A stretch of DNA of 64,000 nucleotides from Euglena gracilis (taxonomy: Eukaryota): contig CP154954.1 of the NCBI GenBank assembly GCA_039621445.1, positions 2,604,001-2,668,000 of the forward strand. The letters are read 5' to 3'. A program made the position numbers and the translations under genes. Shown piece by piece: positions 1 through 64,000 of this stretch. A model generated the notes under the pieces. That model was given only the letters and a program-made list of their open reading frames with translations, had not been told where the DNA came from and did no database searches. The number at the start of each line of letters is the position of its first letter. Position 1 is the first letter of the stretch.

Positions 1-504
1 CGAAGGGGTCCAAACTGGGTAGGATTCGCCAACCCCCCCTGGATAAGCCCCCCCCCCTTTGGACGGCCAAAAAATGTCAATTTTCAAAATATCTCCAAAA
101 TGAAGCCAAACCAAAGGAAATGTCCGGAGACCTAATTTGAAGCCCTTGGAACGCCCTATCTACCGGTATTTTGATTTCCCCGCAACTCCCCGCCTAGCCC
201 GAGATACGGCCGTTTTCGGCGCAGACGGCCGTTTTGTACACTTTTCCCTCTGTTCGACTTAGCCGTTTTCGGGGGGTGGGGGGTCAAAAAATCGATGTTT
301 TCAAAATTTCTCGAAAATGATGCAAAATCAAAGGAAATGTCCAGAGACCTAAATTGAAGCCCTTGGAACGCTCTATGTACTGTGATTTTGGTTTCCCCGC
401 AACTCACCGCCCAGCCCGAGATACGGCCGTTTTTTGGCCAATTTGGGCCATTTCAAGCCATTTTGTACACTTTTCCCTCTGTTCGACTTGGCCATTTTCG
501 GCCA
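1..504. repeat. Non-satellite flank of the satellite cassette (end of right flank + left flank with internal ~235-bp duplication)
   Basis: 1-30 (cgaaggggtccaaactgggtaggattcgcc) recurs at ~2239-2267 and ~15888-15917; 35-215 recurs at ~2270-2460; ~100-265 is duplicated at ~320-500. Confidence 0.8.
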
Positions 505-1920
505 AAAAGTCGAAAAAAATCGAAAAAATTTTTTTCGCCCGAAACGATGTTTTTTGGCCTCCCGGACCCGGAAAAACCGTTTTCGAGCCGAAAACGAGCG
601 TTTTTCGACCCGCCGGGGCCCCGTTTTGGGCCGCCGACCCATTGACTTTGGGTCAAAACCGGGTCAAAAAAGTCGAAAAAAATCGAAAAAATTTTTTTTG
701 CCCCAAAAGATTTATTTTTGGCGTCCGGGACCCGGGAAAACTGTTTTTTGTGCCGAAAACGAGCGTTTTTCGACCCGCCGGCGCCCCGTTTTGGGCCGCC
801 GACCCATTGACTTTGGGTCAAAACCGGGTCGAAAAAGTCGAAAAAAATCGAAAAAAAATTTTTTGCCCGAAACGATGTTTTTTGGCCTCCCAGACCCAGA
901 AAAACTGTTTTTCAGCCGAAAACGAGCGTTTTTCGACCCACCAGCGCCCCGTTTTGGGCCGCCGACCCATTGACTTTGGGTCAAAACCGGGTCGAAAAAG
1001 TCGAAAAAAATCGAAAATTTTTTTTGCCCGAAACGATGTTTTTTGGCCTCCCAGACCCGGAAAACTGTTTTTGAGCCGAAAACGAGCGTTTTTCGACCCG
1101 CCAGCGCCCCGTTTTGGACCGCCGACCCATTGACTTTGGGTCAAAACCGGGTCGAAAAAGTCGAAAAAAATCGAAAAATTTTATTTTGCCCGAAACGATG
1201 TTTTTTGGCCTCCCGGTCCCGGAAAAACTGTTTTTGAGCCGAAAACAAGCGTTTTTCGACCCGCCAGGGCCCCGTTCTGGGCCGCCGACCCATTGACTTT
1301 GGGTCAAAACCGGGTCGAAAAAGTCGAAAAAAATCGAAAAATTTTATTTTGCCCGAAACGATGTTTTTTGGCCTCCCAGACCCGGAAAACTGTTTTTGAG
1401 CCGAAAACGAGCGTTTTTCGACCCGCCAGCGCCCCGTTTTGGACCGCCGACCCATTGACTTTGGGTCAAAACCGGGTCAAAAAAGTCGAAAAAAATCGAA
1501 AAATTTATTTTGCCCGAAACGATGTTTTTTGGCCTCCCGGTCCCGGAAAAACTGTTTTTGAGCCGAAAACAAGCGTTTTTCGACCCGCCAGCGCCCCGTT
1601 TTGGGCCGCCGACCCATTGACTTTGGGTCAAAACCGGGTCGAAAAAGTCGAAAAAAATCGAAAAATTTTATTTTTGCCCGAAACGATGTTTTTTGGCCTC
1701 CCAGACCTGGAAAAACTGTTTTTCAGCCGAAAACGAGCGTTTTTCGACCCGCCAGCGCCCCGTTTTGGGCCGCCGACCCCGTTGACTTTGGGTCAAAACC
1801 GGTCGAAAAAGTCGAAAAAAAATCGAAATTTTTTTTTTTTGCCCGAACATAAAATGTTTTTGGCCTCCCGGGACCCGTAAAAACTGTTTTCGAGCCTAAA
1901 TGACCTTTTTTGACGCCAAC
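505..1920. repeat. Satellite array 1, ~163-bp monomer, ~8-9 copies
   Basis: Tandem monomer gtcgaaaaaaatcgaaaaaattttttttgcccgaaacgatgttttttggcctcccggacccagaaaaactgtttttgagccgaaaacgagcgtttttcgacccgccagcgccccgttttgggccgccgacccattgactttgggtcaaaaccgggtcgaaaaa read directly. Confidence 0.97.
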
Positions 1921-2465
1921 ACCGGCGCCCTGTTTTCTGGCACCAACCCATGGATTTTTCAGGCAAAAGAGCTCCCATGGATTGGCGGTATGTATGGAGG
2001 GTCGCTGAGCTCTTATCCCTTGTATGGGTAAGAGCGAAGCTTACCCCTGGGGAAAACCCTCCCCGAACCCCCCCCCTCCCCCCCCCCCCTCGGGCCCCTC
2101 GGAACCGCGGATTATCACCATGATCCCGGCCCCGTTCCCACATTTTTTTTTTTTCAGCAAGAGCGACTGGATGTCCTAGTTTCCGAATCACCTGGGTTTG
2201 ACCCCCAACATCCCCGGCCAGGCCGATTTATTCAAGCGCGAAGGGGTCCAACTGGGTATGATTCGCCACGCACCCCTGGATAAGCCCCCGCCCCCCTTTT
2301 GGACGGCCAAAAATCGTCAATATTTCAAAATTCTCCAAATGAAGCCAAACAAAGGAAATGTCCGATACCTAATTTGAAGCCCTTGGAACAGCCCTATCTA
2401 ACTACCGGTAATTTTGATTTCCCCGCCACTCCCCGGCCTAGCCCGAGTAACGGCGTTTCGGCGAA
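1921..2465. repeat. Cassette junction: right flank of array 1 joined to left flank of array 2
   Basis: 1921-2267 matches 15505-15917 (except a ~50-bp indel); 2270-2460 matches 35-215. Confidence 0.8.
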
Positions 2466-4960
2466 AGTCGAAAAAAATCGAAAAAAAATTTTTTGCCCGA
2501 AACGATGTTTTTTGGCCTCCCGGACCCGGAAAAACTGTTTTTGAGCCGAAAACGAGCGTTTTTCGACCCGCCGTCGCCCCGTTTTGGGCCGCCGACCCAT
2601 TGACTTTGGGTCAAAACCGGGTCGAAAAAGTCGAAAAAAATCGAAAAATTTTTTTGCCCGAAACGATGTTTTTTGGCCTCCCAGACCCAGAAAAACTGTT
2701 TTTTAGCCGAAAACGAGCGTTTTTCGACCCGCCAGCGCCCCGTTTTGGGCCGCCGACCCATTGACTTTGGGTCAAAACCGGGTCGAAAAAGTCGAAAAAA
2801 ATCGAAAAAATTTTTTTTTGCCCGAAACGATGTTTTTTGGCCTCCCAGACCCAGAAAAACTGTTTTTGAGCCGAAAACGAGCGTTTTTCGACCCGCCAGC
2901 GCCCCGTTTTGGGCCGCCGACCCATTGACTTTGGGTCAAAACCGGGTCGAAAAAGTCGAAAAAAATCGAAAAAAAATTTTTTTGCCCGAAACGATGTTTT
3001 TTGGCCTCCGGGACCCGGAAAAACTGTTTTGAGCCGAAAACGAGCGTTTTTCGACCCGCCAGCGCCCCGTTTTGGGCCGCCGACCCATTGATTTTGGGTC
3101 AAAACCGGGTCGAAAAAGTCGAAAAAAATCGAAAAAAATTTTTTTTGCCCGAAACGATGTTTTTTGGCCTCCCGGACCCAGAAAAACTTTTTTTGGGCCG
3201 AAAACGAGCGTTTTTCGACCCGCCAGCGCCCCGTTTTGGGCCGCCGACCCATTGACTTTGGGTCAAAACCGGGTCGAAAAAGTCGAAAAAAATCGAAAAA
3301 AATTTTTTGCCCGAAACGATGTTTTTTGGCCTCCCGGACCCAGAAAAAACTGTTTTTGAGCCGAAAACGAGCGTTTTTCGACCCGCCAGCGCCCCGTTTT
3401 GGGCCGCCGACCCATTGACTTTGGGTCAAAACCGGGTCGAAAAAGTCGAAAAAAATCGAAAAAAATTTTTTTGCCCGAAACGATGTTTTTGGCCTCCCGG
3501 GCCCGGAAAAACTGTTTTTGAGCCGAAAACGAGCGTTTTTCGACCCACCAGCGCCCCGTTTTGGGCCGCCGACCCATTGACTTTGGGTCAAAACCGGGTC
3601 GAAAAAGTCGAAAAAAATCGAAAAAATTTTTTTTGCTCGAAACGATGTTTTTGTGCCTCCCGGACCCAGAAATACTGTTTTGTCAGCCGAAAACGAGCGT
3701 TTTTCGACCCGCCAGCGCCCCGTTTTGGGCCGCCGACCCATTGACTTTGGGTCAAAACCGGGTCGAAAAAGTCGAAAAAAATCGAAAAAATTTTTTTTGC
3801 CCGAAACGATGTTTTTTGGCCTCCCGGACCCAGAAAAACTGTTTTTGAGCCGAAAACGAGCGTTTTTCGACCCGCCAGCGCCCCGTTTTGGGCCGCCGAC
3901 CCATTGACTTTGGGTCAAAACCGGGTCGAAAAAGTCGAAAAAAATCGAAAAAATTTTTTTTTTGCCCGAAACGATGTTTTTTGGCCTCCCGGACCCAGAA
4001 AAACTGTTTTTGAGCCGAAAACGAGCGTTTTTCGACCCGCCAGCGCCCCGTTTTGGGCCGCCGACCCATTGACTTTGGGTCAAAACCGGGTCGAAAAAGT
4101 CGAAAAAAATCGAAAAAATTTTTTTTTGCCCGAAACGATGTTTTTTGGCCTCCCGGACCCAGAAAAACTGTTTTTGAGCCGAAAACGAGCGTTTTTCGAC
4201 CCGCCAGCGCCCCGTTTTGGGCCGCCGACCCATTGACTTTGGGTCAAAACCGGGTCGAAAAAGTCGAAAAAAATCGAAAAAAATTTTTTTTGCCCGAAAC
4301 GATGTTTTTTGGCCTCCCGGACCCAGAAAAACTGTTTTTGAGCCGAAAACGAGCGTTTTTCGACCCGCCAGCGCCCCGTTTTGGGCCGCCGACCCATTGA
4401 CTTTGGGTCAAAACCGGGTCGAAAAAGTCGAAAAAAATCGAAAAAAAATTTTTTTTTGCCCGAAACGATGTTTTTTCGCTGGCCTCCCCGACCCAGAACA
4501 ACTGTTTTTTGAGCTAAAAACGAGCGTTTTTCAACCCGCCAGCGCCCCCTTTTGGGCCGCCGACCCATTGACTTTGGGTCAAAACCGGGTCAAAAAAGTC
4601 GCAAAAAATCGAAAAAGTTTTTTCTTTGCCCGAAACGATGTTTTTTGGCCTCCCGGACCCAGAAAAACTGTGTTTTAGCCGAAAACGAGCGTTTTTCGAC
4701 CCGCCAGCGCCCCGTTTTGGGCCGCCGACCCATTGACTTTGGGTCAAAACCGGGTCGAAAAAGTCGAAAAAAATCGAAAAAAATTTTTTTGCCCGAAACG
4801 ATGTTTTTTGGCCTCCCGGACCCAGAAAAACTGTTTTTGAGCCGAAAACGAGCGTTTTTTGACTCGCCAGCGCCCCGTTTTGGGCCGCCGACCCATTGAC
4901 TTTGGGTCAAAACCGGGTCGAAAAAGTCGAAAAAAATCGAAAAAATTTTTTTTGCCCGAA

Positions 4961-4994
<34 letters not shown>

Positions 4995-7900
4995 CGAGGT
5001 TTTGTTTGGGTCCGTCACGGGTGGAGGGGCGGGGCGCAGAGAGAAACGTTGGCTGTTTTGAGCCGAAAACGAGCGTTTTTCGACCCGCCAGCGCCCCGTT
5101 TTGGGCCGCCGACCCATTGACTTTGGGTCAAAACCGGGTCGAAAAAGTCGAAAAAAATCGAAAAAATTTTTTTTGCCCGAAACGATGTTTTTTGGCCTCC
5201 CGGACCCAGAAAAACTGTTTTTGAGCCGAAAACGAGCGTTTTTCGACCCGCCAGCGCCCCGTTTTGGGCCGCCGACCCATTGACTTTGGGTCAAAACCGG
5301 GTCGAAAAAGTCGAAAAAAATCGAAAAAATTTTTTTTGCCCGAAACGATGTTTTTGGCCTCCCGGACCCAGGAAAAACTGTTTTTGAGCCGAAAACGAGC
5401 TTTTTTCGACCCGCCAGCGCCCCGTTTTGGGCCGCCGACCCATTGACTTTGGGTCAAAACCGGGTCGAAAAAGTCGAAAAAAATCGAAAAAAATTTTTTT
5501 GCCCGAAACGATGTTTTTTTGGCCTCCCGGACCCAGAAAAACTGTTTTTGAGCCGAAAACGAGCGCTTTCGACCCGCCAGCGCCCCGTGTTGGGCCGCCA
5601 ACCCATTGACTTTGGGTCAAAACCGGTCAAAAAAGTCCAAAAAAATCGAAAAAATTTTTTTGCCCGAAACGATGTTTTTTGGCCTCCCGGACCCAGAAAA
5701 ACTGTTTTTGAGCCGAAAACGAGCGTTTTTCGACCCGCCAGCGCCCCGTTTTGGGCCGCCGACCCATTGACTTTGGGTCAAAACCGGGTCGAAAAAGTCG
5801 AAAAAAATCGAAAAAGATTTTTTTGCCCGAAACGATGTTTTTTGGCCTCCCGGACCCAGAAAAACTGTTTTTGAGCCGAAAACGAGCGTTTTTCGACCCG
5901 CCAGCGCCCCGTTTTGGGCCGCCGACCCATTGACTTTGGGTCAAAACCGGGTCGAAAAAGTCGAAAAAAATCGAAAAATTTTTTTGCCCGAAACGATGTT
6001 TTTTTGGCCTCCCAGACCCAGAAAAACTGTTTTTCAGCCGAAAACGAGCGTTTTTCGACCCGCCAGCGCCCCGTTTTGGGCCGCCGACCCATTGACTTTG
6101 GGTCAAAACCGGGTCGAAAAAGTCGAAAAAATCGAAAAAATTTTTTTTTGCCAGAAACGATGTTTTTTGGCCTCCCGGACCCAGAAAAACTGTTTTTGAG
6201 CAGAAAACGAGAATTTTTCGACACGCCAGCGCCCCGTTTTGGGCCGCCGACCCATTGACTTTGGGTCAAAACCGGGTCGAAAAAGTCGAAAAAAATCGAA
6301 AAATAATTTTTTTGCCCGAAACGATGTTTTTTGGCCTCCCGGACCCAGAAAAACTGTTTTTTTTTTTTTTTCGAGCGTTTTTCGACCCGCCAGCGCCCCG
6401 TTTTGGGCCGCCGACCCATTGACTTTGGGTCAAAACCGGGTCGAAAAAGTCGAAAAAAATCGAAAAAAATTTTTTTGCCCGAAACGATGTTTTTTGGCCT
6501 CCCGGACCCAGAAAAACTGTTTTTGAGCTGAAAACGAGCGTTTTTCGACCCCCCACCGCCGCGTTTTGGGCCGCCGACCCATTGACTTTGGGTCAAAACC
6601 GGGTCGAAAAAGTCGAAAAATCCAAAAAAAATTTTTTTGCCCGAAACGATGTTTTTTTGGCCTCCCCGGAAAAAAAAACTGTTTTTTGAGCCGAAAAAAC
6701 CAACGAGCCGTTTTTCGACCCGCCAGCGCCGTTTTTTTCGCCCCGTTTTGGGCCGCCGACCCATTGACTTTGGGTCAAAACCGGGTCGAAAAAGTCGAAA
6801 AAAATCGAAAAAAAAAATTTTTTTTGCCCGAAACGATGTTTTTTGGCACAGGCCACGTTGGGCCGCCCGACCACATGGGACTTTGGGTCAGAAACCGGAG
6901 GTCGAAAAAAGTCCGAAAAAAAATCGAAAAAAAAATTTTGCCGAAACGATTTTTTGGGCCTCCCGGACCCAGAAAAAAACTGTTTTTGAGCCGAAAACGA
7001 GCGTTTTTCGACCCGCCAGCGCCCCGTTTTGGGCCGCCGACCCATTGACTTTGGGTCAAAACCGGGTCGAAAAAGTCGAAAAAAATCGAAAAAAATTTTT
7101 TTTTGCCCGAAACGATGTTTTTTGGCCTCCCGGACCCAGAAAAACTGTTTTTGAGCCGAAAACGAGCGTTTTTCGACCCGCCAGCGCCCCGTTTTGGGCC
7201 GCCGACCCATTGACTTTGGGTCAAAACCGGGTCGAAAAAGTCGAAAAAAATCGAAAAAATTTTTTTGCCCGAAACGATGTTTTTGGGCTTCCGGGCCCAG
7301 AAAAAATTGTTTTTGATCGGAAAACGAGCTTTTTTCGACCCGCCAGCACACCGTTTTTGGCCGCCAACCCATTGACTTTATGTCAAAAAAAGGTCGAAAA
7401 AGTCAAAAAAAAACGAAAAAAAAAATTTTTTTTGCCCGAAACGATGTTTTTTGGCCTCCCGGACCCAGAAAAACTGTTTTTGAGCCGAAAACGAGCGTTT
7501 TTCGACCCGCCAGCGCCCCGTTTTGGGCCGCCGACCCATTGACTTTGGGTCAAAACCGGGTCGAAAAAGTCGAAAAAAATCGAAAAATTTTTTTTGCCCG
7601 AAACGATGTTTTTTGGCCTCCCGGACCCAGAAAAACTGTTTTTGAGCCGAAAACGAGCGTTTTTCGACCCGCCAGCGCCCCGTTTTGGGCCGCCGACCCA
7701 TTGACTTTGGGTCAAAACCGGGTCGAAAAAGTCGAAAAAAATCGAAAAAATTTTTTTGCCCGAAACGATGTTTTTGCGCCTCCCGGACCCAGAAAAACTG
7801 TTTTTGAGCCGAAAACGAGCGTTTTTCGACCCGCCAGCGCCCCGTTTTGGGCCGCCGACCCATTGACTTTGGGTCAAAACCGGGTCGAAAAAGTCGAAAA

Positions 7901-8458
7901 AAATCGAAAAAATTTTTTGCCCGAAACGATGTTTTTTGGCCTCCCGGACCCAGAAAAACTGTTTTTGAGCCGAAAACGAGCGTTTTTCGACCCGCCAGCG
8001 CCCCGTTTTGGGCCGCCGACCCATTGACTTTGGGTCAAAACCGGGTCGAAAAAGTCGAAAAAAATCGAAAAAATTTTTTTGCCCGAAACGATGTTTTTTG
8101 GCCTCCCGGACCCAGAAAAAGACTGTTTTTGAGCCGAAAACGAGCGTTTTTCGACCCGCCAGCGCCCCGTTTTGGGCCGCCGACCCATTGACTTTGGGTC
8201 AAAACCGGGTCGAAAAAGTCGAAAAAATCGAAAAAAATTTTTTTGCCCGAAACGATGTTTTTTGGCCTCCCGGACCCAGAAAAACTGTTTTTGAGCCGAA
8301 AACGAGCGTTTTTCGACCCGCCAGCGCCCCGTTTTGGGCCGCCGACCCATTGACTTTGGGTCAAAACCGGGTCGAAAAAGTCGAAAAAATCTGAAAATTT
8401 TATTCGTTGCCCGACGACGAAACGATGTTTTTGGCCTCCCGGTCCCGGAGAAAGAAAA

Positions 8459-8496
<38 letters not shown>

Positions 8497-11400
8497 GTTT
8501 TTGACCCGAAAACGAGCGTTTTTCGACCCGCCAGCGCCCCGTTTTGGGCCGCCGACCCATTGACTTTGGGTCAAAACCGGGTCGAAAAAGTCGAAAAAAA
8601 TCGAAAAAAATTTTTTTGCCCGAAACGATGTTTTTTGGTTTTTTTGACCCGGAAAAACTGTTTTTGAGCCGAAAACGAGCGTTTTTCGACCCGCCAGCGC
8701 CCCGTTTTGGGCCGCCGACCCATTGACTTTGGGTCAAAACCGGGTCGAAAATGGCGAAAAAAATCGAAAAAATTTTTTTGCCCGAAACGATGTTTTTTGG
8801 CCTCCCGGACCCAGAAAAAATGTTTTTTGGCCGAATATGAGCGTTTTTCGACCCGCCAGCGCCCCGTTTTGGGCCGCCGACCCATTGACTTTGGGTCAAA
8901 ACCGGGTCGAAAAAGTCGAAAAAAATCGAAAAATTTTTTTTGCCCGAAACGATGTTTTTTGGCCTCCCGGACCCAGAAAAACTGTTTTTGAGCCGAAAAC
9001 GAGCGTTTTTCGACCCGCCAGCGCCCCGTTTTGGGCCGCCGACCCATTGACTTTGGGTCAAAACCGGGTCGAAAAAGTCGAAAAAATTTTTTTTGCCCGA
9101 AACGATGTTTTTTGGCCTCCCGGACCCAGAAAAACTGTTTTTGAGCCGAAAACGAGCGTTTTTCGACCCGCCAGCGCCCCGTTTTGGGCCGCCGACCCAT
9201 TGACTTTGGGTCAAAACCGGGTCGAAAAAGTCGAAAAAAATCGAAAAAAATTTTTTTGCCCGAAACGATGTTTTTTGGCCTCCCGGACCCAGAAAAAACT
9301 GTTTTTGAGCCGAAAACGAGCGTTTTTCGACCCGCCAGCGCCCCGTTTTGGGCCGCCGACCCATTGACTTTGGGTCAAAACCGGGTCGAAAAAGTCGAAA
9401 AAAATCGAAAAAATTTTTTTGCCCGAAACGATGTTTTTTGGCCTCCCGGACCCAGAAAAACTGTTTTTGAGCCGAAAACGAGCGTTTTTCGACCCGCCAG
9501 CGCCCCGTTTTGGGCCGCCGACCCATTGACTTTGGGTCAAAACCGGGTCGAAAAAGTCGAAAAAAATCGAAAAAATTTTTTTTGCCCGAAACGATGTTTT
9601 TGGCCTCCCGGACCCAGAAAAACTGTTTTTGAGCCGAAAACGAGCGTTTTTCGACCCGCCAGCGCCCCGTTTTGGGCCGCCGACCCATTTATGGGTCAAA
9701 ACCGGGTCGAAAAAGTAAAAAAAAAATCGAAAAATTTTTTTTGCCCGAAACGATGTTTTTTGGCCTCCCGGACCCGGAAAAACTGTTTTTGAGCCGAAAA
9801 CGAGCGTTTTTCGACCCGCCAGCGCCCCGTTTTGGGCCGCCGACCCATTGACTTTGGGTCAAAACCGGGTCGAAAAAGTCGAAAAAAAAATCGAAAAATT
9901 TTTTTTTGCCCGAAACGATGTTTTTTGGCCTCCCGGACCCAGAAAAACTGTTTTTTTAGCCGAAAACGAGCGTTTTTCGACCCGCCAGCGCCCCGTTTTG
10001 GGCCGCCGACCCATTGACTTTGGGTCAAAACCGGGTCAAAAAAGTCGAAAAAAATCGAAAAAAATTTTTTTTGCCCGAAACGATGTTTTTTGGCCTCCCG
10101 GACCCAGAAAAACTGTTTTTGAGCCGAAAACGAGCGTTTTTCGACCCGCCAGCGCCCCGTTTTGGGCCGCCGACCCATTGACTTTGGGTCAAAACCGGGT
10201 CGAAAAAGTCGAAAAAATCGAAAATTTTTTTTTTGCCCGAAACGATGTTTTTTGGCCTCCCGGACCCAGAAAAACTGTTTTTGAGCCGAAAACGAGCGTT
10301 TTTCGACCCGCCAGCGCCCCGTTTTGGGCCGCCGACCCATTGACTTTGGGTCAAAACCGGGTCGAAAAAGTCGAAAAAAATCGAAAAAAATTTTTTTTGC
10401 CCGAAACGATGTTTTTTGGCCTCCCGGACCCAGAAAAACTGTTTTTAGCCGAAAACGAGCGTTTTTCGACCCGCCAGCGCCCCGTTTTGGGCCGCCGACC
10501 CATTGACTTTGGGTCAAAACCGGGTCGAAAAAGTCGAAAAAAATCGAAAAAATTTTTTTTGCCCGAAACGATGTTTTTTGGCCTCCCGGACCCAGAAAAA
10601 CTGTTTTTTGAGCCGAAAACGAGCGTTTTTCGACCCGCCAGCGCCCCGTTTTGGGCCGCCGACCCATTGACTTTGGGTCAAAACCGGGTCGAAAAAGTCG
10701 AAAAAAATCGAAAAAAATTTTTTTTGCCCGAAACGATGTTTTTTGGCCTCCCGGACCCAGAAAAACTGTTTTTGAGCCGAAAACGAGCGTTTTTCGACCC
10801 GCCAGCGCCCCGTTTTGGGCCGCCGACCCATTGACTTTGGGTCAAAACCGGGTCGAAAAAGTCGAAAAAAATCGAAAAAAATTTTTTGCCCGAAACGATG
10901 TTTTTTGGCCTCCCGGACCCAGAAAAACTGTTTTTTGAGCCGAAAACGAGCGTTTTTCGACCCGCCAGCGCCCCGTTTTGGGCCGCCGACCCATTGACTT
11001 TGGGTCAAAACCGGGTCGAAAAAGTCGAAAAAAATCGAAAAAAATTTTTTGCCCGAAACGATGTTTTTTGGCCTCCCGGACCCAGAAAAACTGTTTTTGA
11101 GCCGAAAACGAGCGTTTTTCGACCCGCCAGCGCCCCGTTTTGGGCCGCCGACCCATTGACTTTGGGTCAAAACCGGGTCGAAAAAGTCGAAAAAAATCGA
11201 AAAAAATTTTTTGCCCGAAACGATGTTTTTTGGCCTCCCGGACCCAGAAAAAACTGTTTTTGAGGTGAAAACGAGCGTTTTTCGACCCGCCAGCGCCCCG
11301 TTTTGGGCCGCCGACCCATTGACTTTGGGTCAAAACCGGGTCGAAAAAGTCGAAAAAAATCGAAAAAAATTTTTCTGCCCGAAACGATGTTTTTTGGCCT

Positions 11401-14400
11401 CCCGGACCCAGAAAAACTGTTTTTGAGCCAAAAACGAGCGTTTTTCGACCCGCCAGCGCCCCGTTTTGGGCCGCCGACCCATTGACTTTGGGTCAAAACC
11501 GGGTCGAAAAAGTCGAAAAAAATCGAAAAAAATTTTTTTGCCCGAAACGATGTTTTTGGCCTCCCGGACCCAGAAAAACTGTTTTTGAGCCGAAAACGAG
11601 CGTTTTTCGACCCGCCAGCGCCCCGTTTTGGGCCGCCGACCCATTGACTTTGGGTCAAAACCGGGTCGAAAAAGTCGAAAAAAATCGAAAAATTTTTTTG
11701 CCCGAAACGATGTTTTTTGGCCTCCCGGACCCAGAAAAACTGTTTTTGAGCCGAAAACGAGCGTTTTTCGACCCGCCAGCGCCCCGTTTTGGGCCGCCGA
11801 CCCATTGACTTTGGGTCAAAACCGGGTCGAAAAAGTCGAAAAAAATCGAAAAAAATTTTTTGCCCGAAACGATGTTTTTTTGGCCTCCCGGACCCAGAAA
11901 AACTGTTTTTGAGCCGAAAACGAGCGTTTTTCGACCCGCCAGCGCCCCGTTTTGGGCCGCCGACCCATTGACTTTGGGTCAAAACCGGGTCGAAAAAGTC
12001 GAAAAAATCGAAAAAAAATTTTTTGCCCGAAACGATGTTTTTTGGCCTCCCGGACCCAGAAAAACTGTTTTTCAGCCGAAAACGAGCGTTTTTCGACCCG
12101 CCAGCGCCCCGTTTTGGGCCGCCGACCCATTGACTTTGGGTCAAAACCGGGTCGAAAAAGTCGAAAAAAATCGAAAAAAATTTTTTTGCCCGAAACGATG
12201 TTTTTTGGCCTCCCGGACCCAGAAAAACTGTTTTTGAGCCGAAAACGAGCGTTTTTCGACCCGCCAGCGCCCCGTTTTGGGCCGCCGACCCATTGACTTT
12301 GGGTCAAAACCGGGTCGAAAAAGTCGAAAAAAATCGAAAATTTTTTTTGCCCGAAACGATGTTTTTTGGCCTCCAGAACCAGAAAAATTCTTTTTTTGCC
12401 GAAAAAACGAGCGTTTTTCGACCCGCCAGCGCCCCGTTTTGGGCCGCCGACCCATTGACTTTGGGTCAAAACCGGGTCGAAAAAGTCGAAAAAAATCGAA
12501 AAAATTTTTTTTGCCCGAAACGATGTTTTTTGGCCTCCCGGACCCAGAAAAACTGTTTTTGAGCCGAAAACGAGCGTTTTTCGACCCGCCAGCGCCCCGT
12601 TTTGGGCCGCCGACCCATTGACTTTGGGTCAAAACCGGGTCGAAAAAGTCGAAAAAAATCGAAAAAATTTTTTGCCCGAAACGATGTTTTTTTGGCCTCC
12701 CAGACCCAGAAAAACTGTTTTTTAGCCGAAAACGAGCGTTTTTCGACCCGCCAGCGCCCCGTTTGTGGACACCTAACCATTGATTTTGGGTCAAAACCGG
12801 GTCGAAAAAGTCGAAAAAATCGAAAAAAATTTTTTTTGCCCGAAACGATGTTTTTTGGCCTCCCGGACCCAGAAAAACTGTTTTTGAGCCGAAAACGAGC
12901 GTTTTTCGACCCGCCAGCGCCCCGTTTTGGGCCGCCGACCCATTGACTTTGGGTCAAAACCGGGTCGAAAAAGTCGAAAAAAATCGAAAAAAATTTTTTT
13001 GCCCGAAACGATGTTTTTTGGCCTCCCGGACCCAGAAAAACTGTTTTTGAGCCGAAAACGAGCGTTTTTCGACCCGCCAGCGCCCCCTTTTGGGCCGCCG
13101 ACCCATTGACTTTGGGTCAAAACCGGGTCGAAAAAGTCGAAAAAAATCGAAAAAAAATTTTTTGCCCGAAACGATGTTTTTTGGCCTCCCGGACCCAGAA
13201 AAACTGTTTTTGAGCCGAAAACGAGCGTTTTTCGACCCGCCAGCGCCCCGTTTTGGGCCGCCGACCCATTGACTTTGGGTCAAAACCGGGTCGAAAAAGT
13301 CGAAAAAAATCGAAAAAAAATTTTTTGCCCGAAACGATGTTTTTTGGCCTCCCGGACCCAGAAAAACTGTTTTTGAGCCGAAAACGAGCGTTTTTCGACC
13401 CGCCAGCGCCCCGTTTTGGGCCGCCGACCCATTGACTTTGGGTCAAAACCGGGTCGAAAAAGTCGAAAAAAGTCGAAAAAATTTTTTTGCCCGAAACGAT
13501 GTTTTTGGCCTCCCGGACCCAGAAAAACTGTTTTTGAGCCGAAAACGAGCGTTTTTCGACCCGCCAGCGCCCCGTTTTGGGCCGCCGACCCATTCATTGA
13601 CTTTGGGTCAAAACCGGGTCGAAAAAGTCGAAAAAAATCGAAAAATTTTTTTGCCCGAAACGATGTTTTTTGGCCTCCCGGACCCAGAAAAACTGTTTTT
13701 GAGCCGAAAACGAGCGTTTTTCGACCCGCCAGCGCCCCCTTTTGGGCCGCCGACCCATTGACTTTGGGTCAAAACCGGGTCGAAAAAGTCGAAAAAAGTC
13801 GAAAAAATTTTTTTGCCCGAAACGATGTTTTTTGGCCTCCCAGACCCAGAAAAACTGTTTTTCAGCCGAAAACGAGCGTTTTTCGACCCGCCAGCGCCCC
13901 GTTTTGGGCCGCCGACCCATTGACTTTGGGTCAAAACCGGGTCGAAAAAGTCGAAAAAAATCGAAAAAAATTTTTTTGCCCGAAACGATGTTTTTTGGCC
14001 TCCCGGACCCAGAAAAACTGTTTTTGAGCCGAAAACGAGCGCTTTTCGACCCGCCAGCGCCCCGTTTTGGGCCGCCGACCCATTGACTTTGGGTCAAGGT
14101 CGAAAAAGTCGAAAAAAGTCGAAAAAAATTTTTTTGCCCGAAACGATGTTTTTTGGCCTCCCGGACCCAGAAAAACTGTTTTTGAGCCGAAAACGAGCGT
14201 TTTTCGACCCGCCAGCGCCCCGTTTTGGGCCGCCGACCCATTGACTTTGGGTCAAAACCGGGTCGAAAAAGTCGAAAAAAATCGAAAAAAAATTTTTTGC
14301 CCGAAACGATGTTTTTTGGCCTCCCGGACCCAGAAAAACTGTTTTTGAGCCGAAAACGAGCGTTTTTCGACCCGCCAGCGCCCCGTTTTGGGCCGCCGAC

Positions 14401-15520
14401 CCATTGACTTTGGGTCAAAACCGGGTCGAAAAAGTCGAAAAAAGTCGAAAAAAATCGAAAAATTTTTTTGCCCGAAACGATGTTTTTTGGCCTCCCAGAC
14501 CCAGAAAAACTGTTTTTCAGCCGAAAACGAGCGTTTTTCGACCCGCCAGCGCCCCGTTTTGGGCCGCCGACCCATTGACTTTGGGTCAAGGTCGAAAAAG
14601 TCGAAAAAAGTCGAAAAAAATTTTTTTGCCCGAAACGATGTTTTTTGGCCTCCCGGACCCAGAAAAACTGTTTTTGAGCCGAAAACGAGCGTTTTTCGAC
14701 CCGCCAGCGCCCCGTTTTGGGCCGCCGACCCATTGACTTTGGGTCAAAACCGGGTCGAAAAAGTCGAAAAAAATCGAAAAAAATTTTTTTGCCCGAAACG
14801 ATGTTTTTTGGCCTCCCGGACCCAGAAAAACTGTTTTTGAGCCGAAAACGAGCGTTTTTCGACCCGCCAGCGCCCCGTTTTGGGCCGCCGACCCATTGAC
14901 TTTGGGTCAAAACCGGGTCGAAAAAGTCGAAAAAAATCGAAAAATTTTTTTGCCCGAAACGATGTTTTTTTGGCCTCCCAGACCCTTTTGAGCCGAAAAC
15001 GAGCGTTTTTCGACCCGCCAGCGCCCCGTTTTGGGCCGCCGACCCATTGACTTTGGGTCAAAACCGGGTCGAAAAAGTCGAAAAAAGTCGAAAAAAATTT
15101 TTTTGCCCGAAACGATGTTTTTTGGCCTCCCAGACCCAGAAAAACTGTTTTTCAGCCGAAAACGAGCGTTTTTCGACCCGCCAGCGCCCCGTTTTGGGCC
15201 GCCGACCCATTGACTTTGGGTCAAAACCGGGTCGAAAAAGTCGAAAAAATTCGAAAACATTTTTTTTGCCCGAAACGATGTTTTTTGGCCTCCCAGACCT
15301 GGAAAAACTGTTTTTCAGCCGAAAACGAGCGTTTTTCGACCCGCCAGCGCCCCGTTTTGGCCCGCCGACCCGTTGACTTTGGGTCAAAACCGGGTCGAAA
15401 AAGTCGAAAAAAATCGAAATTTTTTTTTGCCCGAAACAATGTTTTTGGGCCTCCCGGACCCGGAAAAACTGTTTTCGAGCCGAAAATGAGCCTTTTTTGA
15501 CCCACCGGCGCCCTGTTTCT
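2466..15520. repeat. Satellite array 2, ~163-bp monomer, ~80 copies
   Basis: Same monomer as array 1, highly homogeneous; most differences are homopolymer lengths. Copy number is span/163. Confidence 0.98.
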
Positions 15521-15917
15521 GGCACAAACCCCATGGATTTCAGGCAAAAGAGCTCCATGGAGTGGGCCGGTATGTATGGAGGGGTCAAAGAAGGGCCGGG
15601 TGCGCGCTTATTAAGAGCTCAGCACTATTCAAAACCTGGTCGCTGAGCTCTTATCCCTTTATGGGTTACAGCGAAGCTTACCCCTGGGGAAGGGGGGGTC
15701 AAACCCCTCCCTCCCCCCCCGCCCCCCCCCCCGGGTCGGGGCAACCAGGAGAACCGACGGAATATTACTATGATCCCGGCCCGGTTCCCGGATTTTTTTT
15801 TATCAGTCGCGAGCGACTGGATTTGTAGTTTCCGAATCACCTCCGTTTGTCCCCCAACTCCCCGCCAGGCCCGAGTTATTCACGCGCAAAGGGGTCCAAA
15901 CTGGTTAGGATTGGCCC
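15521..15917. repeat. Right flank of satellite cassette, ending at gggtccaaactggttaggattggccc
   Basis: Homologous to 1935-2267; homology stops at ~15917. Confidence 0.75.
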
Positions 15918-16177
15918 GCCATTTTGATGGTATTTCTAAAGGAAATCAACAAAGATCGCGCAGGCAGGGTCCAAATAGAGCGCGCCTCCCGCCGCTGGAG
16001 GCAGCAGTCTGCTTTAAGCGCACCCATGTTTCTAATAGGGGGGGGGGGTTATCTTCAAAAGTTTCCAAAGGTTTCTTTGTTGAGGGGGACATTTTGGGAG
16101 GCAGTCAGGGTGAAATCCCAAGGCACGGCAGCTTTTTTTTCAGGGGGGCGAAGATAATAACCACGCACAGATGATGC

Positions 16178-16228
16178 ACACACACATCTCTGACACACAT
16201 CACGCACACATGCACACACGCAAACACA

Positions 16229-16278
<50 letters not shown>
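16178..16278. repeat. (CA)n/(GA)n compound microsatellite
   Basis: Direct reading. Confidence 0.9.
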
Positions 16279-16281
<3 letters not shown>

Positions 16282-17225
16282 GTCCACTCACCACCCTGAC
16301 ACCCACAATACCACTCATATGCACACATTCACACACGCACGCAACATCACAGCACCCTGCTGGCGCAGGGACCTGAAACCGGGAATTTCAAACATAAATG
16401 CCGGCGCATGCAAGACCCAAGTTGACCCTCCCCAGTGTCGTCAAGTCGACAAGCCTGCCAGGAGCCGGCGGGGGACGTGCAGCTGCTGGAGGCGGTGCCC
16501 CTGCCCCCAGTGATGCGGATCGGGCCGACGGGGGCGAGCACGCTCACGGCCAGGGCTTGCATGCCCCCTGTGCCCCCTCCTGGTATCGATCCCCCCCCAA
16601 GCCAGGCTGAATGTTAAGACAAGACTGGCCTCACTGGGGGGGGGGGGGGGGCTGCCTGGGCAGGCACTCCAAGGCACCCAGATGCTACCATCCCCAGGGG
16701 AGGGGCATTTTGTCAAAAGCGGCACTCGACCAAAGCGCTTCCGGCGCAGAAGGAGGCCCAGAGAAGCCGATTTGGGGCGCTTTCTTGTCCAGGTGGGCAA
16801 CGACCTTCCCCCCCCCCGGGGGGAGTGCCTGCCTGCCTGCCCAGGCACTCCAGGACACCGAGACCCCCCAGGATGGTCAGAATCAGGCTGTTATGTATAT
16901 CCTTAAATTGAAGCCTGCCCCCTCCCAGGGAGCCAGCCCTACTTAAAAAGAAGCCTGATCGGGGTTTGTGGGGGGAGGGTGGAAATCAAACCCCCAACCC
17001 CCAAAAGCACAACCCCTCAAATGGGTAGGTATGTTTGGCCTGTGGCCCAAACATACTCCACTACCCACCACCCCTACCACATACCCCTACCCAACCCCCA
17101 CTCCCGCCAAGCCGAATGCCTTAAAGAAGGGGGTCCATGTTGGCAGGGAGTATGTATGGATGCATAGAAATATGTATGAATGCATGTAGGCATGCGTGCG
17201 TGCATGCATATATATACATATATAT

Positions 17226-17450
17226 GGCAGCCATAATCTACATGGCCCCCCGGGGGGGGCATGTAGATTATCCAGGGGGTCAAAATAGTTTTTTTTGCGC
17301 GACTTAGGGTTAGGCCTAACTTATAGACGGGTGTTCGGTGTACAACTTAGGCCTAACCCTAAGCCTAAGTCCATCATTAACGCAAAAAAATGGCCTCCCC
17401 CCTGGACACACTACATGGGCCCCCGGGGGGCCACGTAGATTATGGCTGCC
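17226..17450. mobile_element. Foldback MITE with GGCAGCC termini in a TA-rich site
   Basis: ggcagccataatctacatggccccc... / ...ggggggccacgtagattatggctgcc inverted repeats; inner IR ttagggttaggcctaa / ttaggcctaaccctaa; atatatat on both sides. Confidence 0.8.
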
Positions 17451-17591
17451 ATATATATAGCCACATAGCCAATTAGCGCAACATAGCCAATTAGCGCAAA
17501 TTAGCATGTGCGCACCTAACCCTGTACCTTCAATAACGGGGGTGCCCAACCCGGTGTCAAGTACTAAATTTAACACTTGCCATATATATAC

Positions 17592-17622
<31 letters not shown>

Positions 17623-17899
17623 GAATACTATATATATGCATGCATGTGTGTATGTGTGTATGTATGCCAGGTGCTTCTGCGGTCGGTCCGGACCCCTCTG
17701 GTCCAGGAGACGTCTCTTGGATGCGACTGCTGCAGAGCCCGCTTGCAAGTGCCAGAGGTGCCGGAGCCATATGCTGTGTGTGAGGGCAGGGGTGGACAAT
17801 GTAATGGCCGGGGCGTCCTCGTGTCTGGAAGCGAGGCAAGGCAATTCAAATTTTCCAACCAAAAAAAAAACACAAGCATGTAAATATCGCATGTTGTGC

Positions 17900-18678
17900 A
17901 ACCCCCCCCCCTAATAGTAGGGCATGCCCTCTACAAGAGCAGGGTCCAAATAGTAGAGCACCCCCCCTCTGGCGAAGCGAGCGCCACTACAAGAGCACCC
18001 CCCCCTGGAAAACCAATGGAAGCAGAAGCAAGGCAAGTCATTCCATGTGATTGTTGCAAGGTTTGTAACTTGCCTCAAAAAGGCAAGCTTCCCAGAGCTC
18101 AGTGGCTAAACAATTCCTCCAACCTCGGCTGCCGTTTGCGCTTGGCTGCCGGTTAAGGTGGAGGAAGGGAGGTTGAAGGGACCGGAAACAGACTGGGCCT
18201 GTGTGATGTCCACTACAAGAGCAGGGTCCAAATAAAAGAGCACCCCCCTCTGGCGAAGCGACCGTCTACTACAAGAGCACCCGCTCTACAATTGGGGGGG
18301 GGTTCAGTCCACTCATTCCACATTGCCTGCAATTTCCCACGCGTCCACCTGCAATTGCTCGAAAATTCAATCAATTTTTGGTGTTTTGGTATTTCGCCAC
18401 TTTCCCCCCCCCTTCCAAAAGGTCATCAGCTTTCTTTCTATATTCCCCCCAAAGAAGGTCAATTTTTTTTTCTGACGCTCCCGGCTGAAGGTTTTTTGTG
18501 TATTAAACATATTTTTGCCAAGATGTGCCCCCAAATGGATTGTTGGTTTCTTTCAGAAATACCATCAAAGTGGGGGGTGCGCTTGTAGCGGACCTCCGCC
18601 ATCGGCGGCAGGGGTGCGCTTTCATTTGGACATGCGCTTGTAGCGGCCCCGTGCTTCTATCACGGGGGGGGGGGGGTT
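17900..18678. mobile_element. Degenerate non-autonomous element with repeated ctacaagagcagggtccaaata...gagcacccccctctggcgaagcg modules
   Basis: Module at 17931-18005 and 18213-18290, inverted relic ~18575-18660; aaccccc.../...gggggtt ends; related piece at 15965-16050. Confidence 0.5.
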
Positions 18679-20161
18679 AAGAGAAAGTGTATCCTGTTTT
18701 TTTATTTTATTTTGAGTCCATTTCAGTTTACGGTTTTTTTTTTGGCTGGACTTTTGGGTAGGGAGCAAATCAGCTGCAATACATCTTTTTGGGATAACAT
18801 CCGCACCCTCTTGGAAACTGTCCTGCCCAGGAAGCCGTCACAGCGTCCTACTTGGGAAACTGGCCGTGGCCCCGGCACCAAATTGGACCCTTGTAGCTGA
18901 CAAGTTGGTTGATGCCGGGGAGCCTGCCAGTCTCCCAAGCGGAACCGTGTACCCGCCACTTGCTGACCTGCTGGGTGACAACATCCCCGGAAGGGGGCGG
19001 CTGCTCCGGCTGCGGCAGGTTTTGGACCCCACCCCCTTCACTGGAACGGGGGGTCCTGGCCGTCCCAGGGCGGTACAGGAATCCCCGAAACCCCATGGGT
19101 GGTGGGTTGGGGGGTTGGGGGGTGACCCCCCCCCCAGCCAGACCACCCTGTACAGCCCTGACCACCCCCCAGCGTTAACAGAATCTGTGAGAATGCTGTG
19201 GTGGGTGGGGGGTCGACCAACCCCTGACTACCCACCTTGTCGCACCCGGGCCGGCGGCCATGCGGCGCAGCGCGGCGCAGGGACTGCGCAGTGCACCCCG
19301 GGCTGTGCACCGCCGCACCGGCCCCATCCGATGCCGCGCACCGCCGGCTGTCCGGGGCTGTCCCGGCACTGGTGGCCGACCGCAAAGCGCGCCCGGGTGC
19401 CGAATTCGGCGGTGCAAGTATCCAGGGCAAGTTGAATGCTCAGGGAGGTCGGCCCGGCCCCAGGGAATGTGGATGCGAAGCACACCACAACCCCCCCCCC
19501 TGGGGGTGGAGCGCAAGGACATAAGTACCCGAGAGAGCGATTGGAAATTTTTTTCTGGGGGTGGAAAACCCCCAAAAAGAAGAAAGAAGAAACCCCAAAA
19601 CATGGGACCCACCCCCAGAAACAAGAACCCCAAAAAATAAGATCCCCCAATTTTCAACAAAAAAAAATCCAAAAGTCGTCCAACCCAAACACCAACAAAA
19701 AGGGCTTTTTTTTGGACTTTCATGTGATAAAGTTGGCAAATTTCGACATTAGTTTTGTTCATGGTGAAGAATCTTGCTTTTTGGATCTATTTTTTGGCCT
19801 CTCCCTCGGGAAGATTTTTGACCAATATTTCTTAGCAAAAATCCAGAAGGCCAACCCCCTACCCAAACGAAAGTGGACCCAAGGTGTTTTTTTTTTTGGA
19901 GGTGGATTTTGTGCACTGCAGGGCACTTTGAAATCCCCCCCCCCGAGGTTGGTCGAATTAAGCTTGGGGACCGACCCCCTCAGGGTCAGGGGAGTTTAAA
20001 AAGCATATTCAAACGTCCTCGAACGACGTTCGAGGATGCTTGTCCCACGGACATTTCATTGCAAGTTTCACAGGATTGAGGTTCATCTTTCCGTGCAAAC
20101 AGTTGCAGAATGTGAAAGGATTTGTTTGCACAACAAAAGGGAGTTGCGCACACGGCAAATG

Positions 20162-20603
20162 TAAACCTCCCCCCCCCCCATTTAGAACGACAACCCATCT
20201 GATAACGAACCACCCCCATTTATAACGACCCATCCTGGAATTTCCACCAAAAAAAGAAATATAACGACCCATGGTTGACAAAGAGCAAAAGGCATGGGTA
20301 AGATGATGCATCTCACGTGAGAGTGTCCAGGCTCACCAGTGTTTACTTGAAGTATGAGCGGATCGACCGCTGCTTGGACGGGGGCGTGTTTAGGGTCATC
20401 ACTGTCGGACTCCTCAAGCTCAGCAGTGCCACACACAAAGCCAGCAAGCCAGCATGGTAGAAAGCGTGTCAGACATAGCTGCGGTAAGGAAAACAACAAA
20501 GCCCCCCTTTGATAACGACCCCCCATTTATAACGACCCCCTCTGGATTTTCCACCAACTGAAAAGTCAGATAACGACCCGTCGTTATATTCAGGGGGGGG
20601 TTT
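20162..20603. mobile_element. Degenerate MITE-like element with repeated ATAACGACC motifs
   Basis: Motif clusters at 20185-20270 and 20510-20590; aaacc(C)n.../...(G)nttt ends. Confidence 0.45.
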
Positions 20604-23085
20604 AACACAATGTTAGGATTTATTTTCATTTCTATGAAGGAGGATGCTCGCATCCAGGCTTGTGCTTTGTCGGCTTGTGCAAAAATTTATCAAAAATGAA
20701 AAAATTTTGGCCCAAGCAGCCGAAATGAAAATTTTCACTTTTAAGAGGGAGACCCAATACCTCCCAGTCAACGGACTTTTTTTGGACCCCTTGTCTCACG
20801 ACCGATCCCTTTTTGGTGGAAACCAACATCCAACGACCACCTCCCAATCAGAGGACAGAAATAAATAATTGAATCTGAGGGATTTGGTGTGATGTCACAG
20901 CTCCGAAAGACAGGGTGGAAGAAATCTGTCCCAGGGTGCTCTTAACAATATCTGCAGAAAATTGCTGTTTCCACGGGGGGTGCCAACGACAGGCTGTGTC
21001 TTGGACGGGGGGTACCCTCCTATGTCCAACGACAGTATGCCCCACATCACGGTTGCCACTCACCGGCACCCATAATTGGACATGGGAAGGGCTAACGTCC
21101 ACCACCAGCACCACCAATCATGATTCGATTTGCATGGCCAGATCCTCGCCTGTTCGCCATTTCTCCGTTGATTACATACTCAGCTTTCGTGCCACGGCTT
21201 AGTCTATGTTCCTGGTTGTAGATCGCGTGGGTCACCTTTGGTTGCCCCATCCCCTCTCGCTCAACTTCCACACCTCCATCTGTGCTGTAGACATTGTGGG
21301 CTTGCGATCCCGTGCACTATTTCAACACCAACCCTCCGGGATTCTATGCCGAAGATAATGTCTCCCCCCCACGGTTCCAGAAAATTGCCAGAATCCGTGG
21401 TGCTGGTGAATCTCATATTATTGGAAGCTTTTAGGGACCCTGGCCCGAGCCGACCCCCCTGTGAGAGCGACGGACGATCGTAACCTGCCCTATTTTTCGA
21501 CACCTCCAAATTATTTGTTGTTTGTTTATGACACTCCAGGTGCCTGACTTAGCAAAAGGCACAAATGGCAGAGGGGATTTTCGCCACGCAGCAGCCTCCT
21601 TCCTGGATTACAACAAAGGGAGTAAGTCATATCAGAACCAGCTTCTTTTTGCTTTTGTTTTTTTATTTTTTGTTGGTATATCCAACAGGATCGGAAAATG
21701 TAAAATAAGAAACATTGTGTAGACGTTGATACTGTTGATAATTTTTTTTTAACCCTTGAAAATCAAGGTTGAAAACGATCTCCGTTTTTCAAATCTGATT
21801 GCCCCGGGGAAAATGGATTTATCGGAAATTCCCTGTGCAGGCTGGGGTGTGTTGTGTTTTGTCAAACTCTGCGTTCTTTAACCTCCATCATAATTTGAAT
21901 TCAATATCTGTTTGTGTCCCATTTCCTTTCGATACAGAAGGGTGCAACCCACAAATTTTTGAAAAACGATTACAAGATTAGGTTTGGGAGTTTTTTTTTC
22001 CACAACTGGGTATTTTTCGTCACCCGGGGGGCAAAAAAAATGCCTTTTATGCAAAAATATCACCCGAGTTATTCCCGAGGGAACCCGAGGACCCCCCCCC
22101 CACGGAACAGCCTTGGGGCGCACCCCCCCCCCCGGCAATATCCCCTCCTCAGCTCGGGTTCCACTTTTTGTTTTGCGATGTTCAGCAAAAACGTGCAATT
22201 TTTAAGCATATTTGTTTTTTGTTTTTGTCAATTTTTTTGGCATTTTAGTTCCTTTTATATCACCAACAATGCAATGGGTTTTTGTGTCATTTTTTTCCAA
22301 ATTCAGATTTTTTCGAATGTCCTTTCCGGGTTAATTGGTAATGTTTTTTGTTGACTTCTTCTTTTCCTGGGCTTTGAGGGAAATTTCAACACCTCCTTGG
22401 GCATGGATGTTCAGTTTCAAAGAAATATCCTAGATAAATCAAGAGTTCTGACTTCCAGATACTATTGGTGATTTCCAAAAAACAGCTGCAAGCAGATTGC
22501 ATCTTTCCCCCTCGGCGCATGGATTTACAAAGCTGAGCAGTCAAATTTCGCTGCAGAAATGGAAAACGCAACGGGCTGGGCTGCAGCTGCCTTCGCGCTG
22601 TGCGGAGGAACTGCCGGAGGGTCTCGGACTCCTAAAACAAAAACGAAGAAATAGTGCGTACCTCCTCCGGAATACCAAAATTATTTTTTGCGGCAAACAG
22701 GGGTTTTTATAAGATGGTGTGAAGCCCCCCCCCCCCCTGGGTGGGGGGCCACCCCTTTGGAGAGGGTCCAGGGGAACCAACCAAATTTCCCAAGAACGAA
22801 CCGAAAAATCACAAAATGCCCAAAATAGCACCTTTTTCAAAAACATTCTCGGCGCTGAAAAGAATATCCCGGACCCCACCCCCCTGTTCCCTGGGGTCCA
22901 AGAATATATGAAAAAACGCCTTTGCGGCAAAATGTTGCACTTTTTCGGGGACAAATTTTGCAAGCCCCTTTTTCCGTGAACGAAGAAAAAAATCTTCTTC
23001 AAAACCCAAGCCATGCTTTTGCTTACCGACCGGGGGGGTGCTATAAAGTGCCCGCCCCTGGAAGGCACCCCCGGGGGGGGGCAGG

Positions 23086-23789
23086 CAGGGATGTATGGGA
23101 AGCCTTGGGGGGGGGGGGGCCGGACCCCCCCTCCCGACACATTGGGGGGGGGGGGGGGCGGTGGGTCGGACCCCCCTCCTACCTCGAAACTGAGGGGGGC
23201 CGAAAATTTTTCGATTTCATCGTCGATCAAAAGGGGGTGGGCAGGGTTGGATGGGAAGCCCTTCGGTATTGAGGTGGGTGGTAGGGGGGGTCCCGACCAC
23301 CCCCCCAGGGGGGTAAGGTGGTGGGGGGGTCTGTACCACCCCCCTAGACGTTGGGAGGGGAGGTTCTGACCACCCCAGCCAACCCTCCTTGACAGGTGCA
23401 AAAATAGCAGAAAATTTTCTTCGGGCGCTGCGCTCCGGAAAATGAGGGGAAAAAAACACCCCTTTTGCTGACTTTTGGACACATGGCCCATTTTTTGATG
23501 TGTTGGTGTTTTCCCCAAATAATTGTTCAAAAAATTTCAAAAAATGAGCATTTTTGGATCGATTTCAAAAAAAATTCTGGCACTCTTGGCCGGGTTCTTG
23601 GCCGATTTCGACCCGATTTCCGGCCCTTTTCCCGCCCATCAAATCGAAAAATTTTCGGCCCCCCCCTCTGTTTCGAGGTAGGGGGTCGGACCCACCCCCC
23701 AACATGGCTTCCCATCCATCCCTGGGGGGGGTTGGTCAGGACCCCCCTACCACCTACCGCAATGCCGAAGGGCTTCCCATCCATCCCTG
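23086..23789. mobile_element. hAT-type MITE with duplicated left end
   Basis: TIR cagggatgtatgggaagcc / gggcttcccatccatccctg; second left end at 23242; flanks ggggcagg / agggcagg (7/8 TSD). Confidence 0.7.
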
Positions 23790-23949
23790 AGGGCAGGTGT
23801 CCGGCGGGGCCCGGAAAATTTTCATTAAAAGTGCCCCGACGTCTTTAGGGGGTGCTTGCTATGGGCAGGCCCCGAAAATCCCTCGGAAAGCTAAAGGGTG
23901 CCTGCCCCTTCCAACCCCCCCGTGGGCAGGCAAAGCCCGACAAAGCACA

Positions 23950-24206
23950 GGTACTTATCTGTTAGCGTACGACGGACCCGGCCTTTCGGTTATGGTCCGA
24001 CACCCAGTTTCTGGGTTATTTAGGGCTGTTTTAAGGAATAGGGCTCGGTGCGCACAAGGCCATGTAGCGCTACAAGGCCGTGTGCCATGTGGCCCAACAT
24101 GCGTGTGCGAACCTAACCCTATTCCTTAAAATAACCCTAAAATAACCCAAAAAATGTCGTACCATAACCGAAAGGGGGGTCCGTTGTACGATAACAGATA
24201 AGTACC
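23950..24206. mobile_element. Foldback MITE, Merlin-like (GG termini, 8-bp TSD)
   Basis: TIR ggtacttatctgttagcgtacgacggaccc / gggtccgttgtacgataacagataagtacc, pairing extends ~100 bp; exact TSD aaagcaca at 23942-23949 and 24207-24214. Confidence 0.85.
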
Positions 24207-24610
24207 AAAGCACAAGCCTATTGGAGTGAGCTACGGGAAACGGGTATCCAGAACTGTGTTCAGCAGATTTTTTGCTAAGGAATTACTTGTGTCCAAAATG
24301 CAAGGTCCACAAAAGAGATAAAGAGAATTTATTGTTTTTCCATGTGGAAAACTTCTGTTTCCTGACACTTTCGTTGAAATGCATGGTGTGAGGAGAAATT
24401 TAGGTTGGCTTTTTATCACAGAAAAGAATTATTCCTCCCGCACTGCACTGAAATTTCGAAATAAGCCTGGTCAAAGCTAGTTCTAGCATCCACACGTCCA
24501 TTGTCCACCACAAAACGTGGTGCATTTCCAACAATAAAATGGGAGGAGCAACAGGATTTGGAACAAGACGAACAGTGAGAGTTGGAATGACCACTGGAGG
24601 ATTGTGGCTT

Positions 24611-25168
24611 TCAAGTGGATTCCGTGTTAACGATTAGCGAACAGCATCTGTTGGTTTTAATCGGATTTTTGCTCCGGCTGTGCTTCTGCTTCTCTTTTTC
24701 TTCTTCTTCTTTACATTTCAGGCACAAATTGGTTGACAGGTGGGTTGTGGCAATTAGTGCTAAAGTTGCGCAACCTGATCCAAAACCGATCCCTGCGAGA
24801 AAGAGTTCCATGTCCGAGAGCTCCATTTCGGCAATGATAATGAAGCCAAAGAGTACAAGTCCAAAAATGCCAACTGTGATAATGATAACCTTCCCAGAGG
24901 CAAGTTTCGCTCCTGTGGAACAGAATGGTGGACATAAAACGTCGTGGGCAACCTTGGGGTGGTAAGATAGAAACACTATGAGGAAAACCAAGATGATTCC
25001 CAGCATCACCATGTTGTACGTCTCACATAAAGGAAATATGACTTGGCCAGATGAAGATTCCTTCACTGCACGTAGGAACGTTCGTTCCTGAATAATGTGT
25101 AATATGTAATGTGTAATTTCATAGGATGTCCAGACCATTGACGGGGAAATAAATCTCGAGATTTCCAA
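24611..25168 (-). CDS. Hypothetical hydrophobic (possibly multi-pass membrane) protein
   Basis: 185-aa ORF with ~3 hydrophobic stretches (MVMLGIILVFLIVFL; IIITVGIFGLVLFGFIIIA; LFLAGIGFGSGCATLALIA) and a charged tail. No family recognised; start uncertain. Confidence 0.3.
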   Translation of the reverse strand: MEISRFISPSMVWTSYEITHYILHIIQERTFLRAVKESSSGQVIFPLCETYNMVMLGIILVFLIVFLSYHPKVAHDVLCPPFCSTGAKLASGKVIIITVGIFGLVLFGFIIIAEMELSDMELFLAGIGFGSGCATLALIATTHLSTNLCLKCKEEEEKEKQKHSRSKNPIKTNRCCSLIVNTEST

Positions 25169-25239
25169 CTGCGGACCGTTGCTGAGGGTGATTCGTCTGC
25201 CGGGAATTCTTAATTGCCTGGGGAGAAGTCTTTAGCCGT

Positions 25240-25576
25240 CGGGGCGGCCGAAATCTTGGCCTCCGCACGCTTGACAGCCCTGCGAAAGGTAAAGCACCCT
25301 GCACAAGTCAACGAAGCCGGTAACTTGCTACTTCCACCCTTGGACCCGGAACACGAAGGAACAAGGCCGATCGCGTCAGGAGAGTGTCCACGCAGATTGG
25401 TCGGAAAGGTGCTGATGAGACAACCCGCGGTTCGCAAGTTCACTGCAGAAGGAATGCCCGGACAATTTGGGGTGGGTTGCCGCGACGCTTGTGGCTTGAT
25501 TGGAATGGGGCTGCAACACCTCGTAACCACCCTAAGTAGCACACAGGCCGCTGATTGGGGCGTGCTACAGCTAGAC
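25240..25576 (+). pseudogene. CRE-1 RT, N-terminal part
   Basis: ARLTALRK...TRPIASGECPRRLVGKVL...GQFGVG...WGVLQLD; continues as FSNAFN after 30225. Confidence 0.9.
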
Positions 25577-25596
25577 CATTCGGGCTCCGCACTGCG

Positions 25597-25698
25597 AGAT
25601 GGTGAGGTGAGGTCCTGCTTTCCTTGCCGGCTGTTCTGTTCTGTGTTTGTTCGTGCGCGGGGGGGTGCTTCTTACTGCTTTTTGTTGCCGGAGTTGGC
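25597..25698 (+). repeat. DIRS left inverted terminal repeat (left extension 25573-25596)
   Basis: agatggtgaggtgaggtcctgctttcc...gttgccggagttggc is the near-perfect reverse complement of 30064-30165. Confidence 0.9.
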
Positions 25699-25818
25699 TG
25701 ATTCCTATTTCTGCCCTTCGACCTCAAGGAGAAAGAATTTCAACACTACGAGTGCGGTCAATACTGAAGACAAAGACATTCAAAAATCAAACACGTGTTC
25801 AACGGAATTCAATGAAAG

Positions 25819-27693
25819 ATGTGTTGGAAAAAATTTCAAGCTGTCAAGAGGAAGTGGGAGCACAAGGACGTTCAAGACAGACAGCCGAAGCTGGAAAACA
25901 CCGAGGAACTGCAGGCGCTGGAGTACCTGATGGAGCAGGGCCAACACGTCCGTCCGTGGCCGTCGCAACCCTTCCGCCCCCCAGTTCGTCAGAAATTTCC
26001 TGTTTTCAACAAAGCTTTTGTGACGGCCATGGACCCTGGACACTCGTGGTCAGAGCAAAGCGTCAGAGGAGCCATCCAGGGCAAGGCCCATTGGGTCATG
26101 GGGACCCATCACAGTCATCAATCAAGGAAACATTGTCAGGAGCGGGAAAAACAGGTCTGGCAGACTACCCATCCCCCTTCTCATCCCCACCCCTATGGCA
26201 GGGGAAATATGACAAGTTCAAAGGGTTCAAGTCAGGAAGGTGGAAACCCTCCTCAAAATGGCCATGGCGGCCATCTATCTACAGGGCCTGGGGCCCAAGG
26301 CTATGGCAGCCATCATTCAAAAGGGCATGGTGCCCATTCTCAAGGACACAGAACCCAGAATCCCAGCAGGGGACCCCAGTGGGGAGAGGTATGTCCAACT
26401 ATCCCCCCAGAACCCTCAAAATCATTCCCCCCAGGGGAAGCAAGCCACAGCCAAGACAGGTGGCATCAAACCCCTCAGAACAATTCAGCCATGGTGGCTC
26501 ATCTGGGGAACCAAGAGGGAAAAAGAAGACACAAGAAAAGTGCTGGAGAGAAGGTCAATGGAGACCAAGAAGGCCAGATGGCCCTGAAGGCCAATGGAGG
26601 CCATTACAATCAAGATATCAAGGCCAATGGAGGCCATTTCAAGCAAATTCAGGTGGCCACTGGAGGCCAGTACATTCAAGATATCAGCCCTTGGGGGGGA
26701 GGCCCAAGATTGGCTACACCAGGGCCCCCCCAGAAGGTAATCAGCCCTCACCCCCCAGCATTATATGTACCTCCCCACCACAGACCTTCCCCCATCTTTC
26801 AAAAACAGGGGGAAAGCCTGTCTTTGAGCAGCCCTATGGCAGGGCCAGAGGCAACCCCAGTGATGGGGCAGCCAGGGGAATGGACCCCAGTGATGGGGCA
26901 GCCAGGGGAAAGGACCCCAGTGATGGGGCCTGTGGAATCCCCAGACACATTATACCCAGGGGTGCCCCCCTACAGGGCCCTGCAGGCCAGCATCCCCCAT
27001 TGGGTCAAGGCAGGAGCCAGCACAGAGGTATTAAACCTGATAAGGAAAGGGTCAGGCAGATCTCCCCTCCCCCCTCAGATGTCCTTAAAAGTTCCCTTCA
27101 AAACTCCCCAAGAAATAAGGACTGCCCAGAAAATTCTGAGAGAATACGAATGTGCAGGGGCAACCAGGCAAATCACCCCACAGGAGGCAAAACATTTTGT
27201 CCCTTATTTTATCATTTCCAAAAAGGAAGGGGAAAAGACCAAGGAAAGACTGATTTCAGATTGTCGACAGTTAAATCTCCATTTCACCCCCCAGAAATTC
27301 AGATTGGAACACATGGGAAACATCTTCCCATATCTAAGAAAAGGTTGGTTCTGTGGAAAAATAGACCTGAAAGATGCATATTTCCACTTAAAACTGCACA
27401 GCAGTCTGGAAAAACATGTGTGCATGCAGGTGGGGGGGGAAACGTGGCAATTTCAAGCTGCATGCTTTGGTATAAGCAGCCTGCCACAAAAATTTATGAC
27501 TCTTATGAGAGTCTGGGAAAGAAAATGGAGAAAGGAAGGCAAGGTAGTTTTCATCTACCTGGACGACATTTTGCTGTTAGCCCCCAGCAAAAAGACAGCA
27601 GCCCAACATTTGGCAGAAGTAAAAACAGACCTTTTACTGGCAGGTTTCAGACTAAACCTCCCCAAATCCTGTCTGGAACCCACACAGGAATAA
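25819..27693 (+). CDS. DIRS reverse transcriptase ORF (RT core ~27150-27690)
   Basis: RLISDCRQLN, KIDLKDAYFH, QAACFGISSLP, IYLDDILL (YLDD 27556-27567). Stop at 27691 lies in an A-run; one extra A gives EPTQEIKHLG into RNase H. Confidence 0.9.
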   Translation: MCWKKFQAVKRKWEHKDVQDRQPKLENTEELQALEYLMEQGQHVRPWPSQPFRPPVRQKFPVFNKAFVTAMDPGHSWSEQSVRGAIQGKAHWVMGTHHSHQSRKHCQEREKQVWQTTHPPSHPHPYGRGNMTSSKGSSQEGGNPPQNGHGGHLSTGPGAQGYGSHHSKGHGAHSQGHRTQNPSRGPQWGEVCPTIPPEPSKSFPPGEASHSQDRWHQTPQNNSAMVAHLGNQEGKRRHKKSAGEKVNGDQEGQMALKANGGHYNQDIKANGGHFKQIQVATGGQYIQDISPWGGGPRLATPGPPQKVISPHPPALYVPPHHRPSPIFQKQGESLSLSSPMAGPEATPVMGQPGEWTPVMGQPGERTPVMGPVESPDTLYPGVPPYRALQASIPHWVKAGASTEVLNLIRKGSGRSPLPPQMSLKVPFKTPQEIRTAQKILREYECAGATRQITPQEAKHFVPYFIISKKEGEKTKERLISDCRQLNLHFTPQKFRLEHMGNIFPYLRKGWFCGKIDLKDAYFHLKLHSSLEKHVCMQVGGETWQFQAACFGISSLPQKFMTLMRVWERKWRKEGKVVFIYLDDILLLAPSKKTAAQHLAEVKTDLLLAGFRLNLPKSCLEPTQE

Positions 27694-28875
27694 AACATTT
27701 GGGCCAATGGATCAATTTGAAAAAAGGCCAATTAAAAAAACAAAAAAAAAAACTAAAATCCTTAAGAAAGGAGCTAGGCAAAGTGCTCACAGCACAGAAA
27801 ATGAGCTGCAGAAAACTCAGTTCTATTGTGGGACAAGTCAGAAGCTATTTAGTTTCAATGCCATTTCTCAGAATTCTGACAGATCAACTTTGCAAAATGG
27901 TGGATTTGCACACAAAGTGGGGTTGGGACCACACCCTGACCATTCCCCAGGGGGTCAAAGATCAAATTGTGGAGTTAAAAGCCTTTTTACAGCCAGGTGT
28001 GGGCAGGGCATTTGAGTCCCAGGCCTCTCAGGAGCTCTTTTCAGACAGCAGCACCTGGCAGTGGGGGGTGCTGGACAAAGCTTCAGGCCAAAAGGTGCAG
28101 GATTTTTGGAGGGACCTGCATGTCCTTCATATCAATCAAAAAGAGTTGCAGGCTGCAGTGGAAACAGTAAAGGCACTAGCCAAACCAAAACAAACAATTG
28201 TGCTCCACGTGGACAGCCAGGTGGCTGTAAGTTATTTAACAAAATGGGGAGGCAAAAAGCCATACCTAAATTCCATCTTAAAACCGCTGTATCATTGCCA
28301 AGAAAAACAAATCAATTTGCAGGTGGTTTGGGTCCCCACAAAGGAGCAATTGGCAGACTCCCTGACCAGGGAGCAAAAGGACCCAGGGGATTATACCCTA
28401 AACCTAAACATCTTTCACCAAATTCTTCAGTTTTTCAGAAAGGAAATCACCCCAGAGGTGGACATGTTTTGCACACCCAGCAACAAAAAATTCCCCAAGT
28501 TTGTTTGTCGATACCCCCACCAAGGGGCTTTGCTGGTGGATGCCTTGAAGGCAGATTTGAGGGGCCTCCCCCCAGTTTATGCAAACCCCCCCTGGAGCAT
28601 CATTCCCCAATGGGTTCAGAGATTAATGTTAAACCCAGACCTAATTTGTCTGTTGATCGTACCCCACTGGGCTTCGACATCATGGTGGCGCCAATTAATG
28701 TCAATAAGGCAGCCAGGCAGCAAGGTTTTGCTAGTACCCCCCCAATGGGGTCTGTTCACCAACTGCTGGGGGGAGGAGATGCCCCCCCCCAAGGTGGAAT
28801 TTGGCCTGCTTGATTGTGTCAGGCAAATATTACAATCCCAGGAAGTTTCGATGTCCAGTATCGACACTTACATAA
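27690..28875 (+). CDS. DIRS RNase H + DNA N6-adenine methyltransferase domains (continuation of pol)
   Basis: RNase H: LFSDSS, HINQKELQA, HVDSQVA, WVPTKEQLADSLTR. MTase: VDMFCTPSNKK, VYANPPW (NPPW 28584-28595), LLIVPHW..SWW. Probable true end RWNLACLIVSG...* after a C-run shift at ~28790. Confidence 0.88.
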
Positions 28876-29720
28876 AAAATCTGGGAAATGTCAAGAGATA
28901 TGATTCAGCCTTCAGGACATTGGTGGGCCAATTGTTGCACAAAGGGGTGCCCCTGCAGGACTGCACAGTCCACAAGATGGCCGAGGCCATCCTTGATTTG
29001 GCTGCCCACAGCCTCAACACTGCACGAAATGCATATGCAGCAGTTTTATTACTCCCAGGGTTTGGGTCATTGAGGTTTTCCCCTCTTTTGTCTCCATTGA
29101 AAAGGAAGTGGAATTCCAATGTCTGCAAGTATGCCCATTTCTGGGACCCCACTGATTTCTTAGAAAACATCATCAGGAAATCCAAACCCCTCTCAGACCT
29201 GTCTGTGAAAGAGCTCAGAAACAGACTCATCATCTGTTGGAGGCTGTTAGCCCTCCACAGGGGGGTTGATTTAGCCAGAACACAGCGGAAAATCAGTTTC
29301 GTGGGAGAAAAAATTTTCATTTTATTGCAAAGGAAAGGGTGGCAATTCCCAAGATGGGAGGAGATTTTAAATTTGCCACACACCCCCCTCATCAGCCCCT
29401 GGCATTTATTGAAAGAATATGTGGAAAGGACAGCCCACATGGTTGGACACAAAAATAATTTGTTATGGTCTTTGGATAGTAAAAGACCTTTGACATCAGA
29501 AAGGGTGAATTCCCTTACCAAAGAAATTCTGCAAGAGGGGGGGGTGGACACCACCCATTGGAAACCCCACAGCACCAGAGGGGCTGGGGTCTTATGGTGG
29601 AAAAATGCTGGTTTGCAAGTGGAAGAAGTCCAGCAGCTGGGTCAGTGGAAAAATTTTGGGGCCTTCCAAGCCCATTATTTGCGACTTGGGGTCGTATCAA
29701 AAATTCAAAATATTATGGCC
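28790..29720 (+). CDS. DIRS tyrosine recombinase domain
   Basis: Catalytic set: LALHRGVDL (R), WKPHSTRGAG (HxxR), LGQW (W), FQAHYLR (Y). True start and end uncertain. Confidence 0.9.
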
Positions 29721-29738
29721 CAAAGGGGGGTGCACAGT

Positions 29739-29840
29739 ACCTCACCATCTCGCAGTGCGGAGCCCGAATGGTCTCGGACTCCCACGACAAAGGAAGGGGG
29801 AGGAAGGGACCAAGAGGGCGAAGCACAAGAAGATGGTGAG
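29739..29840 (+). other. DIRS internal complementary region (ICR)
   Basis: 29739-29774 is the reverse complement of the left terminus (25573-25608); 29771-29840 is the reverse complement of the right terminus (30156-30225); they overlap at GTCT. Confidence 0.95.
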
Positions 29841-30063
29841 CCCAACCCTCCCACCCAAAAAATCAGCAGAAAAAGAAAGACATCCCAACCAGAAAGGGGA
29901 CCCCCGACCAAGCAGCCCCAACCACCCACCCAGGAACACACCAGAAAGAGACAACCATCACCATCGGAGGGGCGGGCCCCCACAAAGCGCCCAGGGAAGG
30001 GGGGGGGGGGGCGGGGCCACGACGGTTCAGCTTCGCCAAGGTGTCGGAGGAGGCCTCATCATC

Positions 30064-30165
30064 GCCAACTCCGGCAACAAAGGCGCAGTAAGAAGCACCC
30101 CCCGCGCACGCACAAACACAGAACAGAACAGCCGGCAAGGAAAGCAGGACCTCACCTCACCATCT
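30064..30165 (-). repeat. DIRS right inverted terminal repeat (right extension 30166-30225)
   Basis: Reverse complement of 25597-25698. Confidence 0.9.
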
Positions 30166-30225
30166 TCTTGTGCTTCGCCCTCTTGGTCCCTTCCTCCCCC
30201 TTCCTTTGTCGTGGGAGTCCGAGAC

Positions 30226-32087
30226 TTCAGCAACGCGTTCAACCGGGTCCGCCGTGATGCCTTATTGGAAGCGGCAAGAGAAAGATGCCCCGAAATGGTC
30301 ACGTGGCTGGAAACATGTTATGCAGAACACTCCAGTCTCTTCTTGGGGGATACTTGCCTCCGAAGTAAATCAGGGGTCCAGCAAGGGGATCCTTGTGGCC
30401 CCGCTGCTTTCGCCCTTCCCATTCAAGGACTGGTGGAAGAACTTCATTACGTATGTGGCTGGCAAGCCTGGTACCTGGACGACGCCCACATCGTGGGCAA
30501 CATGTGCCAGCTCGAGGCCGCGGTCCGAATGATCCTGGAAAAGGGCCCTCCGATCGGTGTGGCACTCAACCTGGACAAGTGCACGCTGTGGAGGCCGGCC
30601 TTCGGTACCGCATGGTCCTCCCTTCCAATGGGAGCAAGCATCCTCCAACAAATCCCGGTGACACCTTTTATCCCTGGCTCAGGAATGGGTGTCCCGGTGT
30701 GCCACCCAGCGGACGGCACCTTTGCTGAACACACCTGGTTTGGACGGTGCGAGGCTGCGATGAAAGCATGTTCCCTCCTACAGAGAGTGCCTTCCGCACA
30801 CGTTCAATTCACGATCCTTCGGATGTGCCTGGACGTATGCAAGGTGAATGACCTTCTGCAGGCAACCCCAGCCTCCTATGCTCAAGACCAATGTGCCTTG
30901 CTCAGCAAAACCGTGCGGAATACAATGAGCATTATCAGCGGACGACCACTGGAGGAACCACAATGGGTTCAAGCCACTCTCCCGGTTCGACTGGGGGGTT
31001 TGGGTATCCGCGACCCAGTTGTCGAGAGAGTGAACGCCAGATGGGCAGCAACTCTGGATTTCGTTATTCGAGGGGATCGGATCCTTGACCTCCCAGCCTT
31101 CTGCTCTGTTCCGCTACTCCCCATCGACTTCGCGGACACAGTAGGAGCCATCAAAGGAAGCTGCTCTTGGCCAACATCCGCTCAATCCTTCTGTGATGAC
31201 CCCCGTCGACACGAATTGTTGACGCCCGAGATGCTGACACAGCGCTTCTGGGGAAATGCTTGTGCTGAAGCACGACAGCAGAGGCTGCACGCCGCCTTGG
31301 AAGGGACGGAAAAATTGAAGTTCTCCTGCCAGATGAAGCCACACGCCATGGCATGGGCCTCAGTGACACCGTGTGCCTCGACCAAAACACTGATTCCCAC
31401 CAGAGAATTTCAGGCCATCGTCCAGTGGTCTCTGGGTGCCCTGCCCCGGTGGTCAGCGCTACAGACAGCCCACCTGCCTGCCCAAGATGCCACAACCCCA
31501 CAGATGTCAGAGGCCACCACCTTGTCTGCTGCCACAAAAACAACATTGTCCGGCGGCACAATGCGGTGCAATCGCACATCCTCGGGCTCGCGCAGCGTGC
31601 AGGCTTCCCAGCCAGAAGGGAAGAAAGTGCCCCAGATGGCTCACGACCAGGCGACGTATTCGTCATGAGGTACGATGCAAACGACCCGGCAGCCATCGAC
31701 GTCACCATTCGTCACCCGCTTGTCGCGCCTTCGCGAAATCGCGCTGGCTTGGAGGATATTGGCAGGTGGCATGAGGCACAGGAGCAGGACAAGATAAAGA
31801 AGTATGGAGATGGTTGCCAACGAAGAGGCTGGACATTAATTCCCTTTGTCTTGGACTGTTATGGTGGCATGGGGGATGGTGCGCTCACCTTTGTTGGTAA
31901 CTGCATCAAGCTGTTAGCAGGCCAACACGACGCCTGGGAGAGGAGGGGCGTCGAGGGGACCTGCTGGCAAGGAATAAGCATGACTCTGGCCCGGGAGGTT
32001 GGACGACAATTGGTTTGGGGACAATGCCCCGAAGAGCTCGCTGACCATAGCCTCCCTGAATCTCATAAACCCTACTGTACTTCATAG
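30226..32087 (+). pseudogene. CRE-1 RT C-terminal part, CCHC knuckle and restriction-like endonuclease (one frameshift ~31430-31470)
   Basis: FSNAFN, SGVQQGDPCGP, WYLDD, LNLDKC, QATLPVRLGGLGI; CPRC...HHLVC, RRHNAV, RPGDV...IDVTI, EQDKIKKY. Confidence 0.92.
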
Positions 32088-32626
32088 CTCCGAGGCAGCA
32101 CCACAACCAAACACCCGAAATCGAATACCAAAAGCCGAGAACTCTCTCCGGACGTCCACCATGGAGGTGCCGAAGTCACACACAATCGAAGGGGGTGGAA
32201 CCCCCGAGAGGGACCTCAAACCAAGTGCCAGCCAGGTCCACCATACAACTTCTTCAAGCGCACCTGAAATCCTGACTCGGACCTGGTGCTGTAGAAAACG
32301 AAGGGCCCGTCCACCCAATCCAGATCTCAAATACAGAAGGATGCGGCCCCAGTCGGTGGATAACTGTTGGGAAAGACACGCCTTGCTCTCGCAAGCTCGA
32401 CGACGCAGAGCTCAACGACCAATCAGAATTGCGGTGGTCGTGAACACTATTTCAAATCGCCTGTGCACCTGCAGCATGACGAGATCCTTTCGCTAAGCTC
32501 ACCCCTCTTACCTGCCCCCGCACCTCGCACAGACTCTTTCTTCTGTATTTAGCCTCACTCCCCTGAACTCGTCAAATCCAGTAGGCTGTGCCACTGGTCA
32601 TTCCCAATCGAGAAGTCTTTAGCCGT

Positions 32627-33605
32627 TGGGGTACCAAGTGACTACCCCGGCGACAGCACCGTCTCTGACATTACCTGGGCCAAGGCATCTGAAAAGTTCC
32701 AGGATACCATCTTGCGCCTCCAACAACTGCCGGACCCCCAACTGCAACCTGTATGCTACGCAACTGCTTGGACGGTTGTCGCGTGACACACCTTCTGCGT
32801 CAAATGAATATCTGCTCCGGTACACAGAGTGTGCAAATCATCTCAGATTCCATCCGGCACGCGGCCTGTGACATCGTGGGGGCACCCCTGTCTGCCTTAC
32901 ATTGGAACCAAATCACCTTGCCCTGCAACAAGACAGGGTGGGGTATCACAGACCCCCAGCTGGAGAGACCAGCTGCCCGTCTGGCTGCCTGCGTGGGTTT
33001 TTCCCAACGGGCGCCCAGCTTTAATATCCCTCCGCTCTGGCGCATGAACCCGCTACCGGACACCATCCCCGTGGCCAAATTAGCCCGTGATACTTTGGGC
33101 CCGCACAGCGAACCACTGGCCTCCTGGATCGCCAACCCTTCCTCCTTGGCCTCTTCCACCCCAGATCATTCCACTCAATCGTGGTGGGCCGAACGTTTCC
33201 ACGTCGTTCGCGTGGCAACCCTGGAGGAGGGTGCACCTCTTCGGGACATCGCCAGACTTCGCTGTCAGTCCTCTGCCTTCCTTCAGAATTGGATGATCGT
33301 CCTGCCGTCCAGGTCCGTGAACACTGTCCTAGCACCAGATGAATACAGACTGCTATTGCGCTTCTCGACCGGTTTACCCCTCATCCCAACAACAGATATA
33401 CTCTTGTACCCCTTGTGTGGTGAGGCGGTCGACCCCTTCGGAGACCACCTCCTGGATTGCAGAAGGAATGGCATAACCGAAAGACACAACTGCGTCCGCG
33501 ACGCCATCTTCGACCTCTGCCAACGCTCAGGCATCACCCTGCGCAAAGAACAGGGCTGTGAGACTGGCACCCGCGACGCTGATCTCCTCCTGCTGGGGTG
33601 GAACA
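32627..33605 (+). pseudogene. CRE family 2 fragment (post-RT region to start of RLE)
   Basis: GVP..YPGDS, LRNCLDGCRVTHLLR, QITLPC..GWGI, DPFGDHLLDC, ERHNCVRD, RDADLLL; homologous to the CRE-3 protein. Confidence 0.85.
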
Positions 33606-34689
33606 AATCCGGTGAGCCCCCGCCAGTCGGGGAATTAAATCTGGTCGCCCTGTTTTCCGCAGATTTTTTTGGATCATTGCCGCCAGGGTCACCTCGCTCG
33701 CCTTGCATGTCTCACTTTTTTTTGTGTGTCGGTTCGCAGACGCGGCAGAAAAAATAAAAACTTTTTTTTGACTTTTCCAATCCCGCATTTCTCTGTGCAA
33801 AAAAAAAGCCTCCAAACATCGAAAAAGGTTCCATCGCTGGACCCTTTTCCTGGGCCTTGACTGGCGTTTACTGGGCCCTGTGGCACCAAACTGGCCAAAC
33901 ATCCTGGCACCAAACTGGCCACCACTTGTGACACCCCCCCCCCCCCTCACCAAATTGGGTCACCTGTGACAGCCCCAAACTGGCCACTGGTGGACAATAA
34001 GTTGAGTGGAAAATTGGCAACCACCTCTCCACACAAACCACACACAAATGCCCACCACACACACGCCTCATTCAGATCCTTCCATAGGTGTAGAAGTGGG
34101 GGGTCGGGGGGGGGGGGGGTCGGCCGCCCCCCCCAAGATTTTGGAGAATTTTTTTTTGCAAATTGTGTAATTTACTCGCCACATTCTTTGTGTTTTTTCC
34201 TTCAATTTCTCAGACAAAGAACTCAACTTTTCATTGAACTTTTTGGCTTTTTTTGCTGTTGGACGTCGCTACCGTCTCGCCGCCCTTCGGGCGGCAAAAC
34301 AACTCCAGAACTCATGGGTCGGAGGGGGTGGGAATCTTTCTTTTTTCAATTTGGGTTGTTGTTTGCAAACATTTCCACTTTAACAAGAAACACATGTACC
34401 TCCACCCCCCCCCTTATTGTCCCACCGACCTGCCCCCGGGAGGCCCGACCGGACAATAAGGGGGGGACAATAAGACCGTACCAAAGGAATTTCATTGGCC
34501 GGGCCAAACCCCCCCCCCCCGTCGGCCGGGGCCGAGGGACAATAAGGGGGGGTATGTTGACTTGGCTTATAAAATTCAAAATCGAAAGCATACCATTTCT
34601 ATTAACAAGTTTTGCTCTTTTTGGGGAACCTTTTTGGGAAATGCATTACCGTCCAGCCGCCCTTCGGGTGGCAACTCTTTTTTTTGTTC

Positions 34690-34855
34690 AATCACCCCAT
34701 GGGGACCGGGAACTGGCATCCTGTGCCTTGGGGTACCGTGTGACTGCCCGAGCGACAGCACCTTCTCCGACATTAATTGGGCCAAGGCATCTGAATAATT
34801 TCAGGCTACCATCTCGTGCCTCCAACAACTGCCGGACCCCCAATTGCAACACTGT
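34690..34855 (+). pseudogene. Short CRE family 2 fragment
   Basis: ITPWGPGTGILCLGVPCDCPSDSTFSDINWAKASE; nucleotide match to 32627-32750. Confidence 0.75.
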
Positions 34856-35841
34856 TTGCTGTGTAATTGTCTGGACGGCTGATTCAATGCCAAAAAGTGC
34901 TACCGTCTCGCCGCCCTTTGGGCGGCCAAAAAAAAACAATGTCGTATTGGGCCTTGTCGAGGATCTCGCCCCCCTCCCGAGAAAAAATTACTTCTACACC
35001 CCTGGATCCTTCCCAAATGATACACGACATCACCAGAACAAATTCCCAGTCAAAAAACATTTCGTTGCAAAATGGTCTTTGCTGGCCCAGGGCCTTTTCA
35101 GGCCACTGGTGCAAAATCTTTTACACACAGGAAATTCGAGAGACACATTTGCAAAACACAACAATGCAGCAGAAAAAAAAAGGCGCTATGTTAATTGCAA
35201 TGCGGCAGTTACAAAACATTTTTTTACCTGCCTTCCTTGTCCTCGCAATTCATCAGAATTCGCCTGCTTCTCTGTTCTTCAGCTTCTCTCAATTCATCTG
35301 ATGAAAATACATGCAACATAAAATACCCACAGAAAGAGGAAAACGTAAACAGGCTTTGCAGAACGTTGTACTAGAAAACCATGTGATGCCACAGATGCAT
35401 GCCACAGACATTTGATGTAACACCCACACACTTTTCCTAAAAATTCATTTTCCCAGGCTAACAGTGGAAAATCAACACAGCCGACTTTCACTGGAAATGA
35501 GCAATTCAGCAGAACAAACGACAGGATCATACCTTCAACTGTAAAGTTTTTATCTTTAATTTGAGCATTGCTACTTCTTCCCATGAACTTTACTGCCTGC
35601 AGCCTTGGGAGCCCTGGAGAGGGGGAAAAAATCATTTGATTAGTAAGGGACATGAACCTATCTGTGTTGAACTTCTTCATCAGCTTTGATCAATTCTTGC
35701 CCCGCTTCAGGCTTCGCCTTCTTATCAATGCCAAACACTTTTTCATCGGTTTTTGACCAGGTGTGCAACTGTGGAGGGAAGGTAAAAGGACGCGTATACT
35801 TTCGCTATTTCAGGTAAGTAATACTCGGGGGAATTAATTCC

Positions 35842-36760
35842 GTGCGCCAGAGTGGAGGGATATTGAAGCCGGGCGCCCGTTGGGGAAAACCCAGTCAGGC
35901 AGCCAGACGGACGGCTGGCCTTTCCAGCTGGGGGCCTGTGATACCCCATCCCCTCTTGTTGCAAGGAAAGGTAATTTGGTTCCAATGCAAGACGTTCCTT
36001 CAAAATTGGATGACCGTCCTACCGTCCAGGTCCGTAAACACTGTCCTGGCACCGGATGAAATACAGGCTGCTATTGCGCTTCTGGACCGGTTTGCCCCTG
36101 ATCCCAACAACATATATGCTTTTGTGCCCCTTGTGTGCTGAGGCGGTCGATCCCTTCGGTGACCACCTCCTGGCTTGCAGAAGGAATGGCATAACTGAAA
36201 GACATAATTGCGTACGCGACGCCATCTTTGACCTCTGCCAACGCTCAGGCATCACCCTGCGCAAAGAACAGGGCTGTGAGGCTGGCACCGCGACGCTGAT
36301 CTCCTCCTCCTCGGGTGGAACGAAGGGAAGCACCTTGCTGTGGATGTCACCATCGAACACCCGCTGGCTCCTTCACGTTGGCCTCTGAATTTGACCCGAG
36401 TTCAGCGTACTCTACCGGATGCTGAAATGCGCAAACGATCCCAGGCTGAAGATCGGTGCGCCCGTCACCAATGGGAGTACATTGGGGTGGCCTTCAACCC
36501 ATGGGGGTGTACCGGGCCAGCAGCCTCCAAACTCCTATGTGATGTCCTGCGCCTCGCGACCAACTCTTACTCTGGAACTGCCAAACAACGCAAGTTTCAA
36601 GAACTGACTGAAAACCTGGCCATCTCGCTAGCCCGTGCTGTACAACAGCAGTTGCGGTTGGCCGAAAGGGCCACGGACCGCATGATTCTGAACTCGAAAG
36701 GACACGCCCCCGCCACAACACCTGCACCACCTCCCGGTTCCCTTTCAAAGCCCCGGGGTG
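35842..36760 (+). mobile_element. CRE family 2 copy with inverted 5' segment (35842-35992 antisense; 35995-36760 sense, RLE end)
   Basis: 35842-35992 is the reverse complement of ~32894-33044; 35995+ matches 33277+ and continues VDVTIEHP...AEMRK...PWGCTG...LAISLARAVQQQL. Confidence 0.85.
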
Positions 36761-37026
36761 CCCGGCACATGCACACCAAACACTATACACTCCTCCCGCC
36801 ACCTTCACCTCCCTTTGCTTGGGCATTGCCCTTGGAGACAAGGCACAGGGGGGGGTCCGAGGGGGGGGTTGGAAGCTGTACAGGGGGGGGGAGGGGGGGT
36901 CCCCAGAAAATCACAACTGTACTGCCTACCCCCGAGACAGTTGCGACATTTTTCGTCCAATTGAGGTTGGCAATGATGGATTTTGCGAAATTCAGATGCA
37001 TTTTACAAAACATTTGTGTCTTGAAA

Positions 37027-38636
37027 CCGTGTTCAGTCCGCAATGTACACCGGCCGTCAAAACCGTGTTCAGTACACGTGCACAGCGTGGTGTGCACGTG
37101 GACGTCCACGTGTACACGTGGTGTACATGTGATCTAAACACGTGTACACCATGGTGTACACGTGGACTGATCACGTGTACACCAGGTGTACACGTGGACG
37201 TCCACATGTACACCACGGTGTACTGGGGTTTGTTTCTACAGGATTGCAACGGGAAATGTCACACCCCTGGTGAACATAAAGAAAGAACTCACTTGGCAAC
37301 AAATGTGCGGGTCGACGAAAGGGTGACGTGAAACATCAGCTGCAACGCACCCGAGTCTCCACTGTGCCTGGACGACTTGGAGCACACTCACAAACACCCC
37401 TGGCATATCAAGGGACGTTTGGGAGCACGACGTAGGTCAGCACACACAAAATGGTATGTGTCTGCACAAACAAGACACGCATCGGAGGAGGTTGGGAAAC
37501 CCACCTTAACGCCACAACGGGGACACAAGAGCTCCCCATTAACCCCAAGGAAAACGGACGGAACAGTGTCCAGCAACTGGTTTTGGGCAGCCCCCTCTTC
37601 CGAGGGCGGGGCTTCCCAGGTCAGCTGCAGAGTCCACTCGGCAACATTCCGTGCCACGCTGGAGCTGCTGCTGACCGGGGATAAAACAGGCATAGAACGC
37701 ACACGAAAATTGGCGCCAGCCTTTTCCGTTCGTGCTGCCACACAGACCTGTTGATGCTCCGGAGTTGAATACAACTCTGTCGCATCAATGCACCACCGAG
37801 CCCATCCCAAAAAGCAATCGTCCAGCGAGTCGTGCTGTGCCCCATGGGCTGCGCAAACCCCAATGTAATCTAAAAAACAATTAAGGGCAGCAAGTCGGGC
37901 CCGGCGGTAGTCCATAGGCGGGGCGACATCAGGGTTGGGTATTGGGCCGAGCAGGGTGTCCTTTTCCTCTGATGGAGATTTCACCTTGTGCAAGGCCTCC
38001 ACAAACTTCTCCACTGTGGGGGGCTGGGGCATCTGGCACTTAGCAAGGTTGCCCAGGCGCATCATGGCTGAGGAAGACGCGAAGGGTTTTCTTATGCCGA
38101 ACATAGAAACTACAAGGAGGAGAGCAGAAAATTTTTTTCAGAAATCAGAAAAACCATCATTGCGCTTGACCCGTTTTCACGTAGGTGAACATGTGGACGT
38201 CCACATGTACGCCTGGTGTACATTTGATCTAAACACGTGTAGGGGGTGGCGCGGGTCACGGGGGGGTCACGGGGGGGGGGTCACGGGGGGGGGACGGCGG
38301 GGGCAAATGGCAGTTTCGGGGACCTTGTGGGTGGACTCGGTGAGAACATGGAAGGCACAAATCGCTGCCCATCGATTGCAAACCTCCTTGCACAGTCAAA
38401 ATTTTCGCACCCCTCATTTGCGGGTCACGGGGGGGGTCACGGGGGGGGTCACGGGGGGGGGGTCACGGGGACCGCACCCCCGTACACCATGGTGTACACG
38501 TGGACTGATCACGTGTACACCAGGTGCACACGTGGACGCCAACATGTACACCACGGTGTACACAAGGTCCCCCAAAGTGCACACGTGATCACCAAAAACA
38601 CCATATTTCACGCGAATCACGTGGACTTGAACACGG
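37027..38636. mobile_element. Putative TIR element with subterminal arrays of CACGTG/GTGTACAC palindromes, carrying a PHD-finger ORF
   Basis: ccgtgttcagt... (37027, 37064) / ...acttgaacacgg (38636); tgaaa on both sides; ~80-bp palindrome block repeated at 37142-37222 and 38482-38562. Confidence 0.55.
37388..38104 (-). CDS. Protein (or terminal exon) with C-terminal PHD finger
   Basis: CPRC-x14-CLVC-x4-HFVC-x11-CQGC = C4HC3; preceded by pyrimidine tract + AG (ttttctgctctcctccttgtag). Confidence 0.6.
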   Translation of the reverse strand: MFGIRKPFASSSAMMRLGNLAKCQMPQPPTVEKFVEALHKVKSPSEEKDTLLGPIPNPDVAPPMDYRRARLAALNCFLDYIGVCAAHGAQHDSLDDCFLGWARWCIDATELYSTPEHQQVCVAARTEKAGANFRVRSMPVLSPVSSSSSVARNVAEWTLQLTWEAPPSEEGAAQNQLLDTVPSVFLGVNGELLCPRCGVKVGFPTSSDACLVCADTYHFVCADLRRAPKRPLICQGCL

Positions 38637-38993
38637 TGAAACAGGGGCGGCGCCGGGGTGGGGGCTCTCTTCGCAATCCACACCTTTTCTGCCGCCCGAC
38701 CCCGGGCCCCCTGTTTGGCTGGCTTCGGCTTTGCCTTGGGTTTTGCCTTTGCCTTGGGCTTCGCCTTCCTACCCATTGGCAGGCAAATTCCGCTTCAAAT
38801 TTCCAAACTTCAACCACAGCACAAAACTCAAATCTCTCAGTCTTCAATCAATCCCATGGTCCGCAGATATCCCAGAAGGCCACAACCCATGGGCCCAGCA
38901 ATCAACTCATGAGGTTTGACTGAACAGAAAAAACAGAAATTTTAATGTGCAGCGCGCGCGCTCAGTCCTAATTCAGGCTTCAGGCTGCGCACA
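38637..38993. repeat. 357-bp direct repeat, copy 1
   Basis: Apparently identical to 42016-42372. Confidence 0.95.
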
Positions 38994-39063
38994 CTCCCCT
39001 CACCACGAAAATTGCTGGGCAATTTATAAATGACTCCTTGTGCAGCCTGAACCCACCATCCCG

Positions 39064-39260
39064 AGGGGTCGAAACTCGCCCCGGGGGGGTCCCGTTCGTC
39101 CCCCCCGGGGGGTCGAAACTCGCCCGGGGGGGGGGCCCGGTCTTCCCCCTCGGGGAGTCGAAACTCGCTCCGGGGGGGGGGGGAGGTCCCGTTCGTCCCC
39201 CCCCGGGGGGTCGAAACTCGCCCCGGGGGGGTCCCGTTCGTCCCCCCCCGGGGGTCGAAG
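39064..39260. repeat. GC-rich minisatellite (~45-50 bp, ggggtcgaaactcgcccc...cccgttcgtccccc), ~4 copies
   Basis: Direct reading. Confidence 0.8.
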
Positions 39261-40574
39261 CGCCCGCCCGGGGGGAGGGGGGGGCGTCCCTGCCCCGCAC
39301 CCCCCCCCGCCGTCGCAACTCGGCGGCCGTGGGCCCAGGGTCTGCCACCACCAAGAAACAGCGAATATCTCTTCTCTCTCGGCTTTGGTGGGACAAAGGC
39401 GATAAGGCAACGATCGTGGTCCAATGTCAAAATATGGAAATGTCCAATGTCGAAACGTGAACAGTCAAAACAAACCCACCACTTCCAGGGCAGGCCTCCA
39501 ACATTCCCACCAGGGCATTACAGCCGAGGGGGAGGACTGGACACCCTCGACCATCAAACCAACAATGTCACCGAGCCAGGCATCCCCTGGGGTCGTAACT
39601 CACCAGCAGGGGTGCCACAAGGGGGGGTCGGGGGGGGGGCGGCCGCCCCCCCGAGATTTTGGGAAGAAAATTTTTTTTCACTTCACAAAAATGTGTTGTA
39701 GTTATGAACCAAAGTTTTGTCCAAATTTATAAGTGAAAAGGAAAATTATTGATTTTCACACCAGTTTTGCACAATCTCTGAAGGGAAAACCGCAACCGTC
39801 TGGCTGCCCTTCGGGCAGCACACCAGGTTTGGGAGGGGGTTTGGGAGGGGGCATGAAATTTTCAAGACTGTATTTTAACACTTTGTTGGAAGGAAAACCA
39901 TTACCGTCTAGCTGCCCTTCGGGCAGCACTGAAATTTACCATTTTAGCTCCCTTGTCCCCAGCCCGCATTGGTCTTTGGGTTTGGGATAACTTTTTTAAA
40001 AAAGTGGAGGAAAACCCTGCATGCACGACCCATCCCCAAGTCCGGCGCACCCACGCTCCCCAGGGGTCCAATCTTAAAAAGAATTTCATGTGACCATTTC
40101 ACCTTTCTATACAGAAAAAATGGCCACCGTTTCGCTGCTCTGCGGGTGGCACGGGGTAAAAACCTTTGCTTTTCTTCGATAAAAATTGAGGTGATTGTGA
40201 ACGTTTTGTGGTTCTGCAAATTTTCTTGTGGATAACAAACACGTTACCACTCCCCCCCCCTTATTTGACCCCCCCTTAATTGAGCATTTGGGTCCGGGGA
40301 GGAAATTTGTTTAGGCACCGAAGGCGCCGAAATTTTTTTTTGCCCTCTCGCAAAGCCAAATTTTCGACCCCCTTATTTGACCCCCCCCTTATTTGAGCAT
40401 CTGGGGGTCCCTTAGCCCGTGGGTGTGCTCAAATAAGGGGGGGGGTACCGTCTTGCCGCCCTTCGGGTAACAGCTTGCGGTTCCATATGTCGGTCTTCGG
40501 CGTTCGGCGGAATGTTCGCCCCCCGAGAAAAAATTGATCCGGCACCTATGCTCACCAGGGGTCAAAAACCGTAA

Positions 40575-40812
40575 TGTACCCCCCCACCTGGGGTCGAAAC
40601 ACACCAGATGGGTCATCTCCTCTCATTCTGAAAACGGTAACGTATCCCCCCACCTGGGTCGAAACACACCAGATGGGTCATTTGTCACATTCAACATACG
40701 AAACATGTACCCCCCACCTGGGGTCGAAACACACCAGATGGGTCATTTGTCACTCAAAAATCCCAAAAACCCGCGTCACCCCCAACCTGGGGTCGTAACC
40801 CACCAGGAGGGG
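40575..40812. repeat. ~65-70-bp tandem repeat (cccccacctggggtcgaaacacaccagatgggtcat), 3 copies + 1 degenerate
   Basis: Direct reading. Confidence 0.8.
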
Positions 40813-40910
40813 AACCCCAAAATGCAGGCCAACTCTAAACAGGAGGGCTGGCGGGGCGGACTCTTCGCCCGTTACCCGGGCCGCCTCTTCGGTTCGGCCA
40901 CTCCCCCCTC

Positions 40911-42155
40911 TCACTCCCACCATCCCTGGTGGTGGAGCAGGCGGTCCTTCCGCCTCTTTCGCTTCTCCGTCTCCGTCAGCGGCCTCATCTCCGACAGCGC
41001 ATCCCAGTGTCGAACTCGGGCTTCTCGCTCGTACCGCACGGCCAGTCGTCGAGACTCCGCTATGGACTCGTCCACTGCTGCCGGCGGAGCCTCCGCCCTC
41101 GGCGACGATGCACTGCTTCCAGCTGGTCCTTCGGAGATGTCCTGGCCACCCCGATTGGGCTGGCTGCCACTTATCCCACAGTGGCATCCCAGATCAGCCC
41201 AGCAAAACCCATCACACTTCCGTCCTTCCCCAGGCGGGATTCCAATCACCGCCAGGACAGAGAACTCAGGGACCCCCGCGGCCGAAGCACAGCTGGGGGT
41301 TTGGATCTCCATCGGTACATCACCCAAATTGGAGAACTCAGGGACCCCAGCGGCCGCAGCACGGCTGGCGGTTTGGATCTCCATTGCCCCAACGGCCGGA
41401 GCACTGTTGGGGTCTGCAGCCGCATGCCCAATGCCGTCATCCTCGATGTCAGCATTCCCAATGCCGTCATCCACGATGTCGGCATGCCCCATGTCGTCAT
41501 CCCCAATGTCGTCATGCGAAATGCTGCGCGTCCCCACAGCGGCCGAAGCTCTGCTGGGGGACCCTCTCTCGGCGGCTGAAGCACAGCCGGCTTTCTGAGT
41601 GGCCAAACCCTGAGTGGTTGTACAGGACCGGGTTGTGCCTCCATCATGTCCAACTTCAGCATGCATGGCCAGGGCATCATCCACCACCCGCCCTGACCTG
41701 GCCGTCGCTGCATGCACATCTCCGTCATCTGCATCTCCAGTCAGGCCAGCCCCACGATGCACTCCATGTCCATGTGGGCCATCTGCAGCCTGCACCCCAT
41801 GTGCACCTGAGGCACATGCAGCAGCATGCACCCCATGTGCATCTGCGGCATCTGAAGCATGCACCCCATGTGCATCTGTGGCATGGCCCAAATGACTGGA
41901 ATGTACATCTTGAACATGTTGACCATGTCCAGCTCCAGGATGTACCACTGGTGCATGCACCAATCCAGCATGCTCCACTGTGTCATCCGTCGGGTCGTCA
42001 CAGGTGAGTTGATTGTGAAACAGGGGCGGCGCCGGGGTGGGGGCTCTCTTCGCAATCCACACCTTTTCTGCCGCCCGACCCCGGGCCCCCTGTTTGGCTG
42101 GCTTCGGCTTTGCCTTGGGTTTTGCCTTTGCCTTGGGCTTCGCCTTCCTACCCAT
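40911..42155 (-). CDS. Hypothetical low-complexity protein: Lys/Ala/Pro N-terminus, His-rich and Asp-rich repeats, basic C-terminus
   Basis: 414-aa ATG-started ORF; internal repeats (DAHGVHA x3; DDGIG x2; MEIQT...GVPEFS x2) keep frame; upstream pyrimidine tract + AG at ~42299-42320. Confidence 0.5.
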   Translation of the reverse strand: MGRKAKPKAKAKPKAKPKPAKQGARGRAAEKVWIAKRAPTPAPPLFHNQLTCDDPTDDTVEHAGLVHAPVVHPGAGHGQHVQDVHSSHLGHATDAHGVHASDAADAHGVHAAACASGAHGVQAADGPHGHGVHRGAGLTGDADDGDVHAATARSGRVVDDALAMHAEVGHDGGTTRSCTTTQGLATQKAGCASAAERGSPSRASAAVGTRSISHDDIGDDDMGHADIVDDGIGNADIEDDGIGHAAADPNSAPAVGAMEIQTASRAAAAGVPEFSNLGDVPMEIQTPSCASAAGVPEFSVLAVIGIPPGEGRKCDGFCWADLGCHCGISGSQPNRGGQDISEGPAGSSASSPRAEAPPAAVDESIAESRRLAVRYEREARVRHWDALSEMRPLTETEKRKRRKDRLLHHQGWWE

Positions 42156-42372
42156 TGGCAGGCAAATTCCGCTTCAAATTTCCAAACTTCAACCACAGCA
42201 CAAAACTCAAATCTCTCAGTCTTCAATCAATCCCATGGTCCGCAGATATCCCAGAAGGCCACAACCCATGGGCCCAGCAATCAACTCATGAGGTTTGACT
42301 GAACAGAAAAAACAGAAATTTTAATGTGCAGCGCGCGCGCTCAGTCCTAATTCAGGCTTCAGGCTGCGCACA
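42016..42372. repeat. 357-bp direct repeat, copy 2 (contains the ORF start)
   Basis: Apparently identical to 38637-38993. Confidence 0.95.
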
Positions 42373-43865
42373 AAGTGAGGTGAGGAACCGACAGTCTGAT
42401 CCGTAGCCGCCGGGTGTGTACGAACTTTGACCGTTTTCACCCGCCTTGCCTTTTCACCTTGGGTGCAGCCCCAGTAATCTGGTGCCCAAGGCTGGGTGAG
42501 GGCCGTCGCCCCCCTACCACCACCAGGCCATGTACCCCCATGGTATAGCGAACGCCACTGCAAGTGGCTGGCCTAGCGGGGGCTCTGGCCCCTTTTGGTT
42601 GGCACCAGAGTGTGGCGCACCGGTTTCAGGGATCACTGTCGACTGGGTCACTGGCTGGTCACCTAAACACAGGGAGGTCGCCGCGAAGGCACCTACGCAT
42701 GGTGGCTCGATGTACAGTCAGGCCCATGTGAGCCCCTGCAGAAACAGTTGAAGCGCCTGGGGGCGAGCACAGCCTCGGGACAAAGACGATCCATGAAAAG
42801 TGGTGAGCCCGTGGCCCGAGGGTGACGCGGCAGGAGGAGGATGGGTGCCAGCACCCCACAAGCGTAAACCTTGGCCATGGACGAGCCCATCTCCACACCG
42901 CCACGGCATTGGTGTAGAAACTGGGGAGGCAAGGGGTGGCGGCCCCCCCAAGATTTTTTTTGCCCCCCAAAAATTTTTGACTCAAAATTTTTCGGCCTCC
43001 CCCAAAAAAGTTACCCTCCAAAAAAAAATTTGCGGTTTGTGAAAAAATTCTTTAAGAACCTGTCATTGAACTTTTAGGTGTTTTTGCTGTTGGAAATCGC
43101 TACCGTCTCGTCGCCCTTTGGGCGGCCAAACAAGACCAAAACTCATGGGTTGGAGGGGAAATAAGTCTTCGATTGTTCAATTTGGGGTTGTTCTTTGCAA
43201 GGTTGACGGCTTTTTCTTTGAAACAGAAAAAACATGTTTTTTTTTTAGGGGGAGCACGCCGTCGGCCAGCCGTCGGCCAGCCGTCGGCCAGCCGTGTGAC
43301 TCACAGGAAAATGACCCGAGCCACAGCCTTGCAATGCAGAAGCAATTTCGCCGTCAATCTCCCCTCATGTTCATCGTTGGTGGAGGCTGCATTTTTGCCC
43401 ATTTGTGTCAATATTTAGCCAATTTTTTGTCAATTTTGCCAACTTTAGACTTTTTTTTTACCAATTCTGGTCATTTCGGCCTATTTTTGGTCATTCTCTA
43501 GTCATTGTGAGGATTTTTGTCAACAAATTATTCGAATGACTAAAAGTTGCTCAATGGGTGTCCCATTTTCAACGAACGGGCAAAAATTCACCTACCCCCT
43601 ATTTGGCTAATGGCCGGGCTCCTTCAGACCCCCAATTAGCCAATTAGGGGGGGGGGACAATTAGGGGGGGGGGGCTCGAGGACCCCGACCCCATAATTTT
43701 TGACATGTGCAAAATTGGTCGATTTTTTGTGCATTTTTGGATTGGTCATGACTTTTTCTTATCCGGCAATTTTTAACATTTTCGAAACGGACGTTTTTGG
43801 AGGTTTTCTGAGCCCTTGCCGAAATTGGCCAAAGTTGGCCAAGGGAACGTCCATTGGCCTATTGG

Positions 43866-44315
43866 CAAGGCTGCATAGAGGTAGAGGGATAGAGGTAGAG
43901 GTAGAGGTAGAGGTAGAGGTAGAGGTAGAGGTAGAGGTTTTCCAACCTCCTCTATCCCTCTATGTCACCTCTATGTCAAAAACCAAAGGAAAATGGCCTT
44001 GATAAAGGAATTTTTTTGCAAGCAAAGGGGAAATGCATGAAAAGCTTCAGAATTGTTCAATGTGGTCACATAACTGCACCAATAAATTTCAAAACCACCA
44101 ACCCACATATTGTTTCTCATCCCCTCGCCGTTTTGTATGTGTTTTCATGCATAATTGCCATTTTCCGAGCATATGGGGTGTTTTATGACCCCATTTGAGG
44201 CCATTTTGGTCCATTTTAAGGACATAGAGGTGACATAGAGGTAGAGGTAGAGGTAGAGGTGGTTGACATAGAGGTAGAGGCCTTTGACCTCTACCTCTAC
44301 CTCTATGCAGCCCTG
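43866..44315. mobile_element. hAT-type MITE with (AGAGGT)n subterminal repeats, nested in an older CCAATTAG-motif element (~43592-44420)
   Basis: TIR caaggctgcatagaggtagagg / cctctacctctatgcagccctg; exact 8-bp TSD cctattgg (43858-43865, 44316-44323). Confidence 0.88.
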
Positions 44316-45193
44316 CCTATTGGGCTAACCCCCCCCCCCCAATTGGCTGATGGACCTCCCTTAAGGACCCCCCAATTAGCCAATTAGGGGGGGGGCCAAT
44401 TAGGGGGGGGGTGAGGGTAACAATGGACAAAAAAGGGCTCAAATTTTGTGTGAAATGGTTTCAAGCGACTAAAAATTGCTCAAAGTAACTCCTCTTGTAG
44501 AATTCAAAAGATAATTCAAAATGCCGATGTACTTGAGCAAATTTCTTCCGAAACATACATTTGCCACTCATGCCACCCAAAATTGTGTATTGTCCACCCG
44601 AAAATAGGAGTTTTCACCAAATTTACCCAGAATTAGGCATTTCCCAACCCAAATTTGGACACCCCCCCCCAAATTTTGGCATTTCCCGTTAAAAATTAAG
44701 AACCTTTTTGTCAATTAGGAATTTGCCACCCAAAATTGGGCACTGGCACACCAAATTTCAGTACTTTTACACCCGAAATTGGGCAATTGCCACACAAACA
44801 CGGTGGTGGGGCGAACCGAATCCACCGACCAGTGGCACAGCCTACTGGGTTTGTATGTTCGAGGGGCGGGGGCTATGTACAGATGGGCCGGGCCCATGGC
44901 GGTGAGTGCAAACCCTCGCGCGGGTGGGTGGGAAGGCAGGAAAGGGAGGCGGCGGGCTGTGTGTGAGGGAGGGGCTATGTACAAATGGCCCGGGCTGGCC
45001 AGCAGTCAAAACGGAATAACCAGGTGGCAGGTGCGATGAGGGCGAGGTACTTCATTCAGCTTGTGCCGGTGTCAGTGCCGGGGACATGCAGCGCGACTAT
45101 GGGCTTGGCTTCGTGGTGGCCGGTGCCCTTGTCCGCCGGAGATGCGGCGAGAGGCGTGCTCCGTTTGGTGAGGTGTGAGGCGGCTTGGCGTTG

Positions 45194-48100
45194 TTAGCAC
45201 AAGATATGTTTCGGGCGCAGCATCTGCACAATTTGTCGGAAGAGAGCCAGCGCCAGCAGTTGGTAGCTCTCAGCTTGACGGGAGGAGCGGATGTCGCCTT
45301 GGTCCCAAGAGGTTGTGCGCTTGACCATTCTGGTCAGTAGGGTTGCACTTTCTGGCCCCAAGCCGCCCCAAGTGCCCATCGCCAGTGTTGCGAAGGACCA
45401 TCCTCCGTTTCTACAGGGGATGTCATACTTGGCATGTTTGGCAGTCTCCTTCCTTTTGAGGAACGTCCTCCAACGTTCCCGAGTCGCAAGTCTTTCGGCG
45501 GTTTGCCATCCGTGGGCGATGGTGATGTCAACCGCAGTAGGCTTTCCATCTTGCCAGGTGGCTAGCAGCAAATCTGCCGGCCGCAGAGAGCTGTCCAGTT
45601 GATTCGGGACCGGGACCTCGCGCTGCACACTTTGACCGTTCGTTGACAGGAGATTGAACAGAGCGTCCTGAACGGCGTTGTGTCGATTCGCAAAGTTGTT
45701 GCGAATGCATCAGAGATCGTGGTCCCCGTGTTCGTCGGCAGTGGCCTGGCACCCGGCACAGGTGGAGGGAGTGTCCGCCAGTGGAAGTCCCAGCCACCAT
45801 TTCAGTCCCAGTCGGTAATCCGCCGGGTCGATGACGGTGTGCAGTGCTTCGAGCGGAGGTACCGCCATCCAGCCATGGCCCACGCCATTGACCTGTTCCA
45901 TCAACCGTGCCTGATCCCGTGGGGCTGACTTCTCAACCAGGGCATCCACAATGGCTTTCGATGATTCTTTTTGCCACCACCGTTGGGAAGTGTCGCTGCC
46001 GGATGCGCTCGCGAAGGCAGCAGGGTTTGTCAGGCGGCTGCTTTCCGGGTGACGGGCCCCAAGCGTTGAGCACAGATCGTGGGCGGCTTGTTGGCACATG
46101 CGATCGTCCCGTGCCGCGGCGTAGTCGGGGCACGCAACTTTCTTATGACCGTGCGTATGAAATTGGCACAGCGCTGCGGCACGCGCTGCTCCTTGATGGA
46201 ATGCTGGGATGCGGAGGCCACAGCCACCCAGGGAGAGCGGTATAGCGCCGCTTGGAGCCGCTGGTCCGAGCCCAGGGCCTGCCCCAAGATGTCCTCGAAG
46301 GCACCGAAGATGATTTCGCCGCAGCGAGTGACTTCACGCTGCGCTTGGTAGGAGTCCGAGGCGCGCAGGAGGTGGTTCACACGGCAGCCGTCCAGGCAGT
46401 TCCGCAAGAGGTGGTGTGCCAGCTGAGGATCGGCGACAGAGGTAACGAGGTCCGCAGCTTGCTCAATCCTCTCCATCGCTTCAGCCCAGGTGGCGCTGGT
46501 GTGGTCCGTGGAGGCGGGGAAGTCGACTGGGCTGCCTAGGACCGTGATTCCTGACCCCTCACACCAGGGTACTGTTCGCAACTGCTCCCGGTCGGGGAGG
46601 CCGCCCGAGGCCGGCCCCCAGAGGACGCACTTTGCCAGGTTCAGCTGCACCCCTGTGCGTGTACTCTCGCTGCGTAGGAAGTCGAGGCACTTCTGAAGGA
46701 CCGCTGGCTCCCCAACAAGGATGCCGTCGTCCAGGTACCAGCAAGACCACAACAGTTCCGCTTGGGTGCTGATAGCTTCCGCAATGGATTGGAGACCCAC
46801 CGCGAAGCCAATCGGTCCAAGGGGGCAGCCTTGGTGCGTGCCTCTGGTGGACGGCAAAATGCGGCCGTCGCTGAAGAGGGGAGCCGGTTGACCGTACGCA
46901 AACCGCAAGTAATTGAAGAGCGCGGGTGTGCGTGCTTCGGCCTCCCGCAGCAGGACCCCCCTGTCTAGGGAGTTGAAGGCGTTAGCCAGGTCCACTTGAA
47001 GGACCGCCCAATTCCCTTGGGGGCTCAGCTTCCTGATCAGGTTCTGGGTTGCCAGGGCGACGGCCTCAGCTGCATTGGAGACCCCCACACCTACCTGCAG
47101 CGGGCTCAGCTTGCCAACCTGATCTTTGGCGGCCCCAGTGTGCAGTAGCGCCTTGCCCACGAGGCGGCGAATGGTGTCACCCACAGCGATCGGACGTACG
47201 TCGTCATCCTTCTTCCGCAAGGGCGTAAGGTTGGCGGCGCACCACCAGGGCGCATGCTCCGTGGGGAGTAAGCCGTCCACCCAGGAGGTGGTGAGTTTTC
47301 CCAGTGCCGTGAGCAATCTGGCTCCATGGCCTGGTCTGCGGACCGCGTCTTGGAGGTGGCATGGACGTAACCCCGATGGGCCAGGCGATGAGGTCCGAGG
47401 GAACCTCAGGATGGCTTCCCGCAGGAGCTCTTCCCACCGAACTTGCTGGCCGTCAGGAAAAGGGGGTAGTCTTCGTGAGATGGTGTCCAGATTCACGGTT
47501 TGCCTTCAGGGTGCAGCGCCTGCAGTTTGGCCCAGACAGCCGGGTCGCTGGAGCGGTGTGTCCCTTCGGTCAGGAGGACTTGAAGGGCCTTCGCTGGGGC
47601 CCCTTCGCCAACCAGTGTCCGTGCCTGCCGAAGCGTAGCGTCTGGGATGGCAGCTGGCTCGGTGCGAGCCTTTTTCGCCGCGCGGGTCTCTACGGCTACC
47701 GGTGGCAGTTTGGTGGAGTTCTGCAGTTCACTCCAAAGGGTGGTGTAATCCCCTTGCCTGAACAGCGTGACCTGCCGCCTGATCGCAGAGGAAATGTCTT
47801 CCGGCGCTTCTCTCCCCCCGCTGGGGACGGTTCGTAGGACCAATTTGGGGAAAGCCAACACTGCGAACAGGGTGTCCGCCGTTGGCCTTCCGACATATTC
47901 CAGCAAGACGTCGGACAGGGTCTCAGATACATCCCGTTGATTCGCAGCCGGCACGTGGAGCACTGTTTTTGCACGGCTTAACAGGATGTCCTGTATAGCG
48001 ACCGGCGCTGGGGGCACAATGATGCGCGGCAGAACGACGGGCCGCTGGTTATTGTTATTGCCGCCGGGGTCGATGATCATGGTGCCCGGGGTGTCGTCCG

Positions 48101-48473
48101 CAGGGTGAGCGAGGTCAGTGGTTTTTTCTGGTGCCGAGTTAGCCCTCGGGCTGGGCGGTGCTGCTGAACGCTTCCGACCGCCGGCCGGGGCTTGTTTCCC
48201 CTGGGGGGGACCGGGGTTGCTCTCAACGTCGCCACATGACAGGAGACTGCCGCGCCCGGTCAAGCCGAAGCCCCGTGTGTGTTCCGAGGCGCCCGGTCTG
48301 GTTGGCATCCACGTCGCGCATGGGGCGGGTGGACAGTGGGCTGGCCGCTTTGGGTGGATTGGAGAATCCACCAATGCCCATTTACCGCAGCCACCAGGAC
48401 GGTCTTGACGAATGCCGGCCCTGGCGGCTCCACCATGTCGGTGTGAGCTGATATTCGGACTCGGCGACCTCAA
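45194..48473 (-). pseudogene. CRE-3 polyprotein: 2A motif, N-terminal region, RT, CCHC knuckle, RLE (several frameshifts, one in-frame stop)
   Basis: SSPGPSGLRPCHL, VRPIAVGDTIRRL, LQVDLANAFN, GTHQGCPLGP, WYLDDG, LNLAKC, GITVLGSP; CAGC...GDHDL*C, RHNAVQD, LRPADLL...VDITI, ETAKHAKY. Confidence 0.92.
48207..48260 (-). other. 2A-like ribosomal stop-go peptide (TGRGSLLSCGDVESNPG|P)
   Basis: Full DxExNPGP consensus; 15/18 identical to Thosea asigna virus T2A (EGRGSLLTCGDVEENPGP); in frame with the downstream CRE-3 ORF. Confidence 0.9.
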
Positions 48474-48525
48474 AAACCCCCCTGGGGGGCCTCGGCTCGG
48501 GGGCCATATCAGTGGGCTGTTGACG

Positions 48526-48905
48526 GGTCATTTTTGCGAAGAAGTTGTAATGGGCCGGAGCTGGGCCAGCAAATGGTTCCCGTACTACGGGACGGGGAGT
48601 TTCGGCATTGTCCTTTCTGGCCTCCCGCCGCATTTCGGCGCCGTTAGCCGGAGGAACCGCTTTTTTTTTCCGGGTCCGCCGCCCTCGAAAACCTCCCTTT
48701 GTGGCAGATGAGCGCTCCGCCGGGTGTCATTGTGAAGAAACTGTGATGGCCGCTGCCGGGGGGCAGTTGTTCCCGTGTGCCACGGAACCTGAAAATTCGG
48801 TCTGACCTTTTCCGGCCTCCCGCCGCAGGCGGCGGGCCGAGGTCCGCGTTTTCGGGTCCGCCGCCCTCGAAAACCCCCGTGGTGGACATCTGAGCGGGCT
48901 CCGCC
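48526..48905 (-). repeat. Two diverged ~190-bp tandem repeats at the CRE-3 5' end
   Basis: Shared blocks gaagaa.(c/t)tgt.atgg, ttcccgt, ggcctcccgccgca, cgggtccgccgccctcgaaaac, tgagcg..ctccgcc in 48526-48720 and 48721-48905. Confidence 0.7.
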
Positions 48906-49744
48906 CGATGGACAGGGCCGTTGGCTGGTATCAAAATGGCGCAGTAGCCAAGCATTTTACCAGCCACTTGAAAAAAGCCACTGGCCAGCCCCCCCCCCCC
49001 CCCGGGAGGGGTTTCGGGGGCCCCCAATGGGAAAAAACCGCCCAACGCCGCGCGCCGAGGCGGAAACGAGGGTTTTAATGTGTTTGCATGATTCTGTTCC
49101 ACAAGAATCCCAAAAATTGCCAAAAATGGGCATCTTCGGCAGGTTCTGGGGGTCCATAAAATTTTTCAGCGCTTTGTGCCGGTCTGGAACAATTTTTCAC
49201 AAGCCAGCCCCCCCGGGGGGGGGGGCAGTTGGATTCCCTGGAAAACTTTGGAGCAACCCCTCCCCCAAATGTGAGCAACCGGTTGCTTATATTTGGGTTT
49301 ACGAGATCAGCTCCAGGGGTTGCTTTCATTTGGGGGTTGCATAAATTTAAAATTTGCTGATCTGTGCCGTGCTTTTTTTTTGCTGTTTTGATTTAAACCA
49401 CCTTCATATCATCCGGGCAGGGGTTGCTGATATTTGGGGGTTGCTTATATTTGGGTGTCGGCCGAAAATCGGCCAAAGAGTTGCTTAAATTTGGAGGTTT
49501 CTGGTAGCAGGGGGTTGCTTGTATTGGGGGGGGGGGTGCAGTCAAGCCCCTCCCCCCGGGGGGTACTACTAACCCCAAGCAGAATCCTGGTCTGGAAAGG
49601 GGCTCATTTGACTGCCTTTCAGAGAGAGACTCGGGCAAGTTGATGGCAGGACGACGGTGTGGGTCGGGGGATGGGATGGGATGGCAGCAAGGATACAATT
49701 CAGCCGGGCAAGCCCTAACTTTGCTGCCCGTCTCCGATCGCAGC

Positions 49745-52053
49745 CTGGGCCAGGTCGCCGATGTACGGCAGGCCAAAGGAGAGTGTTTCCCGGTGGTGGG
49801 CTGCGTGGGGGGCGATGGGAAGGGAAGCGCAATGATAATGTGGGTGGGGGGCATCTCCTCGAAGACCACCTGAAAACCTGAATGACAGCTTTAATCTCAG
49901 AGACAAGTTGTTTCATTACCATGGATGAAACATTGAGGAAAAGGAGAAGGGGGGCACAGCAGGGCTCGATACAATGGCAGGTGGGGGGTCCGGACCCCCC
50001 ACCCGTGCCAACCCCAAGGGGGACACTCCCACCTAAACACAGGAAGAGGGCCATTTTGGCCTGGTGGGAAGCTGCGGGCCAAAAAATTTTGCCTCCCAAA
50101 GTCGACCCAAAATGCCATTTTAGGCACTTTTGGGGGGCAAAAACTTGACAAATTTTGCCCAACGATTTCAGCACAAACTCATGGAAGGAAATTTTCGACC
50201 TGTTTGGGGGAGGTCCTGGGCTGGAACCTCCTTGGGAGGTATGGGGGGTCAAGGAGGGAGGGGAGCTCCACCTCTAACTGTGACACCCTCTTGACATCAA
50301 ACCCTGGGCAGCGTGCTTTTCAGCAGAGAAATCCACTGCAAACACATGCAAATACAGACACACCAGAGAACAGCGCGTCGTTGTTATGATGGATGGAGAC
50401 TGTGGTGCGGTCTGCAAGGGTCCAGCGAAATGCCACAGGCGAAGGAGGGCCCTGTCAGCTCTGCTCCCTCATACAAAAATGTTCCAGGAAAAGATCAGGG
50501 TCCAGTTGCTTTGTGGGCTGTCCACTCTCCAATGCCCCCACCCCCAATGCCACACCAGAAGTGACACCAACCAAGTACCGACCTTGGCCAACCGCAGGCG
50601 CACACAAGCTCATACAACATACAAAAATAGATACATACGCATGCCATTCTGCATCAGACAAGAAGTTTCCGCACAGCTTTTGCGGTGGATGAAGAGGAGG
50701 CTCCAGCAGGCCCTGCGGAAGCTCCATTACCCACCCTGTTGTGCGGAGGCTGCAGGTACCCAGGCTCAATGGAGGTTTCGCGGAGCCTCGGTATTCATCA
50801 CAGGATGATAATAATAAAAATATGTATTTCACTCTACTTGTAAAAAATCACCCCCTGTGGGTTTTGCCAGATAACCCAAAGAGTAGTCAATCAACTTGTG
50901 GGGATCCTCATAACTTGCGGATTCCCCCCATATTTTTAGCCGGATGGGGCGACCCTTTGGGCTTGCTGAGTACCCTGCACAGGCGTAACAGACGGCCATG
51001 GGGGAAGGGCTCAATGAAACCCGAACCAAATACCGTTCAATATCCAAAAAATACTCCCCGTTGGGAAATCACAAAAAAAAACGCACAGGTCCTGAACAAA
51101 ATTTGAGGCCTGGAGGAAGTTCATGAGACTCCACGGAGGCTCCAAATGTCCATGGAGGCTCCACGGGTGAAATGTCCAGCTACCAAATTTGCTGGGGCCA
51201 ACAGAGGCTGCCCTTGGGTGGCGCTCCTTCGGGCACCGTCCCCACTGCGGGCTCCCAGTCGGTGAGGAACATCTCGAACCGCTCGTACACGTCGTCCGGG
51301 AGGTCGGCCCCAGCACTGATCTTCCCCACCCCCAAGCGGTCCGAGGGAGAGTGCTGATCACCCAAAAATGGCCGGGTGCCCATTCGCCAAAGAACGGGGA
51401 AAGTGCGATTGACACGGGGGGTGTGAAATGGACACGCTGTGTCATGCGCACTAAACGCCTATAAAACATTTTGAGGTCAGGAAAAGTGCGGTTGGCACAG
51501 GTGTGTCATGGACAAGGCGTGTCAAGGACAAGGGGGGGAGGCAGCTGGGCAGGATTTGACATAAACCCTTCCAAAATCCGGGGGGGGGGGGGCAGGGTTT
51601 AAAATGGCGGCATTTTTGGTTGGGGCAAGGCGTGTCAAGGACAGGGGGGGGGTACCCGGGCATGTTTGACATAAACCCGGGAGGGGGGGCTCCGGGGGGG
51701 GGGGGGTAGGGTTTAACAACCCCTTAAAGTGGCGCATTTTTGTGGGGGCAGGAAAACAAGCCATTCCAGCGACAAAAGAAAAAACCTGACAGGCGGGGGG
51801 ACGAGCGGGGCTGGGTGGAGCGGTACCCACAGCTCCCGGTCCTGGCGCAGGTTGATGATGACGTCGTAGTCCATGAAGACGTAGTAGAGGTAGCCCCCCT
51901 GCGGCATCCGCACCGACCGCCGCATGGCCTCGTCCAACAGCCGGTTCCGGCCCTGCCACCAAATGGGAAAGGAACACACACACACCACGCGCGCGCGCCG
52001 CGCGCGCGCGCACGCACGCACTCACGCACGCACACAGCAGGCACGCACGCGCC

Positions 52054-52129
<76 letters not shown>

Positions 52130-52603
52130 CCCACGCACGCACTCACTCACGCACACACACGCACCGCACACACACACACACACACACACATGGGTGCATG
52201 CGCACACAAACCGATTCCCACCCTACCTAAGCCTCGGGTCTTTTGGGGTGGGGGTTGCTGCAAACCTCCAGGGCGGTCGTTTGGGGGGGGGGGTCACAGG
52301 TGAAATGATTCTGTTGAACAGTAATGCTGAAACAGACCCAGATGCTCTGCTGCATCCCCAGAGCAGCAAACACTGTCCCCTCCCCCAAGGTCAGGGAAGG
52401 TGCAGGACTCCCCCTTGGATTACCACAATCCCCATACAGGGGCCACGCCTGCGTCCAGGTGGACTTGGGCAGGTAGATGTCCCCGGACCGGTCGGCGTAC
52501 GTCAGCCAAATGATGTCGCGCTGAGGGCTGGGGGAGATCGGGGGGTGCATGGGCTGCACCTTGGGGCCCTGGATCAGGTAGACGAACTTCTTGGGCGGCT
52601 CGT
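49745..52603 (-). CDS. Multi-exon host gene, putative GT-A-fold (DxD) glycosyltransferase-like protein; exons 52603-52449, 51952-51827, 51353-51237, 50451-50364, 49800-49745
   Basis: Phase-consistent splicing with AG acceptors and GT/GC donors gives FVYLIQG...DIIWLTY...PKSTWTQ|GRNRLL...[11 protein letters not shown]...[14 protein letters not shown]|...[21 protein letters not shown]. Family assignment is from motif recall only; 3' exons not found. Confidence 0.7.
51975..52190. repeat. (CA)n/(CGCA)n intronic microsatellite
   Basis: Direct reading. Confidence 0.9.
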
Positions 52604-53535
52604 CTGGGGAGAGAAAGAGCCTTCCGCCTCTTTCACAGCACGCCTGTGGAATCCTGGAAACCTTCATTTGTCAAAATGGTTTGGCGGTCTGAAAGAGCTG
52701 TCCATCTTTGTCTTGATGCTTAAACTTTCCAATAATTTAGCAGAACACTTATTCCTCAATACCCTGGGGATGCGGGCGGGCCTTTGTCCATGTTGATTGA
52801 AACGGTCTATTGTGGATTGAAAAAAACACGGGGTAAAAAAAGAGGGAATGCTGATTAAGAGAATCACAAAAAAAATCCAAACCTGGCTTCTTCTTCTTTT
52901 CTAACCTTGGTCGCCTCCTCCAATGGCAAGCCCGCCAAGAGCCCCCTTCCGGAATGAGGGATTGGCTTTTTGTCCTGGCTGGGGCCGACCCAGCTGAAAC
53001 GGTCATTTTTTTTTTGTCATTTTTTTTTTGTTTTTGTTTCGGGCCGCCCAGTGCCGTCCCATCAGCGGCTGGGAGGGAGGTGCTGTGCATCAAGTGCAGA
53101 GGGTAATGCTGGGGCACTGCCCACCAAGACCTGACCCTGGGAGCCCCCCCCCCCTGCCTGCCTGCCTTTCCCTCCTTAATGAAAAAAAAAATCTGGTTCA
53201 TCGCTCCTTCTCATTCGGGCATTTTTTTCAGGAGCGATAAAATAAAATCCAATGTGCAATCAAATAGAATTCCTTTGCTTGTGATTGCCCCCCCTCTACC
53301 TACTGCTCTTTTCCTCAAATATTCCTCACGATGGCGACAAATTGTGCAGAATGGAAGGCCAAGTTACTGCAACCATTTCTGTTGGTTCGATTTCTGACTT
53401 GGGGAACCGGGGAGAGGAAGGAGCAAACCAGGTTCTTCCATCCAGCGCGATGTGTTAAATGAACCCTGTGGCAGTAGCCAGAGGCAAGGGCATGTTTCAG
53501 CTGAGAAGGAGGAGCGTTCGCACACACAGACACAG

Positions 53536-53616
53536 CACAACACAACACAACACAACACAACACAACACAACACAACACAACACAACACAACACAACACAA
53601 CACAACACAACACAAC
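53536..53616. repeat. (CACAA)n microsatellite
   Basis: About 16 perfect units. Confidence 0.95.
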
Positions 53617-53950
53617 ACACACACATATGCACACACACACTGCACCCAAACATACCACATACTCATGACACGGAGAGGGGCTACCGTACCCAGGGGTTCC
53701 CACATTTGGGGTCCCAGAGCACCCATCCAGACTCCTTCAAAATTTGCAGGCTTTATGACATCCGCATGTTTTTTTCACACCCGTAGACACTAATCCGGCC
53801 GACGCACTCGAATACCTATCCCGGGGAACATAATGGGAACCCACAACCGGTTTCCAGCTTCAGGGACAAATGACAAATGACCGCTTCTTACAGGACCAGG
53901 TGACCATATGCATTGGGGGTTGCATGCACGGATTTGAACCGGTGAAGCAC

Positions 53951-56900
53951 CCCCTTGGCACGGGCGGGGCAGCAGCTGCCGGTCGAACCGACACGGCTGC
54001 TGCCCGCCGTGCAGGACGCAGCGGCGCAGGGCCGGGTCCGCCGGGGCGAAGGAGAGGGGCAGCTCCGGGTCGTTGAAGGGATGAGCCCCGAGGCCCCTCT
54101 CTCCCCCACGACGCCCACCACACCCGGGGGGGGGATGGCAAAATGCTGTCGTGGTCTCCCATGCTCTCCTGCCAATAACGTGAAAGAGTGAGCAAAAGAA
54201 TGGTATGCGGCAGGACGGGCCCACACAAGGCACAGTTGGACACGTCGAACCTGAAAACACACACACAAACACATACGGACACACACACACACAGGCACAA
54301 CAGGAACAACACAGCAGAAGCAGGTGCACACAAAGAGAAGAAAACACAGCAACCAGAGGGCCCCCCGGCACATTGGTACAATACTGGCAGGGCCGGCGCG
54401 CAGTCCCCGGCTGGTCCGCAGGTCTGGTTCCAGTGACCCGCCACGTCAAACACGCCGACCGTGTCCGCCTGGCCCCACTTCAGGGCGAAGTACGGCCGCC
54501 CCCCTTGCTGCCGCGCCGCGTGCTGCCCGCGCCGCTGAGGAGAGGAATGGGGTGCCCGGGGACAAAGAAGGCAAACTGGTGGTGGTGGTCGGAGTCCGCC
54601 CTGGACGCCGCCTCTTTCGGGCAGGCAACCCGCCTTGAAATGTTTCCAGCAGGGTTTGAGGGAGGAGTGCAACGATGCCACTGCTCAGCCGATGCCATGG
54701 CCCTCCCATTCCATGTTCGGGGGTCAGCTCCTGATCAAAGAAATCACGGCCAGAGCTATTTATTTTGGCAGCCCGAAACTACTGGGCCCCCCTGGGGGGG
54801 CCCAGAACTTAATCTGGGGGGGGGGGGTCATCTTCGTTAACCCCCCGGTCCATCTTCTTTTAACCCTCCCCTGTCTGCTGTCGCGCGGGGGGGCCGGGGG
54901 AATCCGTTAGTGTTGGTCGCCCCACGCCTTTCTTCTGGGGTCGCTGGCTGCGGCGACGCGCGCGGGTGGATGGCCCACTGCAGGCTGGATAGAGGGAGGT
55001 AGAGGTCAAAGTCCTCCTCCACCCCTATCTGGCCTCCACCTCTACCTCTACCTCTATCCCTTTACCTCTATCCAGCCCTGCCCACGGGCAACCGCGGGCG
55101 GGCCGACGGGGGCGAGCAGCAGGGGGCAGACAACGGATGGAGACCGACAGACGGACAGGACAGACACAAGGACGTGGCGACAAGCAGGGCAGGGTGGGGG
55201 GGGGGGGGCGGGGGGGAAAGGAAGACCCCTGCCCCGGAGGAACGGGGCAGGAGGGGGGGGGTCCCTCTTCTTTTACCCCCACCCCGGGGGGGTCCACCTT
55301 CTTTCAGGCGGGGGGGGTCTGACTACCCCCCCCCCGGATTAAGTACTGGGCCCCCGGGGGGGGGGGGCAGTAGTTTCGGGCTGCCATTTATTTCTCCCTC
55401 CTTGTTTGGCCTGGAAAGGGCTGAGGCACCCTTGCCATCGACACTGAACGGCCGCTTCGCCCACCCCTCATGCGCGGAAACCCCTTCTTTGGTCACCAAT
55501 GGCTTCGTTCCGCTTCAGATGTGTCGTGCAAACCTGTGCTCTTCGAAAGCCAAGCAAGCTATATGAAAGCTCATCAGCCTGGCATTTGTGGGGCCATCGG
55601 GGGGTGTGGGCAGGGGAACAGATTCTTGAGCAACCTTCCAATGACGCCGCCTCACGCAGCCCCGCTGGGGGGGGGACACACCGGGGGTGGCCAACGACCA
55701 GCTGGGGCCCTCCTCGTCGGGGAGGAGCCGGACGGCGGGGACCGTCCGCAGCCACAGCCCGGCGCGGCTGAGGCGCACCAAGTAGTCCGCCCCAGGCCGC
55801 GGGCGACCTTCTGGGGGGGCCGGGGCGGGGGGGGCTGTGCTCATGGCGCGGGGAAGGTTGGGGGGGGGGGCGGGGGGCAAACACGGTCTGGCCGGGGCCC
55901 TCCTGGGATGCCGGGTAGAAGTTGGGGTCGAACCGGCCAACCCGGGCCACCGCGGGCTGCAGCAGGGCGAAGCAGCGCGGCGGCGAGCGGTCCTTTGGGA
56001 ACGGGCGGCGTTCCCGTGTCTCACTGGGCCGAGGCGTGCGTGTCAGGGAACAAAGAGTCGGAGGGCACAAAGACAAACAAAAAAGCAACAAAGACTGCAC
56101 TGTAACGCATTTGGGGGGCGAACCTGGCCGTGCAGGCAGCTTTTGTGCTCATCAGGCTTTGCTCAAAGACCCCAGGTGTCCGCTACGTAGCCATTTCACC
56201 GGCCACAAGAAAAAAGCCGCTAGCTAGACCCCCCCCTCCTCCCTGCGGGGTCTCGGGGTCCCCCCAACTGGGCGAGTGGGGCACGTCTGGGGTGAAAATT
56301 TTTTTCAGCGCTCTGCAGTCACTGGGGAAAAAACTCCATTATCTTGCCCAACTAGCAGCCCCCTCCCCTGGCAAACTTGGACCACTAATTTCCACTCGCA
56401 AATTTCGACTAACGGCAATGGCGGGTGCTCATCCCAGAATTCGCTCATTCACTTTGGAGGAAAGGAAAAAATGCACCCCCCAAAAAATTTCCCTTGTGGA
56501 AAAAATCTGGGCGTGGAGGCTTGCTGTAAGTTAGCCCTGGAGGACCAAATGATGTGGAGGCAGGGTTCGATATAAGGACAGGTGGGGGGGTCCGGACACC
56601 CCCCCCTGCGGGCCAGGAGGGGGGGGACACCCCCCCCCCACCTAAACAGTGGCGCGGTCCGGGTGACCGATTTTCGGCCCGGCGCAAAGCGCCGGGCCAA
56701 AAATTTGACATCCAGCGAAATCAAAGCGCAAGCAGCACATATGTTTTTCAGCAGGTCAATGGCAGAAAGTACCAAAAACTCCGGCGCGAAGCGCCGGAGG
56801 AAAAAATTGACCCTTTTTGGGGGAGTCCCGGTTACCCCCCCCCGGGGTCGGTCCGGACCCCCCTGGCAAGTGGGGGGGGGGGGTGGTCCAGACCCCCCCC

Positions 56901-57590
56901 ACCAGGCCAGGAGGGGGGTGGGGGGGGGGGCACCCCCCACTTAAACCATGTAAGCCCTCCTTATATCGAACCCTGTGTGTAGGTGGATTACACCAACTGC
57001 ACAAAAATTGAAAAGAAGAAATGTGTTGAAATGAAGAGGAATGGGGAAAAGACTGCTCGGTCCATAACCCGATTGTGTGCAGCGTTCCGCAGACATACAA
57101 TTGCCTGACAGAATTCCTGATTGAGTTCAGACCACAGGCAACTGCTGCATGAACCAAAATGTCAAAGCGGTTTTCCGATGGCACCCGTGCGTCAGGGGGA
57201 AAGCCAATTACTGTGGCGAGGAGAAAGCGTGAATTCATTCAGCCTGCTTCGGGTGGATGTGACGTTGGGGAGGGCATGCTGGGAGACACCTGTCGTTTTT
57301 GTTTGAATGCATTCCACCAACCAACTGCCACACACAAATGGAGCCCAATGCGCGGGCGGCCTTAAGGTGTGTGTAGGCCAGAATTTGGTGCGTTCTCCCG
57401 TGTGCTGCCACTTTGGCCCGCCGACCAGGCAATGGCGTGGCCGGGGGCCAGGAGGACTGCCGGGCTGCGGCCCTGGGCCACCAGCTGCTGTTGCTCCCAC
57501 ACCGCGGCGAGGAACTGGGCGAACCCCCCTGTGGCGAGGCATCGTTGGACAGGGCGTCGCTTGGCAACGCGGGGGTCCAGCTCAAAGGCT
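53951..57590 (-). CDS. Probable upstream exons of the same gene (~57590-57410, ~55990-55885, ~55815-55685, 54534-54385, ~54090-53951)
   Basis: GC3-rich blocks (RPYFALKWGQADTVGVFDVAGHWNQTC; PFNDPELPLSFAPADPALRRCVLHGG). GT donor at 53950 is phase-compatible with the 52603 exon; other borders uncertain. Confidence 0.45.
54767..55385. mobile_element. GGCAGCC-terminal TIR element (MULE-like) enclosing GC-rich sequence
   Basis: ggcagcccgaaactactgggccccc / ...cagtagtttcgggctgcc; flanks atttatttt / atttatttc (8/9). Confidence 0.65.
54981..55080. mobile_element. 100-bp mini copy related to the AGAGGT hAT MITE
   Basis: caggctggatagagg / cctctatccagccctg; shares ggtagaggtcaaag with the reverse complement of 44282-44295; TSD degenerate. 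Confidence 0.6.
56561..56975. mobile_element. hAT-type MITE
   Basis: 18-bp perfect TIR cagggttcgatataagga / tccttatatcgaaccctg; TSD tgtggagg / tgtgtagg (7/8); related relic at ~49960-50306. Confidence 0.85.
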
Positions 57591-57957
57591 GGACAATTTG
57601 GGCTGGCTGGAAAAAGGCTGCTGGCTGCCCCCCCCCCCCCACAGGGGCCCCCCAGCTGGAACTGAGTCACAGTTAGGGTCGAACCGGGTGGCAAAAAAAA
57701 AGCGAAACTTCAAAAACTTCAAAAAAATCTGCCAGTTATGCAAAAAAACTCAGTTTTTTGAAATTTGCCCTGGGCAGCCCAAAATCCGACCCAATTTCGC
57801 CCATTTTTGGCCCATCTTTGCACTCCCAGAAAACCAAAAATCTGTTACGGTCCGGCCGCCCTTCCTGCAGCTGGACAACAATTGAAACTCGTGGACGTTG
57901 GGGAGAGGGGTCCGGGGCTGGGAAAAAAGCTGCTGGCTGAGTGGACCCCTCTTCCCC

Positions 57958-58013
57958 ATTGTATGGCCCCACAACGACGCCCTGGGGTTGGCGTCGTTGT
58001 GGGGCCATACAAT
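57958..58013. repeat. Perfect 24-bp inverted repeat, 8-nt loop
   Basis: attgtatggccccacaacgacgcc-ctggggtt-ggcgtcgttgtggggccatacaat. Confidence 0.9.
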
Positions 58014-59536
58014 CCGGTTGTCAAACAGATGACGTTTCTCGTTTTGGGGGGGGTCCAGGTTGTATGGGAAGGCCTCATTTAAAGGGGGGGGTCGATCCCC
58101 CCCATGGCAGTTCGCAACAAGGAAAAATTTGATCTAAAAATTGGCGCCATGGGAGTACGGGAAGGGATGGGAGTGGGGGGGGGGGGGTTGGACCTCCCCC
58201 ACCAGGATGGCCCATCACACCCCCACATCCGCTCCACCCCCAGCACCCCAGGGTTTCGGGTAGTCCCATGCAGCCCGGCTGTTCCACCAATTTACAAACG
58301 TTTTTTTTGCTTTTGAAGCAAGAACCCAGTCACTAAAACCTTGAGAAAGATACAGTTACGGACCGTCAAAAAAGAAGACGCAAAAGCACAAATAAAAGCA
58401 TACCCCGATTTTGTGCATTCTGGCTGTGTTAAAGCCACAAATTCTTTAAACCAACCAAAGATTTTTGAAAATTTTGAGAAAAATACAAAAAAAATGCAAT
58501 TTGATAGCCAAATAATAAAATAATAAAAAAAAAAAAAAAATATTAATTAGTTCTTTTTTCGCAAACCATTTTTTTTAAAAAAAACTTTCAGTTCTATCTG
58601 GGGGAAACAGGGACACAAGAAAGGTCATCTGACAGAAGAAGCAAACAGCAACTGTGTTCCCGATCAACACCTGTCAACCAAATTTTATCTTCCAAATGCT
58701 TGTCAGAATGAGGCCAAGAACACCAAAGACACGAGGGCAAAATATTCGTGTTGTACAGTGTTCATTGGTCGAACTGGGGCACGATGAAAAAAAAGGGTCC
58801 GCTGGTAACTCAGCATGCAGTAGGTCGGAGCACCTGGAGGAAACACTACACTTTCGTCGAACAGCAGCCACGCCGAGGCGGACGGGTCATATGAGATGGC
58901 AGAATTCCACAGCTCGGCAGGTCCTGCCGAGGCTGCGATCGTTCCTGGAGGCAAAGCGACCTGCACCATCGACGGTGGATTGTGACAAAAGAAGCGCAAG
59001 GGAGGGAATCCCATGAAATGTTGAACTTTGAGAATGAAAAATTCAGGAGGATGCCATTATCCAAGAAACTAGAAAAAAAGACTAACTCCCTTTCGAAATT
59101 TTTTTTGTTTATTTACATATTTTTCTTGCTTTGTCTGGCGTCCTTTGCGTCAATTGCCAAAAAAATGAACGATCGCATGTGGCACCACAAACTGCAAATG
59201 GTGGAATTTAAATCCAGGCTGTGCACAGGTGGGTTGCTTGCTCGCTGAGGGTAACTGCGTGGCTGACAAAAACTGTCAAAGGTGTTCGCTCATAGAAAAA
59301 AAAAACGATTTTCCGGTTTTCAACCACAGTGATGTGAACCCCCTTAAAATTCTGATTTATAAATGGCAGCTTTGAAATTGTGGGCTCTCAAATTGTGGTT
59401 AACTTTTTTTTTCACGCATTATCATCCCCATCCATCCTAATAAAAACCCAAATCCGCACATACTGTGGAGGTGAAAATGGAGAAACTCGGCACGTTCCAG
59501 GGTCATTGAATGGGATCCCTGACCTCCGTCCCCCCC

Positions 59537-59947
<411 letters not shown>

Positions 59948-62859
59948 ATGTATGTATATATACGCATACATATATATATGTACATATCCCAAAGTAAGTG
60001 AATTCTCAGTTTCATCTTTTTGGGGTGCTCAAATAGCACATGTGTTTGAATGCGTGCATTATAATGGAGAATGACGAAGGGGAGTTTGAGTGATGCTGAG
60101 CCAGAAGCTGGGTTGGTGCTTTTGAACAATTCAGGCACTGGGGAGGCAGTGGCTGTTCCAATAAGGCGAGTCATGGGCGGTAGGCTGTGGAGCCTCAGTG
60201 ACGTTGAAACTGACATTTTTTGAGATTTTGGTCCCATTTTTGGGATTAAATCTGAGAATATTAAGAAATTTATACCAGAATACAAAAATGGAACCCCCTG
60301 GTGTGTTAGAGGAAAGAGGATCAACTGCCCCCTCCTTTGTCAGACCGCCACCCCTGGTCGTTGACTGCAGGTTTCATGAATTTCATTTTTGTGTTGTTCC
60401 CCTTGTTGAACAGAAAGAGGAATTTTGCAAAGAAAAAAGATGTGCATTATGTTTGGGGCATTTCAAGGTTGGACACAAAATAATCCCACTCGCAACCCCA
60501 ACGCCCTGGGTCGGCAAAAAGGTCAATTTTTTGTCTTTTTGAAAAATGCATCATTTTTTCAAAAATTTTGGAAACAAAATGTTTGCTATTTTTGGCCTTG
60601 TTCGCTTGAACTTGCAATGGCCCCGAGGTCACCACTTCAAACAACCACTTTTTCCCTGCCATTCAATTCGAAAAAGACCATGGAGGGTTGTGGGTCGGAC
60701 ACCCCTGTCACCCCTGTCACCAATTGGGTCGGGAATTCTTTTAGCCCTAAACGCCCTCCCCCAAATAATATGGCACTGCAGCACTATTGGACGGCTGCCT
60801 CCGGCGGCAGGGGGTGCAGCACCATTTGGACCCTTCCGTACTATTGGACTAGATGCCTCTTAGTCCCGGCTAAACACTACAGGCACCCTCTTTTTGCCCA
60901 CTCAATGTCCGACTCTGAGGCTAGCAAGGTGCACTCGGGTGCCCCCAGCCTGTCGGATTGGGGGGTGCACTATTGGACGCTCGCTTCATCCGGCGGGGGG
61001 TGCAGCACTATCTGGCCCCAAATGGCAGTACAACCTGTTCCCCTTACATGGCCACATGGGAAACCATGATTTGGCCCCAAAACTGGAAACCGATCGGGGG
61101 TTCCCATGGTGTTCCCCGGGAAAGCTATTTTGATGTGCCGGTCGGATTAGTGCCTATGGGTCAGAAAAACATGCGGTTGTCAGAAAACTATCCAGGTATC
61201 GACAGTTTTGGAGGGGTGGAAGAGGGCCCCAAATGGCCCACCGGGATATTTGGCATTTCACAATTTTTTGGGGCTCAAAAAGGGCCCAAAATTGGCTTAA
61301 AAATGGCCATGTCTCGGGCTAGGCGGAGAGTTATAAGAAAACCAAAATACAATTTGATGAGGTTTTTAAGTTTTTCTTTTGATGTTTCAATTTTTTTTTG
61401 ATTTGCTTCATTTTTGAGAAATGCCATCTCGCAATATTTTGGGACCAAAAGCGGCCCAAAATGTTCGAAAAACGCTATTTCTTGGGGCAGGCGGGGAGGC
61501 AAGAACAGCAATGTACAGGCGTGTGATGGGTTCTTTTGATTCCCCATCATTTCTTAAAGATGTGGATCAATCATTTTTTTGGCCCAAAAATAGTTGGCAA
61601 AGTCGGAAACCTGCAAAAAAGACGCTGTTTTGGGGTGTAAATTGGCCATACCTTGGGTTTAACTAGAATATGGAGAACATGATAACTGCATTTGAAATTT
61701 GTGACTTTTTTGATGAAATCTATTGTTCACAATTTTCATTGTTCACAAAAAAAGGAAGGGGAAATAAAAGAAATGGAAAAGGTGGGAAAATGGAAAAAGG
61801 AAAAATGAAAGAGGGGAATAAAATATCGTCTGAATATTCCACATTTTCAAGTGAATGCAACTTTTGCATTCTCTTGAGGATGTTGTATTCCCCTCTTTCA
61901 TTTTTTTATTTTTATTTTCTCATTTACTCTTTATCTATTTTTTATGTGATTATTGTATTATATTATTGCATTTTTTACATGCCTTTAATTTCAAACGTGC
62001 TGTGCATTCAAACAATTTCTCGGTGCTTTGGTTTTGGCAAAGGTGTCGTCAAATGTCATTTTGAGCAACTCACAACTGACAAAACAATGGAAGAGCAGCC
62101 AACCATGATTTGTATATAATTCATTGGAAATCCAACCAAATGTTTGGATTTTTTTTAGCAAATGGAATGACCTACTCCCCCAACATAAATCACCCTATAT
62201 GAATACTAATTGTGTGTCTAGCCTGATTTACGCCGATTCCACTGGGCCATTCCAATGTAAAACAGGGTCTATCTGCCAGCAACAAAAAGAAATTTCAAGC
62301 TGTGCCGAGTCATCAAATGGGCTCAGTATAATAGAATTCAAGCCCCTGCAATGCCCCATCTAACGATACCTGGTTTTTCTGGTAACTCGATGGCAAGCTC
62401 AAATTGCAGACTGAAATTGAGGCCCTTAAGGCATCCAAATGGAACGGTATTTGACTTCCCCGTGACTCCACAGCTTGCCTGGGTGATGACCATTTCAAGG
62501 AGCTCTGAGCTGATGGCACCATCAATCAGGGAAAGAGCTCAGCACTGCACAAAACTTGGTGAATTATTGGTTCAGCACATGGTGTGGTCATAGTGGCCCA
62601 CTGCCTAGGAAGGTGATCTACCAGGGCCATATTTTCTTTACCTTACAGAAAACAAGCATTCACTTTGTTCATTGGTGAGCAGACTCGTCGCTAGCAAAAC
62701 TAGAAATTTCTTGCGATGCGAGCACCCTGGAACAATATTTTTTGTAGCCTGTTGTACTACAGCAGATTTCTGGGGATGTCTGGGACGCCGGGGGGGGGGG
62801 GGTGGGGGGGGGGGCTGGGGGGGGGGGGGATGCGGGCGAGACGCCATTTTTGGGACAGT

Positions 62860-63057
62860 GAAATTAGGAATTTGCCGCGAGAAAATTTTAGCCAAATTAG
62901 GATTCTACCAAACAAATTAGGACAAACCCACCCCAAAGTAGGAATCACCCACCGCAAGTTAGGAATCACCCACACCAAATTAGGAATCACCAACCTCAAA
63001 TTTGCCTGAAATTAGGAATCAGCCTCCTAAAATTGGCTGTCTCGAGAACAAAATTAT
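62860..63057. repeat. Array of AAATTAGGA motifs between two gggacgc(G)n blocks (probable transposon relic)
   Basis: About 8 motif copies at ~20-30-bp spacing. Confidence 0.55.
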
Positions 63058-64000
63058 GGTTTCAAAGTGGGACGCGGGGGGGGGGGGGGGGGGGGGGGGG
63101 AGACACCCCCTCTTGTGTGTGTTTCTCTGTGCTGTTTCTCTGTGCTCTGCAACCAAAAAAATTATTCACTGCTGCAAAGGAGTTCTGCTCCACGTTGACT
63201 TTTTCTTTTGTGCTTCGCCATGGCCACAACAGAAAAAAAATTTGCCACCTCCGTGTCTGCTGTGTGACAAAAAAATTGTAATCCTTGTCAACAACTGTTA
63301 AAACTTTGACAAAGACGAACAAATACAACCAGCCATTTTGTTCACGCCTGATTGTGTCCATCAACTTTGAGACGTTTTATTGCATCTGATGCTTTGGAGG
63401 AGTTGCCTTGCTGCACAATGACAAGACGAGAATGGAAACCATTTGCTGTGGCACCTTGCAGCGAACAATCAAAATAACAGAATTGCATTAATGAAGAATG
63501 AGGGAATCGTTTTAATCCATGGGTGGCCAGTGTTCACCAACCTTCGACAATCTATATGCGAATATTTGATATAATCCGCAAAATTAATCATGAATTTAAT
63601 CACTGTGACCTCAATGAAAATTCCATTTGGACACCCGAACTTTTTCCGACTTTGACCGCACCAAAATCATCCAAAAAAACTGTTTCCATAATAAAAATGT
63701 CACGACCGGCACTGAAAACACTGTTTCACTGAAAGCACTCTGGCCTTTCAGGCGGAAATTTAAGACCCTCCAGGTCTAATGCCAAAAAGGATTTTCACAT
63801 CTGGTGGCCATGTTGTTGTTCTGATCCTTGCCAACATCATCCACACGAAATCGGCTGAATTGCCGTTGTGAGTCTCAAAATTCATCCAACTCTGAATGGT
63901 CCCCAATTGAACATCTTGGATGGATATTGATGATAATAATCGCAACAACAAGTTGCAGCTTGGCCTTGCTGCTTGGTGATTGGGAGACATTCTAATTGGG

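Follow-up and report, generated by a model that had tools for sequence, protein, structure and literature searches.

The analysis of a 64,000-nucleotide stretch of Euglena gracilis DNA (contig CP154954.1, positions 2,604,001 to 2,668,000; hereafter the window) revealed a DIRS1-like tyrosine-recombinase element of 4,653 bp at positions 25573-30225 of the + strand. It lies inside a LINE which, judged from its translated motifs, is of the restriction-like-endonuclease (RLE) type. We consider it likely, with a probability of roughly 0.85, that a circular form of the element was joined to its target via a short AGAC identity, that the recipient LINE was dead, and that the hit on motif A of the LINE reverse transcriptase (RT) was incidental.

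Structure of the element and its termini

Both junction strings quoted in the first-pass annotation are present in the window, the left one (...gctAGACcattcggg) at 25570-25583 and the right one (...gagtccgAGACttcagc) at 30213-30231. An inverted-repeat search showed that the left terminus segment 25573-25608 is the reverse complement of 29739-29774 (36/36 nt, 100%) and that 30156-30225 is the reverse complement of 29771-29840 (70/70 nt, 100%). Together the two internal arms form an internal complementary region (ICR) at 29739-29840 on the + strand, complementary to both termini. From these coordinates it follows that the arms overlap exactly at 29771-29774 (+), where the sequence is GTCT, the complement of AGAC; the next base outward is a mismatch on both sides. 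The ICR therefore spells right end-AGAC-left end, as had been proposed, with GTCT as the circular junction. Strings of 26 nt from the left end and 19 nt from the right end are each found twice in the window, once at the terminus and once in the ICR, with 0 expected from shuffles.

The inverted terminal repeats (ITRs) have 91-nt arms that are 88% complementary and occupy 25574-25664 and 30098-30188 (both +). The right repeat is followed by a right extension at 30189-30225 (+), which is complementary to the ICR only and ends in the right AGAC (30222-30225). The left AGAC, at 25573-25576 (+), is common to target and element.

The coding regions, all on the + strand, follow the DIRS1 order. A gag-like low-complexity part of an ORF (25819-26950), containing a 33-nt tandem repeat in three copies and a 30-nt repeat in two, is in the same frame as the start of the RT. 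The RT core with its FIYLDD motif (27244-27675) was matched by Pfam RVT_1 with E 3.4e-12; a PDB sequence search with the RT of the element gave no match. The RNase H at 28098-28283 is a weak Pfam match, below the cut-off (E 0.0017). It is followed at 28443-28697 by an adenine-methyltransferase-like domain with an NPPW motif, which had no Pfam match and was assigned through phrog_111 'DNA methyltransferase' (E 3e-5). The tyrosine recombinase (28821-29741; HSTRGAG ... AHYLRLG) takes the place of an integrase, none of which was found in the element by the Pfam profile search. Its Phage_integrase match has E 9.2e-5 and, at 22.7 bits, falls short of the 27.1-bit cut-off; a PHROG integrase match has E 0.0091. 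HSTRGAG and AHYLRLG are nearly invariant across 28 aligned relatives. A Euglena gracilis transcript product in EukProt matches the recombinase at 98% identity, and a threshold of E <= 0.001 gave 64 further relatives. The ICR is placed within the recombinase ORF, where it encodes ...SAEPEWSRTP...EGEAQ..GE, and the encoded stretch is conserved at the protein level. The conserved C-terminal tail of this ORF (RRFSFAKVSEE...PTPATKAQ, then a stop) lies at 30020-30091.

All regions expected of a DIRS1-type element are thus present: ITRs, ICR, gag, RT, RNase H, methyltransferase and tyrosine recombinase. Its earlier description as 'complete' holds for the structure but not for the coding capacity. The RT frame is broken at 27688-27693 (+) by a stop at 27691-27693, after which reading resumes in the frame of 25611. 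An extra letter behind 27688 or 27689 is present in many other copies; contigs with a letter inserted behind 27688 numbered 27, 31, 1 and 4 in the four public runs X1, X3, X16 and X19, respectively. In the recombinase ORF the frame shifts somewhere from about 29850 to 30020: the conserved tail and the recombinase domain are read in different frames, so that a second break is implied before the tail, perhaps in the run of G at 30000-30011. Both breaks fall in homopolymer runs or close to them. The copy as assembled is no longer coding-competent.

The interrupted LINE and its empty site

On the left of the element, positions 25245-25572 (+) encode a 5'-truncated N-terminal part of a LINE RT, from RT motif 1/2 through ...RPIASGE... 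up to the LQL of motif A, as judged from translation and from tblastn collinearity with a paralog at 47229-46990. On the right, 30226-31668 (+) encodes the C-terminal part and a linker, with FSNAFN, QQGDPCGP and YLDDAHIV (Pfam RVT_1, E 4.7e-9). The flanks read in one frame, ...AADWGVLQLD on the left and DFSNAFNRVRRD... on the right. An uninterrupted paralogous RT in the same window (46243-47229, minus strand), which served as a control for collinearity across the insertion point, is 33-38% identical and reads ...AVLQVDLANAFN... there. By translation and by comparison with this paralog, the insertion splits the codon of the motif A Asp, the GAC of the left AGAC, and removal of the element restores the motif, in agreement with the first-pass annotation.

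The RT is followed at 31479-31832 (+) by CCHC and RLE motifs (RRHN, PGD, IDVT, KIKKY, RRGW), read from the translation and compared with the R2Bm list in the consulted part of PMC4838377. Like the RLE-type LINEs treated there (R2, NeSL, CRE and relatives), the host has RT, CCHC and then RH, PD, D, K..KY and RG.W-like motifs in the same order. Because the RT and these motifs are read in separate frames, the host copy is frameshifted as well as 5'-truncated. The endonuclease ORF had no Pfam match and only unnamed clusters in the protein atlas, a PDB sequence search with the host RT gave no match, and the nearest database proteins of the LINE are unnamed environmental sequences (42-58% identity). 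The LINE had earlier been taken for a CRE element. Members of the CRE clade insert site-specifically in spliced-leader RNA genes. No spliced-leader, rRNA or other Rfam family reaches threshold anywhere in the window around this 5'-truncated copy. We call the host an RLE-type LINE, with CRE as a possible clade.

Contigs that lack the element were present in three of the four public runs (three in X1, two in X3, one in X16, none in X19). They join 25572 to 30222 and skip 4,649 nt, with four letters that fit either side; the target therefore held a single AGAC. One of them, 1,288 nt long, aligns with the two flanks over 273 and 279 nt, at 6 and 3 mismatches. The insertion was thus accompanied by no deletion, by no duplication beyond AGAC and by no target-site duplication, the junction motif being present once in the empty target. 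A contig from X19 tracks the host to 25571 and then runs on into 301 nt that match no part of the element or of the right flank; it may represent another insertion at the same point.

Both the element family and the host family are highly repeated in the runs. Summed contig depth, which is not copy number, was many times higher for the element than for the host flanks in all four runs. Depths at the empty joint disagree between runs (148 in X1 versus 10,030 in X3), and we gave contig depth little weight as a bound on the number of copies within the host family.

Relatives and the conserved junction block

An exact scan with the 20-nt left-end string gave 0 matches in viral, metagenome and prokaryote-genome collections. 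Protein-guided scans identified two short metagenome loci and none in viral or genome contigs. One related metagenome element, L002, is inserted in another DIRS copy; only ...GAG precedes its right flank, and of AGAC just the AG is kept.

Comparison of three families whose recombinases are 46-47% identical identified a junction block at 29755-29782 (+), in which inverted arms GAGCCCGA and TCGGACTC surround ATGGTC. The block, which includes GTCT, is the best conserved DNA of the 3' region: 26 of its 28 positions are invariant, whereas the coding DNA immediately before it has 34 invariant positions in 100. A hairpin at the junction folds only modestly better than shuffles (z from -0.7 to -2.6 in six folds) and is to be regarded as a lead only.

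Mode of integration

These observations are best explained by a joined-ends, circular DNA as the integrating form, with the junction right end-AGAC-left end. Recombination would have taken place inside the short identity with a genomic AGAC, probably catalyzed by the recombinase of the element itself. The target AGAC would have been met by chance, at the motif A Asp codon of an RLE-type LINE copy that was already dead, 5'-truncated and frameshifted. A free circle junction was seen in no read or contig; contigs cannot tell one from the ICR, because the ICR contains the same string.

The crossover could lie anywhere within the four shared letters, and the required core may therefore be 2, 3 or 4 nt long. 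The first-pass annotation had given the core as AGAC. That the family uses exactly these four letters, all of them needed in the target, is possible but in our judgment doubtful. The overlap in this copy is exactly 4 nt with mismatches directly outside on both sides, the ICRs of two relatives have the same GTCT, and the empty site contains all four letters. From a single copy, however, a 4-bp core and a shorter one extended by chance identity look the same: with a 3-bp core, we calculate that some 44% of insertions would match by chance at a neighbouring base, left or right. Moreover, the right end of L002 has only AG in common with the junction. Its boundary two letters short of AGAC indicates either a shorter core, or that identity is not strictly needed, or that the junction has changed since insertion. 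What stands of the earlier claim is the four-letter overlap and the one AGAC in the target.

The conserved block suggests a candidate att-like site. On the junction strand it would consist of 8-9-nt inverted arms, GAGTCCGA and TCGGGCTC, around the 6-nt spacer GACCAT. Strand exchange would occur at the edge between arm and spacer, inside AGAC, and only the first 2-3 letters of the spacer would need to match the target. That this euglenid DIRS clade carries such a site at its joined ends, as near-invariant DNA within the recombinase ORF, with exchange at the arm-spacer edge, is a speculative proposal to which we assign a rather low likelihood.

The position of the insertion exactly at the motif A Asp codon had led to the suggestion that the element may prefer CRE elements, as a parasite of a parasite. 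The X19 contig of the host family, which diverges from the host there, could be seen in the same light. Targeting of RT motif A in RLE-type LINEs would involve recognition of more than the short core, yet target and circle junction have no similarity outside AGAC. The 2.2-kb host fragment alone offers nine candidate sites (4 AGAC and 5 GTCT; the window has 141 and 99, 240 in all), the paralogous RT has GGAC instead of AGAC at the motif A Asp codon, and the sole related junction sits in a DIRS copy and not in a LINE. The excess of element over host-flank depth in every run also speaks against targeting, within the limit that depth is not copy number. We find such targeting very improbable and regard motif A as an incidental target. 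Both the core and the lack of preference are read here from one copy of this DIRS family.

The same four letters at both ends could also be taken for an ordinary 4-bp target-site duplication, produced from a staggered cut by an integrase-type mechanism and not belonging to the element. Letters duplicated in this way originate solely in the target, and the element itself lacks them, but here the ICR has the motif once between the complements of the two ends, which would need a 1/256 coincidence. The motif is also kept in the ICRs of two relatives, and the search of the element gave a tyrosine recombinase and no integrase; a duplication of this kind is hardly credible. An assembly artefact that joined a repeat to an unrelated LINE copy can be dismissed with similar assurance: both families are highly repeated and no contig crosses the filled junction among the matches listed, but a chance mis-join would not give flanks in one codon series that match the empty-site contigs to the base.

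Comparison with described DIRS elements

The nearest comparison is with the DIRS1-like elements (order DIRS) annotated in the consulted parts of the review by Piednoel et al. (2011, PMC3266345). The Euglena element shares with them ITRs whose inner part is conserved and whose outer part diverges, a right extension, and two ICR arms that overlap at the circular junction. Also common to both are RT, RNase H and methyltransferase, a tyrosine recombinase with the HSTR motif, YLDD in the RT, and the same motif at both ends without target-site duplication. Its right extension (rE) of 37 nt and its ICR arms of 36 and 70 nt compare with 9-75, 24-110 and 36-89 nt, respectively, in the Table 3 rows consulted.

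The junction itself differs. According to the same parts of the review, DIRS1-like elements have a 3-bp circular junction, with NTT at both ends in 23 of 28 annotated elements, most often ATT; the first-pass statement of 'TTT in many families' was thus loosely right. The Euglena element, with AGAC/GTCT and a 4-letter overlap in one copy, departs from this typical trait. Two 2-letter junctions are also given in Table 3. Another DIRS1-like element with a non-NTT motif in that table is AmDIRS1 of Allomyces macrogynus, where the motif is GC-rich (CGG/GCG, junction CG). Host and motif are different, and AmDIRS1 has a left extension only, versus a right extension only in the Euglena element.

For DIRS-1 of Dictyostelium discoideum, which likewise has an ICR, the need for the ICR in retrotransposition was shown by experiment, whereas the Euglena element is read from sequence alone (Malicki et al. 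2020, PMC7192593, in the parts consulted). The model proposed there is also integration via a short motif at the circular junction, and the accumulation of DIRS-1 copies in other repeats, in centromeric clusters, resembles the nesting seen here. In the same parts, DIRS-1 cDNA is described as mostly linear and single-stranded, with a circle junction that was not amplifiable.

DAM-carrying DIRS/LTR elements have been described in Euglena gracilis, including DIRS elements with a Dam-like methyltransferase domain (bioRxiv 10.64898/2026.05.21.726589). The consulted parts of that preprint contain no description of termini, ICR, junction motif or target sites; nested insertions are suspected there behind chimeric DAM-plus-LINE-RT predictions. 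In the Euglena literature on DIRS or RLE LINEs we found no description of the termini of this DIRS family or of the host LINE, and a preprint on Euglena eccDNA (10.1101/2023.11.29.569251) contains neither 'DIRS' nor 'retrotransposon'.

Significance

With both of its junctions present, its empty site found in nature and its ICR matching the two ends without a mismatch, this copy provides a clean data point on DIRS integration. To our knowledge, this reaction has never been reconstituted, and the target rule has been deduced from short motifs at the element ends. On the reading that we prefer, the DIRS integration model holds in Euglenozoa with AGAC in place of the usual NTT. For recombinase assays, the conserved block supplies a defined 28-nt candidate site, and the att-like interpretation, if true, would explain such short 'cores' of DIRS elements. 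Finally, the 3' part of the element and the LINE RT share one open frame (29509-31668); nested copies can therefore give rise to chimeric gene models, a point of relevance to the odd DAM-plus-LINE-RT predictions in Euglena gracilis.

Termini and internal complementary region

The boundaries of the DIRS-type element (25573-30225, plus strand, 4,653 bp) were defined by three inverted pairs found in a repeat search of the window. The inverted terminal repeats (25574-25664 with 30098-30188) match at 88% over 91 nt. The left end (25573-25608) pairs at 100% over 36 nt with one arm of the internal complementary region (ICR; 29739-29774), and the right end (30156-30225) at 100% over 70 nt with the other arm (29771-29840). 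It follows that the ICR (29739-29840) consists of the left end and then the right end, each as its reverse complement. Its two arms overlap only at 29771-29774, GTCT; the next outward base was found by script to be mismatched on both sides, so that the overlap is exactly four letters. This agrees with the first-pass annotation, in which the ICR was said to spell the circle junction in antisense. The coordinates and junction strings quoted there were exact, the left junction reading ...gctAGACcattcggg... and the right ...gagtccgAGACttcagc... in the window. Apart from the termini and the ICR, the terminal strings do not occur in the 64 kb; shuffled sequences gave an expectation of 0.

Exactness of the insertion

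Removal of the element with one AGAC had been proposed to restore motif A of a reverse transcriptase (RT), and this was confirmed. The flanks translate in one frame, as ...RPIASGE...AADWGVLQLD on the left and DFSNAFN...QQGDPCGP...YLDDAHIV on the right (RVT_1, E 4.7e-9). Collinearity across the insertion point is seen in a paralogous RT on the minus strand (47229-46243), which reads AVLQVDLANAFN there. Logan contigs of four public sequencing runs were compared with 25300-30500, and in three of the four runs contigs contained the joint 25572>30222, in which 4,649 nt are skipped and four letters fit either side. One such contig (1,288 nt) aligns with 273 nt of one flank and 279 nt of the other, at a total of 9 mismatches. 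All contigs carry letters other than those of the window at six flank positions, so the empty sites represent other copies of the host family. Taken with the collinear paralog, they demonstrate that the target held one AGAC and that nothing else was gained or lost.

The integration core

AGAC as an ordinary target duplication was ruled out, since a single copy of it stands in the ICR, between the complements of the two ends. The arrangement fits the published DIRS model, in which overlap of the ICR arms marks the circular junction, and integration proceeds by recombination with a short genomic sequence of the same letters, leaving no target-site duplication (PMC3266345, PMC7192593). Crossover may have occurred anywhere within the shared letters, and one copy does not fix the required core length. 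The circular junction described in a review is 3 bp, and 23 of the 28 elements it annotates carry terminal NTT (PMC3266345); if the core were 3 bp, we calculate that a fourth matching letter on either side would be expected in about 44% of insertions. The earlier identification of the core as AGAC is supported in that these letters are shared by the ICR and both ends and occur singly in the target; a required core of exactly four letters is less likely than not, as it comes from one copy and a related locus shares only AG.

That locus, L002, is one of two short metagenome loci recovered by a protein-guided scan, with recombinases 46-47% identical to that of the element. It has a right end as well as an ICR. 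Their complementarity ends at ...GGAGTGCGAG, followed by TTGG; the right end predicted by the ICR is ...GAGACCAA, and the observed end shares only AG of AGAC. At 896-1830, the right end of L002 adjoins gag/RT sequence from another, identically oriented DIRS copy, so that one DIRS element is nested in another. The other locus, L001 (600-900), lacks a right terminus: its ICR adjoins a left-repeat-like stretch, after which come a 5' leader and a gag-like ORF. Either the copy is tandem or recombined, or the assembler joined it wrongly. Scans of viral, metagenome and prokaryote-genome collections gave no further copies of the element family itself.

An alignment of the three ICR regions (element, L001 and L002) revealed 26 invariant positions out of 28 at 29755-29782, among them those of GTCT, as against 34 in the 100 nt of recombinase-coding DNA immediately 5' of the block. 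The conserved block encodes AEPEWSRTP, and its junction Ser is conserved in most of those aligned relatives whose sequence extends this far. Since four-fold degenerate third positions are fixed too, at least part of the constraint acts on DNA. Inverted arms GAGCCCGA and TCGGACTC flank ATGGTC, the junction letters sit at one arm-spacer edge, and the block folds only modestly better than shuffled sequences (z -0.7 to -2.6). In appearance the block is a candidate tyrosine-recombinase core site, and it is the aspect of the element most worth pursuing.

Host LINE and choice of target

3' of the host RT, in another frame, a CCHC motif is followed by RRHN, PGD, IDVT, KIKKY and RRGW. The same motif order has been described for the restriction-like endonuclease (RLE) of R2 (PMC4838377). 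On this basis the host is an RLE-type LINE; the copy carries a 5' truncation near 25245 and a frameshift. It had been called a CRE element; the analysis places it among RLE-type LINEs generally, of which CRE is one possible clade. Its closest proteins are unnamed (42-58% identity), and the window yielded no Rfam match, including to spliced-leader RNA.

Exactly two copies of a 22-nt string (GAGAAGTCTTTAGCCGT, then C or T, then GGGG) are present, at 25223-25244 and 32610-32631, each directly preceding a 5'-truncated RLE-LINE fragment. The two fragments start at different RT points, and no sequence beyond the string is shared around the two copies; the string may be left over from the LINE target or be added 5' sequence. 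Just downstream of the host copy are more decayed related RLE-type fragments (32693-33757 and 34613-34881), one with a CCHC/RHN endonuclease region; LINE remnants have piled up here.

The suggested preference for motif A found no support. The host fragment alone offers nine sites (4 AGAC and 5 GTCT; 141 and 99 in the window), the corresponding codon of the paralogous RT reads GGAC, sequence comparison found no similarity between target and junction outside AGAC, and the single related junction, in L002, lies inside a DIRS copy and not a LINE. A host-family contig from one run (X19) departs from the host sequence at 25571 and continues for 301 nt that match neither the element nor the right flank, possibly another insertion at this point.

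Coding regions

A single frame (25816-27693) contains a gag-like low-complexity part and the start of the RT (FIYLDD; RVT_1, E 3.4e-12). The remainder of the RT, an RNase H region with a weak match only, a methyltransferase-like segment and the tyrosine recombinase lie in an open frame of 1,548 codons (25611-30257) spanning nearly the whole element. The methyltransferase-like segment bears NPPW and matches the PHROG family 'DNA methyltransferase' (E 3e-5); the recombinase has HSTRGAG and AHYLRLG (Phage_integrase, E 9.2e-5, below the Pfam cut-off). The latter is 98% identical to a Euglena gracilis transcript protein (EukProt), and its 64 further relatives at E <= 0.001 are all unnamed environmental sequences.

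The element, previously described as complete, is so in structure but not in coding: the RT frame ends in a stop at 27691-27693, and the conserved recombinase C-terminal tail (...FSFAKVSEE...PTPATKAQ*; 30020-30091) is in a different frame from the recombinase. Many other copies in the public contigs have one extra letter behind 27688 or 27689, and in a relative the recombinase and tail share a single ORF. Each break coincides with or adjoins a homopolymer run, so either may be an assembly error.

The gag-like region contains repeats (26589-26686 and 26854-26913; a 33-nt unit three times and a 30-nt unit twice), and public contigs show length variants there, with joints 26615>26683 and 26851>26886. 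In contigs of two runs (X1 and X3) 29841-30131, about 290 nt from the ICR to the inner right repeat and including the recombinase tail, is replaced by eight letters, which suggests a shorter subfamily.

Relation to known DIRS elements and gene models

All tested defining features of DIRS1-like elements are present. The element differs from the DIRS1-like norm in its junction, AGAC with a four-letter overlap and not NTT; this motif is atypical, yet has a precedent in AmDIRS1, whose GC-rich terminal motif is likewise not NTT (PMC3266345).

Elsewhere in the window, 1-16000 and 22500-24000 contain many long overlapping open frames on both strands with Pro/Gly-rich translations, suggesting tandem or low-complexity repeats.

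A 2026 preprint describes E. gracilis DIRS elements with Dam-like domains, in passages that do not treat their termini and targets, and names nested insertions as one way in which chimeric DAM-plus-LINE-RT models might arise (bioRxiv 10.64898/2026.05.21.726589). The open frame 29509-31668 (719 codons), which runs from the right end of the element into the host LINE RT, is a case of this kind. Automated gene calling would yield DIRS-LINE chimeras at this locus, a point relevant to the DAM-plus-LINE-RT predictions discussed for Euglena gracilis.

Follow-up and report, generated by a model that had tools for sequence, protein, structure and literature searches.

A T2A-like StopGo peptide at the N-terminus of a decayed RLE-type LINE from Euglena gracilis and its conservation in one clade of relatives

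The window, a stretch of 64,000 nucleotides from Euglena gracilis (contig CP154954.1, positions 2,604,001 to 2,668,000), carries on its minus strand what is very likely a decayed copy of a high-copy LINE of the restriction-like endonuclease (RLE) type, whose T2A-like peptide is a functional part of its clade and would release an upstream product by StopGo. The element extends over ~45155-48473, as judged by tblastn coverage with 273 related proteins, and the repeats upstream of it, to ~49050, probably belong to the element too. The order along the minus strand is a leader, the 2A peptide, a 238-aa region free of cysteine, the reverse transcriptase (RT) frame, the CCHC frame and a 171-aa nuclease piece.

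Read from the ATG at 48308, the minus strand encodes MPTRPGASEHTRGFGLTGRGSLLSCGDVESNPGP, and the frame is open down to 47496, in frame with the N-terminal region as the earlier note had it. The 2A peptide, TGRGSLLSCGDVESNPG followed by proline, occupies 48207..48260 (minus strand). It ends in DVESNPGP (48230-48207), the NPGP codons lying at 48218-48207, and the break is predicted between Gly (48212-48210) and Pro (48209-48207). This C-terminal end agrees with the class A motif, which is defined as D(V/I)ExNPGP with the break in front of the last proline (10.64898/2026.09.24.754024; PMC3708506). Comparison residue by residue confirms the identity claimed earlier: 15 of the 18 residues equal those of the T2A string, which is assigned to Thosea asigna virus (bioRxiv 10.1101/2021.03.10.434623). 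NPGP occurs once in all six frames of the window, where chance alone predicts it 3-4 times. The chance expectation for D[VI]ExNPGP is ~2e-4, and when the window was simulated 300 times with a first-order Markov model, the motif never arose. The 2A motif of the window is far beyond chance; T2A identity and the family consensus given below complete the assignment. The peptide is in frame with the downstream protein, reaching 238 codons into a conserved N-terminal domain, and in intact relatives its frame continues through RT and RLE. Its position N-terminal to the RT protein is therefore as first described.

The Pro-started N-terminal region (47496..48209, minus strand) begins with a linker of ~65 aa modelled at low confidence, which gives way to a conserved helical domain. 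AF2 modelled the 238 aa past the 2A at a mean pLDDT of 80.1, with values of 56-65 in residues 1-40 and 51-60, 77 in residues 41-50, and 90-98 in most of residues 61-160 (85-98); residues 151-160 stand at 97 and residues 161-170 at 85. The helical domain found no fold match in the PDB (best E 0.83). The RT frame of 491 codons follows at 46030..47505 (minus strand). It contains a Pfam RVT_1 match at ~47217-46618, corresponding to residues 97-296 of the frame (2.2e-14), and has 84 relatives, the best with 56% identity. The CCHC knuckle, C-x2-C-x9-H-x3-C, lies at 45707..45760 (minus strand) and is split by an in-frame TGA at 45712-45710. This motif is present in 53 of the 84 scanned proteins and in 21 of the 22 relatives belonging to the window's tree clade. 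The restriction-like endonuclease domain of 171 aa (45197..45709, minus strand), recognised by conserved residues, AF2 and Foldseek, has its RPAD at 45583-45572, D61 at 45529-45527 and K91 at 45439-45437, and the ORF ends with TAA at 45196-45194. Residues E31, A45, D46 and D61 of the domain are invariant, and R43, P44 and K91 are nearly so.

A profile made from 32 full-length relatives matched R2 proteins of solved structure (2.8e-32 and 4.9e-32). The alignment runs unbroken from the RT to the C-terminal end (profile 222-948 of 972; chain 408-1155 of 1169), whereas the same profile matched LINE-1 ORF2p in the RT part only, at ~2e-13. A PDB search with the single sequence P0001 gave weak RT matches only. 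The last 171 aa of the window copy were modelled by AF2 with a mean pLDDT of 90.8, and a Foldseek search of the PDB with this predicted nuclease fold placed R2 retrotransposon proteins in the top 7 positions (best E 4.5e-5, TM 0.55), with PD-(D/E)xK enzymes, namely cap-snatching and restriction endonucleases, ranking next. The element also has the CCHC and RPAD...D.T motifs. No APE domain (Exo_endo_phos) appeared in Pfam scans of the window's four ORF pieces and 14 relatives. The two motifs, the R2 profile match at ~3e-32 and the R2-like predicted fold of the last 171 aa thus support an RLE-type (R2-like) non-LTR retrotransposon, the type that had been proposed in the earlier note.

The founding members of the CRE clade insert into spliced-leader RNA genes, and N-terminal zinc-finger DNA-binding motifs belong to the CRE and R2 clades. 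Elements filed under CRE need not all share the spliced-leader target. We lean slightly toward placing the present element among the RLE-type elements outside CRE, in NeSL/Utopia, HERO, R4, R2 or an undescribed RLE clade. No cysteine occurs in the 238 aa that separate the 2A from the RT frame, so that an N-terminal zinc finger, of Cys or His, is absent; some distant relatives lacking the 2A have an N-terminal Cys/His motif. The dinoflagellate spliced-leader motif had 0 matches in the window and no Rfam family reached its gathering score anywhere in it, so the window offers neither a spliced-leader gene nor any Rfam RNA. The match to R2 is good, R2 being the sole source of reference RLE proteins compared. 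The family is also high in copy number and resides in a repeat-rich region without a recognisable target gene. On the other side stands the earlier label 'CRE-3', which may reflect a similarity to a Repbase element. Five RLE clades are listed in PMC4640811.

The copy in the window is broken at three places, by two frameshifts and one in-frame TGA. At the first frameshift (47493..47496, minus strand) the 2A frame stops at a tga (47495-47493) and the RT lies in another frame; the sequence at 47495/47496 reads KP-tga, then NLDTISRR in the other frame. The second frameshift, from the RT frame to the CCHC/RLE frame, is located at 46230..46250 (~46241, minus strand) by the overlap of the frames 46030..47505 and 45710..46333 and by tblastn, in which the matching pieces change frame at 46243. 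The TGA at 45712-45710 occupies the first-Cys position of the relatives' GDHxxCC. The single frameshift to the RT that was described before is the one at 47495/47496; the lesion at ~46241 and the TGA at 45712-45710 had gone unmentioned. Since two frameshifts and one stop interrupt the frame, the window copy cannot make the protein, and the earlier proposal that it releases a Pro-started RT-RLE protein fails for this dead copy. A reading of the TGA at 45712-45710 as Cys, under a Euplotid-type code, was rejected, since the standard code leaves the other long frames open and a single TGY-to-TGA change suffices to explain the stop.

Other copies in the host have the frames in order. At least half of the element's sampled words were found in 20 of 24 listed public runs from 15 studies; no RNA run is listed as containing them. 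Copies were collected from the Logan contigs of four runs (X1-X4) at >=80% likeness to the window, which gave 345-1067 matching contigs per run, most of them <90% alike. Contig depth is here the sum over everything >=80% alike and does not express copy number. By this depth, an extra letter past 47495 is present in 76.8 of 76.8, 939 of 1177, 50.8 of 60 and 67.8 of 67.8 in X1 to X4, respectively. Two letters are missing at 46241 in 121 of 157 (X1), 103 of 120 (X3) and 47 of 62 (X4), and in run X2 the length difference is seen in just 1773 of 5890. Frame arithmetic with these lengths joins the 2A, RT and nuclease frames into one register. In intact members the whole is one ORF. Most other copies have 48227 C>T, with depths of 295/335, 4306/5003, 262/284 and 66.5/70.9 in the four runs, together with 48225 A>G. 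The Val to Ile change that results gives D-I-E-S-NPGP, and the canonical 2A is kept. The summed depth drops from the 3' part to the 5' part of the element, in X1 from 1703 (45626-45744) to 61 (47887-48005), which fits 5' truncation of copies. The element family is high-copy and dispersed.

The leader (48210..48308, minus strand), which spans the first ATG up to the glycine in front of the break, is 33 aa long if translation starts at 48308. The leader of this length given in the earlier note holds from that ATG and is a lower bound of the full length, as the frame stays open upstream for 73 codons devoid of ATG (48309..48527, minus strand; ORF 47493..48527, stop at 48528-48530). The relative P0147 has a 76-aa leader without Met. 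Its residues 1-28 match window positions 48473-48402 with 79-82% identity, and the whole 81-aa leader plus 2A is 54% identical to the window. The element thus reaches past the ATG into the upstream sequence.

Three degenerate direct repeats of ~190-215 bp lie at 48341..49050 (minus strand) and contain two families, D2 at 48452, 48667 and 48849, and D4 at 48582 and 48777. This region is a candidate for the element's 5' leader or for a set of monomers within it. In other copies 48341-48480 plus 4 letters make up a 144-bp tandem unit, as contigs of all four runs link 48480 to 48341 across those 4 letters, and contig depth is high at 48363-48481 and 48601-48700. At 144 bp the unit is 48 codons long and has no stop in the 2A frame of the window copy; we speculate that translation could run through the 144-bp monomers.

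Several other repeats were observed in the window. Positions 1-~15000 form a tandem satellite array with a unit of ~163 bp in ~80 copies, 60-98% alike. An intact frame of 1548 codons at 25611-30257 (plus strand), with RNase H and tyrosine-recombinase (Phage_integrase) matches, is DIRS-like. Two pieces of another diverged RLE-type LINE, with ~30% amino acid identity to the 2A family, are found at 25157-25639 and 30094-32075 (plus strand), and the DIRS-like frame looks nested inside this LINE. More diverged RLE-type LINE fragments, none with a 2A, lie at 32580-33748, 34553-34933 and 35877-36693 (plus strand) and may be 5'-truncated. Past the stop of the element, at 44221-44305 and 44560-44800, there are a (TAGAGG)n microsatellite, which occurs in either orientation, and short repeats in which CCAAAATTTGGG-like words abound. 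Simple repeats of (CGCA)n/(CA)n type and an 8-bp tandem array occupy 51990-52220 and 59587-59955, the two stretches being partly mutually inverted. Pfam scans of 18 other long ORFs in the window gave nothing in 15, and the three with matches are other retroelements. Atlas neighbours are mostly labelled diatom for the RT and chordate, sponge or cnidarian for the DIRS-like ORF, labels too weak to point to a host.

Almost all relatives are gene models from metagenome or run assemblies called in the prokaryote style, so that their N-termini and full length are uncertain. Among the 84 long RT relatives, NPGP occurs in 15 and a strict 2A in 13. The RT tree of 85 rows was obtained by an IQ-TREE quick search with SH-aLRT supports only. 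It places the window in a clade of 13 rows (SH-aLRT 99), 10 of them with the 2A. This clade is nested in a 23-row clade (SH-aLRT 97) containing 13 rows with the 2A, and P0047 is an additional 2A row close to it. A strict 2A was found in 0 of the 54 rows in the other half of the tree. The 2A label requires 8 changes on the RT tree against a mean of 13.2 after shuffling, and 0 of 500 shuffles were as low. The 10 rows of the 23-row clade without a 2A are uninformative because their gene models begin within the N-terminal domain or a short way ahead of it.

With the 344-aa N-terminal frame as query, phmmer yielded 200 proteins at E<=1e-3. NPGP is present in 33 of 145 new proteins among the matches listed, and several models start inside the motif. 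At least 25 aa are available upstream of the Pro-equivalent in 76 proteins; a 2A is found there in 36 and is missing from 40. The presence of the 2A upstream in just 36 of these 76 informative relatives, together with its absence from the 54 wider RLE rows, counts against a 2A common to all relatives.

Strict sites were found in 46 of 273 proteins, 19 of which have two to five. Alignment of the 77 unique sites leads to the consensus T-G-R-G-x-x-L-L-[TS]-C-G-D-[VI]-E-x-NPGP, and 63 of these sites show the canonical GD[VI]ExNPGP. Leu is found at -12 in 61 sites and at -11 in 54, Cys at -9 in 59, and GRG in 56. The family sites thus show the leucine stretch that is described upstream of the motif in class A 2A peptides (Rao 2025), whose total length is ~18-22 aa. 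The 14 residues before NPGP have 48.5% pairwise identity, while the 18-aa flanks have 7.5% and 7.4% (73 sites). From these sequence comparisons, the 2A is a conserved feature of one clade and not of all RLE relatives. Conservation of the motif in the family, which the earlier note had marked as a point to be checked, is thus found within the clade and in frame, by the tree, the 77 sites and the host copies.

The relatives have up to five 2A sites per protein, P0188 having five in 587 aa. Of 14 long relatives scanned, 10 gave a partial Dam match (PF05869), placed upstream of the 2A in front of the N-terminal domain; six of these matches are above the Pfam cut-off and four below. The Dam segment lies between two 2A sites in P0002, P0004, P0011, P0090, P0109 and P0188; in P0005, P0007, P0173 and P0088 it comes ahead of the first 2A that the gene model contains. 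Clustering of the upstream modules is confounded by their common 2A tails. Leader-only forms recur in the clade (P0001, P0087, P0099 and P0105) with the canonical motif kept. In the window, tblastn of 59 upstream segments against 48400-54000 found neither Dam nor another module upstream, and only the P0147 leader matched.

The Dam-bearing relatives bear on another explanation, by which the peptide would be a vestige. The ancestor would have been a Dam-2A-RT-RLE polyprotein, the lineage of the window would have lost the module, and the leftover leader and 2A would have no role or would dampen expression. We regard this as unlikely. The nearest RT relatives do include Dam-bearing, multi-2A forms (P0002, P0003 and P0007), the window has no upstream Dam or other module, and many retrotransposon 2A-like peptides have been tied to reduced abundance (10.64898/2026.06.17.732966). 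However, the leader-only members of the clade retain the canonical motif, and the host copies keep D[VI]ExNPGP with the conservative Val/Ile change. Moreover, a neutral stretch of 18 aa would not hold 48.5% identity beside flanks of 7.5%.

The same order of 2A, N-terminal domain, RT, CCHC and RLE in one ORF occurs in many independent ENA, JGI and Logan contigs, and the order from 2A to RLE is found again in contigs of four independent host runs. These observations make it extremely improbable that a fragment of an RNA virus, or an assembly chimera, was fused to the retrotransposon and that the motif is foreign to the element. The peptide is indeed closest to the 2A of an insect RNA virus (T2A). 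A metagenome motif search also returned 6 loci, 4 of which look like something outside the 2A-LINE family. Among the 6, L001 is a clear RT relative with a 2A, the ORF of L003 has a family-like GGRGSILTCGDVESNPGP site without an RT match in Pfam, and L006 has a GRG-type site. Yet no viral domain was found in Pfam scans of the window ORFs and the relatives, and the IMG/VR scan found no relative.

If the 2A is a functional part of the clade, as we prefer to read it, a ribosome arriving at the NPGP would free the upstream product after the glycine and resume from the proline. What is released would be a short leader lacking any fixed start codon or, in relatives, one to four additional modules bounded by 2A sites, among which a Dam-like methyltransferase is common. 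The RT-RLE protein would gain a defined N-terminus, whatever the translation start, and StopGo would allow several products to be made from a single ORF. The 2A has been functional in all eukaryotic cells tested (PMC3894237), and we infer from its sequence that the 2A of the window would have skipping activity. Its purpose may be module separation, a defined N-terminus or dosage control. The translational control proposed for the 2A is conceivable, and module separation is more obvious in the relatives. Most of the retrotransposon 2A-like peptides tested in one preprint lowered protein abundance and gave no clean skipping (10.64898/2026.06.17.732966). Because abundance was reduced by those peptides, the effect of the 2A could be dosage control rather than separation.

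A broader model is proposed tentatively, with doubt and belief in near balance and doubt slightly ahead. This RLE-only LINE clade would act as a StopGo polyprotein having no fixed start, maybe with in-frame 144-bp monomers, and up to five sites would free modules, commonly Dam-like, the last product being the Pro-started RT-nuclease. If so, it would be the first described use of 2A in RLE-only elements and the first Dam-carrying LINE, and acquisition of 2A would turn out to be independent of the APE-type, ORF1-less condition suggested in 2013. The multi-2A, Dam-carrying relatives would be natural polycistronic cassettes, from which many divergent T2A-like peptides could be drawn. According to PMC13580325, translation of R2 protein does not require a Met start and its mechanism is not yet known, and how translation of RLE-type proteins such as R2p starts is unsolved. 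A StopGo N-terminus makes this question testable in the present family.

2A-like sequences have been reported in L1Tc/Ingi of trypanosomes and in Rex1, Crack, L2, L2A and CR1 of marine animals (Heras 2006; Odon 2013, PMC3708506). In the available text of Odon 2013 and its commentary, the clades with a 2A are Rex1, Crack, L2, L2A, CR1 and Ingi, all of APE type, in agreement with what the earlier note had stated, and REL-endo clades appear as background only. The 2A in retrotransposons was linked there to the loss of ORF1 (PMC3708506). Our literature search, a step that the earlier note had recommended, found no 2A in RLE-only elements, only in APE-type elements and Dualen/RandI; recent bulk surveys may contain the family, possibly in the supplementary tables of Rao 2025 and the 2026 preprints. 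In one such survey, RT elements account for 330 of the 1547 contigs with a class A 2A, ~79% of these 330 being non-LTR-like, with the clades unnamed in the available text (10.64898/2026.09.24.754024). Eukaryotic 2As were reported in TSAR and Haptista, mostly near the N-terminus and with at most 3 per eukaryotic gene (Rao 2025). A conserved 2A in an RLE lineage extends the phenomenon from APE-type elements to an 'ancient' architecture, and its occurrence in an RLE-type clade therefore points to repeated acquisition or to transfer of the peptide between element types.

The present element resembles the APE-type 2A elements in having a class A D(V/I)ExNPGP near the N-terminus of a single long RT-bearing ORF; many of those elements have a short leader as well. 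They differ in that the APE-type elements carry an N-terminal APE, whereas the window element has a C-terminal CCHC and PD-(D/E)xK nuclease and no APE. Unlike the APE-type elements, the clade of the window often has 2-5 sites per protein, which delimit extra modules, and its peptide is T2A-like over 17-18 residues (GRGxLL[ST]CGD[VI]E). The family consensus shares GRG-LL-CGDVE-NPGP with the T2A of Thosea asigna virus, in keeping with the near identity of the window peptide. T2A, however, separates a viral polyprotein of an insect RNA virus, while the window peptide resides in a chromosomal retrotransposon.

With R2 proteins (solved structures 9nl3, 9dou, 8gh6 and 8ibw) the element shares RT, linker, CCHC and C-terminal restriction-like endonuclease. 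R2 is located in 28S rDNA and has N-terminal zinc-finger/Myb domains (PMC13580325), in contrast to the Cys-free helical N-terminal domain and the dispersed, high-copy state of the window element. The available passages of PMC13580325 make no mention of a 2A in R2.

ORF2p-like proteins with a 2A have been described in Dualen/RandI of Haematococcus and in a Symbiodinium ORF2p with an OTU domain (10.64898/2026.06.17.732966). Like the window element and its relatives, these are protist or algal LINE proteins with a 2A and captured N-terminal accessory domains. They are ORF2p-like and mostly of APE type, Dualen having both APE and RLE, and the accessory domains are deubiquitinases and PPR, as opposed to Dam in the relatives of the window element. 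The available part of that preprint does not mention an RLE-only architecture.

The DAM-DIRS and DAM-LTR retrotransposons carry a prokaryote-like Dam adenine methyltransferase (10.64898/2026.05.21.726589). In the available text of that work, neither a Dam-bearing LINE nor a 2A appears, with 0 occurrences of '2A peptide', 'NPGP' or 'DAM-LINE'. The elements described there are DIRS and Ty3-like LTR retrotransposons, whereas here the Dam-like module is delimited by 2A sites in relatives of an RLE-type LINE, and is missing from the window copy itself.
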